From assembly GCA_014379795.1 (NCBI GenBank), contig JACMLC010000094.1, forward strand, positions 1 through 33,678: a stretch of DNA of 33,678 bases. The letters are read 5' to 3'. The notes beneath the pieces are model-generated. The model was not told the origin of the DNA and made no database searches. It worked only from the letters and a program-made list of their open reading frames with translations. The stretch is from Pyrinomonadaceae bacterium (lineage in GTDB: Bacteria > Acidobacteriota > Blastocatellia > Pyrinomonadales > Pyrinomonadaceae). Below are positions 1-33,678 of this stretch, one piece after another. Numbering within the stretch: position 1 is the first letter of the stretch; the number at the start of each line of letters is the position of its first letter. A program made the position numbers and the translations under genes.

Positions 1-1230
1 CATGATCATGATCATGTCCTGCGGGTAACCCGGCACCTTCTTCCTATCCTGATCTTTCCTGTCCTGACCGACGAGATTCGAGACGTTCTTCTCCTTCGCG
101 TCCATTCCCATTCCGCGCCCCATCTTCGGTCCCAGGTCTTCCGAAAGGGCGTTGCCCTGCCGCACTACGCCCATGCCCTCTTCCATCCCGCCGCCGGTCT
201 CAGTGCCTTTGCTGACGCTACCTATCGGGCCGACCATCGAGACCATCTGGTTCATCATGTGGTGCGGCAGGTGGCAGTGCAGCATCCACTCGCCCGGATA
301 GATAGCGTCGAACTCTATATCGCGCGCCTGCGCCACGCCGACGAGCACCGTGTTGCCGGGAAACCATGCCGTCTCAGGGATGCGGCCACCCTCCGTGCCC
401 GTAACATAGAACTGGTTGCCGTGAATGTGCATGGGGTGATGATCCATGCCGAGATTGACCATGCGTATGCGCACGCGCTCTCCGAGTTTGACGATCAGAG
501 GCGTGGTCGCGGGTCCGGCCTTGCCGTTGATGGTCAGCCAGTTGAACTCCATCGCCAGCGTGTTCGGGACCGGATTATTCGGGAGCAGCGCCCACTCTTG
601 CAGGATTAGCCCGAAATCCTTATCCACGCGCGGCGAGTACGGCTCTTTCGGGTGGATGATGAAGAGGCCGATCATACCCATCATCTCCTGCATCGCCCCG
701 TGCGAGTGGTAGAAGAAGGTGCCGTTCTGGCGCAGCACGAACTCATAAGTGAACGTCCCGCCGGGTAAGACCATCGGCTGGCTGATAAAGGGGACGCCGT
801 CCATCTCAAGCGGAACTTCAAGCCCGTGCCAGTGAACGGTCGTCCCCTCCGGCAGCTTATTGTGAAAGACTATGCGCACATGGTCGCCTTCGTTGACTTC
901 GATGGTCGGGCCGGGCACGCTGCCGTTGTAGCCCCACCCGTACATTTCCCTGATGGGAAGGAGCTGTGTTTTCACGACCTCCGCCGTCAGGTGAAAGACC
1001 TTCACGTTGCCGTCCATCGTCCACGGGAGGTGCGGGATGTCCGGCGTTTGCACGGGAACAATCCCGGCGGAATTAGGCTGCCTGTTGTCGGCTTTAGGCG
1101 GAGCTTGCTGCTGTTGCTGCGGCATCACATGCCCCTCGTGCTGCGCTTGAACGGCCTTCGAGCTTGCCAGCACAGTGCCGGCGGCGACGAGCGATGAGCG
1201 CCTGAGAAAATTTCGTCTGCTGTTATTCAT
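1..1230 (-). CDS. Multicopper oxidase (CopA/CueO-type), Tat-exported; the C-terminus lies beyond the window start
   Basis: My own minus-strand translation from ATG at 1230-1228; the frame stays open to position 1, which probably explains its absence from the ORF track. Starts MNNSRRNFLRRSSLVAAG (twin-arginine signal). Copper-ligand motifs HWHG, HSHG, HPMHIHG and HCHLPHHM, plus a Met-rich tail (GGMEEGMG, GRGMGMD, QDMIMIM). Confidence 0.9.
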   Translation of the reverse strand, partial: MNNSRRNFLRRSSLVAAGTVLASSKAVQAQHEGHVMPQQQQQAPPKADNRQPNSAGIVPVQTPDIPHLPWTMDGNVKVFHLTAEVVKTQLLPIREMYGWGYNGSVPGPTIEVNEGDHVRIVFHNKLPEGTTVHWHGLEVPLEMDGVPFISQPMVLPGGTFTYEFVLRQNGTFFYHSHGAMQEMMGMIGLFIIHPKEPYSPRVDKDFGLILQEWALLPNNPVPNTLAMEFNWLTINGKAGPATTPLIVKLGERVRIRMVNLGMDHHPMHIHGNQFYVTGTEGGRIPETAWFPGNTVLVGVAQARDIEFDAIYPGEWMLHCHLPHHMMNQMVSMVGPIGSVSKGTETGGGMEEGMGVVRQGNALSEDLGPKMGRGMGMDAKEKNVSNLVGQDRKDQDRKKVPGYPQDMIMIM

Positions 1231-1281
1231 TTAGTTACTCCTGTACTTGTTCAAAACTTTTCATGGCCAGCGGTGACACGA

Positions 1282-2979
1282 TTAAGGGTTGTCAGAATCG
1301 CCCGTGACTTCATTCGGTGTTCTGAGCTGGAACCCTTCGGTGCCTTCTCCACCAAGCTCACCGGGCCTGGCAATCCCCTCTAAGCCTCCCGTTAAGAGGA
1401 ATCCTCTGATGCCCACGAGGCTCTGCCTCATGCCGATGAGCGCGCGCGCGTATTCCACCTCAACCTGGAAGAGCGTGCGCTGCGCGATTAAGACCTGCGG
1501 GTAGGAGGCGGCCATCTGGCTGAAGTTCGAGAGATACATCTCGTAGGCCCGACGCGCCCTCGGGATGATCTGGGTGCGATACTTCTCGACAATCTGCTGC
1601 GAGTGACGGTATTCGCGGAAAGCGGAAGCGAACCGCGAGCGCAAGAGCAGTTGCAGGCGCTGTAGATCACGCTCCGCAATGGCTTGTTCGGCCTCGGCGG
1701 TGGCGATGCCGCCCTGATTTCGGTTGAAGATGGGAAGCGTGATACCGAATTCGAGACGGCTTTCCCAGCCTTTTCTTCCGCTTAGGACTTGCGGGGGGAT
1801 CGGCTCGATGCGTTCGTAGTTGTAACCCACTCCTCCGCGCACAAAGAGGTCCGGGATGCGTTCGGCACGTGCCCGGTCAATCACCGCCTGCGCGCGAGCG
1901 ACGCCCGTCTGCGCCACCCTCAGCTCAGGACTATCTCGCAGCAGTGTCGAGAGGATGGTCTCCTGGTCGAGCGTCATTTCCTGCTCTTCCAAATTGCCCG
2001 CCAGCCGCCCCGGACTCAGATCGGGTTTGCCGATCATCGCGGAAAGAGTGCGCCAGGACTGCTCCCAATCGGTGTGAGCCTGCAAGAGTTCAATCGCTGC
2101 TCTCTCGGCTTCAATCTCGATCCCCAATTGATCGGGCGTGTCGGCCTGGCCGACGTTGTGTAGTTCCGCGGTAATTTCCACCGCCTCGCGTGTCAGTCGC
2201 GCCAGGTCGCCACGCAGCTCAACCAGTCGCTGTGCTCCCAGGGTCTCGAAGTAGAGGACGCGGATCGAGTTGAGGACGCGTAGTCGTTGCGCCTCGGCGA
2301 TGGTCTGCGACTGCTCAACCTCGCGTGCCATGACTCGGCGCGCCTTACTGAGTTTCCCGCCCAGCAGAATATTCTGCTCGATAAATACGCCGTGCTCGCT
2401 GGTCTCGCCCGGATTGCGGAAGGCGAGTTCTTCGGCGAAGTAGCCGACGACCGGGTTGGGCCAAAGCCCCGCCTGACGCCTGCGCCCCTCCGCGGCTCGA
2501 ACAGCAGCATCGGCCTGAGCGAGCGTCGGGTTGTTTTGTGTCGCCATCGCTTCAAGCTCTTCCAACCTGATAACCGGCCCGGCTGGAATCGGACTCTGCG
2601 GCAAGGCCGGGAGAGCTTCACGCGGAGTTGTTGGGGCGGGTAGAGGTATTCGACCCATCCCCGGCATTTGAGAATGATCCACAGGGGTCGGGGAGGGCGA
2701 GGGACTGGACTCTGGCGTCGGAGTTGGAGCAGGGCTTGCGCTCACCTTCACCTCCTGCATGTCGTCTCTTGGTGATGTCGGTTGCTGCGTCGTCGTCGTT
2801 GGTTTGGGTCTCGGTTTTGGCTTGGGCTTCTTCGCAGGCTTTGGTTTGGGTTTGCCCATCTTGCTCATGTCGTGCCCTTCATGACCTTCTTGCGCTCTGG
2901 CAAACGGGAGGGCTGAGACGAAAAGCAGAGCCATGACGAAGAGCGTACACAGCTTCCTTCCTACATTCTGTTTGTTCAT
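1282..2979 (-). CDS. TolC-family outer membrane efflux protein with an unusual His/Met-rich, Lys-Pro low-complexity N-terminal extension
   Basis: 565-aa ORF. Signal peptide MNKQNVGRKLCTLFVMALLFVSALPFARA. The C-terminal ~430 aa have OMF hallmarks (NPTLAQADAAVRAAEGRRRQAGLWPNP; FNRNQGGIATAEAE). The N-terminal region reads HEGHEGHDMSKMGKPKPKPAKKPKPKPRPKP followed by a PSPSPTP linker. Confidence 0.85.
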   Translation of the reverse strand: MNKQNVGRKLCTLFVMALLFVSALPFARAQEGHEGHDMSKMGKPKPKPAKKPKPKPRPKPTTTTQQPTSPRDDMQEVKVSASPAPTPTPESSPSPSPTPVDHSQMPGMGRIPLPAPTTPREALPALPQSPIPAGPVIRLEELEAMATQNNPTLAQADAAVRAAEGRRRQAGLWPNPVVGYFAEELAFRNPGETSEHGVFIEQNILLGGKLSKARRVMAREVEQSQTIAEAQRLRVLNSIRVLYFETLGAQRLVELRGDLARLTREAVEITAELHNVGQADTPDQLGIEIEAERAAIELLQAHTDWEQSWRTLSAMIGKPDLSPGRLAGNLEEQEMTLDQETILSTLLRDSPELRVAQTGVARAQAVIDRARAERIPDLFVRGGVGYNYERIEPIPPQVLSGRKGWESRLEFGITLPIFNRNQGGIATAEAEQAIAERDLQRLQLLLRSRFASAFREYRHSQQIVEKYRTQIIPRARRAYEMYLSNFSQMAASYPQVLIAQRTLFQVEVEYARALIGMRQSLVGIRGFLLTGGLEGIARPGELGGEGTEGFQLRTPNEVTGDSDNP

Positions 2980-3119
2980 GATTCCCCTCGAAAATGATTG
3001 ATGGAGAACGCAAGCGAGCTGATAGGCAGCCCACTCACGCTCCTCGCTCTAAAGCTTGGGCTCTTTAGACACGGATGTGCGCTTCCAGTCTTTGCGACTG
3101 AAACATTTTCGAAGGGGTT

Positions 3120-3590
3120 TTAGATTAGGAAAACATTGAGGAGGAGATGCCTGCGCGAGAGTGTGCCGGGCGGCGCGTGCTGTCTGGCCTGCACGGGCGG
3201 CGCAAACGAGGTTGCGAACGACGAAAGAAAACCGGATGGCGGCAGCACCGGGACGCCGGCATCACGCTTTGAAAGTTCCGCTACGCGCGTGAAGACCAAA
3301 AGGTTAGCCGGAGTTTCAGGGTTGGTTATGCAATGTGTGCATGGCCCTGTCTGTCCTTCGAATGAGGCTCTTTGCGCCTCTTCTTCGGCATCTGGCGGCT
3401 CAATGGCTTCCGCCTCATCGCTCGCCATCTCTTCATGACACGACGAACCCTCTCTGTGCTGAGCTACGGTTTCGATCCTTTCATGAGCGCGGCGGGCTTG
3501 CTTGTGCGGGCAGAGCGTATCCGCAAACACAACTCCCCAGCCACTCACAAAGAGCAGAGAGATGATAAGGATGAGCAGAACTCTTTTCAT
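3120..3590 (-). CDS. Secreted or membrane-anchored Cys/His-containing protein of unknown function
   Basis: 156-aa ORF. N-terminal hydrophobic signal MKRVLLILIISLLFVSGWGVVFA. Cys/His motifs CPH, SSCHEEM and CTHC, plus an acidic stretch. Same strand as, and between, the cupredoxin and OMF genes. No family recognised. Confidence 0.5.
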   Translation of the reverse strand: MKRVLLILIISLLFVSGWGVVFADTLCPHKQARRAHERIETVAQHREGSSCHEEMASDEAEAIEPPDAEEEAQRASFEGQTGPCTHCITNPETPANLLVFTRVAELSKRDAGVPVLPPSGFLSSFATSFAPPVQARQHAPPGTLSRRHLLLNVFLI

Positions 3591-3709
3591 TGAATCCTAT
3601 TATTCTAAACTATGCGCGCGAGCTAGTCCATGCCTAAACCCGTTTTAGAGTGTGAGAAGCCGGTTCAGGTTGCACTAACACTCTCTTACATCTGAAATCC
3701 CTTTGCCAT

Positions 3710-4087
3710 TTACTGAACAATCAGCTTGCCTCGATACATATTCATCCCGCAGGTGAACTCATACTCTCCAGGCTTCTCCGGCCTAATCTCAACCGGAACC
3801 GTTCTGTCCTGCGGCAGGTGTGCGCGTTTGCCGAAATCCGGCAGTATGACTTCCTCACCGCACGGCGTTGATTCGCGGCGCGTGAAGTTCAAGCGGAGCA
3901 CTTGTCCGGCTTTGGCTGTGATGATGGAAGGCTGGTAGCCTCCCTTGACCGTTACATCAATCTCCTGCACGCCTCGCTCCGAACTGCGCGCGGCCACTGA
4001 TTCGCCCTTCCACAACCAGAAGTACCAGATGATCCAGCCGATGATTCCAAGCCCCACGAGGGTCACGATCACATTTGTCGTATTCAT
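3710..4087 (-). CDS. Small membrane-anchored cupredoxin-like protein
   Basis: 125-aa ORF. One N-terminal TM helix (VIVTLVGLGIIGWIIWYFWLW) followed by a beta-rich domain ending EYEFTCGMNMYRGKLIV. Its ATG overlaps the stop of the upstream ATPase gene (ATGA at 4084-4087), suggesting translational coupling. Confidence 0.7.
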   Translation of the reverse strand: MNTTNVIVTLVGLGIIGWIIWYFWLWKGESVAARSSERGVQEIDVTVKGGYQPSIITAKAGQVLRLNFTRRESTPCGEEVILPDFGKRAHLPQDRTVPVEIRPEKPGEYEFTCGMNMYRGKLIVQ

Positions 4088-6393
4088 GATTGCATCTCCC
4101 TGACGCGGCGCGGCCCAAAGAGCCGCAGCCGGTTAGCGTTTGTCACTACGGTAATGCTTGATGCGGCCATTGCCGCCCCCGCGATGATCGGCGACAGCAA
4201 GATACGGAAAATCGGATACAACGCTCCGGCAGCCAGAGGGATGCCGAGCACGTTATAAATAAAAGCCCCGAATAGATTCTGTTTGATATTCCTCAGAGTC
4301 GCACGCGAGGTTTCAATGGCGGTGACGACTCCCCATAAACTTCCGCCGACGAGCGTCACGTCTGCGGCCTCAATCGCCACATCAGTTCCTGTACCAATGG
4401 CAAAGCCCACATTTGCCTGTGCCAACGCCGGAGCATCGTTGATTCCATCACCCACCATCCCGACCAGTGCGCCACTCTCTGCTTGCAGCTTTTCTATCTG
4501 CTGCGCCTTCTCTTCCGGCAACACCTCCGCCAGCACACGCGTGATGCCGACCTGACGCGCGATGGCCTTTGCCGTGCGCTCGTTATCGCCGGTGATCATC
4601 ACGACCTCGATGCCCATTTGTTCAAGCGCGCGGATCGCCGCGACGGAATCCTCTTTAATCGTATCTGCGACTCCGATGACTCCGGCGGGCTTGCCGTCCA
4701 CCGCGACGAACATGGGCGTCTTGCCTTCATCGGCGAGGCGGGCTGCTTGCTGCTCGAACGCATCCACATCTACGTTCTCTCGTTTCATCAGCTTAAGGTT
4801 GCCGACCAACACTCGCCGTCCTTCAACCGTCGCCTCGACGCCGTGTCCCGGCACTGCATTAAAATCTTCAGGCTCAGCGAGATTTATTCCGCGCTTGCGT
4901 GCGCCTTCAACGATAGCCTCTGCCAGAGGGTGCTCGCTACGCCGGTCTGCGATTGCCGCCAATCTCAGGAGTTCTGCTTCGTCGGAGACTCCGAGCGGCA
5001 GGACATCCGTCAACTCAGGTTTTCCTTTGGTAATCGTCCCGGTCTTATCAAGCACGATGGTAGTTAGCTGGGATGCTGTTTCGAGAGCCTCTCCATTGCG
5101 AATCAGCACACCGTATTCGGCAGCTTTACCGACTCCAACCATCAAGCTGATCGGAGTGGCTAAACCCAGAGCACAGGGGCATGCGATGACCAGCACGGAG
5201 ACCATCGTGACAATCGAATAGTTCCACACAGGCTCCGGGCCAAAGTTGAACCACGCGAGAAAAGTGAGGATGGCGATAATCATCACCGATGGCACAAAGT
5301 AAGATGAGATTTTATCCACAAGCCGCCCGATGGGAGGCTTCGAGTTCTGCGCCCGCTCGACCATCTCGACGATGCGAGCGAGTGCAGTCTCCTTGCCGAC
5401 CTTTGTCGCGCGAAAAGTGAACGCCCCGGTCTTGTTCACGCTAGAGCCGATGACAGTATCTTTCGGCTTCTTATCCACCGGCACGGACTCGCCCGTCACC
5501 ACCGATTCATCAATTGCCGATTCGCCTTCGAGGATGATGCCATCCACAGGAACTTTCTCTCCCGGCCTGACGAGTACCGTATCACCGACTACGACCTCTT
5601 CGATGGGCACATCCATCTCACGGCCATCACGGATGACGCGCGCCGTCTTAGCCTGTAGTTCGAGCAGCTTTCTGATGGCGGCAGAAGAACGCCGCTTGGC
5701 TCTTATCTCCAACGCCTGTCCGAGCAGGATAAGCGCGATGACGATCACCGCCACCTCGAAATACATCCCGGCTGTGCCCGCCGGAAAGAGATTGGGCGCA
5801 AGCGCAACAACTGTTGAATAAGCCCATGCCGCGCCTGTGCCGAGCGCGACCAGCGTGTCCATATTCGTGTTGTGATTACGAAAGCCGTTCCACGCGCCCG
5901 CAAAGAACTGGCTGCCCGACCATGCCAGCACCGGCAGCGTGACGATGGCCGAGACGATGCCGATGGCTCTGTGATAAGGCATCAACGCATGACGCCATTC
6001 CGGCACGAACTCTGCGAACATCAGGAGCAGGAGAGGGATGCCAACCGCCGTGGCAAACCAGAACTTACGCATCATCGTCCGATAGCTCTGCTCTTGCGCT
6101 TCTTCGGCATCTGCTTCGGACAGAGCCTCAGCTTGATGGTGAGCATGCTCGCTGTGCGCTGGAGCAGTTTGCGGCTGTGAGGGAGCAGCCTGATAAGCAA
6201 CATGGTCACGATGCGCCGCTTGGGTTGTGTTAGTCCCTACACCAGCGTCGAACTTCTCTTTGCACCCCTTCGAGCAGAAGTAATACATCTGCCCATCCCT
6301 CTCGCTCACGCCTGCCGCGCGCTCTGGATCAACCGTCATCCCGCAGATTGGGTCAACGTGAACCTGTTTGGCTTTGGTTGCCATCTTCCCCAT
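4084..6393 (-). CDS. copA: Copper-translocating P1B-type ATPase with a YHS/TRASH-like N-terminal domain
   Basis: 769-aa ORF. Motifs TGES (VVTGESVP), CPC (ACPCALGLATP), DKTGT (LDKTGTIT), GDGINDAP and MAASS in the last TM. The N-terminus has DPICGMTV...YYFCSKGCKEKF and a His-rich linker (HSEHAHHQ). No GMTCxxC HMA domain. Confidence 0.95.
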   Translation of the reverse strand: MGKMATKAKQVHVDPICGMTVDPERAAGVSERDGQMYYFCSKGCKEKFDAGVGTNTTQAAHRDHVAYQAAPSQPQTAPAHSEHAHHQAEALSEADAEEAQEQSYRTMMRKFWFATAVGIPLLLLMFAEFVPEWRHALMPYHRAIGIVSAIVTLPVLAWSGSQFFAGAWNGFRNHNTNMDTLVALGTGAAWAYSTVVALAPNLFPAGTAGMYFEVAVIVIALILLGQALEIRAKRRSSAAIRKLLELQAKTARVIRDGREMDVPIEEVVVGDTVLVRPGEKVPVDGIILEGESAIDESVVTGESVPVDKKPKDTVIGSSVNKTGAFTFRATKVGKETALARIVEMVERAQNSKPPIGRLVDKISSYFVPSVMIIAILTFLAWFNFGPEPVWNYSIVTMVSVLVIACPCALGLATPISLMVGVGKAAEYGVLIRNGEALETASQLTTIVLDKTGTITKGKPELTDVLPLGVSDEAELLRLAAIADRRSEHPLAEAIVEGARKRGINLAEPEDFNAVPGHGVEATVEGRRVLVGNLKLMKRENVDVDAFEQQAARLADEGKTPMFVAVDGKPAGVIGVADTIKEDSVAAIRALEQMGIEVVMITGDNERTAKAIARQVGITRVLAEVLPEEKAQQIEKLQAESGALVGMVGDGINDAPALAQANVGFAIGTGTDVAIEAADVTLVGGSLWGVVTAIETSRATLRNIKQNLFGAFIYNVLGIPLAAGALYPIFRILLSPIIAGAAMAASSITVVTNANRLRLFGPRRVREMQS

Positions 6394-6440
6394 CCTTCCC
6401 GAAGTGTTCTTCGGCCTCGTTATCCCCTTTATTCGTCGCC

Positions 6441-6944
6441 TTACTTATTTCTCTTCTTCCTGTTTAATTTCTTCCCGACGCTCGCCGTATGTTCGACATG
6501 CGCGCCCTCTATCAGGCCGCAGATATGTCCGGGAGCTTGGCCGACGCGATCCCATTCTTCCAGCGTCACGGCGATAGATTTGCGGTAACGCTTGAGTTCA
6601 CTAATACGCTCTTCAACTTCCGCCAGACGCCGCCTAACGATCTCTCGTACTTCATCGCAAGGGCTGTGTCCCATTCGTGCGTCGTCGACAATGCGGCGAA
6701 TTTCAGCGAGCGAGAATCCGAGCGCCTGCGCCTGCTTGATAAATGCCAGCCGCTCAAGCACGTCCCGCGAATAGACGCGATAACCGCTATATGTGCGAGC
6801 GGGCTTATCCAGCAACCCGCTCTTTTCATAAAAACGGAGCGCCTCGATGCCGATGCCTGAGAGCTTGGCGACATCGCCGATCTTGAGCATCGTCTGCTGC
6901 TGCTCCTCATCTACCATCACTGTTTGTCGTGGCAGGCTCCTCAT
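6441..6944 (-). CDS. MerR-family heavy-metal-responsive transcriptional regulator (start uncertain)
   Basis: The ORF track starts at 7010, which lies inside the predicted promoter. The ATG at 6944-6942 follows GAGGAGAGAG (Shine-Dalgarno). An alternative ATG at 6890 gives MLKIGD. HTH MLKIGDVAKLSGIGIEALRFYEKSGLL, long dimerisation helix, Cys at SPCDEV and a C-terminal HICGLIEGAHVEH. Confidence 0.85.
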   Translation of the reverse strand: MRSLPRQTVMVDEEQQQTMLKIGDVAKLSGIGIEALRFYEKSGLLDKPARTYSGYRVYSRDVLERLAFIKQAQALGFSLAEIRRIVDDARMGHSPCDEVREIVRRRLAEVEERISELKRYRKSIAVTLEEWDRVGQAPGHICGLIEGAHVEHTASVGKKLNRKKRNK

Positions 6945-6978
6945 TGTGGTCTCTCTCCTCGTCCATTGAATTAGCTGT

Positions 6979-7010
6979 AGTGTAAACCCTGTAGTCGGGT
7001 ACAGTGTCAA
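6979..7010 (-). promoter_or_regulatory. MerR-type promoter/operator for the merR-copA operon
   Basis: The minus strand reads TTGACA (7010-7005), a 20-bp spacer, then TACACT (6984-6979). The spacer contains the imperfect dyad CTGTAC-CCGA-CTACAG (7004-6989). An over-long spacer with an internal dyad is the MerR-family promoter signature. Confidence 0.55.
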
Positions 7011-7224
7011 GAGGGAAGATGAATTTATTTTTTAAGTGAGGTAGAGACTTATCTAATGAGGTTTAAGGAAAGTTGATTCAACACCGCGATTGCAGCCGCA
7101 AGAATTGATAGTGACATATACGTGGTTTTTGGATTACCATCTCATCCTTCAAGCCGGATAGAACCAACCGTCTCTCGTAGGCCGCTTACCATATCGCTCT
7201 ACTTAAAGAGTAGAGGGAGATACT

Positions 7225-8583
7225 ATGAAAAGTTACAGCCGACCATTATTCCTATTAGTCATTGCTTTTTGCGGAATCATTTGGTGGAACATACCTCTGC
7301 GCTCCGCACCCATATTACAGGGAACCGACTTTGCCCCGCCTGCTAATGACAATTTCGCTAATGCACAGGTGATTAGCGGGGTAACGGGAGCGACGACTGG
7401 CACCAATGTCGAAGCTACCGGAGAGACAGGCGAACCCAATCATGCCAGCAGTTCTTTCCCGGTGAATTCGATTTGGTATGTGTGGACGGCTCCCGCCAAT
7501 CTGAGCATGCGCTTCAGTACGGCTGGCAGTGCCTTGTCTACAGTCACGATGGCTGTTTATACCGGCTCGGCAGTCAATGCCCTTTCCGTAGTCAACACCA
7601 ACGCTATCTCACCGGGCATTCTGCGCAGCAGTGTCATCTTCATGGCATCTTCCGGGACGACTTATTACATTGCGATTGACGGTCTTGATACGACGGTCGG
7701 CGGCATCTCTCTTAGTTGGGGCATCAATCGCTATTCCAGCAGCAGGCAGTTTAATTTTAATGGGGATAATTCTTCTGACTTCTCAGTCTTCCGCCCCACG
7801 ACAGGCGTCTGGCACACACGCCAGAGCATTAACGGCACAATGAGCGCGCAGCAGTGGGGCGTCAGCACGGATGTTCTAGTCCCCGAAGATTACGATGGCG
7901 ATGGCAAGACGGACACGGCAGTCTGGCGACCAACACAAAGCACATTCTATATTTTGCGAAGCTCAAATAACACTTTCTTTACCCGGCAGTGGGGAACAGC
8001 AAGCGATGTTCCAATTCAGGGTGATTTCGATGGCAACGAGATCGCCGACTTCAATGTCTGGCGTCCGGGCGAAGGGACTTTTTATGTCTTGAGAAATAAC
8101 GGCCAGATGATAGCCCAGCAATGGGGTATTAGTAACGATACACCTGCGCCCGGAGATTACGATGGAGACGGCAAGACTGACTTCGCTGTGCGCCGCACGA
8201 GCGGAGCGGATGCTGGCGTCTTCTACATCCTGCGCAGTTCATCCGGTTCCCTGCTGACTCAAAGTTGGGGTGCAGGCACAGACAAGGTCGTGCCGGGAGA
8301 TTATGACGGAGACGGCAGAAGCGACATAGCTGTTTACCGCGAGAGCGTTCGCACCTTTTACGTTCTTCGCAGCTCAGATGGCTTGCTGATGGGACAGCAG
8401 TGGGGAACGACTGGCGATTTGGCTGCGCCGGGAGATTATGACGGTGACGGGCGAACAGACTTTACGATTTGGCGTCCCGCAGATGGAACCTTCTATTTTC
8501 TCAGTAGCCTCACGAGCACGCTGGTCGTTCAGCCTTGGGGGCTAAATGGCGACCGACCTGTGGCGAACAGTTTTGTTCGCTGA
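7225..8583 (+). CDS. Secreted FG-GAP/VCBS-like repeat (beta-propeller) protein with an N-terminal jelly-roll-like domain
   Basis: 452-aa ORF. SD GGGAGA lies 4 nt upstream of the ATG. Signal/anchor MKSYSRPLFLLVIAFCGIIWW. N-terminal domain NDNFANAQVI...GETGEPNHA...YYIAIDG. C-terminal repeats carry the Ca-binding-like motif DYDGDGKTD. Confidence 0.8.
   Translation: MKSYSRPLFLLVIAFCGIIWWNIPLRSAPILQGTDFAPPANDNFANAQVISGVTGATTGTNVEATGETGEPNHASSSFPVNSIWYVWTAPANLSMRFSTAGSALSTVTMAVYTGSAVNALSVVNTNAISPGILRSSVIFMASSGTTYYIAIDGLDTTVGGISLSWGINRYSSSRQFNFNGDNSSDFSVFRPTTGVWHTRQSINGTMSAQQWGVSTDVLVPEDYDGDGKTDTAVWRPTQSTFYILRSSNNTFFTRQWGTASDVPIQGDFDGNEIADFNVWRPGEGTFYVLRNNGQMIAQQWGISNDTPAPGDYDGDGKTDFAVRRTSGADAGVFYILRSSSGSLLTQSWGAGTDKVVPGDYDGDGRSDIAVYRESVRTFYVLRSSDGLLMGQQWGTTGDLAAPGDYDGDGRTDFTIWRPADGTFYFLSSLTSTLVVQPWGLNGDRPVANSFVR
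7753..8574 (+). repeat. Six to seven tandem ~45-codon coding repeats (FG-GAP-like blades)
   Basis: Repeated unit GDYDGDG(K/R)(T/S)D(F/I)(A/T)V(W/Y)RP..GTFY(I/V)LRS......QQWG...D.P.P, seen at protein residues ~177-450. Confidence 0.8.
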
Positions 8584-8615
8584 GTTGGATGAAATTCCAA
8601 CCCAAGCCTTACTCT

Positions 8616-9899
8616 TTACTCAAGTCTTGCTATTGCCGTGCTCACGCGCGATGGTTTACCGAATTGTGTCCATGCGAATAATACTTCATTGCCCAAGCGA
8701 GCGATGCGCGGGAAACCGCTTGAGCGCGCGATGTTCGTTTCGGTGACAGTTGAGATTGCATCAAGAGTCCCATCAGAGCGGACGCGGCGAACCTTTGTCG
8801 CACCCTTCTCTGCCGTACCCGACATCCAGACGACGAGCGCCGAGCCATCCACCAAAAGCAATACATCAACGCGTCCGACCGGATCACCATCATCTACCTG
8901 CACCGGATTTCCGAAGCTCTTGCCCGCATCATTTGAGAAAGCCATCTTGACGCGAGGCTGGTCATTGGCTTCCGTGTACCATGCGACGGCTACGCGCTGC
9001 CCATCGGCGGCAATGGACGGCCCGTTGACAGGGCAGGCCGTCATCTCCCATCCATCCGCATGCACTGGCTGCGGCACGCTCCATTTTCCATTCTCTTGAC
9101 GCACGACGTAGATGTCACGTACTTCGCTCTCAGAGCGGTCACGGTAGGCTGCGATTGCGCCTTCCGCTGTCATCGCCGCAGATGTCTGACAGCACTCACA
9201 GATGCGTTCATCAAGGACTGCTTCATCAGATACTTTGCCCTGAGTATCAATCGCCGCAAAGCGCAAAGCCATGCTCACGGGCAGCGGGCCAGCGTCTTCA
9301 TCCACTTTTATATCTTTGAGGGCACGCCCATCTACCCAAACCGCGCCGAGCCGCCCATCAGCGAGCGGCACCAGCGAGACGAAGCCATGTTCGGTTTGCG
9401 TTCCATCCGTATGCGGGATGATTGGCTTACTCCAGGTCTTGCCGCCATCTTTCGAGAGCGCAAGATTGACATCGTAGGCGTAGGTCCCCGGCCCGCTTTT
9501 GACCAACCAGTGCGCAGCGAGAGTGCCGTCCTTGAGAGCGATGACCGATGGAAAATCAGCCCAGTTGACGAACCAGTTGTCGCCTTCCGCAATGGTACGC
9601 GGCTCAGACCACCCTGCTCCATCCCGGCTCGCAAAGCGCAGCGCAGCGCGTTTCTCCCCGATCTTCTCCACCCAACTCATGATTACCCGGCCATCAGGGG
9701 TCGCATAAAGTTCAGGCTCACGGCTATCTATCCCCGCAGGAGAGATGGCTTCACGCACCATGAGCGCAGGCATAATGGTGACCGTTGGGGTCGCTGTGCT
9801 CTGAATGGGTGTGGAAGTATTAGCACCCCGGTTGCAGCTCATAACGAAAGCTGCCGCAAAGATAAGCACAAGCAGGTAAGCACGGCGTAAATTTCTCAT
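8616..9899 (-). CDS. BNR/Asp-box repeat (sialidase-like beta-propeller) lipoprotein
   Basis: 427-aa ORF. Lipoprotein signal MRNLRRAYLLVLIFAAAFVMSC. Asp-box motifs LSKDGGKTWSKP and FSNDAGKSFGNP. Confidence 0.75.
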   Translation of the reverse strand: MRNLRRAYLLVLIFAAAFVMSCNRGANTSTPIQSTATPTVTIMPALMVREAISPAGIDSREPELYATPDGRVIMSWVEKIGEKRAALRFASRDGAGWSEPRTIAEGDNWFVNWADFPSVIALKDGTLAAHWLVKSGPGTYAYDVNLALSKDGGKTWSKPIIPHTDGTQTEHGFVSLVPLADGRLGAVWVDGRALKDIKVDEDAGPLPVSMALRFAAIDTQGKVSDEAVLDERICECCQTSAAMTAEGAIAAYRDRSESEVRDIYVVRQENGKWSVPQPVHADGWEMTACPVNGPSIAADGQRVAVAWYTEANDQPRVKMAFSNDAGKSFGNPVQVDDGDPVGRVDVLLLVDGSALVVWMSGTAEKGATKVRRVRSDGTLDAISTVTETNIARSSGFPRIARLGNEVLFAWTQFGKPSRVSTAIARLE

Positions 9900-10024
9900 C
9901 TGGTAGATTAGCTTCCCTTCAAAGGGCGGTGACTTGATCCGGAGGTTATCTTTAACATAATTCTACCATTCAAGTCCCGCTCTACACCTCAATGTTTATA
10001 ATTAGCGAAAAGGATGTTTAATGC

Positions 10025-10056
10025 TTGACCCTGGAACCGATTCCAGACTTTATACT
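10025..10056 (+). promoter_or_regulatory. MerR-type promoter/operator, probably giving a leaderless merR transcript
   Basis: TTGACC (10025-10030), a 20-bp spacer, then TATACT (10051-10056). The spacer contains the perfect dyad CTGGAA-CCGA-TTCCAG (10031-10046). The ATG at 10063 lies 6 nt after the -10 hexamer. Confidence 0.55.
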
Positions 10057-10062
10057 GTTCGC

Positions 10063-10575
10063 ATGAGTGACGGTAACTCCAAGAAAGATTACTTACGAGC
10101 CGGCGAGTTGGCACGCCTGGCGGGAGTCAGCACGGACACTTTGCGTCACTATGAGCGCAAAGGAGTGCTGCCCGCTCCACGCCGCTCGCATAACAACTAC
10201 CGCCACTACCCGCCGCAGGCGCTCGAACGTGTGCGACTCGTGCGCCGCGCGCTGGTCGTCGGGTTCACGCTTGATGAACTGGCTTCTATTCTGGCGGCGC
10301 GCGATCAGGGAGGGACGCCGTGCCCTGAGGTCAGGACACTGGCTGAAGAGAAACTCTCTCAGGTCGAGACGCGGCTCAGTGAGTTGAAGATACTCAGGAA
10401 CGAACTGCGTTCCACTCTCAAGGACTGGGATATACGACTGGCTGAAACCCCTGCGGGTGAAAGGGCCGGTCTGCTTGAAGCTCTTGCTGCCAATGGTCAT
10501 GCTGCTGGCATGCAGACTTCGCCTTCCGCTTTATCCAGATTCAAATCAAAAAGTAAGAGGAGACCACGCAAATGA
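10063..10575 (+). CDS. MerR-family transcriptional regulator (second paralog)
   Basis: The ORF track starts at 10021, but that start overlaps the promoter. The ATG at 10063 gives MSDGNSKKDYLRAGELARLAGVSTDTLRHYERKGVL (HTH), followed by a coiled-coil helix. Only one Cys (GTPCPEV), so there is no classical CueR/ZntR Cys loop. Confidence 0.85.
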   Translation: MSDGNSKKDYLRAGELARLAGVSTDTLRHYERKGVLPAPRRSHNNYRHYPPQALERVRLVRRALVVGFTLDELASILAARDQGGTPCPEVRTLAEEKLSQVETRLSELKILRNELRSTLKDWDIRLAETPAGERAGLLEALAANGHAAGMQTSPSALSRFKSKSKRRPRK

Positions 10576-11111
10576 AAACCAAATACATCTTCATGGCACT
10601 TATCACAGCGTTCATGACGCTTGCGATTTCAGCTTTCACTTCATGCGCCGCGCAAGAGAAACAACAGACAGAAAGGCACAAGACAGATGGTCATTCCAAA
10701 CACTCTGACGAGATGAACAAGCGTGGGGAGCGCGAGATGGGATTCTCGCAGGCCAAGACCACTCACCACTTTCGCCTCCTTCAGGATGGCGGAGCTATCG
10801 AGGTTGAGGCTAAAGATGAGAAGGATACAGAGACTGTCAAACAAATCAAAGGGCACCTCTCACACATCGCGCAGATGTTCGGTGAAGGCAATTTCAAAGC
10901 GCCGATGCTGATACACGATCAGACGCCGCCGGGCGTGCCCGTCATGCACAATCTCAAAGCTGAAATCAGCTACCAGTATGAAGACACAATTAATGGAGGA
11001 AGAGTGCGCATCAAGACCGCTAATGCGGAGGCGCTCAGGGCCATTCACGAATTCCTGCGCTTCCAGATTAAAGAGCACGAAACCGGCGACTCATTGGATG
11101 TGGTCAAATAA
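10572..11111 (+). CDS. Secreted (lipo)protein of unknown function with a His-rich N-terminal region
   Basis: 179-aa ORF. Its ATG overlaps the merR stop (ATGA at 10572-10575). Signal MKTKYIFMALITAFMTLAISAFTSC. After the signal comes ERHKTDGHSKHSDEM, then conserved-looking blocks TTHHFRLLQDGGAIEV, GHLSHIAQMF and PPGVPVM. Confidence 0.7.
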   Translation: MKTKYIFMALITAFMTLAISAFTSCAAQEKQQTERHKTDGHSKHSDEMNKRGEREMGFSQAKTTHHFRLLQDGGAIEVEAKDEKDTETVKQIKGHLSHIAQMFGEGNFKAPMLIHDQTPPGVPVMHNLKAEISYQYEDTINGGRVRIKTANAEALRAIHEFLRFQIKEHETGDSLDVVK

Positions 11112-11459
11112 ATAACCTCCTTGCTCAGCTTCATTGGTCTTTGATACGTATAGACACTCACGATGGATGCTCTCGCTCGTGAAAAGCAGTCTTGTTTATA
11201 TTCTCGGCTTTTTGTAAATGATGGGCTGGCAATCTCCGGAGAAAAGAAACTGCGGTGTTGTTTTGCCGGGCGATACATGCAGTAGAGCGGGCGGGAGCCT
11301 CCCACAGCCCCCACCCTAAGCCCCCGACTCCTCACCCCACGCAGCCACATGCGTTCACCGGGGAGGCGAACGCAAACCGGAGACGGATCATATCGGGCAG
11401 ATGAAAATCTTGATTGTTCTCCGTATCATTAAAGTGTGTGGCACAGAGACGCCTTACAG

Positions 11460-12776
11460 TTAAGCGGAAACAGGCACTTTATCATGTTCGTGCGTGTGTG
11501 CGCCCTGCGCTGCCCCCCGGCCAAGTGCAATAGCCGCAATAGTGATGAGCAGGCAGACGATACCAGCCGCCGTAAATGTAGTGGGCGCGCCCCATCTGAC
11601 AGCGGCGTGTCCGACCGCCGGATAGGTGACGAGCCAGCAGGCGTGCGTCAACGCGAAGTGGGCTGCGTAAGCGCGCCCACGCTCCCTCTCGACCGTATGT
11701 TCTGCCAGAAGTGTCGATGACGGAATGGCGATCAGCGCCTGTCCCGCACCGTTCAATATCCAGAGGAGAGCGAAGACGAAGAGCGGCGGTTTGAGCGCGC
11801 CCGGTAAAAGGATCAATCCGAGCACGACACCGCCAAGGATGAGCGCGCGCGCAGCCCAGGCGTGCCGTCGCCCGTGCAGCACAGCGCGGTCGCGTGCGCC
11901 CTGCTCGTAACGGCCAGTCGCACGTCCCAGCATGATCGCCGCCAGCGATGAGCCGAGTCCGAGTCCTGCCATAATTACCGCGAAAGATGTTTCTCCTCGC
12001 CCGAGCACGTCACGCACATAGGCGACCGTCACGACGATGGCTGCCGCGCCGGCGGTTGCCTCTGCGAAGCTGAGCACAAGCGCCTGCCTCAGCGACGGCT
12101 CGCGCAAAAGCACGCGCGTCCCAGTCGTGATCTCCGAAAGGAAAGTGCGCAAGGAGAGCGGCGTCACGACCTTTGAGACATGCGGGACCGCAACGACAGC
12201 GACAAGCAATGCCGAGACCAAATAAGTGAAGCCGTCGAACCAGAAGACCCATCGCACGCCAAGCAGCGCCACAAGAATGCCTGCCACAGCGGGCGCAGCG
12301 ACTGCCTCTATATCTACTGCGACACGCGAAAGCGAAAGCGCCTTGACATACTGCTCATCTCCGACGATTTCAGGGATGCTCGCCTCAAAGGTCGGCGTAA
12401 AAAAAGCTGTCACGGCGTTGATGGCAAAAATCAAGGCGTAGACCTGCCATACGGTGGTGATAAATGGAAAGAGCGCCAGCAGTCCGAAACGCAGGAGATC
12501 AGCGGCGATAAGTATCTTCTTGCGGCTCAGGCGGTCGGCGATCACGCCTGCCGGTTGCGAGAAGAGGAGGAAGGCGAGGATGCGCAGCATCAGCGCATTG
12601 CCGATGACAGCCGTTGCGGATGCGCCGCCTGTGAGTTGATAGGCGAAGAGCGCAAGGCCAACCGTCGTCACACCGCTGCCAAGCAGCGAAATGATCTGCG
12701 CGCTGAACAGCAGGCGGAAGGCACGATTGCGCCAGAGCGAAATCTTCTCAACGGTTGCGGATTGGAGGTCGTCCAT
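11460..12776 (-). CDS. MFS transporter (EntS/MFS_3-like exporter) with a His-rich C-terminal tail
   Basis: 438-aa ORF, about 12 hydrophobic segments. MFS motif A: GVIADRLSRKKIL. C-terminal tail AQGAHTHEHDKVP. Starts 21 nt downstream of the RND pump gene on the same strand. Confidence 0.85.
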   Translation of the reverse strand: MDDLQSATVEKISLWRNRAFRLLFSAQIISLLGSGVTTVGLALFAYQLTGGASATAVIGNALMLRILAFLLFSQPAGVIADRLSRKKILIAADLLRFGLLALFPFITTVWQVYALIFAINAVTAFFTPTFEASIPEIVGDEQYVKALSLSRVAVDIEAVAAPAVAGILVALLGVRWVFWFDGFTYLVSALLVAVVAVPHVSKVVTPLSLRTFLSEITTGTRVLLREPSLRQALVLSFAEATAGAAAIVVTVAYVRDVLGRGETSFAVIMAGLGLGSSLAAIMLGRATGRYEQGARDRAVLHGRRHAWAARALILGGVVLGLILLPGALKPPLFVFALLWILNGAGQALIAIPSSTLLAEHTVERERGRAYAAHFALTHACWLVTYPAVGHAAVRWGAPTTFTAAGIVCLLITIAAIALGRGAAQGAHTHEHDKVPVSA

Positions 12777-12797
12777 AACGGTTGTCGCTGATACCTT

Positions 12798-15700
12798 TCA
12801 ATCCCGGGCCGGAGCAAGCTCCCGTTCTCGCGGATAGTCACGCGATGGCACTTGTGCTGTAGCGCGGCCATACTTCAGGTACAGGGCCGGAATCACGATC
12901 ATGTTGAGGAAAGTAGAAGTGACGATGCCGCCTAAGATCACGACAGCCATCGGCTGCTGAATCTCCTTGCCCGGCTCGCCCGCGCCCCACGCCAGCGGAA
13001 TTAACCCGACGCCCGTGACAATCGCCGTCATCAGGATCGGCGAAAGCCTCTCCATCGAACCCTGCACAATCGCGTCGCGAAACGGGACTCCCTCCTCCTC
13101 CATCAAATGCGTGTAATGCGAGATCAGCATGATGCCGTTGCGTGTGGCGATGCCGAACAGCGTGATGAAGCCGACGAGTGAGGCGATGGAGAGCGTTCCC
13201 CCGGAAAGGAAGACCATCACCACGCCGCCGATCAAAGCCAGCGGCAGGTTCGCCATCACCAGCGCGGCTGAGCGCGCCGATTTCAAAGCGATATAGAGCA
13301 ACAGGAAGATGCCGCCGATAGCGACGATGGAGAGCAGCGTGATGAGGCGCGAGGCTTTCTCCTGCGCCTCGAACTGCCCGCCATACTGTACGAAGTAGCC
13401 TTGCGGCAGTTGGACTTTTGTTCCGATGGCCTCGCGCACATCGTTGATGACGCTGCCCAAATCTCTATCGGCGACGTTTGCCTGAACGATGATGCGGCGC
13501 TGAACGTTCTCGCGGTTGAGGGTGTTCGGGCCTTGATCCACTCTCACTTCGGCGACCTGCCCGATAGGAACGCGCGCGCCCGTCGGCGTGTCAATCAAAG
13601 TGCGCTCGATGCTCTCCACAGATTCGCGCGACGCATCATCGTGGCGCACCAGCACGTCGTAGGTGCGCTGCTCTTCCAGGACCTGCGATGCAACGTGTCC
13701 GTTAAAGGCTGTGTCAACCGTTTCGGCTAAGTCTTCGGCTCTCAATCCGACTGCTGCTGCCGCCTGGCGGTTCATGTTGATTTGGACTTGCGGCACGCCG
13801 ACTTGCGGCTCGACGATCAGATCAACGATGCCGGGAACTCCCGCCATCTGGTCGCGTATCTCGGCAGCTTTAGTGCGTAAGGTCGCAAGGTCGGGTCCGA
13901 AAAGTTTGATGGCGATTTGCGCTCGCGTGCCTGAGAGCAGGTGGTCAATGCGGTGCGAGATGGGCTGGCCGACTTCCGCCTCGACGCCGGGGATGCGCGC
14001 GAGTCGCTGGCGCACGTCTTCCATAAACTCGGCGTGAGAGCGACTCCCCTCTTTCGTCACGACTTCGATCTCGCTGGTGTTGACGCCCGCCGCGTGCTCA
14101 TCCAATTCGGCACGCCCAGTGCGGCGAGTCGTCGAGACGACTTCAGGGACTTCATGCAGGACGGACTCGATGACATTGCCGATGCGGTTTGATTCCTTGA
14201 GGGAGGTGCCCGGCGGCATGTTGGCGTTGATGTTCAGCGTGCCTTCGTTGAACGGGGGCAGGAATTCGCGCCCCATGAACGCGAACAGCAGCATTGCGAC
14301 GAGCAGCATCGCGGCGGACGAAGCGATGATTTTATAAGGATGGCGAAGCGTCCAATTCAAGATTCGCGCGTAGCGCTTCTTCAGCCACGCGACAAGGCGT
14401 GAATCTTTCTCGTCGTGAAGCAGCTTCGAGCGACCGAGCAGGAAGTAGCAGAGCACGGGCGTCACGGTCAGCGCGACGATGAGCGAAGCCGTGATCGAGA
14501 TGATATAGGCAAAGGCGAGCGGCGCGAACATGCGACCTTCAAAGCCGCCCAAAGAGAAGAGCGGCAGGAAGACGATGACGATGATGAGCGTCGCAAAGAG
14601 GATCGAGTTTCTGATCTCGCTCGATGCGCGGAAGATGACATCTATCACGTGAGCGGGCGTCGGGCTGTGAGCGTTCTGCTTCAAACGGCGGAAGACGTTT
14701 TCGACATCTATGATCGCATCGTCCACGAGCGCGCCGATAGCGATGGCGAGGCCGCCCAAGGTCATCGTATTGATCGAAATATTGAAGTAGCTCATCACGA
14801 GAATCGCCGTGATGAGCGAGAGCGGAATCGCGGTCAAAGAGATGAACGTCGTGCGGAAGTTCCACAGGAAGAGAAACAGCACGACCGTCACCATGATGCC
14901 GCCTTCGATGATTGAAGCGCGCACGTTGCCGACAGCGCGATTGATAAAGTCGGATTGCTGGAACGCCTTCGTGTCAATCGTCACGTCCGGCGGCAGCGTC
15001 GCTTTCAAATTGGCGAGCGTCGTCTCAATCTGTTCGGTTACTTCGAGCGTGTTGGCGTTCGGCTGCTTCTGAATCGTGGCGACAACCGCCGGTTGCATGT
15101 TAAAGCTGCCGTCGCCGCGCTTCAGCGCCGCGCCCGCCTGCACCGTCGCCACGTTACTGATGAGAACGGGCACGCCGTCGCGCACGGTGATGACGGAGTT
15201 GGCGAGGTCTTCAGGCGTGTAAACGCGCGCCCGCCCTCGAATCAGGAACTCTTCGTTCGTGCGCTCAAGGAAACCGCCCGCCGCGTTCGCGTTCGAAGCC
15301 GTGACGGCTTCGACAACCTGCTCAAGCGTCAGCCCGTGATCCGCCAGCTTCGCCGGGTCAACGAGCACCTGAAACTGCTTGGTGTCGCCGCCGATAATCA
15401 TCACCTGAGAGACGCCTGTGACTCCAAGCAGGCGCGGGCGCACAGTCCAATCGGCAATCGAGCGCAACTCCATCGGTGAAGTCGTCTTGCTCGTCATCGA
15501 GATCAGCATGATCTCGCCCATCGTCGAAGAGATGGGACCCAAAACGGGCGGCGGAACTCCCGCAGGCAACCGGACTTGTTGCAATTTCTCATTGACAAGC
15601 TGGCGTGCGCGGTAGATGTCTGTGTCGAGGTTGAATTCGACGAAGACGATGGAGATGCCGATGGCCGAATTAGAGCGGACGCGATACACGCCCGCCGTCC

Positions 15701-15923
15701 CGTTCATCGCCGCTTCGATGGGCAACGTGACAAGTGATTCAACTTCCTCCGGCGCAAGACCGTGCGATTCTGTGAGAATCGTGACTGTGGGCGCAGTCAA
15801 ATCTGGGAACACATCAACCGGCGTGCGCAGCGCGACGTATCCGCCGTAGATGAGCAGCGCGACCGCCGCGATGATGACCATCAGCCGGTTACGAAGCGAC
15901 CACTGGATGATTTTATTTAACAT
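12798..15923 (-). CDS. CusA/CzcA-family heavy-metal efflux RND permease
   Basis: 1041-aa ORF. N-terminus MLNKIIQWSLRNRLMV. 12-TM RND layout with two large periplasmic loops. TM4 charged segment GALVDDAIIDVEN, typical of the HME-RND family. Confidence 0.95.
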   Translation of the reverse strand: MLNKIIQWSLRNRLMVIIAAVALLIYGGYVALRTPVDVFPDLTAPTVTILTESHGLAPEEVESLVTLPIEAAMNGTAGVYRVRSNSAIGISIVFVEFNLDTDIYRARQLVNEKLQQVRLPAGVPPPVLGPISSTMGEIMLISMTSKTTSPMELRSIADWTVRPRLLGVTGVSQVMIIGGDTKQFQVLVDPAKLADHGLTLEQVVEAVTASNANAAGGFLERTNEEFLIRGRARVYTPEDLANSVITVRDGVPVLISNVATVQAGAALKRGDGSFNMQPAVVATIQKQPNANTLEVTEQIETTLANLKATLPPDVTIDTKAFQQSDFINRAVGNVRASIIEGGIMVTVVLFLFLWNFRTTFISLTAIPLSLITAILVMSYFNISINTMTLGGLAIAIGALVDDAIIDVENVFRRLKQNAHSPTPAHVIDVIFRASSEIRNSILFATLIIVIVFLPLFSLGGFEGRMFAPLAFAYIISITASLIVALTVTPVLCYFLLGRSKLLHDEKDSRLVAWLKKRYARILNWTLRHPYKIIASSAAMLLVAMLLFAFMGREFLPPFNEGTLNINANMPPGTSLKESNRIGNVIESVLHEVPEVVSTTRRTGRAELDEHAAGVNTSEIEVVTKEGSRSHAEFMEDVRQRLARIPGVEAEVGQPISHRIDHLLSGTRAQIAIKLFGPDLATLRTKAAEIRDQMAGVPGIVDLIVEPQVGVPQVQINMNRQAAAAVGLRAEDLAETVDTAFNGHVASQVLEEQRTYDVLVRHDDASRESVESIERTLIDTPTGARVPIGQVAEVRVDQGPNTLNRENVQRRIIVQANVADRDLGSVINDVREAIGTKVQLPQGYFVQYGGQFEAQEKASRLITLLSIVAIGGIFLLLYIALKSARSAALVMANLPLALIGGVVMVFLSGGTLSIASLVGFITLFGIATRNGIMLISHYTHLMEEEGVPFRDAIVQGSMERLSPILMTAIVTGVGLIPLAWGAGEPGKEIQQPMAVVILGGIVTSTFLNMIVIPALYLKYGRATAQVPSRDYPRERELAPARD

Positions 15924-15979
15924 GACGTACAGCCTTCAGCTCTCATGTGACAGGACTTGTCCTCCTCCTGCTGGAGTGT

Positions 15980-17416
15980 TTATGTTTCATGCGAATGCAC
16001 GCCCGCATCTGCCGGTCGCAGTTCCTGCAACCTGACCTGATAAGCTCCCTGCGTGACGACGCGCTCGCCGGGGTTGAGACCGGAAAGAATCGCCACATGA
16101 GGCCCGTACTCGTCACCAACCGTCACTTCGCGCCGTTGGAACTCTTCGCCCGATAGGAGCACGTACACGATCTTTTTGCCTTCGTTATCGAGCACTGCTT
16201 CTTTCGGGATCATCATCGCCGTGACCGACTCGCCCGCATCCAGTCGCACGTTGGCCTGCATTCCGATGCGCAGAGCGCGTCCGGCATTCGGCACCTGAAA
16301 GACGACTGTGGCCGCGCGCGTCTTTTCGTCAATCACCGCGCCCACGTCCAACACGACGCCCTTGAATTCCTGTTCCGGGTAAGCGGCTGTCGTGAAAGTC
16401 GCTGAGACGTTTCCGCCCAGGCGATTTAAGTCTCGCTCGAAGATAGGAGCTTCAATCCACACCGTATCAAGATTGCTGATCTCAAGGATGGTTTCGCCCG
16501 GCGCGACCTGTTCGCCAATGGACTTGTTGACTTTCGTCACGTAGCCACCCAAAGGGGCGCGCACGGTATAACTGGAATTTGCGCTCCCGATTTGTGCATT
16601 CGCCGGGGCGACAGAGCGTGCCGAGACAAGCGCATCTCTGCGTTTGACTGCGGCGTTGTATGCTGCCTGCGCTGAATTGCGTTCAGCATCAGCGGCCTGC
16701 AATTGTCTTTGCGAGAATGCCTTTCGTTCATAGAGACGCTCTGCTCGCTCGGCCTCCTTCTGTGCCAGATCAAGCCGCACGCGCGCTGTGTCTACTTCGC
16801 CCGCCGCTGACCGCCGCTCGCCTTCAAGCCTCGCGTTCTCGACGGCAATCTGTGCATTCTGCGCCTGAACTGACGCCGCCGCCGCGCGCACCTGCGCCTG
16901 TTCGGCGGAGGTTGCTATCTGCTGCACAACGGCAATGGTCTGTCCCTGCGAGACGCGCTGACCGACGCGTGGCATCTGGTTGCCCGCGAGGATGCCGCTG
17001 ACGGGCGGCGCCACCAACGCCTGGCTGTTGGCCGCCGGCACGACCCGCCCTGTGGCGGTGATCTGCCGCGCGACCGTATGCTCTTCAACCTGCGCGAGCT
17101 TCAGGCGAATGAGCCACTGCTGCTCCATCAGGAACTTGACAGTGCCGGTCGGATTAGCGGCAGCCGGAGCTTCCGCCATCTCCTTCTTCCCCGCGCCGCG
17201 TAGAAAAAAGATATAGACGAGCGCGAAGAGCGCCACGAGCGCCACCGCCGCGACGATCAATAACCGGTTACGGTTTGAGGCGGCAGGCGAAGTCTCTTTC
17301 ACAATCGTCGTCTCTTCTTGCTCGATACGAGCTTCGCGTGTGTCTTCCGTGGAATGTTCGACACTGTGCTCAAGTTCACTTTCCTGAACCTGCTCGTCGG
17401 TTGTCGGTCTGCTCAT
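15980..17416 (-). CDS. RND efflux periplasmic adaptor (CusB/CzcB, HlyD family)
   Basis: 478-aa ORF. Acidic N-terminal extension, one TM anchor (LLIVAAVALVALFALVYIFFL), an alpha-hairpin region rich in A/Q/R, and beta-barrel domains. Its start overlaps the upstream OMF stop by 4 nt (17413-17416). Confidence 0.9.
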   Translation of the reverse strand: MSRPTTDEQVQESELEHSVEHSTEDTREARIEQEETTIVKETSPAASNRNRLLIVAAVALVALFALVYIFFLRGAGKKEMAEAPAAANPTGTVKFLMEQQWLIRLKLAQVEEHTVARQITATGRVVPAANSQALVAPPVSGILAGNQMPRVGQRVSQGQTIAVVQQIATSAEQAQVRAAAASVQAQNAQIAVENARLEGERRSAAGEVDTARVRLDLAQKEAERAERLYERKAFSQRQLQAADAERNSAQAAYNAAVKRRDALVSARSVAPANAQIGSANSSYTVRAPLGGYVTKVNKSIGEQVAPGETILEISNLDTVWIEAPIFERDLNRLGGNVSATFTTAAYPEQEFKGVVLDVGAVIDEKTRAATVVFQVPNAGRALRIGMQANVRLDAGESVTAMMIPKEAVLDNEGKKIVYVLLSGEEFQRREVTVGDEYGPHVAILSGLNPGERVVTQGAYQVRLQELRPADAGVHSHET

Positions 17417-18705
17417 TGTTTGATGTCCACTCCTGTCGCCAGCTCTAGCTGAAAAATACTCGTTTGATAATCGAATAAGGCGCGGTAATAGTTGACCCTC
17501 ACCTCGGAGCGCGTGCGCTGCGCGTCAAGCAACGTGATTAATTCCACGACGCCTTCCCGGTAAGCGGCAAGCTGTATGTCGCGGGACTCATCGGCCTGTT
17601 TGAGCAATCCGGTCTCGTAAGCCTTCACCTGCTCGCGCGCAGTTTCGTAAGCCCGATAAGCGGATTCGACTTCCGCCAGCGCGCGGTTGCGCGTTAATAG
17701 AAGATTCGTTTCGGTGACTCGGCGCTCGGCCTCTGCTCGCGCGATGCCCCCTTGATTCCGGTTGCCGAAAGGCAGAGGCACAGTCACACCGGCCAGCGCG
17801 GTATTATCCCGCCCGACCTTGCGATAGCCGACGAACGGCGTGATCTCGCCTTTCGCCCGCGAACGCTCCAATTGGAAGACTGATTCGGCGCGCGCCACCT
17901 CTGCTTCGGCCACCTTGATGTCGGGACGATTCGCGAGCGCCGTCCGGCGCAGTTGTTCAAGGTCAAGAGTGGTGTCACGGATTTCAAGTGTGCCGGCCAC
18001 GTCGAGCATGGCCGCTCGCCCATAATCAGTCTCGCCCAGAAGCTCCAGCAGTCGAACATTCGATTGACGCAGGGCGAGCGTGGCCTGAGCGATGGTCGAA
18101 TCGTACTTGACCCTCTCAAGCCGCACACGTAGCAACTCACCTTCGGCGATGTAGCCCTCCTCGAAGCGAACGGTGTTGAAGCGCACTAGCTCCGCGAAGT
18201 TGTCGCGATTCTCACGCTCTATGTTTAGGATGGTGCGCGCTAGGATCGTCTCGTAATAGGTGCGCCGTAGCTCGAACAGCCTGCGCCTGAGTACGTCCGT
18301 CAACTGAGCCTCCGCCACGGCGACTGTGCGTTCGGCGAGCTCAGCGCGTCGCTCCCGGCGGTTGCCGAGTTCGATGGGCTGCGCGACGGTGACTCCGACC
18401 TCGTAGAGATTATTAAATTGCGTCGGGCCGGAAACTCGCAGGTTCTCCGCGCTGACCGTCAATCCCGGACGCGGGAAAAGGCGCGCACTGATTCTTTCGG
18501 TTCCGGCGACGCCGACTTCGAGACGTGCGGCTTCCAACGCGAGGTTGCGTCGCATGAATTGCTCGGTCGCAGCTTCCAGAGTCAGGACACCGCTATCCTG
18601 CGTGAGCGGCAGCGAAGACGGCCCAGTAGCTGTTTGTGCCAGAGCCGAGACAGTCAGCCAGACTACGAGCACGATGATTGCTAACAATCGGAAAAATTTC
18701 GTCAC
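17413..18705 (-). CDS. TolC-family outer membrane factor (CzcC/CusC-like)
   Basis: 430-aa ORF. Signal peptide MTKFFRLLAIIVLVVWLTVSALA. OMF motif FGNRNQGGIARAEAE. Two-repeat coiled architecture. Confidence 0.9.
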   Translation of the reverse strand: MTKFFRLLAIIVLVVWLTVSALAQTATGPSSLPLTQDSGVLTLEAATEQFMRRNLALEAARLEVGVAGTERISARLFPRPGLTVSAENLRVSGPTQFNNLYEVGVTVAQPIELGNRRERRAELAERTVAVAEAQLTDVLRRRLFELRRTYYETILARTILNIERENRDNFAELVRFNTVRFEEGYIAEGELLRVRLERVKYDSTIAQATLALRQSNVRLLELLGETDYGRAAMLDVAGTLEIRDTTLDLEQLRRTALANRPDIKVAEAEVARAESVFQLERSRAKGEITPFVGYRKVGRDNTALAGVTVPLPFGNRNQGGIARAEAERRVTETNLLLTRNRALAEVESAYRAYETAREQVKAYETGLLKQADESRDIQLAAYREGVVELITLLDAQRTRSEVRVNYYRALFDYQTSIFQLELATGVDIKQ

Positions 18706-18714
18706 GGTTTGGAT

Positions 18715-19197
18715 CTACTCCACCTTGAAATCGGTTAAAGCCATCCGCTCGTCGAGCTTTTCATTCCTGATGTGAAACTCGATGTCGTAATCTCCCGCAC
18801 TCGGAATATTCACGTCTGCGACATAAATACCAGTCACTTTGCCGATGCGAGCTTTGATTTGCGCGACTTCCACGCCACCTTTGGCGCGTACGGAGAGCGT
18901 CACTTCCGCTTTCTCCACCGGTGTACCGTCTGAAAGATCGGTCAGGTGAATCAGAAACTGGCTTTGCTTTCCGGCTTTGAGAGGGTCGTACTCGAAGAAG
19001 TTTTCGATGCGGTTCGTAAACTCTGTACGAGCGAGGGCTTCCTCTTCAGGTTCGTCCTTTGCCTTCGGCTCTGCGCCACAAGCCCCTAAGCTGATTACCG
19101 CGAGCGCAAAAGCCATCAACATCATAAGACGACAGGCGGTAGTTTTTAAGGGCTTACTAAATGTGAATTGAAATGGCTTCAACAAACCGATCCTCAC
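18715..19197 (-). CDS. Lipoprotein with an Ig-like (YtkA/FixH-like?) domain; start uncertain
   Basis: 160-aa ORF from a GTG that overlaps the M56 stop by 1 nt (TAGTG). Alternative ATGs at 19125, 19122 and 19116. Lipobox ISLGAC. Beta-rich domain: FLIHLTDLSDGTPVEKAEVTLSVRAKGG...GDYDIEFHI. Confidence 0.6.
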   Translation of the reverse strand: MRIGLLKPFQFTFSKPLKTTACRLMMLMAFALAVISLGACGAEPKAKDEPEEEALARTEFTNRIENFFEYDPLKAGKQSQFLIHLTDLSDGTPVEKAEVTLSVRAKGGVEVAQIKARIGKVTGIYVADVNIPSAGDYDIEFHIRNEKLDERMALTDFKVE

Positions 19198-20279
19198 TAT
19201 TTAATAAACTGGATGATGGATTCTGCCGCCGTATGCACGGCGAGCGGCGCGTAGATGGCGGCTGCGAAGAGTGTCGTTGTAAAAACGGCAGCGATAAAGA
19301 GCGCCTCCGCATTTTGCGTTTTAGACAGTAGTCGGGCGTGTGCCTGTGTCGGCACCGCGTCGGCTAAACGGACGAGACGGCGCACGCGGCGCTCGACGCT
19401 TGGCGAATCGTCTGGAACAAACCCTGAAGCCAGAGCATCCGCCGGTCTGTTCTCGTTTGAGGTGAGAGTTTGCCGTCGCAGTTTGACAAGGGCGGAAGCC
19501 ACCTCCAGCGGAGCGGACGTGCGCCCTGCCGCTATCTCATCGCAGATCAACTCCACTTCCGCGCCGCGCCATCTCAGAATCAGACGCGAGAGCGGGAACG
19601 CAAGCGAGGCATAGCTTAGAGCGGACAGCAGTAGTTTTGCCAGATTGTCTCGACGCGTGTGGTGCGCCGCTTCGTGCTCAAGGACACCGGCTAACTCCGC
19701 CGGAGTCAGCGTGCGAAGCAGCCCGGAGGAGAGCACGAGTTTCGAGCGCCAGAAGCCCCACACGAAGGTGAACGGGTAGTCGCTCATCACAAGCCCAACG
19801 TCAAGGGCATGACGAGCCGCAGTTTGTTCGACAAGGGAGACTTGCCCCGGCGGCGGCGGGGCTGCATTCATTTCCAGTTTTTGAATCACCCGACCAACAC
19901 GCATGGAGCCGCGAATACTGGACCAGCACGCAAACAAGGCAGCACAGACCGCAAATGAAACGGTCGCGTAAGCAAGCATCGGATTAAGCTTTGCGGTCAA
20001 GTCGCTCAGGAGATGCAAGTCATGCAAGGGCGCGGTGTGCGCGGCGCGAAACGACGCTTCGCCGAGCCATGATTCAGGCAAGAGCGCGGTCGCGACGATC
20101 CACGCGGCTAAAACGGGCGGAAGAGCGAGCGTGACTGTGTAAAGGCGCGTTAAAGTGTGCGGATGGGGTTTCCAATATCCGTTCGCTGAGAGTGCTCGCG
20201 ACGACCAGGCGAAGACAAAGCCCACCAGCGCAAGCAGGGTGCTGAAGAGAATGAAATTTTCGACGGCTATAATAAACAC
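19197..20279 (-). CDS. M56-family (BlaR1/MecR1-like) membrane metalloprotease lacking an extracellular sensor domain
   Basis: 360-aa ORF. Several TM segments. Zinc motif HEXXH within LEHEAAHHTRRDN. The protein ends 12 aa after the last TM (ALFIAAVFTTTLFAAAIYAPLAV). No penicillin-binding-type domain. Confidence 0.85.
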   Translation of the reverse strand: MFIIAVENFILFSTLLALVGFVFAWSSRALSANGYWKPHPHTLTRLYTVTLALPPVLAAWIVATALLPESWLGEASFRAAHTAPLHDLHLLSDLTAKLNPMLAYATVSFAVCAALFACWSSIRGSMRVGRVIQKLEMNAAPPPPGQVSLVEQTAARHALDVGLVMSDYPFTFVWGFWRSKLVLSSGLLRTLTPAELAGVLEHEAAHHTRRDNLAKLLLSALSYASLAFPLSRLILRWRGAEVELICDEIAAGRTSAPLEVASALVKLRRQTLTSNENRPADALASGFVPDDSPSVERRVRRLVRLADAVPTQAHARLLSKTQNAEALFIAAVFTTTLFAAAIYAPLAVHTAAESIIQFIK

Positions 20280-20294
20280 TATGAACGCCTTTGC

Positions 20295-20744
20295 TTACTC
20301 GCTCGTGCTCTTACCTAGCTCGCGCCGTTTTTCCCGGATCATCTCTTCGAGCTGATTGAGCGCGCCCGCATCCTCACCAACCAGATCAACGAAAGCGGAA
20401 AGCGCGGGTTCCGTGAATTGACCGAGGAGCGCGCCCAAAACTTCCTGCGCCACGCCGCGCTCGAACTCTTCGCGCGTGTAGCGCGGCGTATAGACAAACG
20501 CCTTGCCCTGCTTCTCGCGCAAGAGATACCCTTTGCGGTGCATCCGGTCGAGCGTCGTCAACACGGTGGTGTGCGCGCTTCCGCGCCGCTGCCGCAGGTG
20601 TTCTTCGACCTCGTTGACGGTCTGCCCGGGAGCGCGCCACAGCACTTCCATGACCGCCGTCTCAAGCTCGCCGAGCACATGACCTGCGCCACGCGCGCCG
20701 GGCTTGAAACCGCGAAGTGTGATTTTAGGGTGAATACGATGCAT
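20295..20744 (-). CDS. BlaI/MecI/CopY-family winged-helix transcriptional repressor
   Basis: The ORF track starts at 20861, which runs through the promoter. The ATG at 20744 gives MHRIHPKITLRG...; an alternative GTG at 20678 gives (M)LGELE. Family pattern LGELETAVMEVLW...TVNEV...AHTTVLTTLDRMHRKGYLLREKQGKAFVYTP. No C-terminal CxCxxxxCxC motif. Confidence 0.85.
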   Translation of the reverse strand: MHRIHPKITLRGFKPGARGAGHVLGELETAVMEVLWRAPGQTVNEVEEHLRQRRGSAHTTVLTTLDRMHRKGYLLREKQGKAFVYTPRYTREEFERGVAQEVLGALLGQFTEPALSAFVDLVGEDAGALNQLEEMIREKRRELGKSTSE

Positions 20745-20786
20745 CAGAATATTTTCCCCTTCTCTGGACAACAAGGGAGAGAGCAG

Positions 20787-20820
20787 AGTATAAGAACCCA
20801 CATTAACTATTGTCAATAGT
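20787..20820 (-). promoter_or_regulatory. Sigma70-like promoter with an overlapping 15-bp perfect palindromic operator (copy A)
   Basis: Palindrome ACTATTGTCAATAGT (20806-20820). On the minus strand it contains the -35 TTGACA (20816-20811), followed by an 18-bp spacer and TATACT (20792-20787). Confidence 0.65.
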
Positions 20821-20868
20821 CGAAAAGCAAGAGGAGCAAAACCGGTCTCAGAGAAACGCATCTACACT

Positions 20869-21288
20869 ATGTTAATCGCACTCTTAACACTCTTCTTGTG
20901 GAGCTTTCTCGCCGCCACGGTGCTGCCGCTCAGCTCGGAAGCCCCTCTCATCGTCTACGTGCGCTCCTACCACCAGATAACGATTCCGGTGCTGGTGGCG
21001 ACTGTCGGGAACTACTTTGGCGCATGTACGACCTACTGGCTCGCACGGCGCACGGCTCAGGCTCTTGGCAGAGGACAGGAGGCGGCGAACAGTACGACTC
21101 GAAGCGCCAGGCTCATGCGTCGTTTCGGCCAACCCATCTTACTCCTCTCATGGGTGCCGGTCCTCGGCGACGCGCTTGTCGCCCTTGCCGGCGCGATGAG
21201 AATGCCTTTCGGGGTCTTCTCGCTCTGGATAGCCATCGGCAAGGGGCTTCGCTATCTGGCAGTGGCGTGGGCGGCTTCCGCCGTGTAG
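20869..21288 (+). CDS. YqaA-family (DedA-related) small inner-membrane protein
   Basis: 139-aa ORF. From memory it is collinear with E. coli YqaA: FLAATVLPLSSE..., GNYFG, LLLSWVPVLGD, AIGKGLRYLAVA. Divergent from the blaI-like gene, 48 nt from the palindrome. Confidence 0.8.
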   Translation: MLIALLTLFLWSFLAATVLPLSSEAPLIVYVRSYHQITIPVLVATVGNYFGACTTYWLARRTAQALGRGQEAANSTTRSARLMRRFGQPILLLSWVPVLGDALVALAGAMRMPFGVFSLWIAIGKGLRYLAVAWAASAV

Positions 21289-21441
21289 AGAAGATACAAA
21301 GCGCCACTCAACGCCATTATTACGGCCTCGCTCAGAAAGATGCGCCGGACACGCTTTTGTCCGCAGCCGGGACGGACAAAGCCGGAGTCATGACACGTCC
21401 GAGAAGCTCAGACGCTGCATGACAGCAGAAGGTTTATTCCC

Positions 21442-22065
21442 CTATACCACACGCTTGATGCTACGGTACTGACCGTTGGTCTTGAGCGTGATGGTTACTT
21501 CCGTCTCGGTGCGATTGCGCCAAAACCAACCGTGATTACCATCAAAGGGAGCGATCAGCTCGCCCGAGTCACGTTCGACCGCTCTGCCCTTGCTGAAGCT
21601 GTGGGAGGCGCCGCCCGGGCCATCCCCGTGAGTGTCATGATTTACGGGGCCGCCGGCGCTCGCCCATTCGTAGCTGGCTTTTGCGTCCTTCGACATCTCC
21701 AGCTTAATTTCGGCGCCCTCGCCGGGCTTTAGCGTGACGGTCATCTCGTCCTTCCTCAAAGCGCCGTCAGCCCCCTTCGGCGTCTGGGAAAGGGCGGTAG
21801 AAGCATCCGCTGATTGCTCAGGGGCAGGCCGTGAAGCGCCGGCAGTTCTATCCTTTTCAGCCTCGGCAGCTAGGGCCATTTTAATCTCACCCATTTGTGT
21901 CAGCCCGAGCACTCGGCCAATGCGGGTCGGGTCAATGCCATACTCACTTGGCAAAACAACTGTCACGAGGAGCACCGTGGCAACGATCATGGCAATGACG
22001 GTCGAACGCAGAAGTTGCTTGCTGCTGGGCAATTCGGCGCGGGTTGGAAGGTCGCTGTTATACAT
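21442..22065 (-). CDS. Single-pass membrane-anchored protein of unknown function, co-transcribed with HupE/UreJ
   Basis: 207-aa ORF. TM helix STVIAMIVATVLLVTVVLP, an Ala/Pro-rich linker, and a C-terminal beta-rich domain with His residues (VNHDTHGDGPGGASH, FDGNHGWFW). Starts 34 nt downstream of the hupE-like stop. Confidence 0.6.
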   Translation of the reverse strand: MYNSDLPTRAELPSSKQLLRSTVIAMIVATVLLVTVVLPSEYGIDPTRIGRVLGLTQMGEIKMALAAEAEKDRTAGASRPAPEQSADASTALSQTPKGADGALRKDEMTVTLKPGEGAEIKLEMSKDAKASYEWASAGGPVNHDTHGDGPGGASHSFSKGRAVERDSGELIAPFDGNHGWFWRNRTETEVTITLKTNGQYRSIKRVV

Positions 22066-22099
22066 AAAAATTTTCCTCGAAATTATTAGTCCTTGAATT

Positions 22100-22834
22100 T
22101 TATGAGACGAAATAGCCGGTGAGCTGGTAGCCGATGAGCATGAAACCGGCGATCATCATGATGACATTGGCGGTGTAAGCGTGTCGCAGAAAGCTGTCAG
22201 TGCGTCGCCAGTAGCCCATCACGATCAGGATCGTGGCGAGCGCCAGCAGTTGACCGATTTCGACGCCCACATTGAAAGCCAGCATATTGGGTATCAAGCC
22301 GTCCCTAGATAGCTCATACTCCTGAATCTTCGTCGCCAAACCGAAGCCGTGGAAGAGGCCGAAGATGAGTGTCGCCGCTTTTGTATTCGGCTGCACACCG
22401 AACCAACGCTGGAAAGCGCCGATGTTGTCGAGCGCCTTGTAGACGACCGATAGACCGATGATCGCGTCAATCAAGTAGCCGCTGATATTGGTGCCGAAGT
22501 AGACTCCCAGCAGCATCGTCGAAGAATGACCGATGGCAAAGAGGCTGACGTACACGCCGATGTCCTTGAGCTTGTAGAGGAAGAAGATCACACCTAACAG
22601 AAAAAGGATGTGGTCGTACCCTGTGAACATGTGCTTAGCGCCAAGATAAATGAAGGGCAGGATATTCACTCCGGTGATTTCCTGGATGTAACCCTTGTCC
22701 CCTTCGGCAACGCCGTGGGCATAAGTTGTGGCGCTAAATAGAAAAAAGCAGAACAGGCCAGCGAACACTGACAAGACGGAATACTGTCGTCGCGCACACG
22801 ACCAGCGCCGTCTCAATGAAAGCGGTAAATGCAT
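22100..22834 (-). CDS. HupE/UreJ-family metal (Ni/Co-type) transporter
   Basis: The ORF track starts at 22870, but the ATG at 22834 follows GGAGA (SD, 5-nt gap). The signal peptide ends FSATTYA, then HGVAEGD, which would leave a mature N-terminal His typical of the family. Motifs GYDHILFLLGVIFF and FHGFGLA. Confidence 0.85.
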   Translation of the reverse strand: MHLPLSLRRRWSCARRQYSVLSVFAGLFCFFLFSATTYAHGVAEGDKGYIQEITGVNILPFIYLGAKHMFTGYDHILFLLGVIFFLYKLKDIGVYVSLFAIGHSSTMLLGVYFGTNISGYLIDAIIGLSVVYKALDNIGAFQRWFGVQPNTKAATLIFGLFHGFGLATKIQEYELSRDGLIPNMLAFNVGVEIGQLLALATILIVMGYWRRTDSFLRHAYTANVIMMIAGFMLIGYQLTGYFVS

Positions 22835-22850
22835 AACAATCTCCGAAGAT

Positions 22851-22925
22851 TTATGGAATTGTGGCCGCATTCAGCAGCCGAAAACAGACAAGGGAGAAGT
22901 GTATTTTAGGGTGAATACGACGCAT
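22851..22925 (-). other. 24-codon upstream ORF (MRRIHPKIHFSLVCFRLLNAATIP) paralogous to the first 8 codons of the blaI-like gene
   Basis: My own translation. The ATG at 22925 is preceded by AGGAG with a 7-nt gap. The first 8 codons match MHRIHPKI at 20744. Whether it is translated is unknown. Confidence 0.3.
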
Positions 22926-22965
22926 CGGGATACTCCTATATCTGGACCTCAAAAGGAGAGGGCAG

Positions 22966-23000
22966 AGTATAAAGCTCCTATCAACTATTGTCAATAGTTG
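22966..23000 (-). promoter_or_regulatory. Sigma70-like promoter with an overlapping 19-bp perfect palindromic operator (copy B)
   Basis: Palindrome CAACTATTGTCAATAGTTG (22982-23000). The minus strand reads -35 TTGACA (22994-22989), a 17-bp spacer, then TATACT (22971-22966). Confidence 0.7.
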
Positions 23001-23248
23001 TAAGAAAGGCAGGTTGGGAGATGGAACTCCTACTCTTCTCTGCCCTCAGCATTTCATTGCATTGAGCGTAGCATCGCCGGTCTTATGATAGGAATCGTTG
23101 GAGTCGTCATGATAAAGTTCGTGTTGGTGATGACCTCGCGCAAATTCTCCGTGGTGATGAATTTCCGTCCGGTAGAGCAAGCAGTCTCTCTTACGTTCCT
23201 GTGTTTGAGGTGTAGCTGAATAGTAGGCTTGCCGCAGCTAACTTTATA

Positions 23249-23914
23249 ATGGCATCCATGCAGAAGCGGAAAGACAATTATATCCCGGCACTTTCCTATG
23301 ACGGGTTAACTCCGCTGTACGATTCACTCATCCGCTGGACCACACCTGAGCAGACTTTTAAGCTCCGTCTCATCGAGCAGGCTCGGATCACCAGAAATCA
23401 TCGCGTCCTCGACCTCGGCTGCGGCACGGCGACGCTTACTCTCCTTATCAAGGAAACGCATCCTGAAGCTGCGGTGGTCGGGTTGGACGGCGACCCCAAA
23501 ATTCTTCAAATCGCGGGACGGAAAGCTCTTGCAGCCAGACTAGACATTACTTTCAATCAAGGCATGTCTTATGATTTGCCATACCCTGATGCCCCCTTCG
23601 ACCGCATACTCTCAAGCCTTGTCATTCATCATTTGACGCATGAAAACAAAATCCGCACGCTTAACGAAGTGCATCGGGTTCTGAGCGACGGCGGAGAGAT
23701 GCACATCGCAGACTTCGGCAAACCGCATAATGCGTTAATGCTCGCGGCATCACTGCCTTGGCGGATGTTCGACGGCATGGAAACGACTTCAGACAACGTG
23801 CAGGGCGCGCTGCCGGAGATGATGCGACGCGCAGGGTTTATAGAGGTCCACGAATCAGCCCGTTACATGACGCTGTTCGGCACACTTTCGCTGCATGTGG
23901 CGCGAAAGCCTTAA
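23249..23914 (+). CDS. Class I SAM-dependent methyltransferase
   Basis: 221-aa ORF. Motif I VLDLGCGTATLT, post-I VVGLDGD, then FDRILSSLVIHHL and GGEMHIADF. Confidence 0.85.
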   Translation: MASMQKRKDNYIPALSYDGLTPLYDSLIRWTTPEQTFKLRLIEQARITRNHRVLDLGCGTATLTLLIKETHPEAAVVGLDGDPKILQIAGRKALAARLDITFNQGMSYDLPYPDAPFDRILSSLVIHHLTHENKIRTLNEVHRVLSDGGEMHIADFGKPHNALMLAASLPWRMFDGMETTSDNVQGALPEMMRRAGFIEVHESARYMTLFGTLSLHVARKP

Positions 23915-24211
23915 CTTAACAAATGCTATTTGCTCTGCCACTCGGGCGAGAGCTTTTTGATCCGGATGCTTCCGATGAGTTGTACAACAATCAGCGTGAG
24001 ATGTACGCCCATCAAGAGCCATGCGGGTGGTCGAGCGGGTCGGCAGAATCCATCAAAGGACATATGGCAATCGCGGCGCACAGATGATCTTCTGAGATCT
24101 GGCCATACCCAAAGGGCGCGGCGGCGTGACTAAAGCAGATTCCGCGACTGGTCTATCGGCGGCTGTTGAATGGGTGGGAGATGAGACGGCGGCGCGAGCG
24201 CGCTTTGATGT

Positions 24212-24505
24212 TTAATGCATCACCCACTGGGCATTGGAAACAAGACATACGCCCCCACGTTTTCTCAGTAAAGGACGAATGGCTTCGACAATCTCTTCGA
24301 CTTGCTCCGGCGGGCACGTCGTTAACAAGTAACTGTTCTTGAAAACGTCGGTTAGATCGTCGCCGGATTGGACGCCGCGCTCGCCCTTACCGGTGACATC
24401 TTTGATGACGGTATATCCCGAAACTCCATGAGCCTCTAACAGCGCAATGACCGCTCGCATTTCCAGCGCGTCCGTGATGATTTCGATTCTTTTGATGACT
24501 TGCAT
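24212..24505 (-). CDS. P-II-like signalling protein (SbtB-like)
   Basis: The ORF track starts at 24517, but the ATG at 24505 follows GGAGA and sits just after the upstream stop (TAG at 24510-24508). The sequence IKRIEIITDALEMRAVIALLEAHGVSGYTVIKDVTGKGERGVQSG is collinear with the P-II/SbtB pattern as I recall it. Confidence 0.75.
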   Translation of the reverse strand: MQVIKRIEIITDALEMRAVIALLEAHGVSGYTVIKDVTGKGERGVQSGDDLTDVFKNSYLLTTCPPEQVEEIVEAIRPLLRKRGGVCLVSNAQWVMH

Positions 24506-24507
24506 TT

Positions 24508-24636
24508 CTATCTCCACAGGATGTTAATCACGCTCATGTAGAGCGGAAGTCCAACGATGATGTTGAAGGGGAAAGTCAGCGCTAGAGCCATCGTCACATA
24601 CAGGCCAGGGTTCGCTTCGGGAATCGCCAGCCGCAT
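24508..24636 (-). pseudogene. 3-prime fragment (last ~42 codons) of a membrane permease gene, probably SbtA/DUF897-type, truncated at the IS remnant
   Basis: My own translation: ...[39 protein letters not shown], then a stop. Hydrophobic C-terminal TM. The coding frame is lost where IS256-transposase similarity starts on the opposite strand. The family is assigned only from its pairing with the P-II gene. Confidence 0.45.
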
Positions 24637-24925
24637 CACCCCGTTCTTCGCGTATCCTGAGGAGATTCGGAGAGTGATCTACACGACCAATGCGATTGAA
24701 TCAGTGAATATGTCTTTACGGAAGAGCATTAAGAATCTCGGGTCGTTCCCGACCGATGAGGCGACGATAAAGTTGCTCTACCTGGCGTTACAGAATGTCA
24801 GCCGGAAGTCGACGATGCCGATCAAAGAATGGAAGGCGGCGCTGAATCGCTTTGCGATTCTGTTCGAGGACCGGATGCCTGTCCTCTAGTGATGATCATT
24901 TACACAAACCTCTTGACACGCCCTC
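24637..24925 (+). mobile_element. IS256-family insertion sequence remnant (C-terminal ~85 codons of the transposase plus the right terminal repeat)
   Basis: The translation [80 protein letters not shown] matches the conserved IS256 transposase C-terminus (YTTNAIES motif). The N-terminal ~300 codons are absent. The downstream end ATTTACACAAACCTCTTGACACGCCC (about 24898-24923) resembles the IS256 right inverted repeat (TTTTACACAA...). Boundaries are approximate. Confidence 0.8.
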
Positions 24926-25109
24926 ACGCTCTGACCTTTTCATTTAAGATGCGTTCGCACTACCCACTACCGAAAATATGTTGCCGCGCTGCCGCAGAGT
25001 TTGTTATCCTCCCCGCATCGCTTCAGTCTTCACGGTGCGTCTCTACGCGACTCTTCAGATTCGCGCCGACTCAGCATTTCTATTTCCTTCACTCTGTGAG
25101 GTATCCTCA

Positions 25110-28058
25110 ATGAGCTATCTGGACACTCCGCGCCTCGTCTTCTCCGGGCGATTTCAGGCTGACCCCTCGACCATCAACAACGACCCGCATCACTTCGACA
25201 CGGGAACCTTTCGCTCTAATGACGAACTGTGGGGGCTAGGCGTGGCAAACGGGTGGTGGAACCCGAACGGGTCGGGCGCGTGGCGCTTCCGCGACTGCGT
25301 CGTGCGTCAAGTCGTCTACGGCGACGGCACCGTGTGCGACGACCCGAACATAGACCCGGTCATCGGCGCGCTCGTCAACGACTCGAACATCCGCGTCGAA
25401 GGCAAGCTTGTTGACCTCGACTCGGAGCAGCAGATGGTCTCTCAGATTTGGGGCTTCCAAGTGGCGCTCAGCCCGTCGCCCACCAACCCCAGTCAGCCGG
25501 TCTTCGGCTTCCGCAGCGACTTCCAAATGGCTCCCTTCGCAGACATCTGGGTGCGCGTCCCGTCGGGGCAGCCCGACTCGTTCTTCGGCGCTTTCTACCA
25601 GAGCATCCTGACGAACATCGAGTGGGTCGGAGCGGGTAACGACACCTGGACGCAAAACTCGCGCTACCTCCGCGAGCTGGCGGGCGCTGGCGGGCCTCCG
25701 CCGCAGCTCAGCATCCGCTTCAACGTGGACGCCTACAACATGGCTGACCCGACTGCGCCGGAGTTCACGTTCGGGCGCGTCGTCGGCGCCATCGGGCCGT
25801 ACGACTCGGGCGAGCCGGTTCACTTTGTCGCTGGCCGGTCGCTCCAGCCCCCCATACCCCCGCCTAACCCGTCGCTCAACACCGCCTACGCGCAGGTCGA
25901 AGGCGACGTACTCACGCTCGACATGGGCAACAGCCTCCCCGACCAGGCTTTGGGCGGCCCGACCATTAACCTCGGGACGCTCTACGCCGCCATACTGCCG
26001 CCCCCGCCCGCCCAACCGGTGATACTTGGCTCCATCCCTTACACAGACAACGACTGGTATGCGAAGACGGCTGGCATCATCTCCTACACGCTCGACCCCA
26101 AGCAGGCGGAGCTGGCCGCCAGCGCTCAGCTCGGCGTCGTTCAGTCTGGCCCCAACGGTATTGCGCCGATGCTCTCCGAGGCCCCGAACGGCCTGTGGCT
26201 GCGCGCCGACCAGTTCGTCTTCAGGCTCAACCCCGGCGAGAAGGGCCAGCAAGACGAAAGCAACGTGACGACCTTTTACGCCACCACCTTCGGCCAGCCC
26301 ACCGCAGGCCAACAGATCAGCCTCGCCTACGACTCGACCATCATGCAGGGGTTCGTCCAGCAAGACCCCACGCTGGTGCCCGGCCCGCTCCCGGGACAGC
26401 CCGAAACCGTACTCAGCCTGTCTGTCCCGCCGCCGTCCTGCGAGGACTCAACCGGCGAGACGACGCTCCCCCTGCCGGCCACGATCACAACCGGAAGTGA
26501 CGGTAAGGTCACCGTGGCGCTCAAGGCGACAGACCCCGGCAACCCGCGCGGCTACATCGACGGGCAGATTTACGGTGTCACCTACGGCCCCGGCCCGGAG
26601 CCGCCGCCCGTCGGCGCTATAGGGAACTCGAGCCAGATTCTCAACGCGCTTGTCTTCTCCGGCTACGACGCGCCGGACGAGCCTGACTGGATGATAGACG
26701 TGCAGCCCATCTTCGAGCAGTACGCCAACCTCTACCCGGTGATGCGCCCCATCGTCGATCTGGCCGACTACGCCAGCGTCGTCAGCCGGACAGCGGCGCT
26801 CTTCAACGTCTTCAGCAGGTCGCTCGACGATCCCAATTACATGCCCGTCACGCGCGATCTCTCGAAGCCGAAGCGGGATATGATCCTGAACTGGCTCAAA
26901 GGGTCGCCGCCGCTCTACATGAAGCTCGACTCGAAAGAAGATTTGATGGTCGCGCTGCAACAGGCCATTGAGCTGGAGCACTCGACCATTCCGCCTTACC
27001 TCACCGCGCTCTACAGCATCAAGCCCGGAGCCAACGAGGAAGTGGCGGAACTCATCCGCAGCGTCGTCATCGAGGAGATGCTGCACATGGCGCTCGTCTG
27101 CAACATCGTCGTCTCCCTCGGCGGAAGCCCGCAGATAGGCAAACCCGGCTTCGTGCCGAACTACCCCGGCCCGCTGCCCGGCGGCCTGCTCGGCGGTCTG
27201 ACCGTGCGCCTGCGCCGTTGCTCCATCGAGCAGATACGCGACGTGTTCATGTTCATCGAGAAGCCTGAAGTGACCATGGACCCGGCAGAGCGCGCCGCTC
27301 GCCGCGCCGGCTCGAAAAAGTCTCAGGAGTCCGTCATCGAGAGAATCCACAACGAGGTTAAAGAAGCGCTGACCGGCTCGGACGACGCGCGCCGGAAGCA
27401 GCTCGCCGAGCCGCTGGACATGCGCGGCTACCCCGGCGGGCCGAGAACGGCCAACCCGTACACCATCGGCTGGTTCTATGACCAGATTAAAGAGTCCCTG
27501 ACGAACTTGAGTGGCGCAAGCCAGATCTCCTTCGGCCACGCAGACCAACAGGTCTCGGACTGGACTGGGACAGGAAAGCTCTACGTCATCAACAGCCTTG
27601 AGGACGCAATCCGTGCCATTGACGAGATCAAGTCGCAGGGCGAAGGCGCTTCGCCGCGCGATCCTGACGATGGGGACAGCGAGCTGGCGCACTATTACAA
27701 GTTCTCCGAGATTGTTCACGGTCGCCGCATCATCGTCGGAAAGGACGGGTACTCCTACACCGGCGGGCACATCCCTTTCGACCCCAACGGCGTCTACGCG
27801 ATGACGGACGACCCGGAGGCGGCGCTGTTCCCGGACGGCTCGCGCGCGCTCATCCTCTCCAAGCAGTTCGCGGAAACCTATCAGGCGCTTCTGAACGGCC
27901 TGCACCGCACCTTCAACGGCGAGCCGGACTACCTCGGGCAGGCCGTCGGCATCATGTTCTCGCTCAGCGTCATCGCGCGCAACCTGATGCAGACGCCTTC
28001 CGGGCTGGGCGACGGCACGACCGCCGGCCCGTCCTTCCAACTCCCCGACCCGCTGTGA
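25110..28058 (+). CDS. VioB/StaD/RebD-family protein (iminophenylpyruvate dimer synthase-like; C-terminal ferritin-like domain), 982 aa
   Basis: The ORF track starts at 24978, but the ATG at 25110 follows GAGG (8-nt gap). From memory it is collinear with C. violaceum VioB: MSYLDTPRLVFSGRF..NNDP vs MSILDFPRIHFRG..NRDP; YMPVTRDLSKPK vs YMPSTRELSAPK; AIELEHSTIPPYLTALYSI vs VDLELSVMLQYLYAAYSI; VIEEMLHMALVCN vs IAHEEMIHYLVVN; SQGEG vs DQGEG. Similar length (VioB is ~1000 aa). Confidence 0.85.
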   Translation: MSYLDTPRLVFSGRFQADPSTINNDPHHFDTGTFRSNDELWGLGVANGWWNPNGSGAWRFRDCVVRQVVYGDGTVCDDPNIDPVIGALVNDSNIRVEGKLVDLDSEQQMVSQIWGFQVALSPSPTNPSQPVFGFRSDFQMAPFADIWVRVPSGQPDSFFGAFYQSILTNIEWVGAGNDTWTQNSRYLRELAGAGGPPPQLSIRFNVDAYNMADPTAPEFTFGRVVGAIGPYDSGEPVHFVAGRSLQPPIPPPNPSLNTAYAQVEGDVLTLDMGNSLPDQALGGPTINLGTLYAAILPPPPAQPVILGSIPYTDNDWYAKTAGIISYTLDPKQAELAASAQLGVVQSGPNGIAPMLSEAPNGLWLRADQFVFRLNPGEKGQQDESNVTTFYATTFGQPTAGQQISLAYDSTIMQGFVQQDPTLVPGPLPGQPETVLSLSVPPPSCEDSTGETTLPLPATITTGSDGKVTVALKATDPGNPRGYIDGQIYGVTYGPGPEPPPVGAIGNSSQILNALVFSGYDAPDEPDWMIDVQPIFEQYANLYPVMRPIVDLADYASVVSRTAALFNVFSRSLDDPNYMPVTRDLSKPKRDMILNWLKGSPPLYMKLDSKEDLMVALQQAIELEHSTIPPYLTALYSIKPGANEEVAELIRSVVIEEMLHMALVCNIVVSLGGSPQIGKPGFVPNYPGPLPGGLLGGLTVRLRRCSIEQIRDVFMFIEKPEVTMDPAERAARRAGSKKSQESVIERIHNEVKEALTGSDDARRKQLAEPLDMRGYPGGPRTANPYTIGWFYDQIKESLTNLSGASQISFGHADQQVSDWTGTGKLYVINSLEDAIRAIDEIKSQGEGASPRDPDDGDSELAHYYKFSEIVHGRRIIVGKDGYSYTGGHIPFDPNGVYAMTDDPEAALFPDGSRALILSKQFAETYQALLNGLHRTFNGEPDYLGQAVGIMFSLSVIARNLMQTPSGLGDGTTAGPSFQLPDPL

Positions 28059-28091
28059 AAAATTAGCCCCTTTCTCTTTAACCGATCCGAC

Positions 28092-28120
28092 CCCGCCCGC
28101 GTGCTCAAAGCGCGGGCGGG
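28092..28120 (+). other. GC-rich hairpin between the VioB-like gene and the downstream small gene
   Basis: CCCGCCCGCG (28092-28101), loop TGCTCAAAG, CGCGGGCGGG (28111-28120): a 10-bp perfect stem. No U-tract, so it is not a canonical intrinsic terminator. Confidence 0.4.
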
Positions 28121-28156
28121 ACACCGGCAATCAGAACATGATAGGAGAGTAAGAGC

Positions 28157-28627
28157 ATGCGCAGACTGACCTACGCGCTTGAGTTCGTCCGCAAAGCCGC
28201 AGCGCCCGAGGCAACGGCAGAGCCGATAGTCGCTTCGAGCGTCCGTATCACCACAACCATGAACCCTAAAGGCGTGCAGGGAGACATCGAACAGCTTGGC
28301 GATTTCGAGACGGCGACACTGGAAGTCAAATTGATCCCGACCACGCTACCCGGAACTTTTACGGAGACGGGGAAGCTCACCTTCGGCGGGCCGGGCAGTA
28401 ATAACAATCTTTACTTTAGCTCCATCGGCCTCGGCTACGTGGCCCCTTACAAATGCCCCGAGGAGCCTTACACGGCGGGCGTCGTGTCGTGGGTGATAGT
28501 CTGGGGGGAGGGCTTCTTTGAAGGGGCGTCCGGCATCATCACTTCCAACTTCCTCGTAGACAAAACTAAGCCCAACGACACCGGAGAATTGATTGCTTAC
28601 CACTTCGGCGTGATTTACCTGCCATAG
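28157..28627 (+). CDS. Small cytoplasmic protein, possibly an allene-oxide-cyclase/dirigent-like beta-barrel
   Basis: 156-aa ORF. Strong SD AGGAGAG 7 nt upstream of the ATG. No signal peptide. Beta-rich, with the motif VWGEGFFEGASGIITSNFLVD, which resembles the G-x-G-x-F-x-G-A-x-G pattern of AOC/dirigent-like barrels. The fold assignment is tentative. Confidence 0.6.
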   Translation: MRRLTYALEFVRKAAAPEATAEPIVASSVRITTTMNPKGVQGDIEQLGDFETATLEVKLIPTTLPGTFTETGKLTFGGPGSNNNLYFSSIGLGYVAPYKCPEEPYTAGVVSWVIVWGEGFFEGASGIITSNFLVDKTKPNDTGELIAYHFGVIYLP

Positions 28628-28700
28628 CTCGCACACGATGAGTTATGCGATTTATGCCCTTTTGATTAGCTGTATCCTGACTGTTGATGAACAAGACACC

Positions 28701-28769
28701 TCACGCAAAGGCGCAAAGACGCAAAGTAAGTTTGAAAAGTTTACTTTGCGTCTTTGCGCCTTTGCGTGA
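28701..28769. repeat. Perfect 29-bp inverted repeat (hairpin) built from three 8-nt direct repeats, between convergent operons
   Basis: Left arm TCACGCAAAGGCGCAAAGACGCAAAGTAA (28701-28729), 11-nt loop, right arm TTACTTTGCGTCTTTGCGCCTTTGCGTGA (28741-28769). The arms contain (A/G)CGCAAAG three times. No flanking T-run. Confidence 0.85.
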
Positions 28770-28832
28770 ACACTTCGTCGCTACATATCGGCAGGGTGCA
28801 GCTAATCTCAAATCGCAATAATTTTTTAGAGA

Positions 28833-29249
28833 CTATTGTGGTAACGACGCGGCGAGTTTCATCATGGCTTGCTCTTCGGCCTCGGTGATTTCGCCTTCCC
28901 TGCTCCAAGCTATTCCGACGACGGCGCGCACCGCGCCCGCATCATCAAGCACAGGCAATGCGACTGCTGCCTGTGCGTCAACGGCCTTTGCGCCCGGCTT
29001 GATGTTGCCCGTGTCATCTGTTTGCAGGTTGCAGGTCTGCACCGGCGACTTTTGCACCTGAGCCATCCCAGCCATCCCTTTGCCGTGAGGCACGCGCGCC
29101 ACGATGGCGACCACTGCGGGCGGGATGTTATGCGCCGCCGTCAGGAAGAGGTCTTCGCCGCGCTGCACATGCACCGTGCCTGCGCTCGCGTCGTGCTGTG
29201 CGATGAACAACTCCAGCCACTTCTGCTGTGCCTGATTCTGCTCGTACAT
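28833..29249 (-). CDS. Single-domain GAF-like protein
   Basis: 138-aa ORF. Pattern AGTVHV...L.L.AAHNIPP....V..VPHGKGMAGMA......V...NLQTD......P.A......A..LPV.......GVVGIAW, typical of small stand-alone GAF proteins. Its ATG lies 2 nt after the stop of the upstream gene. Confidence 0.6.
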   Translation of the reverse strand: MYEQNQAQQKWLELFIAQHDASAGTVHVQRGEDLFLTAAHNIPPAVVAIVARVPHGKGMAGMAQVQKSPVQTCNLQTDDTGNIKPGAKAVDAQAAVALPVLDDAGAVRAVVGIAWSREGEITEAEEQAMMKLAASLPQ

Positions 29250-29251
29250 TT

Positions 29252-30157
29252 CTATTTCTCCATGAGCGGGATGGACAGATAACCGGAGATGTAGCAGCAG
29301 AGGGCGTCGCCGTCAAAGCCGCCCATCCAGAAGCTGAGCGGCCAGGTCGTTTTTTCGTCCGCGCCGATTTTGTTCTCGTGGACTGTGCCGTTGATGTCCA
29401 CGCTCCAGCCGTAGCCTAGCAGCGTCAACTGGTGCGCGCGGCGATCAATAGGTTCGCCCTGCGACAATTCCCACCAGCGGTGGAGGATGTTTAGCTGGCT
29501 GATGCGCGTTTCGAGCGCGGCGCGCTCAACCGGGTTTCGTGTGCGCTTGAGCAGTTCTTCCAGATTCCTTTGCCGTATGCGCCGGTTGTTGATGCAGGAA
29601 TCGTTAGAGGCATCGGGCAAGCCCGTCGCTTTGGCGACTTCGACGGAGTTGTCAGTTAAGCCCTGCGGTTGCCGACGCTCAAGCATTTCGGAGGTAGCCT
29701 GCATGATGGGCAGGTCGGGGTTGCTCGGATCAAGAAAGTCTTCGCGGTCGAGCACGAGCGTGCCGCGCTTTTTTCGCACCTGAACGCGCAAAGGGTCTAT
29801 GGCGTAAAGGTCGTTGCGGATGAGGATGCCGTTGCGCTCGGTGAGTTGGGCTTTGACGAAGGAGACGCGCGCGTCCAGGTATTCCGGCGCTTCACTGTAA
29901 CGGAGCGTCTCGTCGTCGTACCACTTCGCCTGCCGAACCGTCACGCCGACGCGTGGGCCAATGTCGTTTTTCCCGTAGCCGAAACGGCGCTCACAGACGC
30001 CCTCTTCGTCGGGTTGCAGGTGGAGAAGGTTGTCAAAGTCCGGCTCTCCGGCCAGCGCGAAGGTGTAGCCGCTGAGGCCGCGCGGCTCGTCCGTTGGATC
30101 TGGATCGGTAGCCATCCGCATCTGAAAGTAACCTTCGAACGAAAGATAAAGCCACAT
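29252..30157 (-). CDS. Hypothetical protein resembling the N-terminal module of VioB-family proteins
   Basis: 301-aa ORF. Its start lies 5 nt after the ferritin-like gene stop. Three collinear motif anchors to the N-terminus of the 982-aa protein: LYLSFEGYFQ...TDPDP vs RLVFSGRFQ...NNDP; VTVRQAKWYDDET vs CVVRQVVYGDGT; WSVDINGT...CCYISGYLSIP vs IRFNVDAY...FGRVVGAIGP. Confidence 0.7.
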   Translation of the reverse strand: MWLYLSFEGYFQMRMATDPDPTDEPRGLSGYTFALAGEPDFDNLLHLQPDEEGVCERRFGYGKNDIGPRVGVTVRQAKWYDDETLRYSEAPEYLDARVSFVKAQLTERNGILIRNDLYAIDPLRVQVRKKRGTLVLDREDFLDPSNPDLPIMQATSEMLERRQPQGLTDNSVEVAKATGLPDASNDSCINNRRIRQRNLEELLKRTRNPVERAALETRISQLNILHRWWELSQGEPIDRRAHQLTLLGYGWSVDINGTVHENKIGADEKTTWPLSFWMGGFDGDALCCYISGYLSIPLMEK

Positions 30158-30162
30158 GATTT

Positions 30163-31557
30163 TTATTCACCCCTTCCGACGTTTTTCCAGTTCGCGCGCC
30201 AGTCGTCAGACAGCCGCCGCATGTTCTCTGCCATATAGTGCAGCCGCTTGACGATCTTATCGTCCGCAGGTCGTAGCTCGTAAATCCAGAGATTGTCGAA
30301 CTGCCATGTGAGAATGTCGAAGTATTTCTGAAACTCGCTCCAAGTGTCTTCCGGCTGCGGCAGAAGCAGCAAGTCTTTCGAGAGTTCGAACCCCGGCCCG
30401 GCGTTACCTTTCTTATCTTTGAAGGCCGGGAGCAAGGTGAGAATTTCGCTTAAGGGGCGGATGAACATCGTCATCAGGGGAAAGAAAATGGCGTTCATCA
30501 GCGCGACGGTTTGCGCCTTTGTCTTCTTGTTGCTGCCGTAGAGAAACAGCATCATCAGGAGCATCAATTCGTAAGCGTGATTGAACAGGATTGCTATCTC
30601 GCGCGTTTCGGGGCGCGTGATGAGGTTCACTTCGTCGGGCGCGGTGATGTCTGGGTGCATGCTCGTCAGAGGGTTACGCACGACGGGGCGTGCGGCATCG
30701 AAGCCGCCCATTTGACTGAGCATCGTTGTGAAGATGCAATAGTGCGTGTGCTCTAAGTATTCGGGCGGCGCGAGGACGCCCTCACCCTGCTCGACAATTT
30801 CGACAATCGCTTCAATCGCGCTGTGCAGGTCACAGACCTGTATGAGGTCTAAGCCATACTGGCTGAGGTCATCCATCGAGCCTTCGCCATATGGCGTTCC
30901 CGGCCCGCCCCACATCTCCGCGTTAAAGTCGCCGATGAATAAATTCTTCTCGCCGATTCTCTCCGTTACAATGATGAAGCCCCAAGCGAGACTCATGTAG
31001 AGGTCTTGCACAGAGGTGAAGCCGATTTCGGACAGGAGCACCTGCCTGCCTCCCGTCGCGCCGGACGCCTGCGCCGCGCTGTGCGTGAAAACTTGCGGCG
31101 CAAGCAACTGCGCGCGGATGTCCTCACGGCTGGCGATGCCGCGCGTCTTGCAGAAGTCCGGGCCGGGAGCTGGATGCGGGGCTTCAAACTCCTGAAAGCG
31201 TTTGATAGTGTCTTTGCTGAAGCGCGTCAGTTCGGATTTGATGCCGAGCTTCCCGTAGACCTCTTTGCGCTGCGGGAAGTTTGGACGCTGGAAGTTAGGC
31301 GTGCCGCCGATGGCCGAGAGAAGGTTGAGCACAAGTCCCATGTGCTCCATCTCCTGCCGCGCGACGAGCGTCATCAGCCCACCCCAGCCGCGCGTCTTTT
31401 CCAGTTGCACCTCGCTGAGTCCCTCATCGGTTGAGCGCTTCATCGTGTAGGCGGCGAACAGATACTGGCACATCAAATTATGCTCAAGCTCTGCGGCCAG
31501 ATGCAGCGTGTTGATTAAATCTTCGCGAGTGGTGAGTTCTATCGTCAATGGTTTCAC
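30163..31557 (-). CDS. Stand-alone ferritin-like domain protein (VioB/RebD C-terminal-half type)
   Basis: 464-aa ORF. HLAAELEHNLMCQYLFAAYTM and VARQEMEHMGLVLNLLSAIGG match the ferritin-like helices of the 982-aa protein and of VioB. VEQGEGVLAPPEYLEHTHY...RPVVRNPL parallels VioB TDQGEGG..SPHYEHSHF...LPALRNPVL. Confidence 0.85.
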   Translation of the reverse strand: MKPLTIELTTREDLINTLHLAAELEHNLMCQYLFAAYTMKRSTDEGLSEVQLEKTRGWGGLMTLVARQEMEHMGLVLNLLSAIGGTPNFQRPNFPQRKEVYGKLGIKSELTRFSKDTIKRFQEFEAPHPAPGPDFCKTRGIASREDIRAQLLAPQVFTHSAAQASGATGGRQVLLSEIGFTSVQDLYMSLAWGFIIVTERIGEKNLFIGDFNAEMWGGPGTPYGEGSMDDLSQYGLDLIQVCDLHSAIEAIVEIVEQGEGVLAPPEYLEHTHYCIFTTMLSQMGGFDAARPVVRNPLTSMHPDITAPDEVNLITRPETREIAILFNHAYELMLLMMLFLYGSNKKTKAQTVALMNAIFFPLMTMFIRPLSEILTLLPAFKDKKGNAGPGFELSKDLLLLPQPEDTWSEFQKYFDILTWQFDNLWIYELRPADDKIVKRLHYMAENMRRLSDDWRANWKNVGRGE

Positions 31558-31576
31558 CTCTATCTATTATTAAGAC

Positions 31577-32224
31577 TTAGGAGCGCGCACGTCGTCTGGC
31601 GAGATAAGGTTCGACCGTGCGGCCAATCAGCCAGAAGCATCCGGCGACGAGAACCACGAGTCCGAACACCAGCGCGGCATTCTCGAATTTAGCCGCCGCC
31701 GCTCCCGTCAGCGCGTAGAGCAAGGCCGGAGGCAGCGAGCCAGTCACAGCAGCCAGCGCGGCTCGTCCCGGACTCATGCCGGAGGCCCCTGCCATGATTG
31801 CCACTGTCTCTGCTAATAAAGGCACTGGACGCGTGACGATAATCGCCAGCGTTCCCCAACGTTTGAGCAAACCGTCTGCGCGCTCACGCTCTTCCGGAGT
31901 TAATAGACGCTCTAACAATCTTCCTCCACGCCTGCCGAGCCAGAAGCCGAGCATGGCTGCTCCAACGCTTCCCGTAAGTGACAACAGCGTTCCACCCACG
32001 ACGCCAAAAAGCGCGCCATGCGCCACCATGATAAGGCTTGAAGGAACGGGCAACACTACGTCTGCGAGGAGCAGGCCCACGCCAAGCATTGCTGCCCACG
32101 GGCCGCCGTGATTCAACGACGGAGTCGGGTCAACCAGCAGCGGAACGCCTAGAGCCTTGACCAGAAAACAGAGGCTGAGGAAGAAGGCGAACATGCCGCA
32201 CATGATTGAGAAATATCGCTTCAT
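31577..32224 (-). CDS. DedA/TVP38-TMEM64 (VTT-domain) family membrane protein
   Basis: The ORF track starts at 32278, overlapping the receptor gene. The ATG at 32224 gives MKRYFSIMCGMFAFFLSL. VTT-type pattern: ADVVLPVPSSLIMVAHGALFG...GFWLGRRGG...RWGTLAIIVTRPVPLLAETVAIMAGASGM. Confidence 0.8.
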   Translation of the reverse strand: MKRYFSIMCGMFAFFLSLCFLVKALGVPLLVDPTPSLNHGGPWAAMLGVGLLLADVVLPVPSSLIMVAHGALFGVVGGTLLSLTGSVGAAMLGFWLGRRGGRLLERLLTPEERERADGLLKRWGTLAIIVTRPVPLLAETVAIMAGASGMSPGRAALAAVTGSLPPALLYALTGAAAAKFENAALVFGLVVLVAGCFWLIGRTVEPYLARRRARS

Positions 32225-32231
32225 CCTTCTT

Positions 32232-33678
32232 TCAACGTCGAAGCAAGTCGAAAAAATCCATCGTCGCTCCGAAGACAAAGGAGCGTCCCGGAGCGGGCGC
32301 AGTTTGAAAAGGCTCGAAGTAGAGCGTGTCTGTCAGATTATCCAAGCCAAAGGTCAGTGACACTCTGTATGTCTCCCGGCGATAGTTGTAAACGGCTCGC
32401 AGAGAATGTTTCGTGAATGGACTGAGGCTGGCAAAACTTCCATATTGAGTAGAGATGGCCGTCGCCAGCTCAAGCGGGTCAACGCGCGTCACGCGAGCTT
32501 GATGGCGAATTTCGTATTGGGCCAGCCAGACGCCCTTACGGTCACTGTAACGCGCGCCAAAGTGTGCGCCGAAAGGAGAGATGCCGGATAAAGGAGCATC
32601 GCTGGCAGAGCCGCGCAGGCGCAAGGGGGTGTCATCGCGGTTATAAAATGTCTCGATGAGCGTCAGCGCATTTTGCTCCGGCGTTAAGTCAGAGCCTTTG
32701 AGCCACCCCATCGTGCCATAGGGAGTAAGACTCCCTGCTCTGCCCAGGTGAAAGCTTATTTCGTAAGCGGCTTCAACTCCCTGAATCCGCGCGCGCGCAG
32801 TGTTGCCGCGCTGCACATAGAGCACGCCGTGAAACGGGAAGAACGGAGAGATAGGCTCAAGCCCCTGCGCCGGATTAGCAGGCACAAAGAGCGTCTCGGA
32901 AAATTCGTTGCGAATAAAATCCTTCAGATGATTACGAAAGTAGCCAACCGAACCAGACCAACGCTGACGCTCGATTTTGATGCCGAACTCAAAATTGCTG
33001 CCTCTCTCCGGCTTCAAAGTAGTGTTCGGAACCAGCAACACGCTGAAAGTCGGATCGCCAAAATTTCGCAGGATGTAACGCTCCGTCACGCCGGGTTCGC
33101 GGTAGCTACTGCCCCAACGAAAATACGGATTGAGGCTGCCCGGAAGACGCAGCACGATTCCCAGATTACCCGTGACGCTCGTTTTACTCGTGCTGATACC
33201 GCTCGCGCCGTTGATGAGTGGAATGATGCCGCTCGCGCCGCCGATGTTGACCGCGCCGGGGTTAGCTGTAAGTGAGGCAAAAGACGCATTCAGAATTGCT
33301 GTCTCCGTGCTGAGCGGAAAGCCCTGTGTAATCTTCGCTTCTGTCTGCCAGTTATCAACGCGCAAGCCGCCGGTTAGACGCAGCCATGTGCGCGGCTCAT
33401 ATTCCAGTAGATTGAACCAGCTCAGGTTTCTGTAAACAGAATCAGGAGTGGTCGCTCTGTCGCTGATAAAATTTCGCGGCGCGAGTGTGACGGGCGTAAA
33501 GTCGAAACGCGAAAACTCATCTCTTGATGAGTCGCGCAAGTAACCGATGCCCGTCGTCAGCCATGCGCTCTTAAATGGACTGAGCGTCGCCTGTGCCTCC
33601 GCGCCGTAAGTCGTCACGGAGTTTTTGCCGTCTGTAAAGTTTGCCGGAGTGAAAACGGATGGATTCCCTGTTAAGACC
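32232..33678 (-). CDS. TonB-dependent outer membrane receptor, C-terminal beta-barrel part; the N-terminus lies beyond the window end
   Basis: The frame is open to the window edge: the GTG at 33617 in the ORF track is internal, and upstream codons read ...VLTGNPSVFTPANFTDGKNS. Barrel motifs: GVEAAYEISF, LTFGLDNLTDTLYFEPF, GRSFVFGATMDF. Confidence 0.9.
   Translation of the reverse strand, partial: VLTGNPSVFTPANFTDGKNSVTTYGAEAQATLSPFKSAWLTTGIGYLRDSSRDEFSRFDFTPVTLAPRNFISDRATTPDSVYRNLSWFNLLEYEPRTWLRLTGGLRVDNWQTEAKITQGFPLSTETAILNASFASLTANPGAVNIGGASGIIPLINGASGISTSKTSVTGNLGIVLRLPGSLNPYFRWGSSYREPGVTERYILRNFGDPTFSVLLVPNTTLKPERGSNFEFGIKIERQRWSGSVGYFRNHLKDFIRNEFSETLFVPANPAQGLEPISPFFPFHGVLYVQRGNTARARIQGVEAAYEISFHLGRAGSLTPYGTMGWLKGSDLTPEQNALTLIETFYNRDDTPLRLRGSASDAPLSGISPFGAHFGARYSDRKGVWLAQYEIRHQARVTRVDPLELATAISTQYGSFASLSPFTKHSLRAVYNYRRETYRVSLTFGLDNLTDTLYFEPFQTAPAPGRSFVFGATMDFFDLLRR

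Follow-up and report, generated by a model that had tools for sequence, protein, structure and literature searches.

The seven-gene operon described here is probably turned on by cutting of a BlaI-family repressor. Judged from gene content and conservation, and with moderate confidence, it belongs to a metal-resistance regulon switched by regulated proteolysis, in which a periplasmic divalent metal would activate a membrane protease that cuts the repressor. The operon was examined within a 33,678-nucleotide stretch of DNA (the window) from a Pyrinomonadaceae bacterium, a soil acidobacterium.

Operon layout, promoters and operators

The seven tightly packed genes all lie on the minus strand (11460-20744, ORF coordinates), in the order blaI, M56, ytkA, OMF, MFP, RND and MFS from the promoter, and Pfam and TIGRFAM family matches bore out all seven assignments of the initial annotation. 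Its span of 11460-20861 needed changing at one end only: 20861 is the start of a maximal ORF that crosses the promoter, and blaI most likely starts at ATG 20744, where orthologues begin. The features of the operon are as follows.

20806-20820, minus strand: putative operator dyad O1, ACTATTGACAATAGT, with arms ACTAY and RTAGT
20787-20816, minus strand: sigma-70-type promoter P_blaI (TTGACA, 18 nt, TATACT; 11/12 matches)
20295-20744, minus strand: BlaI/MecI/CopY-family repressor, 149 aa (PF03965, E 1.5e-25)
19197-20279, minus strand: sensor-less BlaR-type M48/M56 membrane zinc protease, 360 aa, HtpX-like
19129-19143, minus strand: operator-like site O3, ACTACCGCCTGTCGT, matching at 9/10 arm positions
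18715-19197 (maximal ORF), minus strand: YtkA-like lipoprotein (PF13115, E 7e-6; lipobox LGAC)
17413-18705, minus strand: outer-membrane factor, TolC/OEP family (PF02321, E 1.5e-42)
15980-17416, minus strand: periplasmic adaptor, CzcB/CusB-like (HlyD_D23; TIGR01730)
12798-15923, minus strand: HME-RND pump (TIGR00914 CusA/CzcA, 890 bits against a cut-off of 701)
11460-12776, minus strand: NreB-like MFS transporter (MFS_1/MFS_3; TIGR00900), last gene of the operon

From these coordinates, 15 nt separate blaI from the M56 gene, the M56 gene and the maximal ytkA ORF overlap, ytkA and the OMF gene lie 9 nt apart, the OMF and adaptor genes overlap by 4 nt, and spacers of 56 nt and 21 nt precede the RND and MFS genes, respectively. 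The likely start of ytkA is TTG 19185, after a GAGGA Shine-Dalgarno motif, or ATG 19125. Within the operon, where junctions overlap or are at most 56 nt long, no convincing internal promoter or terminator was found, and a riboswitch search returned none.

P_blaI is the sole strong promoter-like site in 11000-21500, and its -35 hexamer falls inside O1. The palindrome reported earlier (ACTATTGTCAATAGT on the plus strand at 20806-20820) is real: it is a perfect dyad, and the pattern ACTAY-N5-RTAGT has two matches in the window against none in 100 shuffles. Of 64 related Blastocatellia loci, 61 have a perfect dyad no more than 130 nt upstream of blaI, with arms that stay conserved despite changes in the centre. 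Across about 1 Mb of sequence from related loci, the pattern was counted 62 times upstream of blaI, 27 times at the M56-ytkA junction, seven times upstream of hupE2 homologues and once elsewhere.

O3 is placed between the M56 stop codon and the ytkA lipobox. At this position 27/66 loci, from diverged relatives, have a perfect ACTAY-N5-RTAGT that is non-coding and upstream of the RBS, providing a third dyad copy directly before the pump genes; the other 39, the window included, have the 9/10 variant. The window copy counts against the favoured reading, being mismatched in a conserved arm and possibly coding, as it may fall inside the signal-peptide sequence of ytkA.

The regulon had initially been drawn too narrowly, as a second promoter (about 22966-22998 with its operator) heads a further pair of genes.

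22984-22998, minus strand: putative operator dyad O2, identical in sequence to O1
about 22966-22994, minus strand: promoter P_hupE2 (TTGACA, 17 nt, TATACT), with O2 inside it
22851-22925, minus strand: remnant of the blaI 5' end (MRRIHPKI...), downstream of O2
22100-22870 (maximal ORF; alternative start ATG 22834), minus strand: HupE_UreJ_2-family membrane protein, hupE2 (PF13795, E 1e-54)
21442-22065, minus strand: orf207, a membrane-anchored periplasmic protein, always paired with HupE_UreJ_2

Aligned with the blaI region, the O2 region matches almost letter for letter from the dyad as far as roughly codon 10 of blaI, after which the two diverge. The remnant of the blaI 5' end downstream of O2 shows that P_hupE2 arose by duplication of P_blaI. 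In 10 other loci hupE2 is a neighbour of the cassette; it either precedes the cassette and has a dyad of its own or follows the RND gene. Its product is 60% identical to the homologue that follows an Alteromonas BlaI-M56-czc cassette. No family match was found for orf207, which is 34% identical (E 9e-37) to the gene following hupE2 in Alteromonas.

Repressor, protease and pump

The nearest solved structure to the repressor is M. tuberculosis BlaI (2G9W, E 3e-13). An ungapped MecI offset of +16 maps MecI F102 onto repressor F118, which occupies the BlaI/MecI scissile-Phe position, and the Phe is conserved among orthologues. The CopY Cys motif is missing, as the initial annotation had said; the window repressor contains no cysteine at all, and CopY-type sensing is therefore not possible.

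The protease has four TM segments (by hydropathy) in a BlaR1-like topology, with the catalytic motif H202-E203-xx-H206 and C246-D247-E248. The top Foldseek matches to its AF2 model are S. aureus BlaR1 structures (8EXS, 8EXT, 8EXQ, 8EXP; E 3e-4 to 6e-3); the model is of low confidence (pLDDT 62), and the clustering of histidines discussed below rests on sequence position. The Pfam M56 score (PF05569) is 30.9 bits, just below the cut-off of 31, and that of the M48 model (PF01435) is higher, at 41.4 bits, which counts against the favoured reading. The protein was correctly described before as having no penicillin-binding sensor: the chain stops 11 residues past the last TM helix, with no transpeptidase domain, and Pfam found no extracytoplasmic ligand-binding domain. 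Five periplasmic residues are invariant in 69 sequences: three (H81, H86, H89) lie in the TM2-TM3 loop and two (H349, E353) at the TM4 exit. All invariant non-catalytic histidines of the protease are periplasmic; no invariant Met was found, and the sole invariant Cys is C246, beside the catalytic D247/E248.

The pump matches ZneA (E 6e-174) and CusA (E 8e-161), and carries the motifs AIGALVDDAIIDVEN (TM4), DEHAAGVN and SHRIDH. The CusA triad M573/M623/M672 aligns to N/T/H, and H657 and H661 stand opposite D654 and D658 of the ZneA proximal site. Residues H610, H657, D660 and H661 and the TM4 pair D401/D402 are invariant in 45 sequences. Neither the CusA Met triad nor the CzcA DFG-DGA motif is present in the pump, so the earlier label 'czcCBA-type' does not suit its signature motifs, which are those of a His-rich NieA-like HME pump (HAEGVH/HRLDH class). 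It shares the proximal-site His motifs and the AIG..DDA..VEN type of TM4 motif with NieA-type, HME5-like pumps (nieIC-cep-nieBA of Cupriavidus neocaledonicus; NrsA and CopA of Synechocystis); HAEGVH and HRLDH of NieA correspond to HAAGVN and HRIDH here, the second NieA His being Asn. The nrsBACD operon ends in an MFS gene, nrsD, like the window operon, and its regulators are NrsRS and InrS. No regulators of NieA-type systems described as BlaI/M56 were found. The NieA substrate is listed as not determined.

The other cargo proteins have conserved or His-rich features of their own. In the YtkA-like lipoprotein the lipobox Cys, C40 when counted along the maximal ORF, is invariant; every complete adaptor orthologue has the C-terminus ...AGxH[ST]HET (HSHET in the window). 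The MFS transporter, 38% identical to a 'putative NreB protein' (E 3e-51), has a His-rich C-terminus (HTHEH).

Distribution and relation to known systems

The cassette is syntenic in all 40 loci long enough to judge, across M56 identities of 38-81%. The YtkA, MFP and RND genes are on the same strand in 40/40 loci with enough downstream sequence; the YtkA-like gene is found in 40/40 long loci, the OMF gene in 35/40 and the MFS gene in some relatives only. Together with the dyad, which overlaps the -35, is conserved upstream of blaI in 61/64 loci and lies before the pump genes in 27/66, this synteny backs the initial proposal that the BlaI/M56 pair governs the pump.

The cross-genome survey of BlaI-M56-czc linkage that had been suggested showed the arrangement to be conserved across the class Blastocatellia and to recur in Gamma- and Betaproteobacteria. 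The order BlaI, M56, OMF, MFP, RND is found in Glaciecola (pGLAAG01), Shewanella baltica (pSBP1), Alteromonas sp. M12, Pusillimonas caeni and a P. aeruginosa plasmid (p2017-45-85), for which no published study was found and annotation is automatic only. An independent proteobacterial family of 77 M56 proteins, collected with a profile of three that head czcCBA-type operons, is homologous to the window protease (hhalign probability 97.5%, about 26% identity), and its periplasmic histidines occupy the two corresponding regions (H87 and H98 between TM2 and TM3, H319/E323 after TM4). These cassettes also have a dyad around a TTGAC -35, and that of Alteromonas has the same HupE_UreJ_2 and orf207 pair. 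They differ in the dyad sequence (AAACCGAT...ATCGGTTT), in lacking the YtkA-like lipoprotein and the MFS gene, and in having classic CzcA pumps (DFG-DGA-VEN), 33-37% identical to the window pump. Pumps with that motif are assigned to HME1 (Co/Zn/Cd) and HME2 (Co/Ni). As a BlaI-type repressor and a sensor-less protease head the pump here and the arrangement recurs in other phyla, repressor cutting probably turns on metal resistance.

The initial description of this regulatory logic as unusual needs correcting, given its recurrence and the precedent of PetR/PetP of Synechocystis sp. PCC 6803 (slr0240/slr0241), where a sensor-less M48/M56 protease responds to copper by degrading a BlaI-family factor. 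No other characterised precedent was found in the literature. By the published description, the two systems are alike as follows. The factor is of the BlaI/CopY family and lacks the CopY Cys motif; next to its gene, and co-transcribed with it, is one for a four-TM M48/M56 protease that has no beta-lactam sensor domain; metal leads to loss of the factor, and candidate ligands for the metal are in the TM2-TM3 loop (here proposed); and a dyad whose arms are 5 nt apart lies near the -35. For PetP, this loop is taken to be the copper sensor, with two Met as candidate ligands, whereas the window protease has three His in addition to a His and a Glu near its C-terminus. GAC-N5-GTC is the PetR site, against ACTAY-N5-RTAGT here, the four TM segments of PetP end near residue 278 whereas the window protease has 360 aa, and PetRP runs the plastocyanin/cytochrome c6 switch whereas the window cassette encodes metal efflux. 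A review describes PetRP as being without a downstream copper-homeostasis response.

With BlaI/BlaR1 and MecI/MecR1 of S. aureus and BlaI/BlaR of M. tuberculosis, the pair shares the repressor fold and family, a protease model best matched by BlaR1 cryo-EM structures, a repressor gene followed by a protease gene, Phe at the scissile position and a promoter dyad operator. It differs in the missing penicillin-binding domain, in a repressor-to-protease order co-directional with the cargo, in that cargo (a metal pump, not beta-lactamase or PBP2a) and in the operator sequence, which departs from TACAnnTGTA. CopY/TcrY of Firmicutes belong to the same protein family as the window repressor, which matches TIGR02698 weakly (51.7 bits, far under the 122-bit cut-off), but CopY has a CxCx4CxC motif, absent here, and no partner protease.

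The proposed switch and its signal

In the regulated-proteolysis reading, a Cys-free repressor dimer would occupy the ACTAY-N5-RTAGT dyad when inducer is absent and cover the -35 of two paralogous promoters: P_blaI, predicted to drive blaI, M56, ytkA, OMF, MFP, RND and MFS, and P_hupE2, predicted to drive HupE_UreJ_2 and orf207. A weaker third site may lie before ytkA. The putative sensor is the invariant periplasmic His cluster (H81, H86, H89; H349/E353), which takes the place of a penicillin-binding domain. A divalent transition metal in the periplasm would bind this cluster and so activate the cytoplasmic HExxH domain, and the protease would then cut the repressor at about A117/F118, within the dimerisation region. 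Cutting would open both promoters, and the His-rich tripartite RND pump and accessory transporters would be made.

The inducing metal is most likely Ni2+ or Co2+, with Zn2+ and Cu2+ remaining candidates. The evidence for this choice is the HAAGVN/HRIDH motifs of the pump, the HSHET of the adaptor, the NreB-like MFS transporter with its HTHEH tail and the HupE/UreJ-related gene under the same operator. Copper genes in several places count against it. The window has a neighbourhood rich in copper genes at 3120-7010 (a P-type ATPase with a YHS domain, a cupredoxin, a CopL-like protein and MerR-family regulators), in one related locus (L002) the cassette is immediately preceded by genes for a multicopper oxidase, a P-type ATPase and a cupredoxin, and the closest plasmid RND homologues (about 52% identity) lie in copper-type islands among copper-binding, DUF305 and DUF411 genes. 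PetP responds to copper, and Synechocystis CopA, of the related HME5 class, acts on it. The same architecture may thus be a copper-island unit induced by Cu+ or Cu2+, an unlikely but credible alternative. However, the pump has no CusA Met triad, the protease has no invariant Met and His, Glu and Asp ligands suit borderline divalent ions better than Cu(I), the NreB-like MFS transporter and the HupE/UreJ-related partner indicate Ni or Co, and the DFG-DGA-VEN motif of the proteobacterial pumps is assigned to divalent cations.

It is improbable that the BlaI/M56 pair responds to something other than metal (damage to the envelope, misfolding of membrane proteins or an organic toxin, for instance) and that the pump belongs to a general stress response. 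The protease fits HtpX/M48 quality-control proteases no worse than M56, unrelated cargo, for example TonB-dependent receptors, accompanies BlaI-M56 pairs that are more distant, and classical BlaR1 senses an organic ligand. Every such cassette, however, has as cargo an RND pump of the heavy-metal type with invariant His motifs, across two phyla and two HME classes; the conserved periplasmic protease residues, His and Glu, are typical metal ligands, and an extracytoplasmic ligand-binding domain is absent.

Direct metal binding by the repressor, with the protease clearing released or damaged repressor or acting as a metal-independent anti-repressor, is very improbable. CopY-type members do sense metal directly, as a review also notes, and a 23-aa N-terminal extension of the repressor (PKITLRGFKPG), to which no role is assigned, is conserved among 67 sequences. 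Yet 52/67 orthologues are Cys-free, H2 and H5 vary, H22 is not conserved, H58 of the wHTH domain is Asn in proteobacterial relatives, and it is the protease that has conserved candidate ligands, on its periplasmic side.

Two further regulators lie near the operon, which counts against the favoured reading.

6441-7010: MerR-family regulator, near the operon
10021-10575: MerR-family regulator, convergent with the operon end and about 10 kb from the operon promoter

A homologue of the second, with its partner orf179, is close to the cassette in two other loci (L023 and L027), and a weak promoter-like match (9/12) lies at 19121-19149, but a merely autoregulated blaI-M56 pair upstream of a pump with its own promoter and regulator is the least probable reading of all, given that the M56 stop overlaps or adjoins ytkA, that synteny holds in every locus judged, that the M56-ytkA spacer, where present, has a BlaI-type dyad and not a MerR-type site, that the nearer MerR gene is distant and convergent, and that MerR genes near the cassette are inconsistently present in other loci.

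The arrangement in this Pyrinomonadaceae bacterium and its relatives is probably a variant of a known protease-repressor switch, here linked to metal efflux.

Layout and promoters of the efflux cassette

Family searches identified seven consecutive, tightly packed genes on the minus strand between 11460 and 20744, in agreement with the initial annotation:

20295-20744, minus strand: BlaI/MecI/CopY-family repressor (PF03965, E 1.5e-25)
19197-20279, minus strand: M48/M56 membrane metalloprotease of 360 aa (M48, 41.4 bits, cut-off 20.3; M56, 30.9 bits, cut-off 31)
18715-19197, minus strand: YtkA-like lipoprotein (PF13115)
17413-18705, minus strand: outer-membrane factor, OMF (PF02321)
15980-17416, minus strand: adaptor, MFP (HlyD_D23; TIGR01730)
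12798-15923, minus strand: CusA/CzcA-family RND pump (TIGR00914, 890.7 bits against a cut-off of 701.45)
11460-12776, minus strand: MFS transporter (MFS_1/MFS_3; TIGR00900)

From blaI to the MFS gene, the junctions are 15 nt, an overlap, 9 nt, a 4-nt overlap, 56 nt and 21 nt. The gene set of the span first proposed (11460-20861) was retained, but its upper end proved to be that of a maximal ORF crossing the promoter; in the orthologue alignment, blaI begins with the ATG at 20744. Division of the operon by an internal promoter or terminator was rejected, as a single weak promoter match (9/12) was found and terminator-like matches occurred at the level of shuffled sequence. A riboswitch or other known RNA element acting as an independent regulator was also rejected, as Rfam gave no matches across the whole window.

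The sole strong sigma-70-like promoter between 11000 and 21500 (TTGACA, 18 nt, TATACT; 20816-20787, minus strand; 11/12 matches) lies ahead of blaI. The palindrome named in the initial annotation was found at 20806-20820, and the -35 hexamer falls within it; repressor bound there would occlude the -35. The underlying pattern, ACTAY-N5-RTAGT, occurs twice in the window and in none of 100 shuffles. The second occurrence (22984-22998) is an exact copy of the 15-mer inside a paralogous promoter (TTGACA, 17 nt, TATACT), and is followed by a remnant of the first ~10 blaI codons (MRRIHPKI...) and then by two genes:

22100-22870, minus strand: HupE_UreJ_2 gene, hupE2 (PF13795, E 1e-54)
21442-22065, minus strand: orf207, a 207-aa membrane-anchored ORF

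The regulon therefore exceeds the coordinates initially assigned to it. The whole region from 22851 to 22998 duplicates the blaI promoter, including dyad, -10 and the ~10-codon remnant; read from its sequence, it is a clear case either of regulon growth via promoter duplication or of the scar of a lost second blaI-M56 copy. A third, imperfect dyad-like site, ACTACCGCCTGTCGT at 19129-19143, lies between the protease stop and the ytkA lipobox, and is ambiguous as an operator in the window because it may be coding sequence.

Several neighboring genes were also recorded. A small membrane-protein gene (20869-21288, plus strand; YqaA/DedA-like by eye, with no NCBIfam match) lies between orf207 and the blaI promoter; a homolog is found upstream of hupE2 in two compared loci (L004 and L025), reflecting a local rearrangement of gene order. 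The segment 10021-11111, which converges on the operon's end, encodes a MerR-family regulator and a 179-aa exported His-rich ORF without a family match, and this pair also occurs near the cassette in loci L023 and L027. Two large proteins of 1026 aa (24978-28058, plus strand) and 464 aa (30163-31557, minus strand) carry Ferritin-like (PF12902) domains, with a VTT/DedA-domain protein and a TonB-dependent receptor fragment nearby.

Properties of the repressor, protease and pump

The repressor matched PF03965 at 90.2 bits (cut-off 22.6) over profile positions 1-114 of 115, corresponding to the winged-helix domain, and its best solved relative is Mycobacterium tuberculosis BlaI (2G9W, E 3e-13). 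A conserved 23-aa N-terminal extension (...PKITLRGFKPGxRG..., residues 1-23, window 20676-20744) precedes this domain and is absent from proteobacterial and staphylococcal relatives. Direct metal sensing of the CopY type was rejected: as the initial annotation had stated, the CxCx4CxC motif is absent, and the window protein contains no Cys at all. The score against the CopY model TIGR02698 (51.7 bits) is far under its cut-off of 122, and 52 of 67 orthologs are Cys-free. By ungapped offset only, Phe118 aligns with Phe102 of MecI, the scissile Phe of BlaI/MecI. The surrounding stretch, ALS[AT]FVDLVG, reads as conserved in the 67 orthologs, and the preceding P1 residue is Ala or Thr, compared with the Asn of the scissile Asn-Phe.

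The sensor domain of BlaR1 follows TM4 on the C-terminal side. The window protease stops 11 residues past its last TM helix and no transpeptidase domain was found, which upheld the earlier claim that it lacks a penicillin-binding sensor; sensing of beta-lactams was rejected on the same ground. Hydropathy peaks at residues ~1-32, 45-69, 98-123 and 323-349, with a weaker peak at 216-235 inside the protease domain, give the four-TM topology of BlaR1/MecR1 with an HExxH gluzincin domain between TM3 and TM4. The charge distribution suggests that the 70-97 loop and the C-terminal tail are periplasmic, as in BlaR1. Searches of the PDB with the protease sequence or its profile gave only a short match to HtpX, and BlaR1 was reached by fold alone: an AF2 model (12 sequences) of low confidence (pLDDT 62) had the Staphylococcus aureus BlaR1 cryo-EM structures as its best Foldseek matches (E 3e-4 to 6e-3).

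HEAAH and CDE are invariant among the protease orthologs. The sole conserved His, Cys or Met residues in 69 orthologs are His202, His206 and His207 (HEAAHH), Cys246 (CDE), His81, His86, His89 and His349. Three of these (His81, His86 and His89) lie in the predicted periplasmic TM2-TM3 loop and are invariant in all 69 sequences, and His349 is conserved together with Glu353 at the exit of TM4.

The RND protein matched ZneA (E 5.7e-174) and CusA (E 7.7e-161). A Cu(I)/Ag(I) pump of the CusA type was rejected, as the positions of the Met triad (Met573/Met623/Met672) are occupied by Asn, Thr and His. A classic CzcA (HME1/2) pump was also rejected, as TM4 reads AIGALVDDAIIDVEN instead of DFG-DGA-VEN; the key residues of this motif are invariant in 45 orthologs. 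Of the ZneA proximal-site residues, Glu136 and Glu610 correspond to Glu in the window pump, Asp602 to Ala, and Asp654 and Asp658 to His. His610, His657, Asp660 and His661 of the pump are invariant in the 45 orthologs. As judged from these motifs, the pump appears to fit the HAEGVH/HRLDH class known from NieA of Cupriavidus neocaledonicus, for which nickel export has been proposed: HRIDH is present and invariant, and the first motif reads HAAGVN, with its second His replaced by Asn. The adaptor C-terminus is H[ST]HET in all cases, and the MFS protein, which ends in AHTHEH, is 38% identical (E 3e-51) to a protein annotated as 'putative NreB'.

Conservation within and beyond the Acidobacteria

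A total of 71 genome and 3 metagenome loci were compared. Homologs of the protease belong to the Acidobacteriota class Blastocatellia, mainly the Pyrinomonadaceae, and the closest named genome is a Pyrinomonadaceae MAG with proteins 81-97% identical to those of the window. Five cassette contigs (L052, L056, L060, L068 and L070) come from MAGs titled Clostridia, Heliomicrobium, Heliobacteriaceae or Actinomycetota; mis-binning or mislabeling is a likelier explanation than a true host of that kind. The gene order BlaI, M56, YtkA, (OMF), MFP, RND is retained wherever the contig is long enough. In the loci with at least 6.6 kb downstream, YtkA, MFP and RND genes were on the same strand in all 40 and the OMF gene was present in 35, and the MFS gene occurs in some loci only. 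Across loci L004-L072, identity to the window is 78-95% for the RND pump, compared with 38-81% for the protease and 49-86% for the OMF.

Of 64 loci, 61 have a perfect ACTAY-N5-RTAGT no more than 130 nt ahead of blaI, and the arms are kept in loci whose center differs (e.g., ACTACAGCCTGTAGT), which argues for selection on the dyad and not on the -35 alone. Within ~1 Mb of loci the pattern occurs 62 times upstream of blaI, 27 times at the M56-ytkA junction, seven times upstream of hupE2 (in as many loci) and once elsewhere. The junction copies, which immediately precede the ytkA ribosome-binding site, come from 27 of 66 loci that form a more diverged clade with a longer M56-ytkA spacer; the remaining 39, the window among them, have a 9/10 variant at this position. 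The hupE2-orf207 pair adjoins the cassette in ten other loci, clearly upstream of blaI in six and downstream of the RND gene in three. Taken together, dyads and synteny argue strongly, on comparative grounds, for direct control of the pump genes by the BlaI-like protein, and it is very likely that this protein acts on the operon through the dyad.

Linkage of BlaI and M56 to czc-type genes, for which the initial annotation had suggested a genome survey, extends from the Blastocatellia loci to five proteobacterial settings. Plasmid tblastn with the repressor followed by context look-ups recovered the order BlaI, M56, OMF, MFP, CusA/CzcA-family RND on Glaciecola pGLAAG01, a conjugative Pseudomonas aeruginosa megaplasmid and Shewanella baltica pSBP1, in Pusillimonas caeni and on the chromosome of Alteromonas sp. 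M12; tblastn of the P. aeruginosa M56 protein against plasmids returned only itself. Downstream of the RND gene, Alteromonas has a HupE_UreJ_2 gene, its product 60% identical to that of the window, and then an orf207 homolog (34%, E 9e-37). This 60% identity between Acidobacteria and Alteromonas, together with the high identity of the RND pump, points to strong constraint or else to parts of the module having moved horizontally.

The proteobacterial cassettes differ in several respects. Their pumps are of the classic DFG-DGA-VEN CzcA type and only 33-37% identical to the window pump, so that more than one HME class accompanies the regulatory pair. A different dyad, AAACCGAT...ATCGGTTT, is found in their promoters, likewise placed around TTGAC. 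The proteases are homologous to that of the window (hhalign probability 97.5%, E 8.5e-12), and in 77 proteobacterial-type sequences the sole invariant non-catalytic His residues are His87 and His98 in the TM2-TM3 loop and His319 after TM4, the last accompanied by Glu323.

Other BlaI-M56 pairs have different neighbors: a beta-lactamase in Legionella, and copper or P-type ATPase genes in Rhodococcus and Meiothermus. In two more distant pairs (L086, 2936-6492; L087, 6501-10452) a TonB-dependent receptor gene follows, with a TonB_C protein also encoded in L087, so outer-membrane uptake systems may be a further target of this switch.

A putative metal-triggered proteolytic switch

Heavy-metal RND pumps are textbook cases of control by two-component, ECF-sigma or MerR/ArsR systems. 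No description of a metal pump controlled by BlaI/M56 was found in the literature searched (BlaI, BlaR1 and M56 with czcA, heavy metal, efflux and Acidobacteria; coverage incomplete). The closest precedent, and the sole characterized metal-responsive member found, is PetR/PetP of Synechocystis, a BlaI/CopY-family factor and a four-TM M48/M56 protease without a sensor domain; degradation of PetR needs both copper and PetP. Compared by description, the window likewise encodes a BlaI-family factor free of Cys next to a sensor-less M48/M56 protease in the same orientation, and this protease has conserved candidate ligands in the TM2-TM3 loop, although these are His here and Met53 and Met58 in PetP. 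The PetRP paper also describes the TM2-TM3 loop of BlaR/MecR as taking part in an interaction. The operators differ (ACTAY-N5-RTAGT in the window, GAC-N5-GTC for PetR), as do the targets: PetR acts on petE, petJ and two small genes, and PetRP controls photosynthetic electron carriers and not resistance. A 2023 review noted that PetRP lacks any downstream response in copper homeostasis and that what BlaR homologs do in heterotrophs is yet to be elucidated. The suggestion that the regulatory logic is unusual was thus right in substance but overstated its singularity, as PetRP exists and the cassette is widespread though unstudied. We classify the system as a putative proteolytic switch of the PetRP/BlaIR type that was recruited to heavy-metal RND efflux and has a His-based periplasmic site.

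From the observed gene content, promoter and dyad geometry, conservation and residue positions, we infer repressor binding, sensing and cleavage as follows. A repressor dimer on the dyads would block the -35 at both the blaI and the hupE2 promoter. A periplasmic divalent metal would bind a cluster of His residues contributed by the TM2-TM3 loop and the C-terminal tail, and the metal-bound cluster would activate the cytoplasmic HExxH domain. The activated protease would cut the repressor near Ala117/Phe118, and both promoters would fire. With blaI and M56 leading the operon, the switch would re-set after the pump had lowered periplasmic metal. Metal-triggered proteolysis in this complete form is considered somewhat better than an even proposition.

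The identity of the inducer is less certain. Nickel or cobalt is tentatively favored, on account of His/Glu/Asp ligands without Met or Cys, the NieA-like motifs, the NreB-like MFS protein and the HupE/UreJ-related partner. Copper remains a live alternative because the neighborhood is copper-rich, including an adjacent copper-type island (1282-7010) whose part from 3120 to 7010 encodes the CopL-like protein, cupredoxin, YHS P-type ATPase and MerR:

1282-2979, minus strand: OEP-family outer-membrane protein
3120-3590, minus strand: CopL-like protein
3710-4087, minus strand: cupredoxin
4084-6393, minus strand: P-type ATPase with an N-terminal YHS domain
6441-7010, minus strand: MerR-family regulator

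Copper genes, in a set resembling this island, also adjoin the cassette in a related locus (L002), and the nearest plasmid RND homologs sit in copper-type contexts. Zinc or Cu(II) as the inducer is possible.

Extended to both phyla, the boldest reading is that BlaR-type proteases that lack a sensor domain but have a periplasmic His cluster (TM2-TM3 loop and H-x3-E after TM4) may constitute a cross-phylum class of one-step periplasmic metal sensors, which switch on HME-RND efflux and the conserved accessory pair HupE_UreJ_2/orf207 by destroying a BlaI-type repressor; this generalization could fall either way. A BlaI/BlaR-type proteolytic switch as a heavy-metal RND regulator would be new relative to the literature searched. 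If true, it would be a third control route for these pumps, beside two-component and ECF-sigma/MerR systems, and a tractable model of BlaR-like protease signaling across the membrane without a sensor domain. The invariant periplasmic His residues offer a concrete, mutable hypothesis for signal perception by the many BlaR1-like proteases that lack a penicillin-binding domain, and the conserved dyad offers a reporter ready for use in poorly tractable soil bacteria. Because an abundant soil-dwelling class of Acidobacteria retains the cassette throughout, and marine and clinical Proteobacteria carry it too (in one case on a conjugative P. aeruginosa megaplasmid), such control is probably widespread; generic annotation would explain why it has been overlooked.

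Follow-up and report, generated by a model that had tools for sequence, protein, structure and literature searches.

Two regions of the minus strand, 20714-20822 (copy A) and 22896-23000 (copy B), are paralogous operator-promoter-leader modules, the former in front of a blaI-like operon and the latter in front of a hupE-like operon. In our preferred reading, to which we assign a probability of about 0.7, the two promoters carry a BlaI-type operator and are regulated together, and the block surrounding the copy B start codon is a relic of a copied blaI start. Judged from its sequence, the locus would be a BlaI/BlaR-type circuit of the usual autoregulated kind, in which a promoter has been duplicated and captured. 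The window (the whole stretch of DNA analysed) comprises positions 1-33,678 of the forward strand of contig JACMLC010000094.1 (assembly GCA_014379795.1) from a soil Acidobacterium, Pyrinomonadaceae bacterium (Acidobacteriota; Blastocatellia; Pyrinomonadales), and statements on the regulon of this genome cover these 33.7 kb. It was compared with about 80 Blastocatellia/Pyrinomonadaceae loci (labelled L001 etc.), related contigs being sampled as flanks of up to 8-10 kb around the locus. The genes of the two operons and their neighbour are as follows:

20295-20744, minus strand: repressor of the BlaI/MecI/CopY family (PF03965), 149 aa, without cysteine
19197-20279, minus strand: M48/M56 (BlaR1-like) membrane zinc metalloprotease, 360 aa, containing an HEAAH motif; its gene follows blaI at a distance of 16 nt
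11460-19197, minus strand: rest of operon A, encoding (Pfam) a YtkA-like lipoprotein, an outer-membrane factor, a membrane-fusion protein, a CusA/CzcA-family RND pump and an MFS transporter
21442-22834, minus strand: operon B, with a HupE_UreJ_2 membrane protein (22100-22834) and p207 (21442-22065)
20869-21288, plus strand: VTT/DedA-type gene (PF09335), divergent from promoter A and convergent with operon B

The repressor matches PF03965 over residues 24-137 (E = 1.5e-25, 90.2 bits, cut-off 22.6). Its closest solved structure, 2G9W, aligns from residue 24, and 1P6R and 1OKR also match. The 23-residue N-terminal extension, which the solved BlaI/MecI structures lack, is conserved in more than 100 homologues, in agreement with a preliminary description of this DNA in which copy A opens the repressor ORF. 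The protease scores 41.4 bits with PF01435 (cut-off 20.3) and 30.9 bits with PF05569, marginally below the cut-off of 31; PF05569 is on record for its orthologues. Its Pfam matches are to M48/M56 only, with no transpeptidase domain (PF00905) found, and the scanned ORFs of the window included neither a beta-lactamase nor a PBP gene. The protease is presumed to be the signal sensor and anti-repressor. The RND pump reaches 890 bits with TIGR00914 (cut-off 701), and the gene order of operon A is kept in most of the 80 loci. In operon B, the HupE_UreJ_2 protein matches PF13795 (E = 9e-55) and p207 is a 207-aa membrane-anchored protein of unknown family; together, hupE-p207 form a widespread two-gene cassette. 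The gene order of the window, in which the VTT gene separates p207 from blaI, is unlike that of all relatives. A MerR-type regulator is also encoded in the window.

The similarity of the two regions in the same orientation, already claimed in the preliminary description, was reproduced by pairwise alignment. Globally, 88 of 111 columns are identical, and local alignment of the two 161-nt regions scores 62, compared to 10.7 ± 2.2 (maximum 36) for random pairs of 161-nt windows drawn from the same sequence. ACTATTGACAATAGT is present in exactly two copies in the window (20806-20820 and 22984-22998), as is TCGTATTCACCCTAAAAT, with 0.24 and 0.01 chance matches expected, respectively, when up to three mismatches are allowed. 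TTATACTCTGCNCTCTCC also occurs exactly twice. Identity between the copies amounts to 17/18 in the operator, 5/11 in the spacer, 17/18 in the -10 plus CTCTCC segment, 19/32 in the leader and 30/32 in the start-codon block, the latter being better conserved than the leader, as had been noted. The shared blocks previously listed, i.e. the palindrome with its -35, the -10/CTCTCC segment, TCCAGA and the start-codon stretch, were all found again. The features of the two modules and of the adjoining sequences are:

20806-20820, minus strand: operator A, ACTATTGACAATAGT, in the context GACTAT-N5-ATAGTT, overlapping the -35 of the blaI promoter (predicted site)
20787-20816, minus strand: promoter A, -35 TTGACA (20816-20811), 18-nt spacer, -10 TATACT (20792-20787), start inferred near 20780
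20745-20786, minus strand: leader A, with the CTCTCC box right after the -10, TCCAGA and a Shine-Dalgarno GGGG (20759-20756)
20714-20745, minus strand: block A, GATGCATCGTATTCACCCTAAAATCACACTTC, the true start of the repressor gene (MHRIHPKITL...)
22982-23000, minus strand: operator B, in which the dyad of operator A is lengthened to a 19-bp palindrome, CAACTATTGACAATAGTTG, overlapping the -35 of the hupE promoter (predicted site)
22966-22994, minus strand: promoter B, -35 TTGACA (22994-22989), 17-nt spacer, -10 TATACT (22971-22966)
22896-22926, minus strand: block B, GATGCGTCGTATTCACCCTAAAAT-ACACTTC, probable vestigial blaI 5' end of 8 codons, then a 1-nt deletion and a frameshift
22851-22925, minus strand: uORF of 24 codons, MRRIHPKIHFSLVCFRLLNAATIP, with a Shine-Dalgarno AGGAG 7 nt upstream and its TAA 16 nt before the hupE ATG
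22835-22895, minus strand: hupE-proximal leader, with a Shine-Dalgarno GGAG (22844-22841)
19129-19143, minus strand: ACTACCGCCTGTCGT, at the 5' end of the ytkA-like ORF, a weaker site that may be a third operator, function uncertain

In a promoter scan scored on the 12 consensus positions of TTGACA/TATACT, promoters A and B each reached 11/12 as TTGACA-17/18-TATACT on the minus strand. The TAnAnT hexamer and the spacing are retained in paralogous and orthologous modules, and of the 20 modules that were compared, most have the CTCTCC box as well. Two further details of the preliminary description were borne out: the extension of the palindrome to 19 bp in copy B, and the 48 nt separating palindrome A from the divergent gene, here the VTT/DedA-type gene with its ATG at 20869.

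The window was scanned with the operator pattern ACTAY-N5-RTAGT (10 scored positions). Operators A and B are the sole 10/10 matches and the segment at 19129-19143, 1.6 kb downstream, is the sole 9/10 match. A palindrome at 31538-31552 (3 mismatches) has both arms wrong (ACCA...TAGA) and was taken as chance. Conservation of the dyad among relatives was observed directly: of the 77 related loci over which ACTA-N7-TAGT was counted (891 kb), 74 have it before the blaI orthologue, at a distance of 41-91 nt (median 71), and the dyad stands before hupE wherever hupE-p207 precedes blaI. Loci with a dyad before hupE are L001/L004, L003, L007, L009, L013, L033, L038 and L089. The other dyad sites in the 891 kb, 34 in number, fall in 6 hupE promoters, 1 hupE leader, 24 M56/ytkA junctions and 3 places elsewhere. 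At the M56/ytkA junction, about 24 distant loci have a perfect ACTAY-N5-RTAGT, mostly in non-coding sequence, at the position homologous to the segment at 19129-19143. Sites of the window read ACTAT-TGACA-ATAGT and those of related loci ACTAC-N5-GTAGT; across loci, positions 5 and 11 of the dyad change independently of each other (C-A and T-G combinations), which agrees with a site bound by protein rather than with an RNA hairpin. In L013 one operator stands in front of hupE-p207-blaI, so that these genes would form one regulatory unit. The dyad is therefore a strong operator candidate for the BlaI-family repressor. Its conservation at blaI, hupE and the M56/ytkA junction, together with its match to known BlaI-family motifs, supports a two-promoter regulon of the BlaI-like repressor, as the preliminary description had put forward, and this is the best reading of the sequences.

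We propose that the 15-bp dyad GACTAT-N5-ATAGTY, which encloses the -35 of a sigma-70-type promoter, would be the operator of the repressor encoded at 20295-20744. A repressor dimer bound to the dyad would block RNA polymerase at both promoters and keep silent its own operon (blaI, the M48/M56 protease, the ytkA-like gene, the CzcCBA-type RND pump and the MFS transporter) as well as the hupE-p207 operon. The signal would most likely be metal or envelope stress: it would activate the membrane metalloprotease whose gene adjoins that of the repressor, the protease would inactivate the repressor, and the two operons would be derepressed jointly. The start-codon regions would resemble each other because the hupE promoter arose by copying of the blaI promoter along with the first blaI codons. 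The copy A block would then be the genuine, protein-constrained start of the repressor and the copy B block a truncated, frameshifted relic which, as it retains a ribosome-binding site, would open a short uORF.

The start codons of the two blocks are the blaI ATG at 20744-20742 and the copy B ATG at 22925-22923. Of the uORF previously described in copy B, the 24-codon frame was confirmed and the distance to hupE was corrected from 17 to 16 nt (TAA at 22853-22851, hupE ATG at 22834). Ten hupE leaders were each locally aligned to the blaI 5' end of their own genome and compared to shuffles. Block B aligned with z = 14, and L003 carries a longer, more diverged remnant (35/43 identical, 81%, z = 14.3); the other 8 leaders gave no convincing match. 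Apparent matches in the L013 and L038 leaders did not rise above the best shuffles, and remnants seen by eye in L007, L009 and L084 were not significant. Downstream of block B, the hupE-proximal leader (~60 nt) is homologous to the L084 leader (45/59 identical, z = 10.6) and partly to that of L009; this part is ancestral, older and without blaI derivation.

Most likely, the start-codon similarity is the leftover of a copying event and no second control element. The extra conservation of the block would be due largely to the protein-coding nature of copy A, possibly with recent copying between the modules in addition. The block differs at 2/32 positions where about 20% would be expected if copy B alone had drifted (binomial p about 0.03); as it is somewhat closer than simple decay predicts, one has to suppose either a recent gene conversion or a weak function at this place. 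Shared derived states as a proof of B-to-A gene conversion are weakened because other orthologues also start with MRRIHPKI, MRSIHPKI or MQRIHPKI, and the mosaic pattern across modules is suggestive only.

A second element in the block, whether an additional operator, an RNA element or a leader peptide, had been suspected earlier, and this part of the preliminary description did not stand. That the 27-31-nt block is a cis-regulatory element of both transcripts, be it as second operator, RNA element or enhancer of translation initiation, would agree with its high identity next to the less conserved leader, and two dyads do occur in some BlaI-family targets (C. thermocellum, the L009 hupE leader and L050); we nevertheless hold it for very improbable. 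The ACTAY-N5-RTAGT scan gave nothing in or near the block above 7/10 for the best 15-mer. A search of Rfam with 20200-23400 returned no match up to E = 1, and leader plus block of copies A and B folded no better than shuffles (z +0.27 and +0.05). RNAalifold gave no consensus structure for 14 blaI leaders, and a 5' hairpin between the CTCTCC box and the Shine-Dalgarno sequence, seen by eye in several of the blaI leaders, is unproven (z +0.27, +0.05, -1.3 and -1.2). A hidden nucleotide constraint on the blaI start was also rejected, as synonymous sites are as free there as in the rest of the gene: in 78 orthologues, third-codon entropy is 1.67 bits in codons 4-25 versus 1.67 in codons 26-140 at four-fold-type residues, and 0.91 versus 0.93 at two-fold residues. 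Finally, a comparable fragment was not detected in the 8 of 10 hupE leaders mentioned above. A functional uORF, in which ribosomes stopping 16 nt before the hupE ATG open a hairpin hiding the Shine-Dalgarno sequence (coupling) or in which the peptide is a regulatory leader peptide, is unlikely. The full 137-nt copy B leader folds at -32.7 kcal/mol (z = -2.3, 2/200 shuffles as good), with ACAAUUCC paired with hupE GGAGAUUGU and the Shine-Dalgarno sequence paired, homologous leaders for covariation being few. The good Shine-Dalgarno of the uORF is retained despite the diverged surrounding leader, the uORFs of the window and L003 end at the same TAA beside the hupE ribosome-binding site, and the L003 frame is open over 65 codons. 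However, the uORF is not conserved: only the window and L003 have a frame that opens with a blaI-like start, and the two differ in sequence, their peptides agreeing in no more than the first 8 and about the last 3 residues. No equivalent ORF from a blaI-like start was seen in the hupE leaders of L001, L013, L033, L038 and L089, and in L084 the frame is interrupted by stop codons, though the DNA is homologous. A conserved leader peptide was rejected on this ground. In addition, we estimate that a 24-codon frame is open by chance in about 1/3 of cases, and the peptide carries no recognisable stalling motif.

The dyad itself could be the site of another regulator, or a mere conserved promoter feature around the -35, a possibility to which we give little weight. 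Its central TTGAC is explained by the -35 alone, and the MerR-type regulator of the window would be at hand. Sites of MerR-type regulators are located between -35 and -10 in promoters whose spacer is long, and the position of the dyad is unlike theirs. Moreover, the invariant positions are the outer ACTA/TAGT arms, beyond the -35 alone; the M56/ytkA-junction sites have the same arms around a different centre without TTGACA, and the dyad accompanies the blaI orthologue in nearly all loci, as counted above. Half-site and spacing also equal those of experimentally defined BlaI-family motifs (PMC8457756). That misassembly of a metagenomic contig produced the duplication or the local gene order, as the unusual place of the VTT gene might suggest, deserves hardly any credence. 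The longest exact stretch common to both copies is 18 nt and they differ at 23/111 columns. An 18-nt exact repeat is too short to mislead common assemblers. Furthermore, dyad-bearing promoters precede both hupE and blaI in the independent assemblies L001, L003, L007, L009, L033 and L038.

A close likeness is found in C. thermocellum, where BlaI_0696 and BlaI_1845 repress the operons in which they are encoded together with BlaR1-like proteins, as established by DAP-seq and EMSA (PMC8457756). Half-sites there are GTCTAT/GACTAT, inverted and 5 nt apart for BlaI_0696, and the regulons are small, 1 to 3 operons, and read as beta-lactam or cell-wall related (PMC8457756). GACTAT-N5-ATAGTY has the same half-site and spacing as the BlaI_0696 site, binding here being predicted. 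In contrast, the C. thermocellum targets carry two dyads (four protomers) and the promoters described here one each, the output here is a heavy-metal RND pump plus the HupE cassette, and the phyla differ. [quoted passage not shown] The S. aureus mecA operator GACTACATTTGTAGTA has ACTAC/GTAGT half-sites (PMC1935004), arms that recur in the sites of related loci. However, the canonical operator core of staphylococcal/Bacillus BlaI/MecI, TACANNTGTA (PMC1935004), is absent here, and the TAY/RTA triplets are 5 nt apart, not 4. The protease lacks a penicillin-binding domain and the regulon a beta-lactamase or PBP2a; absence of the PF00905 domain led us to reject a canonical beta-lactam-sensing BlaR1/MecR1 identity.

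About 96% of M56 proteins are encoded within 5 genes of a BlaI-like gene (PMC13492132). The essential CenIR of Clostridioides difficile controls cell-envelope genes (PMC13492132). As in CenIR and other BlaIR systems without a transpeptidase domain, an M56-type protease and a BlaI-like repressor would here govern a small regulon. Unlike that of CenIR, it would contain metal-transport genes and not cell-envelope genes, which points to a candidate signal. PF03965 membership and metal-transport targets are also common to CopY/TcrY. These have a C-terminal CxCxxxxCxC metal site, which our repressor, having no cysteine, does not possess. Its best NCBIfam match, TIGR02698, reaches 51.7 bits, far below the cut-off of 121.95, and identity as a CopY/TcrY copper repressor was rejected on both counts. 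Besides, a protease gene follows the repressor here, unlike in cop operons, and the cop box TACAnnTGTA is absent. The hupE promoter also resembles promoter capture by segmental duplication, a general evolutionary pattern with no defined family, in which a donor promoter with its first codons comes to lie before an unrelated gene and the fragment decays in related lineages. Here donor and recipient promoters would stay under one repressor, so that the copy would extend the regulon. A full-text literature search found nothing specific on BlaI-type control of czc or HME-RND pumps.

The link of a BlaI/BlaR-type circuit to heavy-metal efflux is the more interesting part. Tentatively, the repressor and its M48/M56 protease without a penicillin-binding domain might sense metal, or the envelope stress that metal induces, by proteolysis and switch on the CzcCBA-type pump together with HupE/p207 through GACTAT-N5-ATAGTY operators, present at as many as three places in a locus. 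As a by-product of the promoter capture, the vestigial blaI start may further have gained a role as a uORF that couples hupE translation. If true, one branch of the large, mostly uncharacterised BlaIR family would thereby gain both a class of signal and an output. For this branch, the locus and its about 80 Blastocatellia relatives provide a precise candidate operator (ACTAY-N5-RTAGT), an output (heavy-metal RND pump, YtkA-like lipoprotein and HupE cassette in one clade) and a plausible signal class. They would also illustrate how a regulon grows, a promoter-operator unit being copied with a stub of the repressor gene before another operon. For annotation, the short ORF upstream of hupE is probably best treated as a gene fragment and no conserved gene. 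As a further observation on gene order, the VTT/DedA-type orthologue of three related loci (L001, L013 and L089) is divergent from the hupE promoter instead.

The promoter modules in front of blaI (copy A) and of hupE (copy B) share 88 of 111 aligned columns. Local alignment of the two 161-nt regions scored 62, compared to 10.7 +/- 2.2 for random window pairs (the top-scoring pair of this control came from five FG-GAP-type repeats of ~135 nt each in a 452-aa ORF, 7881-8482). ACTATTGACAATAGT, TTATACTCTGCNCTCTCC and TCGTATTCACCCTAAAAT are each present at exactly two places in the 33.7-kb window; by chance, far fewer than one match would be expected, even with up to three mismatches tolerated. 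Both copies carry a near-consensus promoter, TTGACA-17/18-TATACT, with the -35 within the palindrome. By our count on this alignment, identity is 17/18 in the operator, 5/11 in the spacer, 17/18 over the -10 plus CTCTCC, 19/32 in the leader and 30/32 in the start-codon block, the latter being better conserved than the leader, as the preliminary description had it. That description of the duplication holds in all but one detail: 16 nt, not 17 nt, separate the end of the 24-codon copy B ORF (uORF) from the hupE ATG (22834). The features concerned are:

20714-20822, minus strand: copy A, with operator A at 20806-20820 and the start-codon block at 20714-20745
22896-23000, minus strand: copy B, with operator B at 22982-23000 and the start-codon block at 22896-22926
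22851-22925, minus strand: uORF, opening in the copy B block
Behind copy A, minus strand, a run of seven genes: repressor blaI (149 aa, PF03965)
then an M48/M56-type zinc protease (360 aa, HEAAH present, no penicillin-binding domain)
then a YtkA-like lipoprotein
then an outer-membrane factor (OMF)
then a membrane-fusion protein (MFP)
then a CusA/CzcA-family RND pump (TIGR00914, 890 bits)
and last an MFS transporter
Directly behind copy B: hupE, HupE_UreJ_2 protein, first gene of its operon
then, in the same operon, p207, a 207-aa membrane-anchored protein with no family match and a His-rich C-terminal half
20869-21288, between both operons, divergent from copy A: VTT/DedA-type gene

The window also encodes a MerR regulator, a YHS-domain P-type ATPase and a cupredoxin, and the neighbourhood is a metal-homeostasis island. 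The closest relatives are Pyrinomonadaceae MAGs (Acidobacteriota, Blastocatellia).

We fetched 80 genomic loci (numbered with the prefix L) carrying a blaI orthologue; most retain the gene order blaI-M56-ytkA-OMF-MFP-RND. Of the 77 loci with enough upstream sequence, 74 have a dyad ACTA-N7-TAGT, with consensus cGACTAYTGACnRTAGTTg, ahead of blaI, at a distance of 41-91 nt from codon 1 (median 71). The remaining part of the 891 kb contains 34 other matches: 6 before hupE, 1 within a hupE leader, 24 between the protease and ytkA genes and 3 elsewhere. Dyad positions 5 and 11 combine freely, C-A included, which argues for a protein site and not an RNA hairpin. The 24 junction matches lie at a fixed position, ~1.56 kb downstream of the blaI start, with the same arms as at the promoters and a different centre (e.g. 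ACTACCGCTGGTAGT). In the window, the junction site ACTACCGCCTGTCGT (19129-19143, minus strand) has one mismatch and is the sole 9/10 match. The junction dyad may indicate that the efflux genes have a promoter under separate control, or a roadblock. About 24 distant loci (e.g. L031, L036, L054, L074) have it in perfect form (ACTAY-N5-RTAGT) and mostly outside coding sequence, in several cases preceded by a terminator-like hairpin; in the window and other Pyrinomonadaceae the one-mismatch site falls inside the ytkA ORF, at its annotated 5′ end. Operator number also differs among genomes: a second dyad lies within the hupE leader of L009 (815-829), L050 has two adjacent dyads before blaI (7303, 7323) and L085 (about 30-75) keeps a TTGACA-17-TAGACT promoter before hupE with a degenerate dyad.

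Wherever hupE-p207 lies upstream of blaI and the upstream sequence is long enough, a dyad-bearing promoter precedes hupE (L001/L004, L003, L007, L009, L013, L033, L038, L089), and six of these (L001/L004, L003, L007, L009, L033, L038) carry a second one before blaI. Only a degenerate dyad remains before blaI in L089. In L013 the hupE copy is the only one and blaI lies 48 nt behind p207, so that the genes form one operon there. Together with the count before blaI, this supports the predicted two-promoter regulon of the BlaI-like repressor, and the duplication is real and meaningful as the extension of a regulon. The hupE-p207 cassette is also widespread beyond this clade, usually without blaI and often inside or after RND operons; it was probably recruited into the repressor's regulon in this clade. 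The corresponding pair (window 21442-22834) is conserved on 80 retrieved metagenomic contigs (L084-L163; 68-91% HupE identity), frequently within a heavy-metal RND operon or immediately behind one.

The core of the staphylococcal and Bacillus operators is TACANNTGTA, and the mecA operator GACTACATTTGTAGTA has the ACTAC/GTAGT arms in common with our dyad, with one base fewer between them (PMC1935004). Closer matches are the Clostridium thermocellum sites established by DAP-seq and EMSA, inverted GTCTAT repeats five nucleotides apart for BlaI_0696 and GACTAT for BlaI_1845, each protein repressing its own operon (PMC8457756). In the window, the site is GACTAT-TGACA-ATAGTT in copy A and AACTAT-TGACA-ATAGTT in copy B, and this likeness makes the dyad a predicted BlaI-family operator of an already documented type, which the protein encoded here would bind. 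A CopY-like system was ruled out, since the repressor, unlike CopY, lacks cysteine and scores far below the TIGR02698 cut-off. In our literature search, no publication tied a BlaI-type regulator to an HME-RND pump.

The module fits a known kind of circuit. In the most likely mechanism, the repressor would sit on the dyad as a dimer and occlude the -35 at both promoters, and the co-encoded protease would relieve repression upon a signal; BlaR-like proteins without a penicillin-binding domain are the majority of their family (PMC13492132). The content of the regulon points most naturally to metal or envelope stress as a candidate for that signal.

The copy A block is the real coding start of blaI. 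It opens an N-terminal extension, M-x-R-I-x-P-K-I-T-L-R-G-F-K-P-G-A-R-G, common to more than 100 homologues (144-154 aa) and preceding the Pfam domain; in an alignment of 24 sequences, K7, I8, R11, F13 and G19 do not vary. The extension is absent from all solved BlaI/MecI structures (alignment to 2G9W begins at residue 24) and could serve as an arm that contacts DNA, or as a signal for cleavage or degradation. In this subfamily the conserved, basic stretch M.RI.PKITLRGFKPGARGAGHV corresponds to residues 1-23 (window 20676-20744). Third-codon positions are as free in blaI codons 4-25 as in codons 26-140 (1.67 vs 1.67 bits, 78 orthologues); the blaI start hides no nucleotide-level element.

In the copy B block, eight blaI codons are followed by a one-base deletion, after which the sequence is unrelated. 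Ten hupE leaders were each searched for a piece of the blaI 5′ end from their own genome; the match was significant in two of them only, the window (z = 14) and L003 (z = 14.3). In L003, the closest relative (BlaI identity 99%), the fragment extends to around codon 18, with 81% identity over 43 nt; L001 (BlaI 97%) has a short hupE leader and no blaI fragment. This distribution and the free third-codon positions speak against the second functional element proposed for the block, which is most likely an evolutionary remnant. The 60 nt adjoining hupE in the window, common with L084 (45/59 identical) and partly with L009, are an older leader. In the simplest history, the blaI promoter and a blaI stub were copied onto it to give the hupE promoter, the stub then decaying. 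The block would be better kept than the leader because only copy B drifts there, block A being under protein constraint, whereas both copies drift in the leader. If one lineage drifts by ~20%, finding two mismatches among 32 positions has a binomial probability of ~0.03 (our calculation), making a recent patch of gene conversion plausible; in copy A, P1-type and P2-type signatures form a mosaic, a further hint of it. It is not proven, since N-termini such as MRRIHPKI are also present in true blaI orthologues.

Alternatively, the uORF could be coupled translationally to hupE, which is possible in this genome: it has a good Shine-Dalgarno sequence, its TAA is the one ending the 65-codon uORF of L003, and in the predicted fold of the whole copy B leader the hupE Shine-Dalgarno pairs with the last uORF codons (z = -2.3). 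A conserved leader-peptide mechanism is countered by the lack of an equivalent uORF in L001, L013, L033, L038 and L089 and by stop codons interrupting its frame in the homologous DNA of L084. The hupE initiation region (22834-22856), AAATC(N1-2)CGGAGATTGTTATG, is conserved in L001, L003, L007, L009 and L086 (at least the last of which has no blaI in the fetched region), its AAUCU and AGAUU being able to pair around the Shine-Dalgarno. In blaI leaders (L001, L003, L008, L009, L019, L084; window 20756-20782), the CTCTCC box at the predicted mRNA 5′ end complements the Shine-Dalgarno (AGGGAGGAG and similar), suggesting a 5′ hairpin masking it; single folds were not significant and RNAalifold gave no consensus.

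The VTT/DedA-type gene lies between p207 and blaI in the window, divergent from the blaI promoter; in L001 (7989-8417), L013 and L089 it is divergent from the hupE promoter instead. Its placement is a local rearrangement with breakpoints coinciding with the repeated promoter modules, and its conserved adjacency to a dyad suggests that it may be under the same repressor. A Mutator-family transposase fragment (24557-24889, matching the profile's C-terminal part only) signals mobile-element activity at 1.5 kb from copy B; it adjoins a 1026-aa protein with a Ferritin-like domain (PF12902, 24978-28058). Finally, a perfect 29-nt inverted repeat (28701-28769; TCACGCAAAGGCGCAAAGACGCAAAGTAA and its complement, 11-nt spacer) with internal GCAAAG repeats lies between convergent ORFs.

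Follow-up and report, generated by a model that had tools for sequence, protein, structure and literature searches.

The locus at positions 24,926 to 33,678 of this DNA may encode an enzyme system that is coupled to envelope transport and belongs, as a non-canonical member, to the VioB/RebD superfamily of PF12902 ferritin-like proteins. As its function we tentatively propose a putative metal-dependent oxidase system that acts on an envelope-trafficked aromatic metabolite and does not serve bisindole synthesis. The characterized enzymes VioB, StaD, and RebD, which go under the names iminophenyl-pyruvate dimer synthase and chromopyrrolic acid synthase, dimerise indole-3-pyruvate imine, and their genes are located beside those of an FAD L-Trp oxidase (VioA, StaO, or RebO) and of tailoring enzymes. 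To our knowledge, VioB, StaD, and RebD are known only as bisindole-forming enzymes. The window, that is, the whole stretch that was analyzed, comprises 33,678 nt (positions 1 to 33,678, forward strand) of contig JACMLC010000094.1 from a Pyrinomonadaceae bacterium (GCA_014379795.1). The original prediction, made from the letters of the window, proposed a different, uncharacterized use of the VioB scaffold. This proposal stands because PF12902 domains are present, the Trp-oxidase partners are absent, and the gene set is conserved.

The locus consists of two convergent units (Table 1). The plus strand carries the genes of the 982-aa and 156-aa proteins, whereas the minus strand carries an operon encoding a TonB-dependent receptor, a DedA protein, the 464-aa and 301-aa proteins, and a GAF protein. 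The gaps between the genes of this operon are 7, 19, 5, and 2 nt when DedA is taken from its ATG start. Both these gaps and the predicted gene content of the two strands were confirmed, the latter by the ORF coordinates and a Pfam search.

Table 1. Features of the locus (positions in the window).
Feature	Positions	Strand	Evidence
982-aa protein of VioB architecture	25110..28058	+	PF12902, E 7e-60
156-aa orphan protein, 3' of the 982-aa gene	28157..28627	+	without Pfam/NCBIfam match
Perfect 29-bp inverted repeat between the convergent units	28701..28769	.	arms and fold
138-aa stand-alone GAF_2 protein, encoded at the 3' end of the operon	28833..29249	-	GAF_2, E 1.8e-8
301-aa partner protein	29252..30157	-	without known domain
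464-aa ferritin-like protein	30163..31557	-	PF12902, E 5e-31
DedA/VTT-family inner-membrane protein, 215 aa (ATG start)	31577..32224	-	PF09335, E 4e-20
TonB-dependent receptor, C-terminal ~480 codons; gene exits the window	32232..33678	-	PF00593, E 1.7e-29

The 982-aa protein begins at an MSYLD start and has the VioB architecture in one chain, namely, an N-domain (residues 1 to ~600), which is beta-rich to residue ~520 and continues into a helical linker, followed by a C-terminal PF12902 domain (residues 616–869, 203 bits against a gathering score of 22.3 bits). An HMM of the N-domain of its family matches validated VioB with an E-value of 1e-31, and the FERc HMM matches VioB with an E-value of 7e-22. 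With the VioB equivalog model TIGR04492, it reached 22.5 bits in a local match, far short of the cut-off of 1250, and the VioB sequence used as a positive control scored 1924 bits. The 982-aa protein has the architecture of VioB, yet it is not a VioB orthologue. In the AF2 model (pLDDT 79), the C-terminal part matches the structure 3HL1 (Foldseek E 7e-8, TM 0.71 to the target), and the N-terminal part has only generic Ig-like matches. Residues 19–55 are conserved and are predicted to be disordered by themselves. The family is large, with more than 850 homologues of ~900 aa in many phyla; it occupies 275 loci in a set of 185,579 species-representative genomes, and its standalone N-domain proteins number more than 1,800. 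The ELEH, EMxH, QGEG, and His residues are invariant in the family, kept in both the 982-aa and 464-aa paralogues, and largely kept in VioB. No study of the 982/464-type subfamily was found in the literature on PF12902 or on VioB with ferritin-like proteins. Some sources annotate the homologues as "rubrerythrin".

The 464-aa protein scored 109 bits with PF12902 (gathering score 22.3 bits), so that the VioB/RebD domain originally assigned to both large proteins was found in each of them. With TIGR04492 it scored 80.4 bits (cut-off 1250) and aligned to VioB positions ~791–937, and it is 26% identical to the C-domain of the 982-aa protein (E 7e-15). By sequence, it is a PF12902 paralogue equivalent to the C-half of VioB. 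The 301-aa protein, the other member of this pair, has no Pfam or PDB match. Its AF2 model is of good confidence (pLDDT 86, pTM 0.86), and a Foldseek search of the PDB with this model gave no match below an E-value of 0.1; PDB sequence and Foldseek searches with the 464-aa, 301-aa, and GAF proteins returned nothing informative. The 301-aa family comprises 453 clusters at 50% identity, and its gene is located directly 3' of a PF12902 gene in ~40 of 41 loci. Natural fusions, in which the PF12902 domain precedes the 301 domain, are found in P0287, P0388, P0317, P0382, and a 1234-aa protein of L051. The 301-aa protein is thus a fixed, obligate partner of the 464-aa protein. Its most conserved part, residues 18–60, is predicted to be disordered by itself.

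The original prediction regarded the 301-aa protein as similar to the N-module of VioB and the two genes as a split VioB copy. BLASTP and shallow hhalign comparisons of the 301-aa protein with the 982-aa family showed no relation. Deeper profiles of the 301-aa protein and the N-module gave a colinear alignment (P 0.011), the score of which was 28.2 against 27.8 for the best of 40 shuffles, and a strand motif of ~17 residues at the N-terminus is common to the 301-aa protein and the VioB N-module. Because this signal was marginal, the equation of the 301-aa protein with the N-module was not accepted, and the claim of N-module likeness was not borne out in its original wording. The true N-module has ~600 aa and is encoded by a standalone gene beside the operon in sister loci (L004, L005, L085, L086, L087, L088, and L089). 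These standalone N-modules, together with the order of the domains in the natural fusions, led us to reject a simple split of VioB. Of the split-copy claim, the part that concerns the 464-aa protein is retained, and the part that equates the 301-aa protein with the N-module is not.

The complete set of receptor, DedA, ferritin-like, 301-aa, and GAF genes recurs in Pyrinomonadaceae relatives (L085, L086, L087, L088, and L092), so that the neighborhood conservation on which the original prediction had been made to depend is present. The genomes GCA_014380365.1 and GCA_011392945.1 are examples that carry this operon. In these relatives, the operon is headed by orthologues of the receptor, which at full length have ~940–960 aa with CarboxypepD_reg, Plug, and barrel domains. 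A JGI contig (sample 3300067032) has the same order without GAF, and variant operons are present in L004, L005, and L098. The DedA protein scored 73 bits with PF09335 (cut-off 33.9) and 30 bits with the UptA equivalog (cut-off 250); judged by these scores, it is a DedA-family member and not an identified UptA. DedA genes recur beside family members in the relatives of the window and in L045, L051, L063, L068, L070, and L072. The partners found across the family are TonB receptors (neighbor cluster c17, nine loci), DedA (nine loci), PQQ-like and GSDH-like propellers, lipocalin, and small VOC or GAF proteins. In approximately 60 of 79 family loci, no ebo gene and no TonB receptor gene is located within a distance of 10 kb. 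The receptor in the window is barely similar to the c17 receptors of other phyla; therefore, the link with a receptor seems to have arisen more than once or to be partly a matter of chance in receptor-rich genomes. Neighbor clusters c23, c24, and c29 (SDR, ABC ATPase, and AraC) were set aside as uninformative, and c28 was an artefact of antisense ORFs.

The strongest clue to function is that members of this enzyme family, and the same GAF protein, recur inside ebo operons. Homologues of the 982-aa protein, either fused or split into ~600 and 350 aa, head or lie within ebo operons in Undibacterium, Flavobacterium/Flavicella, and Symploca. A tblastn search with Undibacterium EboA-F located ebo operons in 18 of 84 loci from three phyla and found no ebo gene in the 33.7-kb window. 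The Undibacterium ebo operon ends with a GAF protein that is 67% identical to that of the window (E 4e-59) and is encoded just after eboA in Undibacterium sp. TS12. In the Symploca locus (L051), ebo genes, DedA, a pair of ferritin-like and 301-aa genes, a fusion of the two, and N-domain proteins are found together. The ebo embedding did not appear in the first reading of the locus. Thallusin, an algal signal described as metal-chelating, is reportedly produced by the ebo genes via saccharoquinoline; no enzyme was assigned to the oxidative ring-opening step, and no accessory oxidase common to all producers was found (preprint 10.64898/2026.05.21.724671). The ebo literature examined contains no mention of a ferritin-like or VioB-like gene. 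A homologue search with the N-domain of P. cichorii matched no P. fluorescens protein.

The receptor and the GAF protein bring to mind the acquisition of heme or other tetrapyrroles, in which heme would enter through the TonB receptor and be bound or degraded by the ferritin-like proteins, with the GAF protein as a tetrapyrrole-binding component. VioB and RebD are heme enzymes, the characterized members of the family binding heme b, and tetrapyrroles are among the ligands that GAF domains can accommodate. In NCBIfam, the receptor is matched best by heme/hemoglobin subfamilies of TonB-dependent receptors (TIGR01785, 109 bits, E 1.8e-31; TIGR01786, 102 bits). However, these scores, which refer to the C-terminal ~480 codons visible in the window and not to the whole gene, are far below the cut-offs of 317 and 324. 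Genes of the ABM fold, the IsdG-type fold, occur in homologous loci, but only in two of them (L001 and L086). Moreover, neither a periplasmic binding protein nor an ABC permease nor a known heme oxygenase is encoded in the operon, and heme acquisition leaves the ebo embedding, the VOC partner, and the PQQ/GSDH propellers unexplained. We therefore consider this explanation improbable.

It is likewise doubtful that the plus-strand unit and the minus-strand operon are unrelated neighbors and that only the 464-aa and 301-aa proteins form a real unit. Distant pairs of ferritin-like and 301-aa genes are found without an N-domain, receptor, DedA, or GAF gene nearby; they have no conserved transport neighbors, only generic ABC ATPase and adenylate cyclase/AAA/TPR genes. 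The closest relatives have another paralogue as their N-domain gene, one that stands alone, and in the window an IS fragment is located just upstream of the 982-aa gene. On the other hand, an N-domain protein is encoded within a few kb of the ferritin-like/301 pair in every locus of the Pyrinomonadaceae clade and in L001, L008, and L051. The GAF protein accompanies the 900-aa family, independently of the pair, in Undibacterium, Terriglobia, and Myxococcaceae loci. The 156-aa protein has no Pfam or NCBIfam match even at E<=5, and its homologues are encoded 3' of N-domain genes in L004 and L085 (both Pyrinomonadaceae-type) and in L077 (Chloroflexia). In L085, its gene holds the same position, after GAF.

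The perfect 29-bp hairpin described between the convergent units was verified. Its arms (28701–28729 and 28741–28769) are 29 nt long and 100% complementary, with a loop of 11 nt, and the fold has an energy of −84 kcal/mol (z −11.8). Each arm consists of three copies of CGCAAAGN. This repeat motif is also present in L004, L005, L034, and L095, at intergenic sites that are unrelated, and a role as a locus-specific regulatory element was rejected on this ground. As a dispersed element built of CGCAAAG repeats, the hairpin is not specific to the locus, and it is probably a REP-like element or a bidirectional terminator. The region upstream of the locus was predicted to be a metal island that belongs to its context. 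Copper and metal-efflux genes are indeed present there, but the context is not conserved. We dropped the linkage because the relatives do not have the island and the IS fragment, a transposase fragment between the island and the 982-aa gene, marks a boundary; the adjoining island is incidental to the locus.

Housekeeping of iron or oxidative stress, with rubrerythrin-like or Dps-like proteins that would store or detoxify iron or peroxide and the GAF protein as a repair enzyme similar to free methionine-R-sulfoxide reductase (fRMsr), is quite unlikely. The ferritin-like fold, the Glu/His cluster, weak matches to bacterioferritin, and the rubrerythrin label of the homologues in some sources are consistent with it, and genes for an ECF sigma factor and a ChrR-like anti-sigma factor adjoin the operon in L086. 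However, the size of these proteins (460–980 aa) and their large additional domains set them apart from storage ferritins, and a role in metabolism, not in storage, is indicated by the obligate 301-aa partner, by the N-domain, and by the embedding in ebo operons. The GAF_2 family includes fRMsr, and the window protein belongs to it (PF13185, 35.1 bits against a cut-off of 28.6); however, it has one Cys, and no fRMsr chain was matched in the PDB at E<=1. Besides the window itself and additional close relatives, 14 loci among the first 84 contain a member of the family of this GAF protein.

Among the ORFs of the window that were scanned, there was no VioA/StaO, VioE, StaP/RebP, or StaC-type gene, which confirmed the absence of Trp-oxidase and tailoring partners stated originally. 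No Amino_oxidase family with two or more members was found among the 123 nearest-neighbor ORFs of ~47 other loci, and all-vs-all clustering of the neighbors gave no cluster of Trp oxidases or tailoring enzymes. Canonical biosynthesis of a bisindole of the violacein or indolocarbazole type, for which the Trp oxidase and the tailoring enzymes would be encoded elsewhere, is in line with the whole VioB architecture of the 982-aa protein and with a few FAD-enzyme neighbors (DAO, 3/123; Trp_halogenase-like, 2/123), but it is highly improbable in view of the low VioB equivalog scores, the failure of any such gene to recur in the ~47 dereplicated loci, the nature of the two "Trp_halogenase" neighbors, which are FAD enzymes of ~390 aa without the WxWxIP motif, and the transport and periplasmic proteins that are the conserved partners.

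For the proposed oxidase system, a mechanism can be outlined. The 464-aa and 301-aa proteins would form a two-subunit enzyme, in which the 301-aa protein may supply in trans what the N-domain gives the 982-aa protein in cis, namely, an N-terminal strand and a conserved loop that would pack against the ferritin-like catalytic domain. The Glu/His cluster (ELEH, EMxH, QGEG, and His) would hold a metal or heme cofactor. The reaction may be an oxidation that depends on O2 or H2O2 and leads either to coupling or to the opening of a ring, with an electron-rich acid, aromatic or N-heteroaromatic, as the substrate. This substrate would not be provided by a VioA-type oxidase and would be imported or recycled. 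The TonB receptor may move it over the outer membrane and DedA over the inner membrane, in a direction (import or recycling) that we infer, and the GAF protein may bind the small molecule as a carrier or sensor. Because homologues of the 982-aa protein and this very GAF lie in ebo operons, the substrate would by analogy most likely be an ebo-type metabolite, that is, a prenylated hydroxyquinoline resembling saccharoquinoline or thallusin, or else a related aromatic compound that chelates metals.

A bolder view is that the 464-aa, 301-aa, N-domain, and GAF proteins constitute a new class of multi-subunit metallo-oxidases of the VioB superfamily whose substrate is an ebo-type prenylated hydroxyquinoline or a chelator resembling thallusin. 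We regard it as rather unlikely. If it were true, carriers of ebo genes would use the enzyme for the missing oxidative ring-opening or a tailoring step, and this Pyrinomonadaceae bacterium, in which the enzyme would be linked to a TonB receptor and DedA, would import and process, that is, pirate or recycle, a cross-kingdom signal or metallophore of its neighbors.

The VioB architecture is found here in a large and phylogenetically broad family with quite different partners. Its two-gene variant combines a ferritin-like protein with a 301-aa subunit that has no Pfam family or solved structural relative. The ebo link offers a concrete candidate for the enzyme that converts saccharoquinoline to thallusin, and the presence of a TonB receptor and DedA in the same operon hints at how such compounds might be taken up by soil Acidobacteriota, which are abundant. 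Cultured strains of Undibacterium, Flavobacterium, and Chitinophaga make these predictions testable.

Compared with loci for siderophore or metallophore uptake, the operon similarly combines a TonB receptor with cytoplasmic enzymes and an inner-membrane protein. However, the locus has no periplasmic binding protein, ABC/MFS siderophore permease, reductase, or esterase, and a scan for Fur boxes 5' of the orthologous receptors gave best matches with 6–9 mismatches of 19, none of them convincing. We know of no DedA protein that acts as a siderophore transporter. The only solved structure that matches the ferritin-like proteins is Caulobacter CC_0557 (PDB 3HL1; sequence E 1e-7), which shares the four-helix core of the PF12902 type. 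It differs in its length (317 aa), in having no N-domain and no known 301-type partner, and in the replacement of the ELEH His (ELW). It is a structural-genomics entry to which no function has been assigned; therefore, no mechanism can be transferred from it. VioB, StaD, and RebD share with the 982-aa protein a homologous N-domain, including the N-terminal MS.LD.PR..F.G motif, and a C-terminal PF12902 domain with the same EMxH, QGEG, and His residues, and the 464-aa protein aligns to the C-half of VioB. In contrast, the ELEH histidine of the window proteins is missing in VioB, and the oxidase and tailoring genes of the bisindole clusters are replaced in the window by a TonB receptor, DedA, GAF, and a 301-aa type of protein that is unknown in those clusters. 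Further systems close to the locus are the ebo (eboA-F) operon of the thallusin/saccharoquinoline pathway and the EDB cluster of Pseudomonas fluorescens NZI7, which has three genes besides those of ebo. The window has no ebo gene, but ebo operons contain both the homologues of the 982-aa protein and the closely similar GAF.

The VioB-like locus consists of two convergent units. In the minus-strand unit, the genes are arranged in the order TonB-dependent receptor, DedA/VTT protein, 464-aa PF12902 protein, 301-aa protein, and GAF_2 protein, and the predicted gaps of 7, 19, 5, and 2 nt were reproduced with the tabulated ATG start of the DedA gene. In a family profile search, the 156-aa ORF of the plus-strand unit gave no match even at E<=5.

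Features of the VioB-like locus and its boundary
Feature	Position	Strand	Remarks
Mutator/IS256-family transposase, C-terminal fragment	24557-24889	+	PF00872 profile positions 318-373 of 379
982-aa VioB-architecture protein	25110-28058	+	MSYLD start, same as homologues; PF12902 at aa 616-869, E 7e-60
156-aa ORF	28157-28627	+	After the 982-aa gene; no family match
Perfect 29-nt inverted repeat	28701-28729 / 28741-28769		Between the two convergent units
TonB-dependent receptor	to window end, ~480 codons visible	-	Gene cut by window end
DedA/VTT protein	ATG start at 32224	-	PF09335
464-aa ferritin-like protein	after DedA	-	PF12902, E 5e-31
301-aa protein	after 464-aa gene	-	No family match
138-aa GAF_2 protein	last gene of run	-	GAF_2

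The perfect hairpin predicted between the two units is present and folds with −84 kcal/mol (z = −11.8). Each arm is composed of three CGCAAAGN units, and the same motif builds hairpins at unrelated places in related loci of other genomes (L004, L005, L034, and L095). Therefore, the hairpin was rejected as a locus-specific signal and is regarded as a dispersed REP-like or terminator element. The tandem-CGCAAAGN hairpins (L004 3865-3967; L005 2066-2128 and 8394-8416; L034 12801-12864; L095 736-750) are intergenic, occur in Acidobacteriota and one Chitinophaga locus, and look like a family of dispersed REP-like palindromic elements.

The remainder of the window is a copper/metal-efflux island (YHS-type P-type ATPase, cupredoxin, two MerR regulators, CusCBA-like system, HupE/UreJ, and P-II), to which the original prediction had attached significance. 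The island is absent from all related loci examined, and the transposase fragment is located exactly at the boundary, which suggests that the juxtaposition is a rearrangement scar; the metal context is therefore treated as incidental. The CusCBA-type island also contains a BlaR1/M56-M48 peptidase-like sensor (19197-20861) and a BlaI/Penicillinase_R repressor (18715-19197), accompanied by a YtkA-like protein. A 139-aa ORF of the island (20869-21288, plus strand) has a phmmer match to the DedA protein of the locus; it may be a second, short VTT-like protein and may overlap another ORF (20898-21422) in a different frame.

As a reference for the 982-aa protein, we used the Chromobacterium violaceum VioB sequence, validated by its score of 1924 bits over the full length of the NCBIfam VioB equivalog TIGR04492 (cut-off 1250). 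The 982-aa protein itself gave only a local match of 22.5 bits. An HMM of the N-terminal ~620 residues of its family matches VioB at E 1e-31, spanning aa 1-376 and 500-628 and taking in the N-terminal MS.LD.PR..F.G motif, and an HMM of the C-terminal domain matches at E 7e-22. In the AlphaFold model (pLDDT 79), the N-part (aa 1-520) is all-beta with generic Ig-like structural matches only, and the helical C-part matches the ferritin-like structure 3HL1 (E 7e-8, TM 0.71); no VioB-type structure was present among the PDB entries searched. The family has more than 850 homologues of ~900 aa, labeled "ferritin-like protein" or "hypothetical", and 275 loci in many phyla among 185,579 species-representative genomes. 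It occurs either fused (~900 aa) or as adjacent ~600-aa and ~350-aa genes, the latter in Flavobacterium, Algoriphagus, Spirosoma, Pseudomonas cichorii, and others, and more than 1,800 standalone N-domain proteins lack any Pfam domain. We found neither a characterised member of this VioB-like subfamily nor any publication about it, and neither the N-domain nor the 301-aa protein could be assigned to a Pfam family.

The 464-aa protein is a PF12902 paralogue, 26% identical to the C-domain of the 982-aa protein (E 7e-15), and matches the VioB model with 80 bits over VioB positions ~791-937. It keeps the family-invariant ELEH, EMxH, and QGEG motifs and a downstream His. The 301-aa protein is 85-91% identical among Pyrinomonadaceae relatives, which assigns the window to this acidobacterial family; its own protein family (453 clusters at 50% identity) mostly comprises standalone proteins of 270-330 aa. 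A gene of this type was observed directly 3' of the PF12902 gene in ~40 of the 41 related loci that span 6 kb or more, and natural fusions in the order PF12902-301 domain were found in the homologues P0287 (681 aa), P0388 (750 aa), P0317, and P0382 and in a 1234-aa Symploca protein. The model of the 301-aa protein is confident (pLDDT 86, pTM 0.86), while its most conserved segment (aa 18-60, invariant DPDP...RG.SGYTFA..GEPD) is predicted to be disordered, as would be expected for a part folding on a partner. On these three grounds, the 301-aa protein is a dedicated partner of the ferritin-like protein.

The original prediction took this pair as a split VioB copy beside the fused one, with the 301-aa protein as its N-module. 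BLASTP and a first profile comparison showed no relation between the 301-aa and 982-aa families. With deeper profiles, residues 1-225 of the former are colinear with residues 5-213 of the latter (score 28.2, P 0.011, probability 3.9%); none of the 40 block shuffles reached this score, the best being 27.8. With the 301-family HMM, the strand motif at the N-terminus of N-domain proteins was recovered in register (15/18 positive hits versus 0/33 controls), and the scores of this HMM on N-domain proteins are no higher than on controls. Both proteins are predicted to start with a long strand, followed by a disordered loop that is conserved and another long strand, and Foldseek retrieved no solved relative of the 301-aa model. 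The evidence for the 301-aa protein as the VioB N-module is weak, and the actual N-module of ~600 aa has genes of its own next to this operon in sister loci (standalone in L004, L005, L085, L087, L088, and L089). In L004, a 651-aa N-module protein starting with MSYLDLPRLHFSG... is followed by a 533-aa lipoprotein and the homologue of the 156-aa protein, and L086 has three copies, one of which is fused to a cupin. The fused 982-aa protein and the PF12902 assignment of the 464-aa protein stand; the split reading was therefore rejected. Besides one VioB-architecture protein, the window contains a separate relative made of two subunits, the smaller of which may be derived from the first part of the N-domain. 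A ~535-aa protein without a Pfam domain lies between the standalone N-domain and 156-aa genes in L004 (4551-6152, with a lipoprotein signal, LVAGC) and L085 (14042-15658).

The operon is conserved. The order receptor-DedA-ferritin-like-301-GAF recurs in L085, L087, L088, and L092 (cut after the 301-type gene) and, with insertions, in L086; one further JGI contig has receptor-VTT-ferritin-like-301. The position of the 156-aa gene is kept in L085 and L004, and in the Chloroflexia locus L077 the gene follows a split N-domain/ferritin-like pair. The ferritin-like-301 pair adjoins a fused ~900-aa protein in L001/L090, L008, and Symploca L051, as in the window, is convergent with receptor-DedA-N-domain genes in L005 and L098, and in L004, together with the GAF gene, diverges from the N-module unit. 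In distant pairs (30-58% identity), transport genes are not conserved as neighbours. Beside these recurring arrangements, it is unlikely that the plus-strand unit and the minus-strand operon are unrelated neighbours.

Several relatives have further elements. In L085, L086, L087, and L092, a non-coding block (CTAATTGAAATC ... TTCACTAATCACGAATTAGTCTCACACAA) is conserved at ~250-330 nt before the receptor start; it holds an inverted CTAATT/AATTAG pair and may be an operator. No Fur box was recognised upstream of these orthologous receptors. In L086, an ECF sigma factor and a ChrR-like (Cupin_7) anti-sigma factor (688-1985) are divergent from the operon, which hints at singlet oxygen or oxidative-stress regulation in that relative. 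In L085, an HNH protein and an IS605 OrfB/TnpB (Cas12f-like) gene (12269-13975) are inserted and separate the homologue of the 156-aa gene from the 538-aa/N-domain genes.

When all ORFs of 84 loci were clustered, the six genes of the ebo operon (eboA-F, thallusin/saccharoquinoline) were found in 16-18 loci, which belong to Undibacterium and a related MAG, Flavobacterium/Flavicella, and Symploca. The GAF protein is present in 14 loci, and 12 have a VOC/glyoxalase protein of ~145 aa, which in Bacteroidota takes the slot of GAF; DedA and a ~640-aa TonB receptor cluster occur in nine loci each. PQQ-type and GSDH/SGL-type beta-propellers and a Lipocalin_5 protein also recur. In a census of Pfam families among 123 nearest-neighbour ORFs of ~47 further loci, TonB receptor, PQQ propeller, and VTT came first (four members each); two "Trp_halogenase" matches are probably two ~390-aa FAD enzymes without WxWxIP. 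The association with a receptor may have had more than one origin.

In Flavobacterium, the N-domain, C-terminal ferritin-like domain, VOC, and eboA-F genes follow each other with gaps of 30-40 nt. In Undibacterium, the gene of an 892-aa protein opens the run eboD-E-C-A-GAF, from which eboB and eboF diverge. Symploca L051 contains eboD, eboE, eboF, DedA, a ferritin-like-301 pair and fusion, a fused 948-aa protein, and a split N-domain/ferritin-like pair. The GAF protein of the window is 67% identical to that of the Undibacterium ebo operon (E 4e-59) across phyla. This is the strongest bridge from the ebo-less window to the ebo-linked loci, and the ebo link of the window is indirect. The ebo genes are reported to yield thallusin by way of saccharoquinoline; thallusin is metal-chelating, and no enzyme has been identified for the oxidative ring-opening step leading to it (preprint 10.64898/2026.05.21.724671). 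Earlier work connected ebo with scytonemin-monomer export, and the Pseudomonas EDB cluster, which comprises the six ebo genes and three unknown genes, with Trp-derived indoles. No mention of a ferritin-like or VioB-like gene was found in the ebo papers examined.

Two other neighbours were observed. In two different phyla (L002 19905-22279, Undibacterium; L086 16165-17989, Pyrinomonadaceae-type), a possible RiPP-like pair lies a few kb from VioB-like/GAF genes: a radical-SAM/SPASM enzyme accompanied by one or two small DUF1843 proteins. In Pseudomonas cichorii, the gene directly after the split N-domain/ferritin-like pair (L084 13068-14747) encodes a 559-aa FMN enzyme with a glutamate-synthase domain (PF01645); since such enzymes handle alpha-imino acids, it might be an alternative imine supplier for a VioB-like enzyme.

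We tentatively propose an oxidase system with envelope transport as the putative function. The invariant Glu/His cluster of the ferritin-like domains would hold a metal or heme cofactor for the oxidation (coupling or ring opening) of an electron-rich aromatic or N-heteroaromatic acid, for which an ebo-type hydroxyquinoline or a thallusin-like chelator is the best candidate. The 301-aa protein would replace in trans the strand-loop with which the N-domain begins, the GAF protein would bind the small molecule, and the TonB receptor and DedA would carry the substrate, or a metal complex of it, through the two membranes. Heme uptake and processing would likewise suit the receptor and a heme cofactor, and is improbable beside the ebo associations of the family. 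Iron or oxidative-stress housekeeping is quite improbable.

Canonical bisindole synthesis, suggested by the VioB architecture, is very improbable. VioA-type partners are absent from the window ORFs scanned, as predicted, and no amine-oxidase family is among the 25 most frequent census families listed, the least frequent of which has two members. Compared with VioB, which lacks only the ELEH histidine among the invariant residues, the 982-aa protein shares a homologous N-domain and a PF12902 C-part, and its TIGR04492 score is far below the cut-off. Judged from sequence, it has a true VioB architecture yet is not VioB; it is an enzyme of the VioB/RebD superfamily whose genetic context is new.

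Follow-up and report, generated by a model that had tools for sequence, protein, structure and literature searches.

The window analysed here is a 33,678-nucleotide stretch of contig JACMLC010000094.1 from a Pyrinomonadaceae bacterium. Its gene of interest, which encodes a protein of the VioB superfamily, is preceded by an insertion sequence remnant and followed by one small gene on the same strand and by a series of genes on the opposite strand. The features are as follows (coordinates, strand, description, basis):

24632-24918, plus: 3' remnant of an IS256-family element, the last ~85 transposase codons (ORF 24557-24889) and ~30 nt (Pfam, blastn)
25110-28058, plus: VioB-superfamily gene, 982 aa, GC3 0.85, xenolog (ORF, Pfam, composition, homologs, tree)
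25110-26669, plus: N-terminal all-beta region, aa 1-520, with several beta-sandwich domains common to VioB (AlphaFold, Foldseek, hhalign)
26934-27989, plus: ferritin-like helical domain, aa 609-960 (Pfam, Foldseek, conservation in 32 sequences)
27279-27407, plus: 43-aa window-specific insertion within the ferritin-like domain, aa 724-766 (alignment gaps, low pLDDT)
25236-26363, minus: shadow ORF of 375 aa, not a gene (codon-aligned antisense frame)
26448-28130, minus: shadow ORF of 560 aa, not a gene (codon-aligned antisense frame)
28092-28120, plus: G+C-rich 11-bp hairpin without T tract, directly after the stop codon (RNA fold)
28157-28627, plus: p156, a 156-aa all-beta protein of a rare family (homologs, contexts, low-confidence model)
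28701-28769, no strand: perfect inverted repeat of 29 nt, a 33-bp hairpin, in the gap between p156 and GAF, which are convergent (fold z -10)
28833-29249, minus: single-domain GAF_2 protein, 138 aa (Pfam GAF_2)
29252-30157, minus: p301, 301 aa, partner of a standalone ferritin-like protein (homologs, fusions)
30163-31557, minus: fer464, a 464-aa standalone PF12902 ferritin-like protein (Pfam, E 5e-31)
31577-32278, minus: DedA/VTT-domain membrane protein (Pfam VTT_dom)
32232-33678, minus: TonB-dependent receptor, C-terminal part, running off the window end (Pfam, NCBIfam, frame open)

The reading frame of the 982-aa protein is intact, with an ATG at 25110 preceded by GAGG and a stop at 28058; this start is favoured over an upstream ATG at 24978 because all homologs begin with MSYL. 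By inspection, no N-terminal signal peptide was recognisable, and a promoter scan of 24500-29300 found no sigma-70-like promoter. The RNA of 28059-28156 folds at -34.8 kcal/mol (z -3.3). Pfam placed PF12902 at aa 616-869 (E 6.7e-60, 203 bits vs a cutoff of 22.3). More than 100 full-length homologs at 47-66% identity were found in Acidobacteriota, Myxococcaceae, Undibacterium, Chitinophaga, Chromobacterium, Verrucomicrobiales and Anaerolineae; the protein is a member of a widespread, unnamed and uncharacterised family of ~900-aa "ferritin-like proteins". A literature search yielded no paper on this family, on the function of PF12902 or on a ferritin-like or VioB-like gene in ebo clusters. The scan of genome contigs with the single protein returned only two loci, its patterns being too specific. 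Neither half of the window had a close match in the plasmid collection, which gave no sign of a known plasmid or island.

Domain architecture and relation to VioB, StaD and RebD

The 982-aa protein has the full architecture of VioB, StaD and RebD, i.e., an all-beta N-terminal region, a helical linker with the motif YMPVTRDLS and a PF12902 domain. Its AlphaFold model (pLDDT 80.8) consists of the beta region and the helical domain. Of the 31 other family members in the alignment, at least 80% have a gap where the insertion at aa 724-766 lies, and in this part of the model pLDDT falls below 50 (aa 734-740 and 756-780). When the full model was searched with Foldseek, the ferritin-like domain alone was matched well, and this domain matched PDB entry 3hl1 with E 7.5e-8 and TM 0.72. 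The entry is the structural-genomics structure of CC_0557, a ferritin-like protein of Caulobacter vibrioides; it shares the PF12902 fold (phmmer E 1e-7), and the C-terminal domain has no other match among solved structures, but CC_0557 is a single-domain protein of 289-317 aa without the 600-aa N-terminal region, and its helix A reads LELW where the 982-aa protein has LEHS. A PDB sequence search with the 982-aa protein returned 3hl1 and bacterioferritins only, and the same search with VioB returned no homologous solved structure. For the N-terminal region (aa 1-520), no solved structure was matched beyond weak Foldseek matches of the FN3, Ig-like and integrin types, of which the FN3/integrin-type matches were dismissed as generic beta-sandwich similarity.

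Residues E621, E623, H624, E656, H659, Q843, E845 and H861 are invariant in 32 sequences, and E655, E839 and E858 are conserved in at least 90% of them. Sequence conservation alone points to a candidate di-iron set, located on predicted helices, of E621/E623, E656xxH659, E839/E845 and E858xxH861, which follows the E/ExxH/E/ExxH order of the four-helix ligand set in ferritin-like di-iron carboxylate proteins.

VioB, StaD and RebD (TIGR04492) are iminophenyl-pyruvate dimer (chromopyrrolic acid) synthases, heme b oxidases of the violacein and indolocarbazole pathways. To our knowledge they are the only characterised members of their fold, and we know of no settled mechanism and no ligand for them. 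The original prediction of a full-length homolog of these enzymes was borne out. With a C. violaceum-type VioB query (the sequence scores 1924 bits against TIGR04492), BLASTP gave three collinear HSPs, covering aa 1-277 (VioB 1-316, E 3e-6), aa 523-678 (VioB 500-699, E 3e-11) and aa 831-982 (VioB 792-937, E 0.005). In hhalign, the family aligned end to end with 18 VioB/StaD/RebD-like proteins (probability 100%, E 1.6e-48, 833 columns). The motifs named in the prediction (N-terminal MS.LD.PR..F.G, YMP.TRDLS.PK, the ferritin-like helices and QGEG) are present in these alignments. The two groups share length class, domain order, the N-terminal MS.L..PR..F.G, the YMP.TRDLS.PK linker and a PF12902 domain with a glutamate in helix A, EEMxH, QGEG, ExxH and the C-terminal PSG..G.TAGP; by analogy only, a gene for a small beta protein lies directly downstream in both (VioE there, p156 here).

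This homology and the common motifs would agree with an orphan but genuine bisindole (IPA-imine dimer or chromopyrrolic acid) synthase whose Trp oxidase is encoded elsewhere in the genome, but such a function is not supported by the sequence comparisons and appears extremely improbable. Against the VioB equivalog model TIGR04492 the 982-aa protein scores 22.5 bits, over aa 531-638 only, vs a cutoff of 1250, and its identity to bisindole synthases is 21-24%. The neighbor-joining tree of 32 family members and 18 VioB/StaD/RebD-like sequences consists of two reciprocally monophyletic clades, with identities of 19-27% between them and of 33-85% and 47-86% within them; the BLASTP comparison and phylogeny proposed at the outset thus found homologs that are related to VioB, yet stand outside the VioB/StaD/RebD clade. 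The invariant VioB-clade motifs GGEHH (VioB 767-770) and RRSRLMN..D (894-904) are absent from the 982-aa protein, in which the aligned positions read FGHA..DQQV and YLGQAVGIMFSL, and motifs of this kind are not conserved at these positions across the ~900-aa family. Furthermore, H624 (ELEH) stands where VioB has LEL[A/S], and the family is about 100 aa shorter.

The gene context differs as well. Bisindole synthase genes cluster with an FAD-dependent L-Trp oxidase (VioA/RebO/StaO) and with VioE or a StaP-type P450 (PMC10851217). As predicted, Pfam scans of the window revealed no gene for an FAD amino-acid oxidase, and no VioA/RebO, VioE or StaP-type P450 was found among the window ORFs or in eight annotated homolog loci. 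The family was never seen beside a Trp oxidase, VioE, a P450 or VioC/D; its partners are instead GAF, DedA, a TonB receptor, a ferritin-like protein with p301, and ebo genes. A true VioB (P0124) and a family member (P0112) coexist in the genome of Chromobacterium sp. IIBBL 290-4. Judged by its sequences, the ~900-aa family is a sister group and distant cousin of VioB/StaD/RebD, and a broad sister family with another ligand signature and other partners would show use of this scaffold well beyond bisindole antibiotics.

Composition and xenologous replacement

The higher third-position G+C that had been noticed by eye was confirmed by the GC3 and codon-usage comparison: GC3 of 25110-28058 is 0.852, vs 0.57-0.76 in the 27 other ORFs, and no other gene departs as far in RSCU from the remainder of the window. 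Split into nine pieces of 100 codons, the gene gives GC3 values of 0.78 to 0.88, vs 0.673±0.077 in 75 such pieces of other genes (Mann-Whitney p = 1e-6). The two very long antisense ORFs of 375 and 560 aa are indeed there, and no other overlapping ORF of the window is as long. They arise because TTA, CTA and TCA sense codons are nearly absent under the GC3 bias: only two of 983 codons are of this kind (CTA at 25236 and TCA at 26448), i.e., 0.20 per 100 codons, vs 0.9-2.8 in other genes.

A truncated IS256 element had also been placed correctly, as the remnant ends about 190 nt before the gene. The ORF at 24557-24889 matches only profile positions 318-373 of 379 of Transposase_mut, and DNA similarity to IS256-family transposase genes is confined to 24632-24918 (0.29 kb); there is no complete element, in the sense of a full Transposase_mut gene with terminal inverted repeats.

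Comparison with the related contigs L009 and L011 bears on the origin of the gene. The GAF, p301 and fer464 proteins of the window are 86-91% identical to theirs (GAF 91% to L009, p301 86-88% to L009/L011), whereas the 982-aa gene is only 61% identical to its counterparts, which in turn are 82% identical to each other. Because of this discordance the gene is taken as a xenolog that replaced a resident ortholog. In the relatives, the slot of the high-GC3 allele is occupied by a gene for an ABM-domain protein and the resident ortholog; in the window the IS256 remnant lies at the left junction in place of the ABM gene, of which tblastn found no remnant upstream of 25110. Identity and composition together show 25110-28058 to be a xenologous replacement by a compositionally foreign gene. 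The proposal of horizontal acquisition therefore holds for the 982-aa gene as to foreign origin, on GC3 and on 61% vs 86-91% identity, but not as to the insertion of a new function.

A native gene with GC3 raised by translational selection or gene-specific mutation bias, and without horizontal transfer, would agree with the ordinary GC1 and GC2, as synonymous sites alone differ. This reading is highly improbable, however, given the discordant identities, the remnant at the left junction, and seven other loci in which the family gene has a GC3 that falls in or near the range seen in its neighbours. The window is a clean case of xenologous replacement in a conserved locus, visible in GC3 and in discordant identity.

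Recurrent neighbourhood and ebo clusters

The gene had been called an orphan, which does not hold: its neighbourhood is conserved and extends along the minus strand as far as the window end. Comparison of contigs shows a recurrent set around the family, comprising p156, GAF, fer464 with p301, DedA and a TonB receptor, together with the ABM-domain protein in relatives. The layout of L009 and of the P0009 contig is the same as in the window, and in L008 and L010 DedA and a TonB receptor come after the family gene. DedA homologs adjoin the family gene in L008, L010, L023, L039, L074, L078, L082 and L086. The GAF protein is the commonest immediate neighbour of family members, with homologs in nine loci plus L091/L092; its identity as fRMsr was rejected by inspection (single Cys). 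The fer464 protein scores 80 bits against the VioB model and aligns in hhalign with aa 600-979 of the family (E 1e-18); by these matches it is a paralog of the 982-aa protein's C-terminal domain. Homologs of p301 number 364 (representative sequences), and in P0254, P0311, P0339 and P0350 p301 is fused C-terminally to PF12902 domains. As a possible detached VioB N-terminal domain, p301 gave non-significant hhalign matches to the family (E 0.04, N-termini aligned) and, collinear with it, to VioB 257-290 (E 0.03). PDB searches with p156, the p301 profile and GAF returned nothing useful.

The TonB receptor of the window is 60% identical to the one downstream of the family gene in L008. ABM-domain genes lie directly upstream in L009, the P0009 contig and L091, and an ECF sigma/FecR/TonB set lies downstream in the Chitinophaga locus. 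The receptors match a heme receptor model best, far under its cutoff (109 vs 317 bits). Together with the ferritin-like fold, these neighbours could point to a non-enzymatic role in handling or storing iron or heme for TonB-dependent uptake, in which the ABM neighbour would serve as a heme oxygenase of the IsdG type. This role is improbable, since the characterised homologs are all catalysts, iron storage would have no use for p156, the 520-aa beta region or the linker with its conserved YMPVTRDLS, and the link to the biosynthetic ebo cluster would be left unexplained.

Thallusin is an algal morphogen, and the eboA-F cluster is reportedly treated by Yurchenko (2016) and Klicki (2018). In a 2026 preprint (bioRxiv 10.64898/2026.05.21.724671), ebo genes are assigned to the biosynthesis of thallusin, a metal-chelating meroterpenoid, the oxidative rearrangement that turns saccharoquinoline into thallusin is stated to have no known enzyme, and ebo clusters are found in only about 2.7% of genomes. 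Its comparative genomics did not flag the ~900-aa family, which is not reported among thallusin producers; for this reason the family cannot be a universal step of the pathway.

Neighbours were counted from stop-to-stop ORFs clustered by BLAST; most contigs have short flanks. Over 89 loci the counts were 13 for ebo, 10 for TonB, 9 for GAF and 8 for DedA. Of 58 loci whose flanks extend 3 kb or more, at least 13 have ebo genes within 10 kb, in both the close and the distant subclade; for L001 and L089, Pfam confirmed the ebo genes as such. Complete ebo clusters contain or adjoin family members together with their GAF partner (L001/L002, L017, L042, L053, L089 and others), but the ~900-aa family does not belong to the six ebo genes, and the ebo literature makes no mention of it. 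Pfam scans found no ebo genes in the 33.7-kb window, and none lie within the sequenced flanks of its closest relatives, L009 and L011. In L003, L006 and L007 family members stand alone among unrelated neighbours.

It is possible, though less probable than not, that the protein is a VioB-superfamily oxidase with a substrate unrelated to ebo products, for example one that couples or oxidises a different imine or enol derived from an amino acid and so yields a pigment or a product of the pyrrole type, and that the ebo, TonB and DedA associations reflect lineage-specific clustering. Many family members have no ebo genes nearby, the Chromobacterium copy adjoins the homogentisate pathway, and PF12902 genes lie beside LodA-type amino-acid oxidases in fungi, which echoes the VioA-VioB logic (PMC4417212). 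The frequency of nearby ebo genes in both subclades, set against their rarity in genomes, argues against mere clustering, as does the co-occurrence of GAF, DedA and fer464/p301 with ebo in L001, L017, L074 and L086.

Proposed function

The best explanation, to which we give a probability of roughly 55%, is a xenologous VioB-superfamily protein in a recurrent gene set; the protein would act as an iron-dependent oxidase, with an aromatic metallophore of the ebo type or some related small molecule as its substrate, and the involvement with ebo is inferred by guilt by association only. The ferritin-like domain would hold an iron centre, either the candidate carboxylate/histidine site (E621/E623, perhaps with H624, E656-x-x-H659, E839/E845 and E858-x-x-H861) or heme as in VioB. 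With O2 or H2O2 this centre might oxidise a small molecule, either an electron-rich aromatic or an enamine, and the reaction would be a radical coupling, a hydroxylation or a ring opening. An ebo-type hydroxyquinoline-carboxylate metallophore, or a compound imported via the adjacent TonB receptor, would be the likeliest class of substrate. By analogy with VioE in its relation to VioB, the p156 barrel might capture or steer the reactive product.

It would be bolder, and is unlikely, to regard the family as the oxidative enzyme that ebo-type pathways lack, at least in lineages possessing the family, with p156 as a VioE- or dirigent-like product chaperone. The step could be an O2-dependent ring opening of saccharoquinoline-type trihydroxyquinolines to thallusin-type pyridine tricarboxylates or, alternatively, once such chelators have been taken up in a TonB-dependent way, the oxidative release of their metal. 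If so, VioB-type chemistry would reach from bisindole pigments to metallophore and morphogen metabolism. The family members in ebo clusters provide a testable candidate for the oxidative rearrangement enzyme of thallusin biosynthesis, and their recurrent embedding helps to define accessory genes of the ebo operon.

The p156 protein has no Pfam or NCBIfam match, and only nine homologs were found. In all four contexts elsewhere (L077, L090, L091 and L092) its gene lies just downstream of one with a VioB-like N-terminal region, which makes p156 a recurrent partner of such genes. The top Foldseek matches of its model (pLDDT 62) are dirigent proteins, at non-significant values (E 0.3-3, TM 0.38-0.42). 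Like dirigent proteins and VioE-type 'catalytic chaperones', p156 is small, all-beta and encoded beside a putative oxidase of a reactive intermediate, but it has no sequence similarity to either. GC3 of its gene is 0.72; the gene is absent from the closest relatives, but in more distant ones it fills the same slot.

The gene and its family

The gene under study runs from an ATG at 25110 to a stop at 28058 and encodes a protein of 982 aa. Because MSYL opens all homologs, translation begins at 25110 and not at the in-frame upstream ATG at 24978. The genes from here to the end of the window are:

25110-28058 (+), the 982-aa protein
28157-28627 (+), p156
28833-29249 (-), GAF protein
29252-30157 (-), p301
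30163-31557 (-), fer464, a ferritin-like protein
31577-32278 (-), DedA protein
32232-33678 (-), TonB-dependent receptor

The only Pfam match of the 982-aa protein was PF12902 (Ferritin-like; aa 616-869, E 6.7e-60). Against TIGR04492, the NCBIfam equivalog model of the VioB/StaD/RebD bisindole (chromopyrrolic acid) synthases, it scored 22.5 bits (cutoff 1250), while the VioB query, a sequence of the C. violaceum type validated with the same model, scored 1924 bits over its full length. BLASTP against this VioB yielded three collinear HSPs, corresponding to the N-terminus, the linker with the first ferritin helices, and the C-terminus. A profile of 32 family members was compared using hhalign with a profile of 18 VioB/StaD/RebD-like proteins, which gave a probability of 100% and an E-value of 1.6e-48 over 833 columns at 21% identity, spanning residue 1 to the C-terminal PSG..G.TAGP motif. 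Because the HSPs are collinear and the profiles align end to end at 21% identity, the protein is a true full-length, but remote, homolog of VioB/StaD/RebD, in agreement with the original prediction.

In a joint alignment of the 32 and 18 sequences, the family of ~900-aa ferritin-like proteins and the VioB group were reciprocally monophyletic, with identities of 19-27% between the groups, 47-86% within the family and 33-85% within the VioB group. Chromobacterium sp. IIBBL 290-4 encodes an authentic VioB (P0124) and a family member (P0112) on the same chromosome. The family search returned 853 matches, of which over 100 span the full length (47-66% identity), and the most specific name given to these homologs was 'ferritin-like protein'. 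Homologs were found in Acidobacteriota, Myxococcaceae, Undibacterium, Chitinophaga, Chromobacterium, Verrucomicrobiales, Anaerolineae and others, and a metagenome scan confirmed at least 416 relatives. The 982-aa protein is best filed, on these comparisons, with a sister family of the VioB-type oxidases that is so far uncharacterised, an assignment to which we give a probability of about 0.9; it shares descent with VioB/StaD/RebD and would work like them.

The reading of the gene as an orphan bisindole synthase was dropped, as the model score, the separate clade, the missing VioB-invariant motifs and the gene context all speak against membership in the VioB group; the underlying observation was upheld, as were homology, foreign origin and pairing with p156.

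The AlphaFold model (pLDDT 80.8, pTM 0.74) comprises an all-beta region of several sandwich domains (aa 1-520), a helical linker (aa 527-600) and a helical domain (aa 609-960). Foldseek matched the helical domain alone, to the Caulobacter ferritin-like protein 3hl1 of unknown function (E 7.5e-8, TM 0.72), and gave no meaningful match for the beta region. No VioB-type structure was found in the PDB, in line with a 2021 review (PMC9705886). E621/E623/H624, E655/E656/H659, E839/Q843/E845 and E858/H861, located on predicted helices, are each invariant or at least 90% conserved in the family, and their arrangement, apart from one extra histidine, resembles the ligand pattern E / ExxH / E / ExxH known from ferritin-like di-iron proteins. 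The family shares EEMxH, QGEG and the last ExxH with the VioB group, which has LEL[A/S] in place of LEH and possesses invariant GGEHH and RRSRLMN..D motifs that the family lacks. VioB, StaD and RebD have been described as heme proteins (PMC9705886; PMC10851217). A 43-aa insertion within the ferritin-like domain (aa 724-766) is private to the window protein.

Recurrent neighbours and partner genes

Gene contexts were taken from eight annotated contigs and 79 metagenome loci, the latter processed by ORF extraction, phmmer and BLAST clustering. L009 (protein 62% identical), which together with L011 is among the closest related contigs, has the layout of the window, with the family gene (+) followed by convergent GAF, 304-aa and ferritin-like genes; L011 and the contig of P0009 have the same 304-aa/ferritin-like pair without GAF. 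Downstream of the family gene, L008 and L010 carry DedA and a TonB-dependent receptor, the two genes that also close the window on its minus strand, and GAF homologs lie directly downstream in L018, L022, L025 and L033. Neighbours were counted in 89 loci, 58 of which offer 3 kb or more of flanking sequence on a side.

Neighbours of family genes (89 loci counted)
ebo genes (eboA-F cluster): 13 loci (8 with three or more ebo genes)
TonB receptor: 10 loci
GAF: 9 loci
DedA: 8 loci
ABM/VOC-like upstream gene: 8 loci
p301 + fer464: 3 loci
p156: 1 locus

The claim of orphan status does not hold, since GAF, the ferritin-like/304-aa pair, DedA and the TonB receptor recur around family members. A partner oxidase is indeed missing, as had been stated: Pfam scans found no amino-acid oxidase encoded in the whole window.

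The window contains two DedA/VTT-domain genes, 20869-21288 (+) and 31577-32278 (-), of which the second alone belongs to the conserved neighbourhood. In L009 (2453-5931), a third PF12902 protein (537 aa) is encoded directly upstream of MbnB/TglH/ChrH-family (DUF692) and HvfC_N genes, the enzyme pair of methanobactin-like peptide modification, at a distance of 2 kb from the family gene. In the violacein-type Chromobacterium sp. IIBBL 290-4 (L006, CP100128.1 657829-676549), the family member adjoins an AsnC regulator and the hppD-hmgA-fahA-maiA homogentisate (tyrosine catabolism) operon. Five fungal genomes carry PF12902 ferritin-like genes beside genes for LodA-type quinoprotein amino-acid oxidases (PMC4417212), a pairing reminiscent of VioA and VioB.

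Fer464 is a standalone paralog of the C-terminal domain of the 982-aa protein (hhalign E 1e-18) and, at 80 bits, scores above it on the VioB model. P301, for which 364 representative homologs were counted, belongs to no Pfam family. Because p301 is fused behind a PF12902 domain in P0254, P0311, P0339 and P0350, fer464 and p301 form a functional unit; the order of the fusion is the reverse of VioB's domain order. P301 may be a counterpart of ~250 residues at the start of the VioB-type N-terminal region, the two profile matches being collinear, weak and non-significant (E 0.03-0.04).

P156 is rare (nine homologs, all unnamed), and its predicted pairing with the VioB-like gene was borne out, as in every other context it lies directly downstream of a gene with a VioB-like N-terminal region. 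In L077 (9797-12915) it follows a two-ORF version of the family gene, a form of the distant subclade in which overlapping ORFs in different frames encode the N-terminal region and the ferritin-like domain (also L045, L074, L078, L082 and L086). In L090 (3374-5377), L091 (3173-5068) and L092 (1881-3770) it follows a gene for a 630-667-aa protein equivalent to residues 1-600, without the ferritin-like domain, and is itself followed by a gene for a secreted ~620-aa protein with kelch-like GG repeats; GAF comes next in L091 and L092, and L091 also has p301. The N-terminal-only genes and two-ORF versions thus indicate that the halves of the protein can be separate polypeptides. The p156 model is all-beta and of low confidence (pLDDT 62); its best Foldseek matches were dirigent proteins with non-significant scores, so that a dirigent-like fold is a lead, not a finding.

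The ebo association and a possible activity

A 2026 preprint (bioRxiv 10.64898/2026.05.21.724671) reports that ebo clusters are present in ~2.7% of representative genomes and use a cyclitol and L-aspartate to synthesise thallusin, and it lists the oxidative rearrangement that turns saccharoquinoline into thallusin as unassigned. Neither the text and supplement of this preprint nor the earlier ebo papers mention ferritin-like, VioB, GAF, DedA or TonB genes. In L001 and L089 the ebo identity of the neighbours was checked by Pfam: the family gene of L001 lies between EboF/EboB and EboD-E-C-A-GAF, and that of L089 directly follows, on the same strand, TatD, DHQS-like, TIM-barrel, phosphodiesterase and UbiA genes. 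Loci linked to ebo are found in the close subclade (~55% identity) as well as in the distant one (~36-40%), and some (L074, L086, L001 and L017) also contain DedA, GAF or fer464 with p301.

VioB, StaD and RebD, to our knowledge the only characterised members of the superfamily, are O2/H2O2-dependent oxidases that couple two enamine/imine molecules. The analysis shows homology and architecture shared with these enzymes, a conserved carboxylate/histidine set, the lack of a recognisable N-terminal signal peptide (sequence read by eye), conserved partners and the ebo association. In the proposed mechanism, an electron-rich small molecule would be oxidised by an iron centre in the ferritin-like domain, with its binding site built from the beta region and the linker, and p156, where present, may handle the reactive product. 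The DedA family comprises lipid and polyprenyl-phosphate transporters. DedA, the TonB receptor and the GAF ligand-binding protein would fit the traffic and sensing of an amphiphilic chelator, e.g., the hydroxyquinoline carboxylates that ebo enzymes produce in farnesylated form. An ebo-type or imported metallophore is a tentative and rather doubtful candidate substrate, and catalysis of the saccharoquinoline-to-thallusin step specifically is very unlikely.

Composition and origin of the window copy

The compositional bias originally noted is present: GC3 of the gene is 0.852, compared with 0.57-0.76 in the 27 other window ORFs, at ordinary GC1 and GC2, and its RSCU distance to the rest of the window is the largest. 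The excess is even along the gene (0.78-0.88 in nine 100-codon chunks versus 0.673±0.077 in 75 chunks of other genes; Mann-Whitney p = 1e-6). The two long antisense ORFs that had been pointed out, 25236-26363 (375 aa) and 26448-28130 (560 aa), are open in the codon-aligned antisense frame because TTA/CTA/TCA are nearly missing from the gene (2 of 983 sense codons, or 0.20 per 100 codons versus 0.9-2.8 elsewhere); they are shadows, not genes.

The ORF at 24557-24889 matched only the last ~55 positions of an IS256-type transposase model, and DNA similarity to the IS256 family is restricted to 24632-24918; the truncated upstream element of the original prediction is thus a 0.29-kb remnant ending ~190 nt before the start codon. 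Compared with L009/L011, protein identity is 91% for GAF, 86-88% for p301 and 87-91% for fer464 (DNA 85-88%), whereas it is 61% for the 982-aa protein (DNA 69%); between L009 and L011 the family genes are 82% and the neighbours 88-89% identical. At the DNA level, the jump in identity to L009 falls at ~28830, where the GAF gene ends. L009 and L011 have an ABM gene ahead of the family gene; it is absent from the window, with the IS256 remnant in its place. In seven other loci, GC3 of the family gene is within or near the range of its neighbours. The simplest reading of these comparisons is that a segment extending from the IS remnant to a right end within 28058-28830, probably from a higher-GC donor, replaced the resident ABM gene and ortholog. 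The predicted horizontal origin accords with the divergence and the GC3 outlier, and we regard the gene as likely to be a xenolog; its nearest known relative (P0003 in L010) is 66% identical, in a locus of 70% GC.

P156 has a GC3 of 0.72, like the resident genes; it is not found in L009 and L011, but L091 and L092, which are more distant, have it at the equivalent position (58-60% identity to the window, versus 75-78% for GAF). A copper/silver-type resistance island unrelated to L009/L011 makes up the left 23 kb of the window, and the junction region is therefore a mosaic.

This metal resistance island (1-22870, the left two thirds) encodes a CusA-like RND pump (12798-15923) with its membrane-fusion protein, two outer-membrane factors, a P-type ATPase with YHS domain (4084-6393), a cupredoxin, two MerR regulators, a BlaI/BlaR1-like pair, and YtkA-like and HupE/UreJ_2 proteins; L009/L011 lack a counterpart of it, and no plasmid matched it closely. 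The space between the convergent genes p156 and GAF holds a perfect 29-nt inverted repeat (28701-28769; 33-bp hairpin, z -10), which is unique in the window and falls within the stretch that has lost identity to L009. A 14-nt direct repeat, GCATTTCTAT[C/T]TCC (24502-24515 and 25074-25087), possibly due to chance, flanks the IS256 remnant together with the sequence that precedes the 982-aa gene. Between the island and the remnant are genes for a class I SAM methyltransferase (23249-23914, +) and a small P-II-like protein (24212-24517, -); methyltransferase genes of weak similarity (36-42 bits) also lie a few kb from the family genes in L001, L011 and the P0009 contig.
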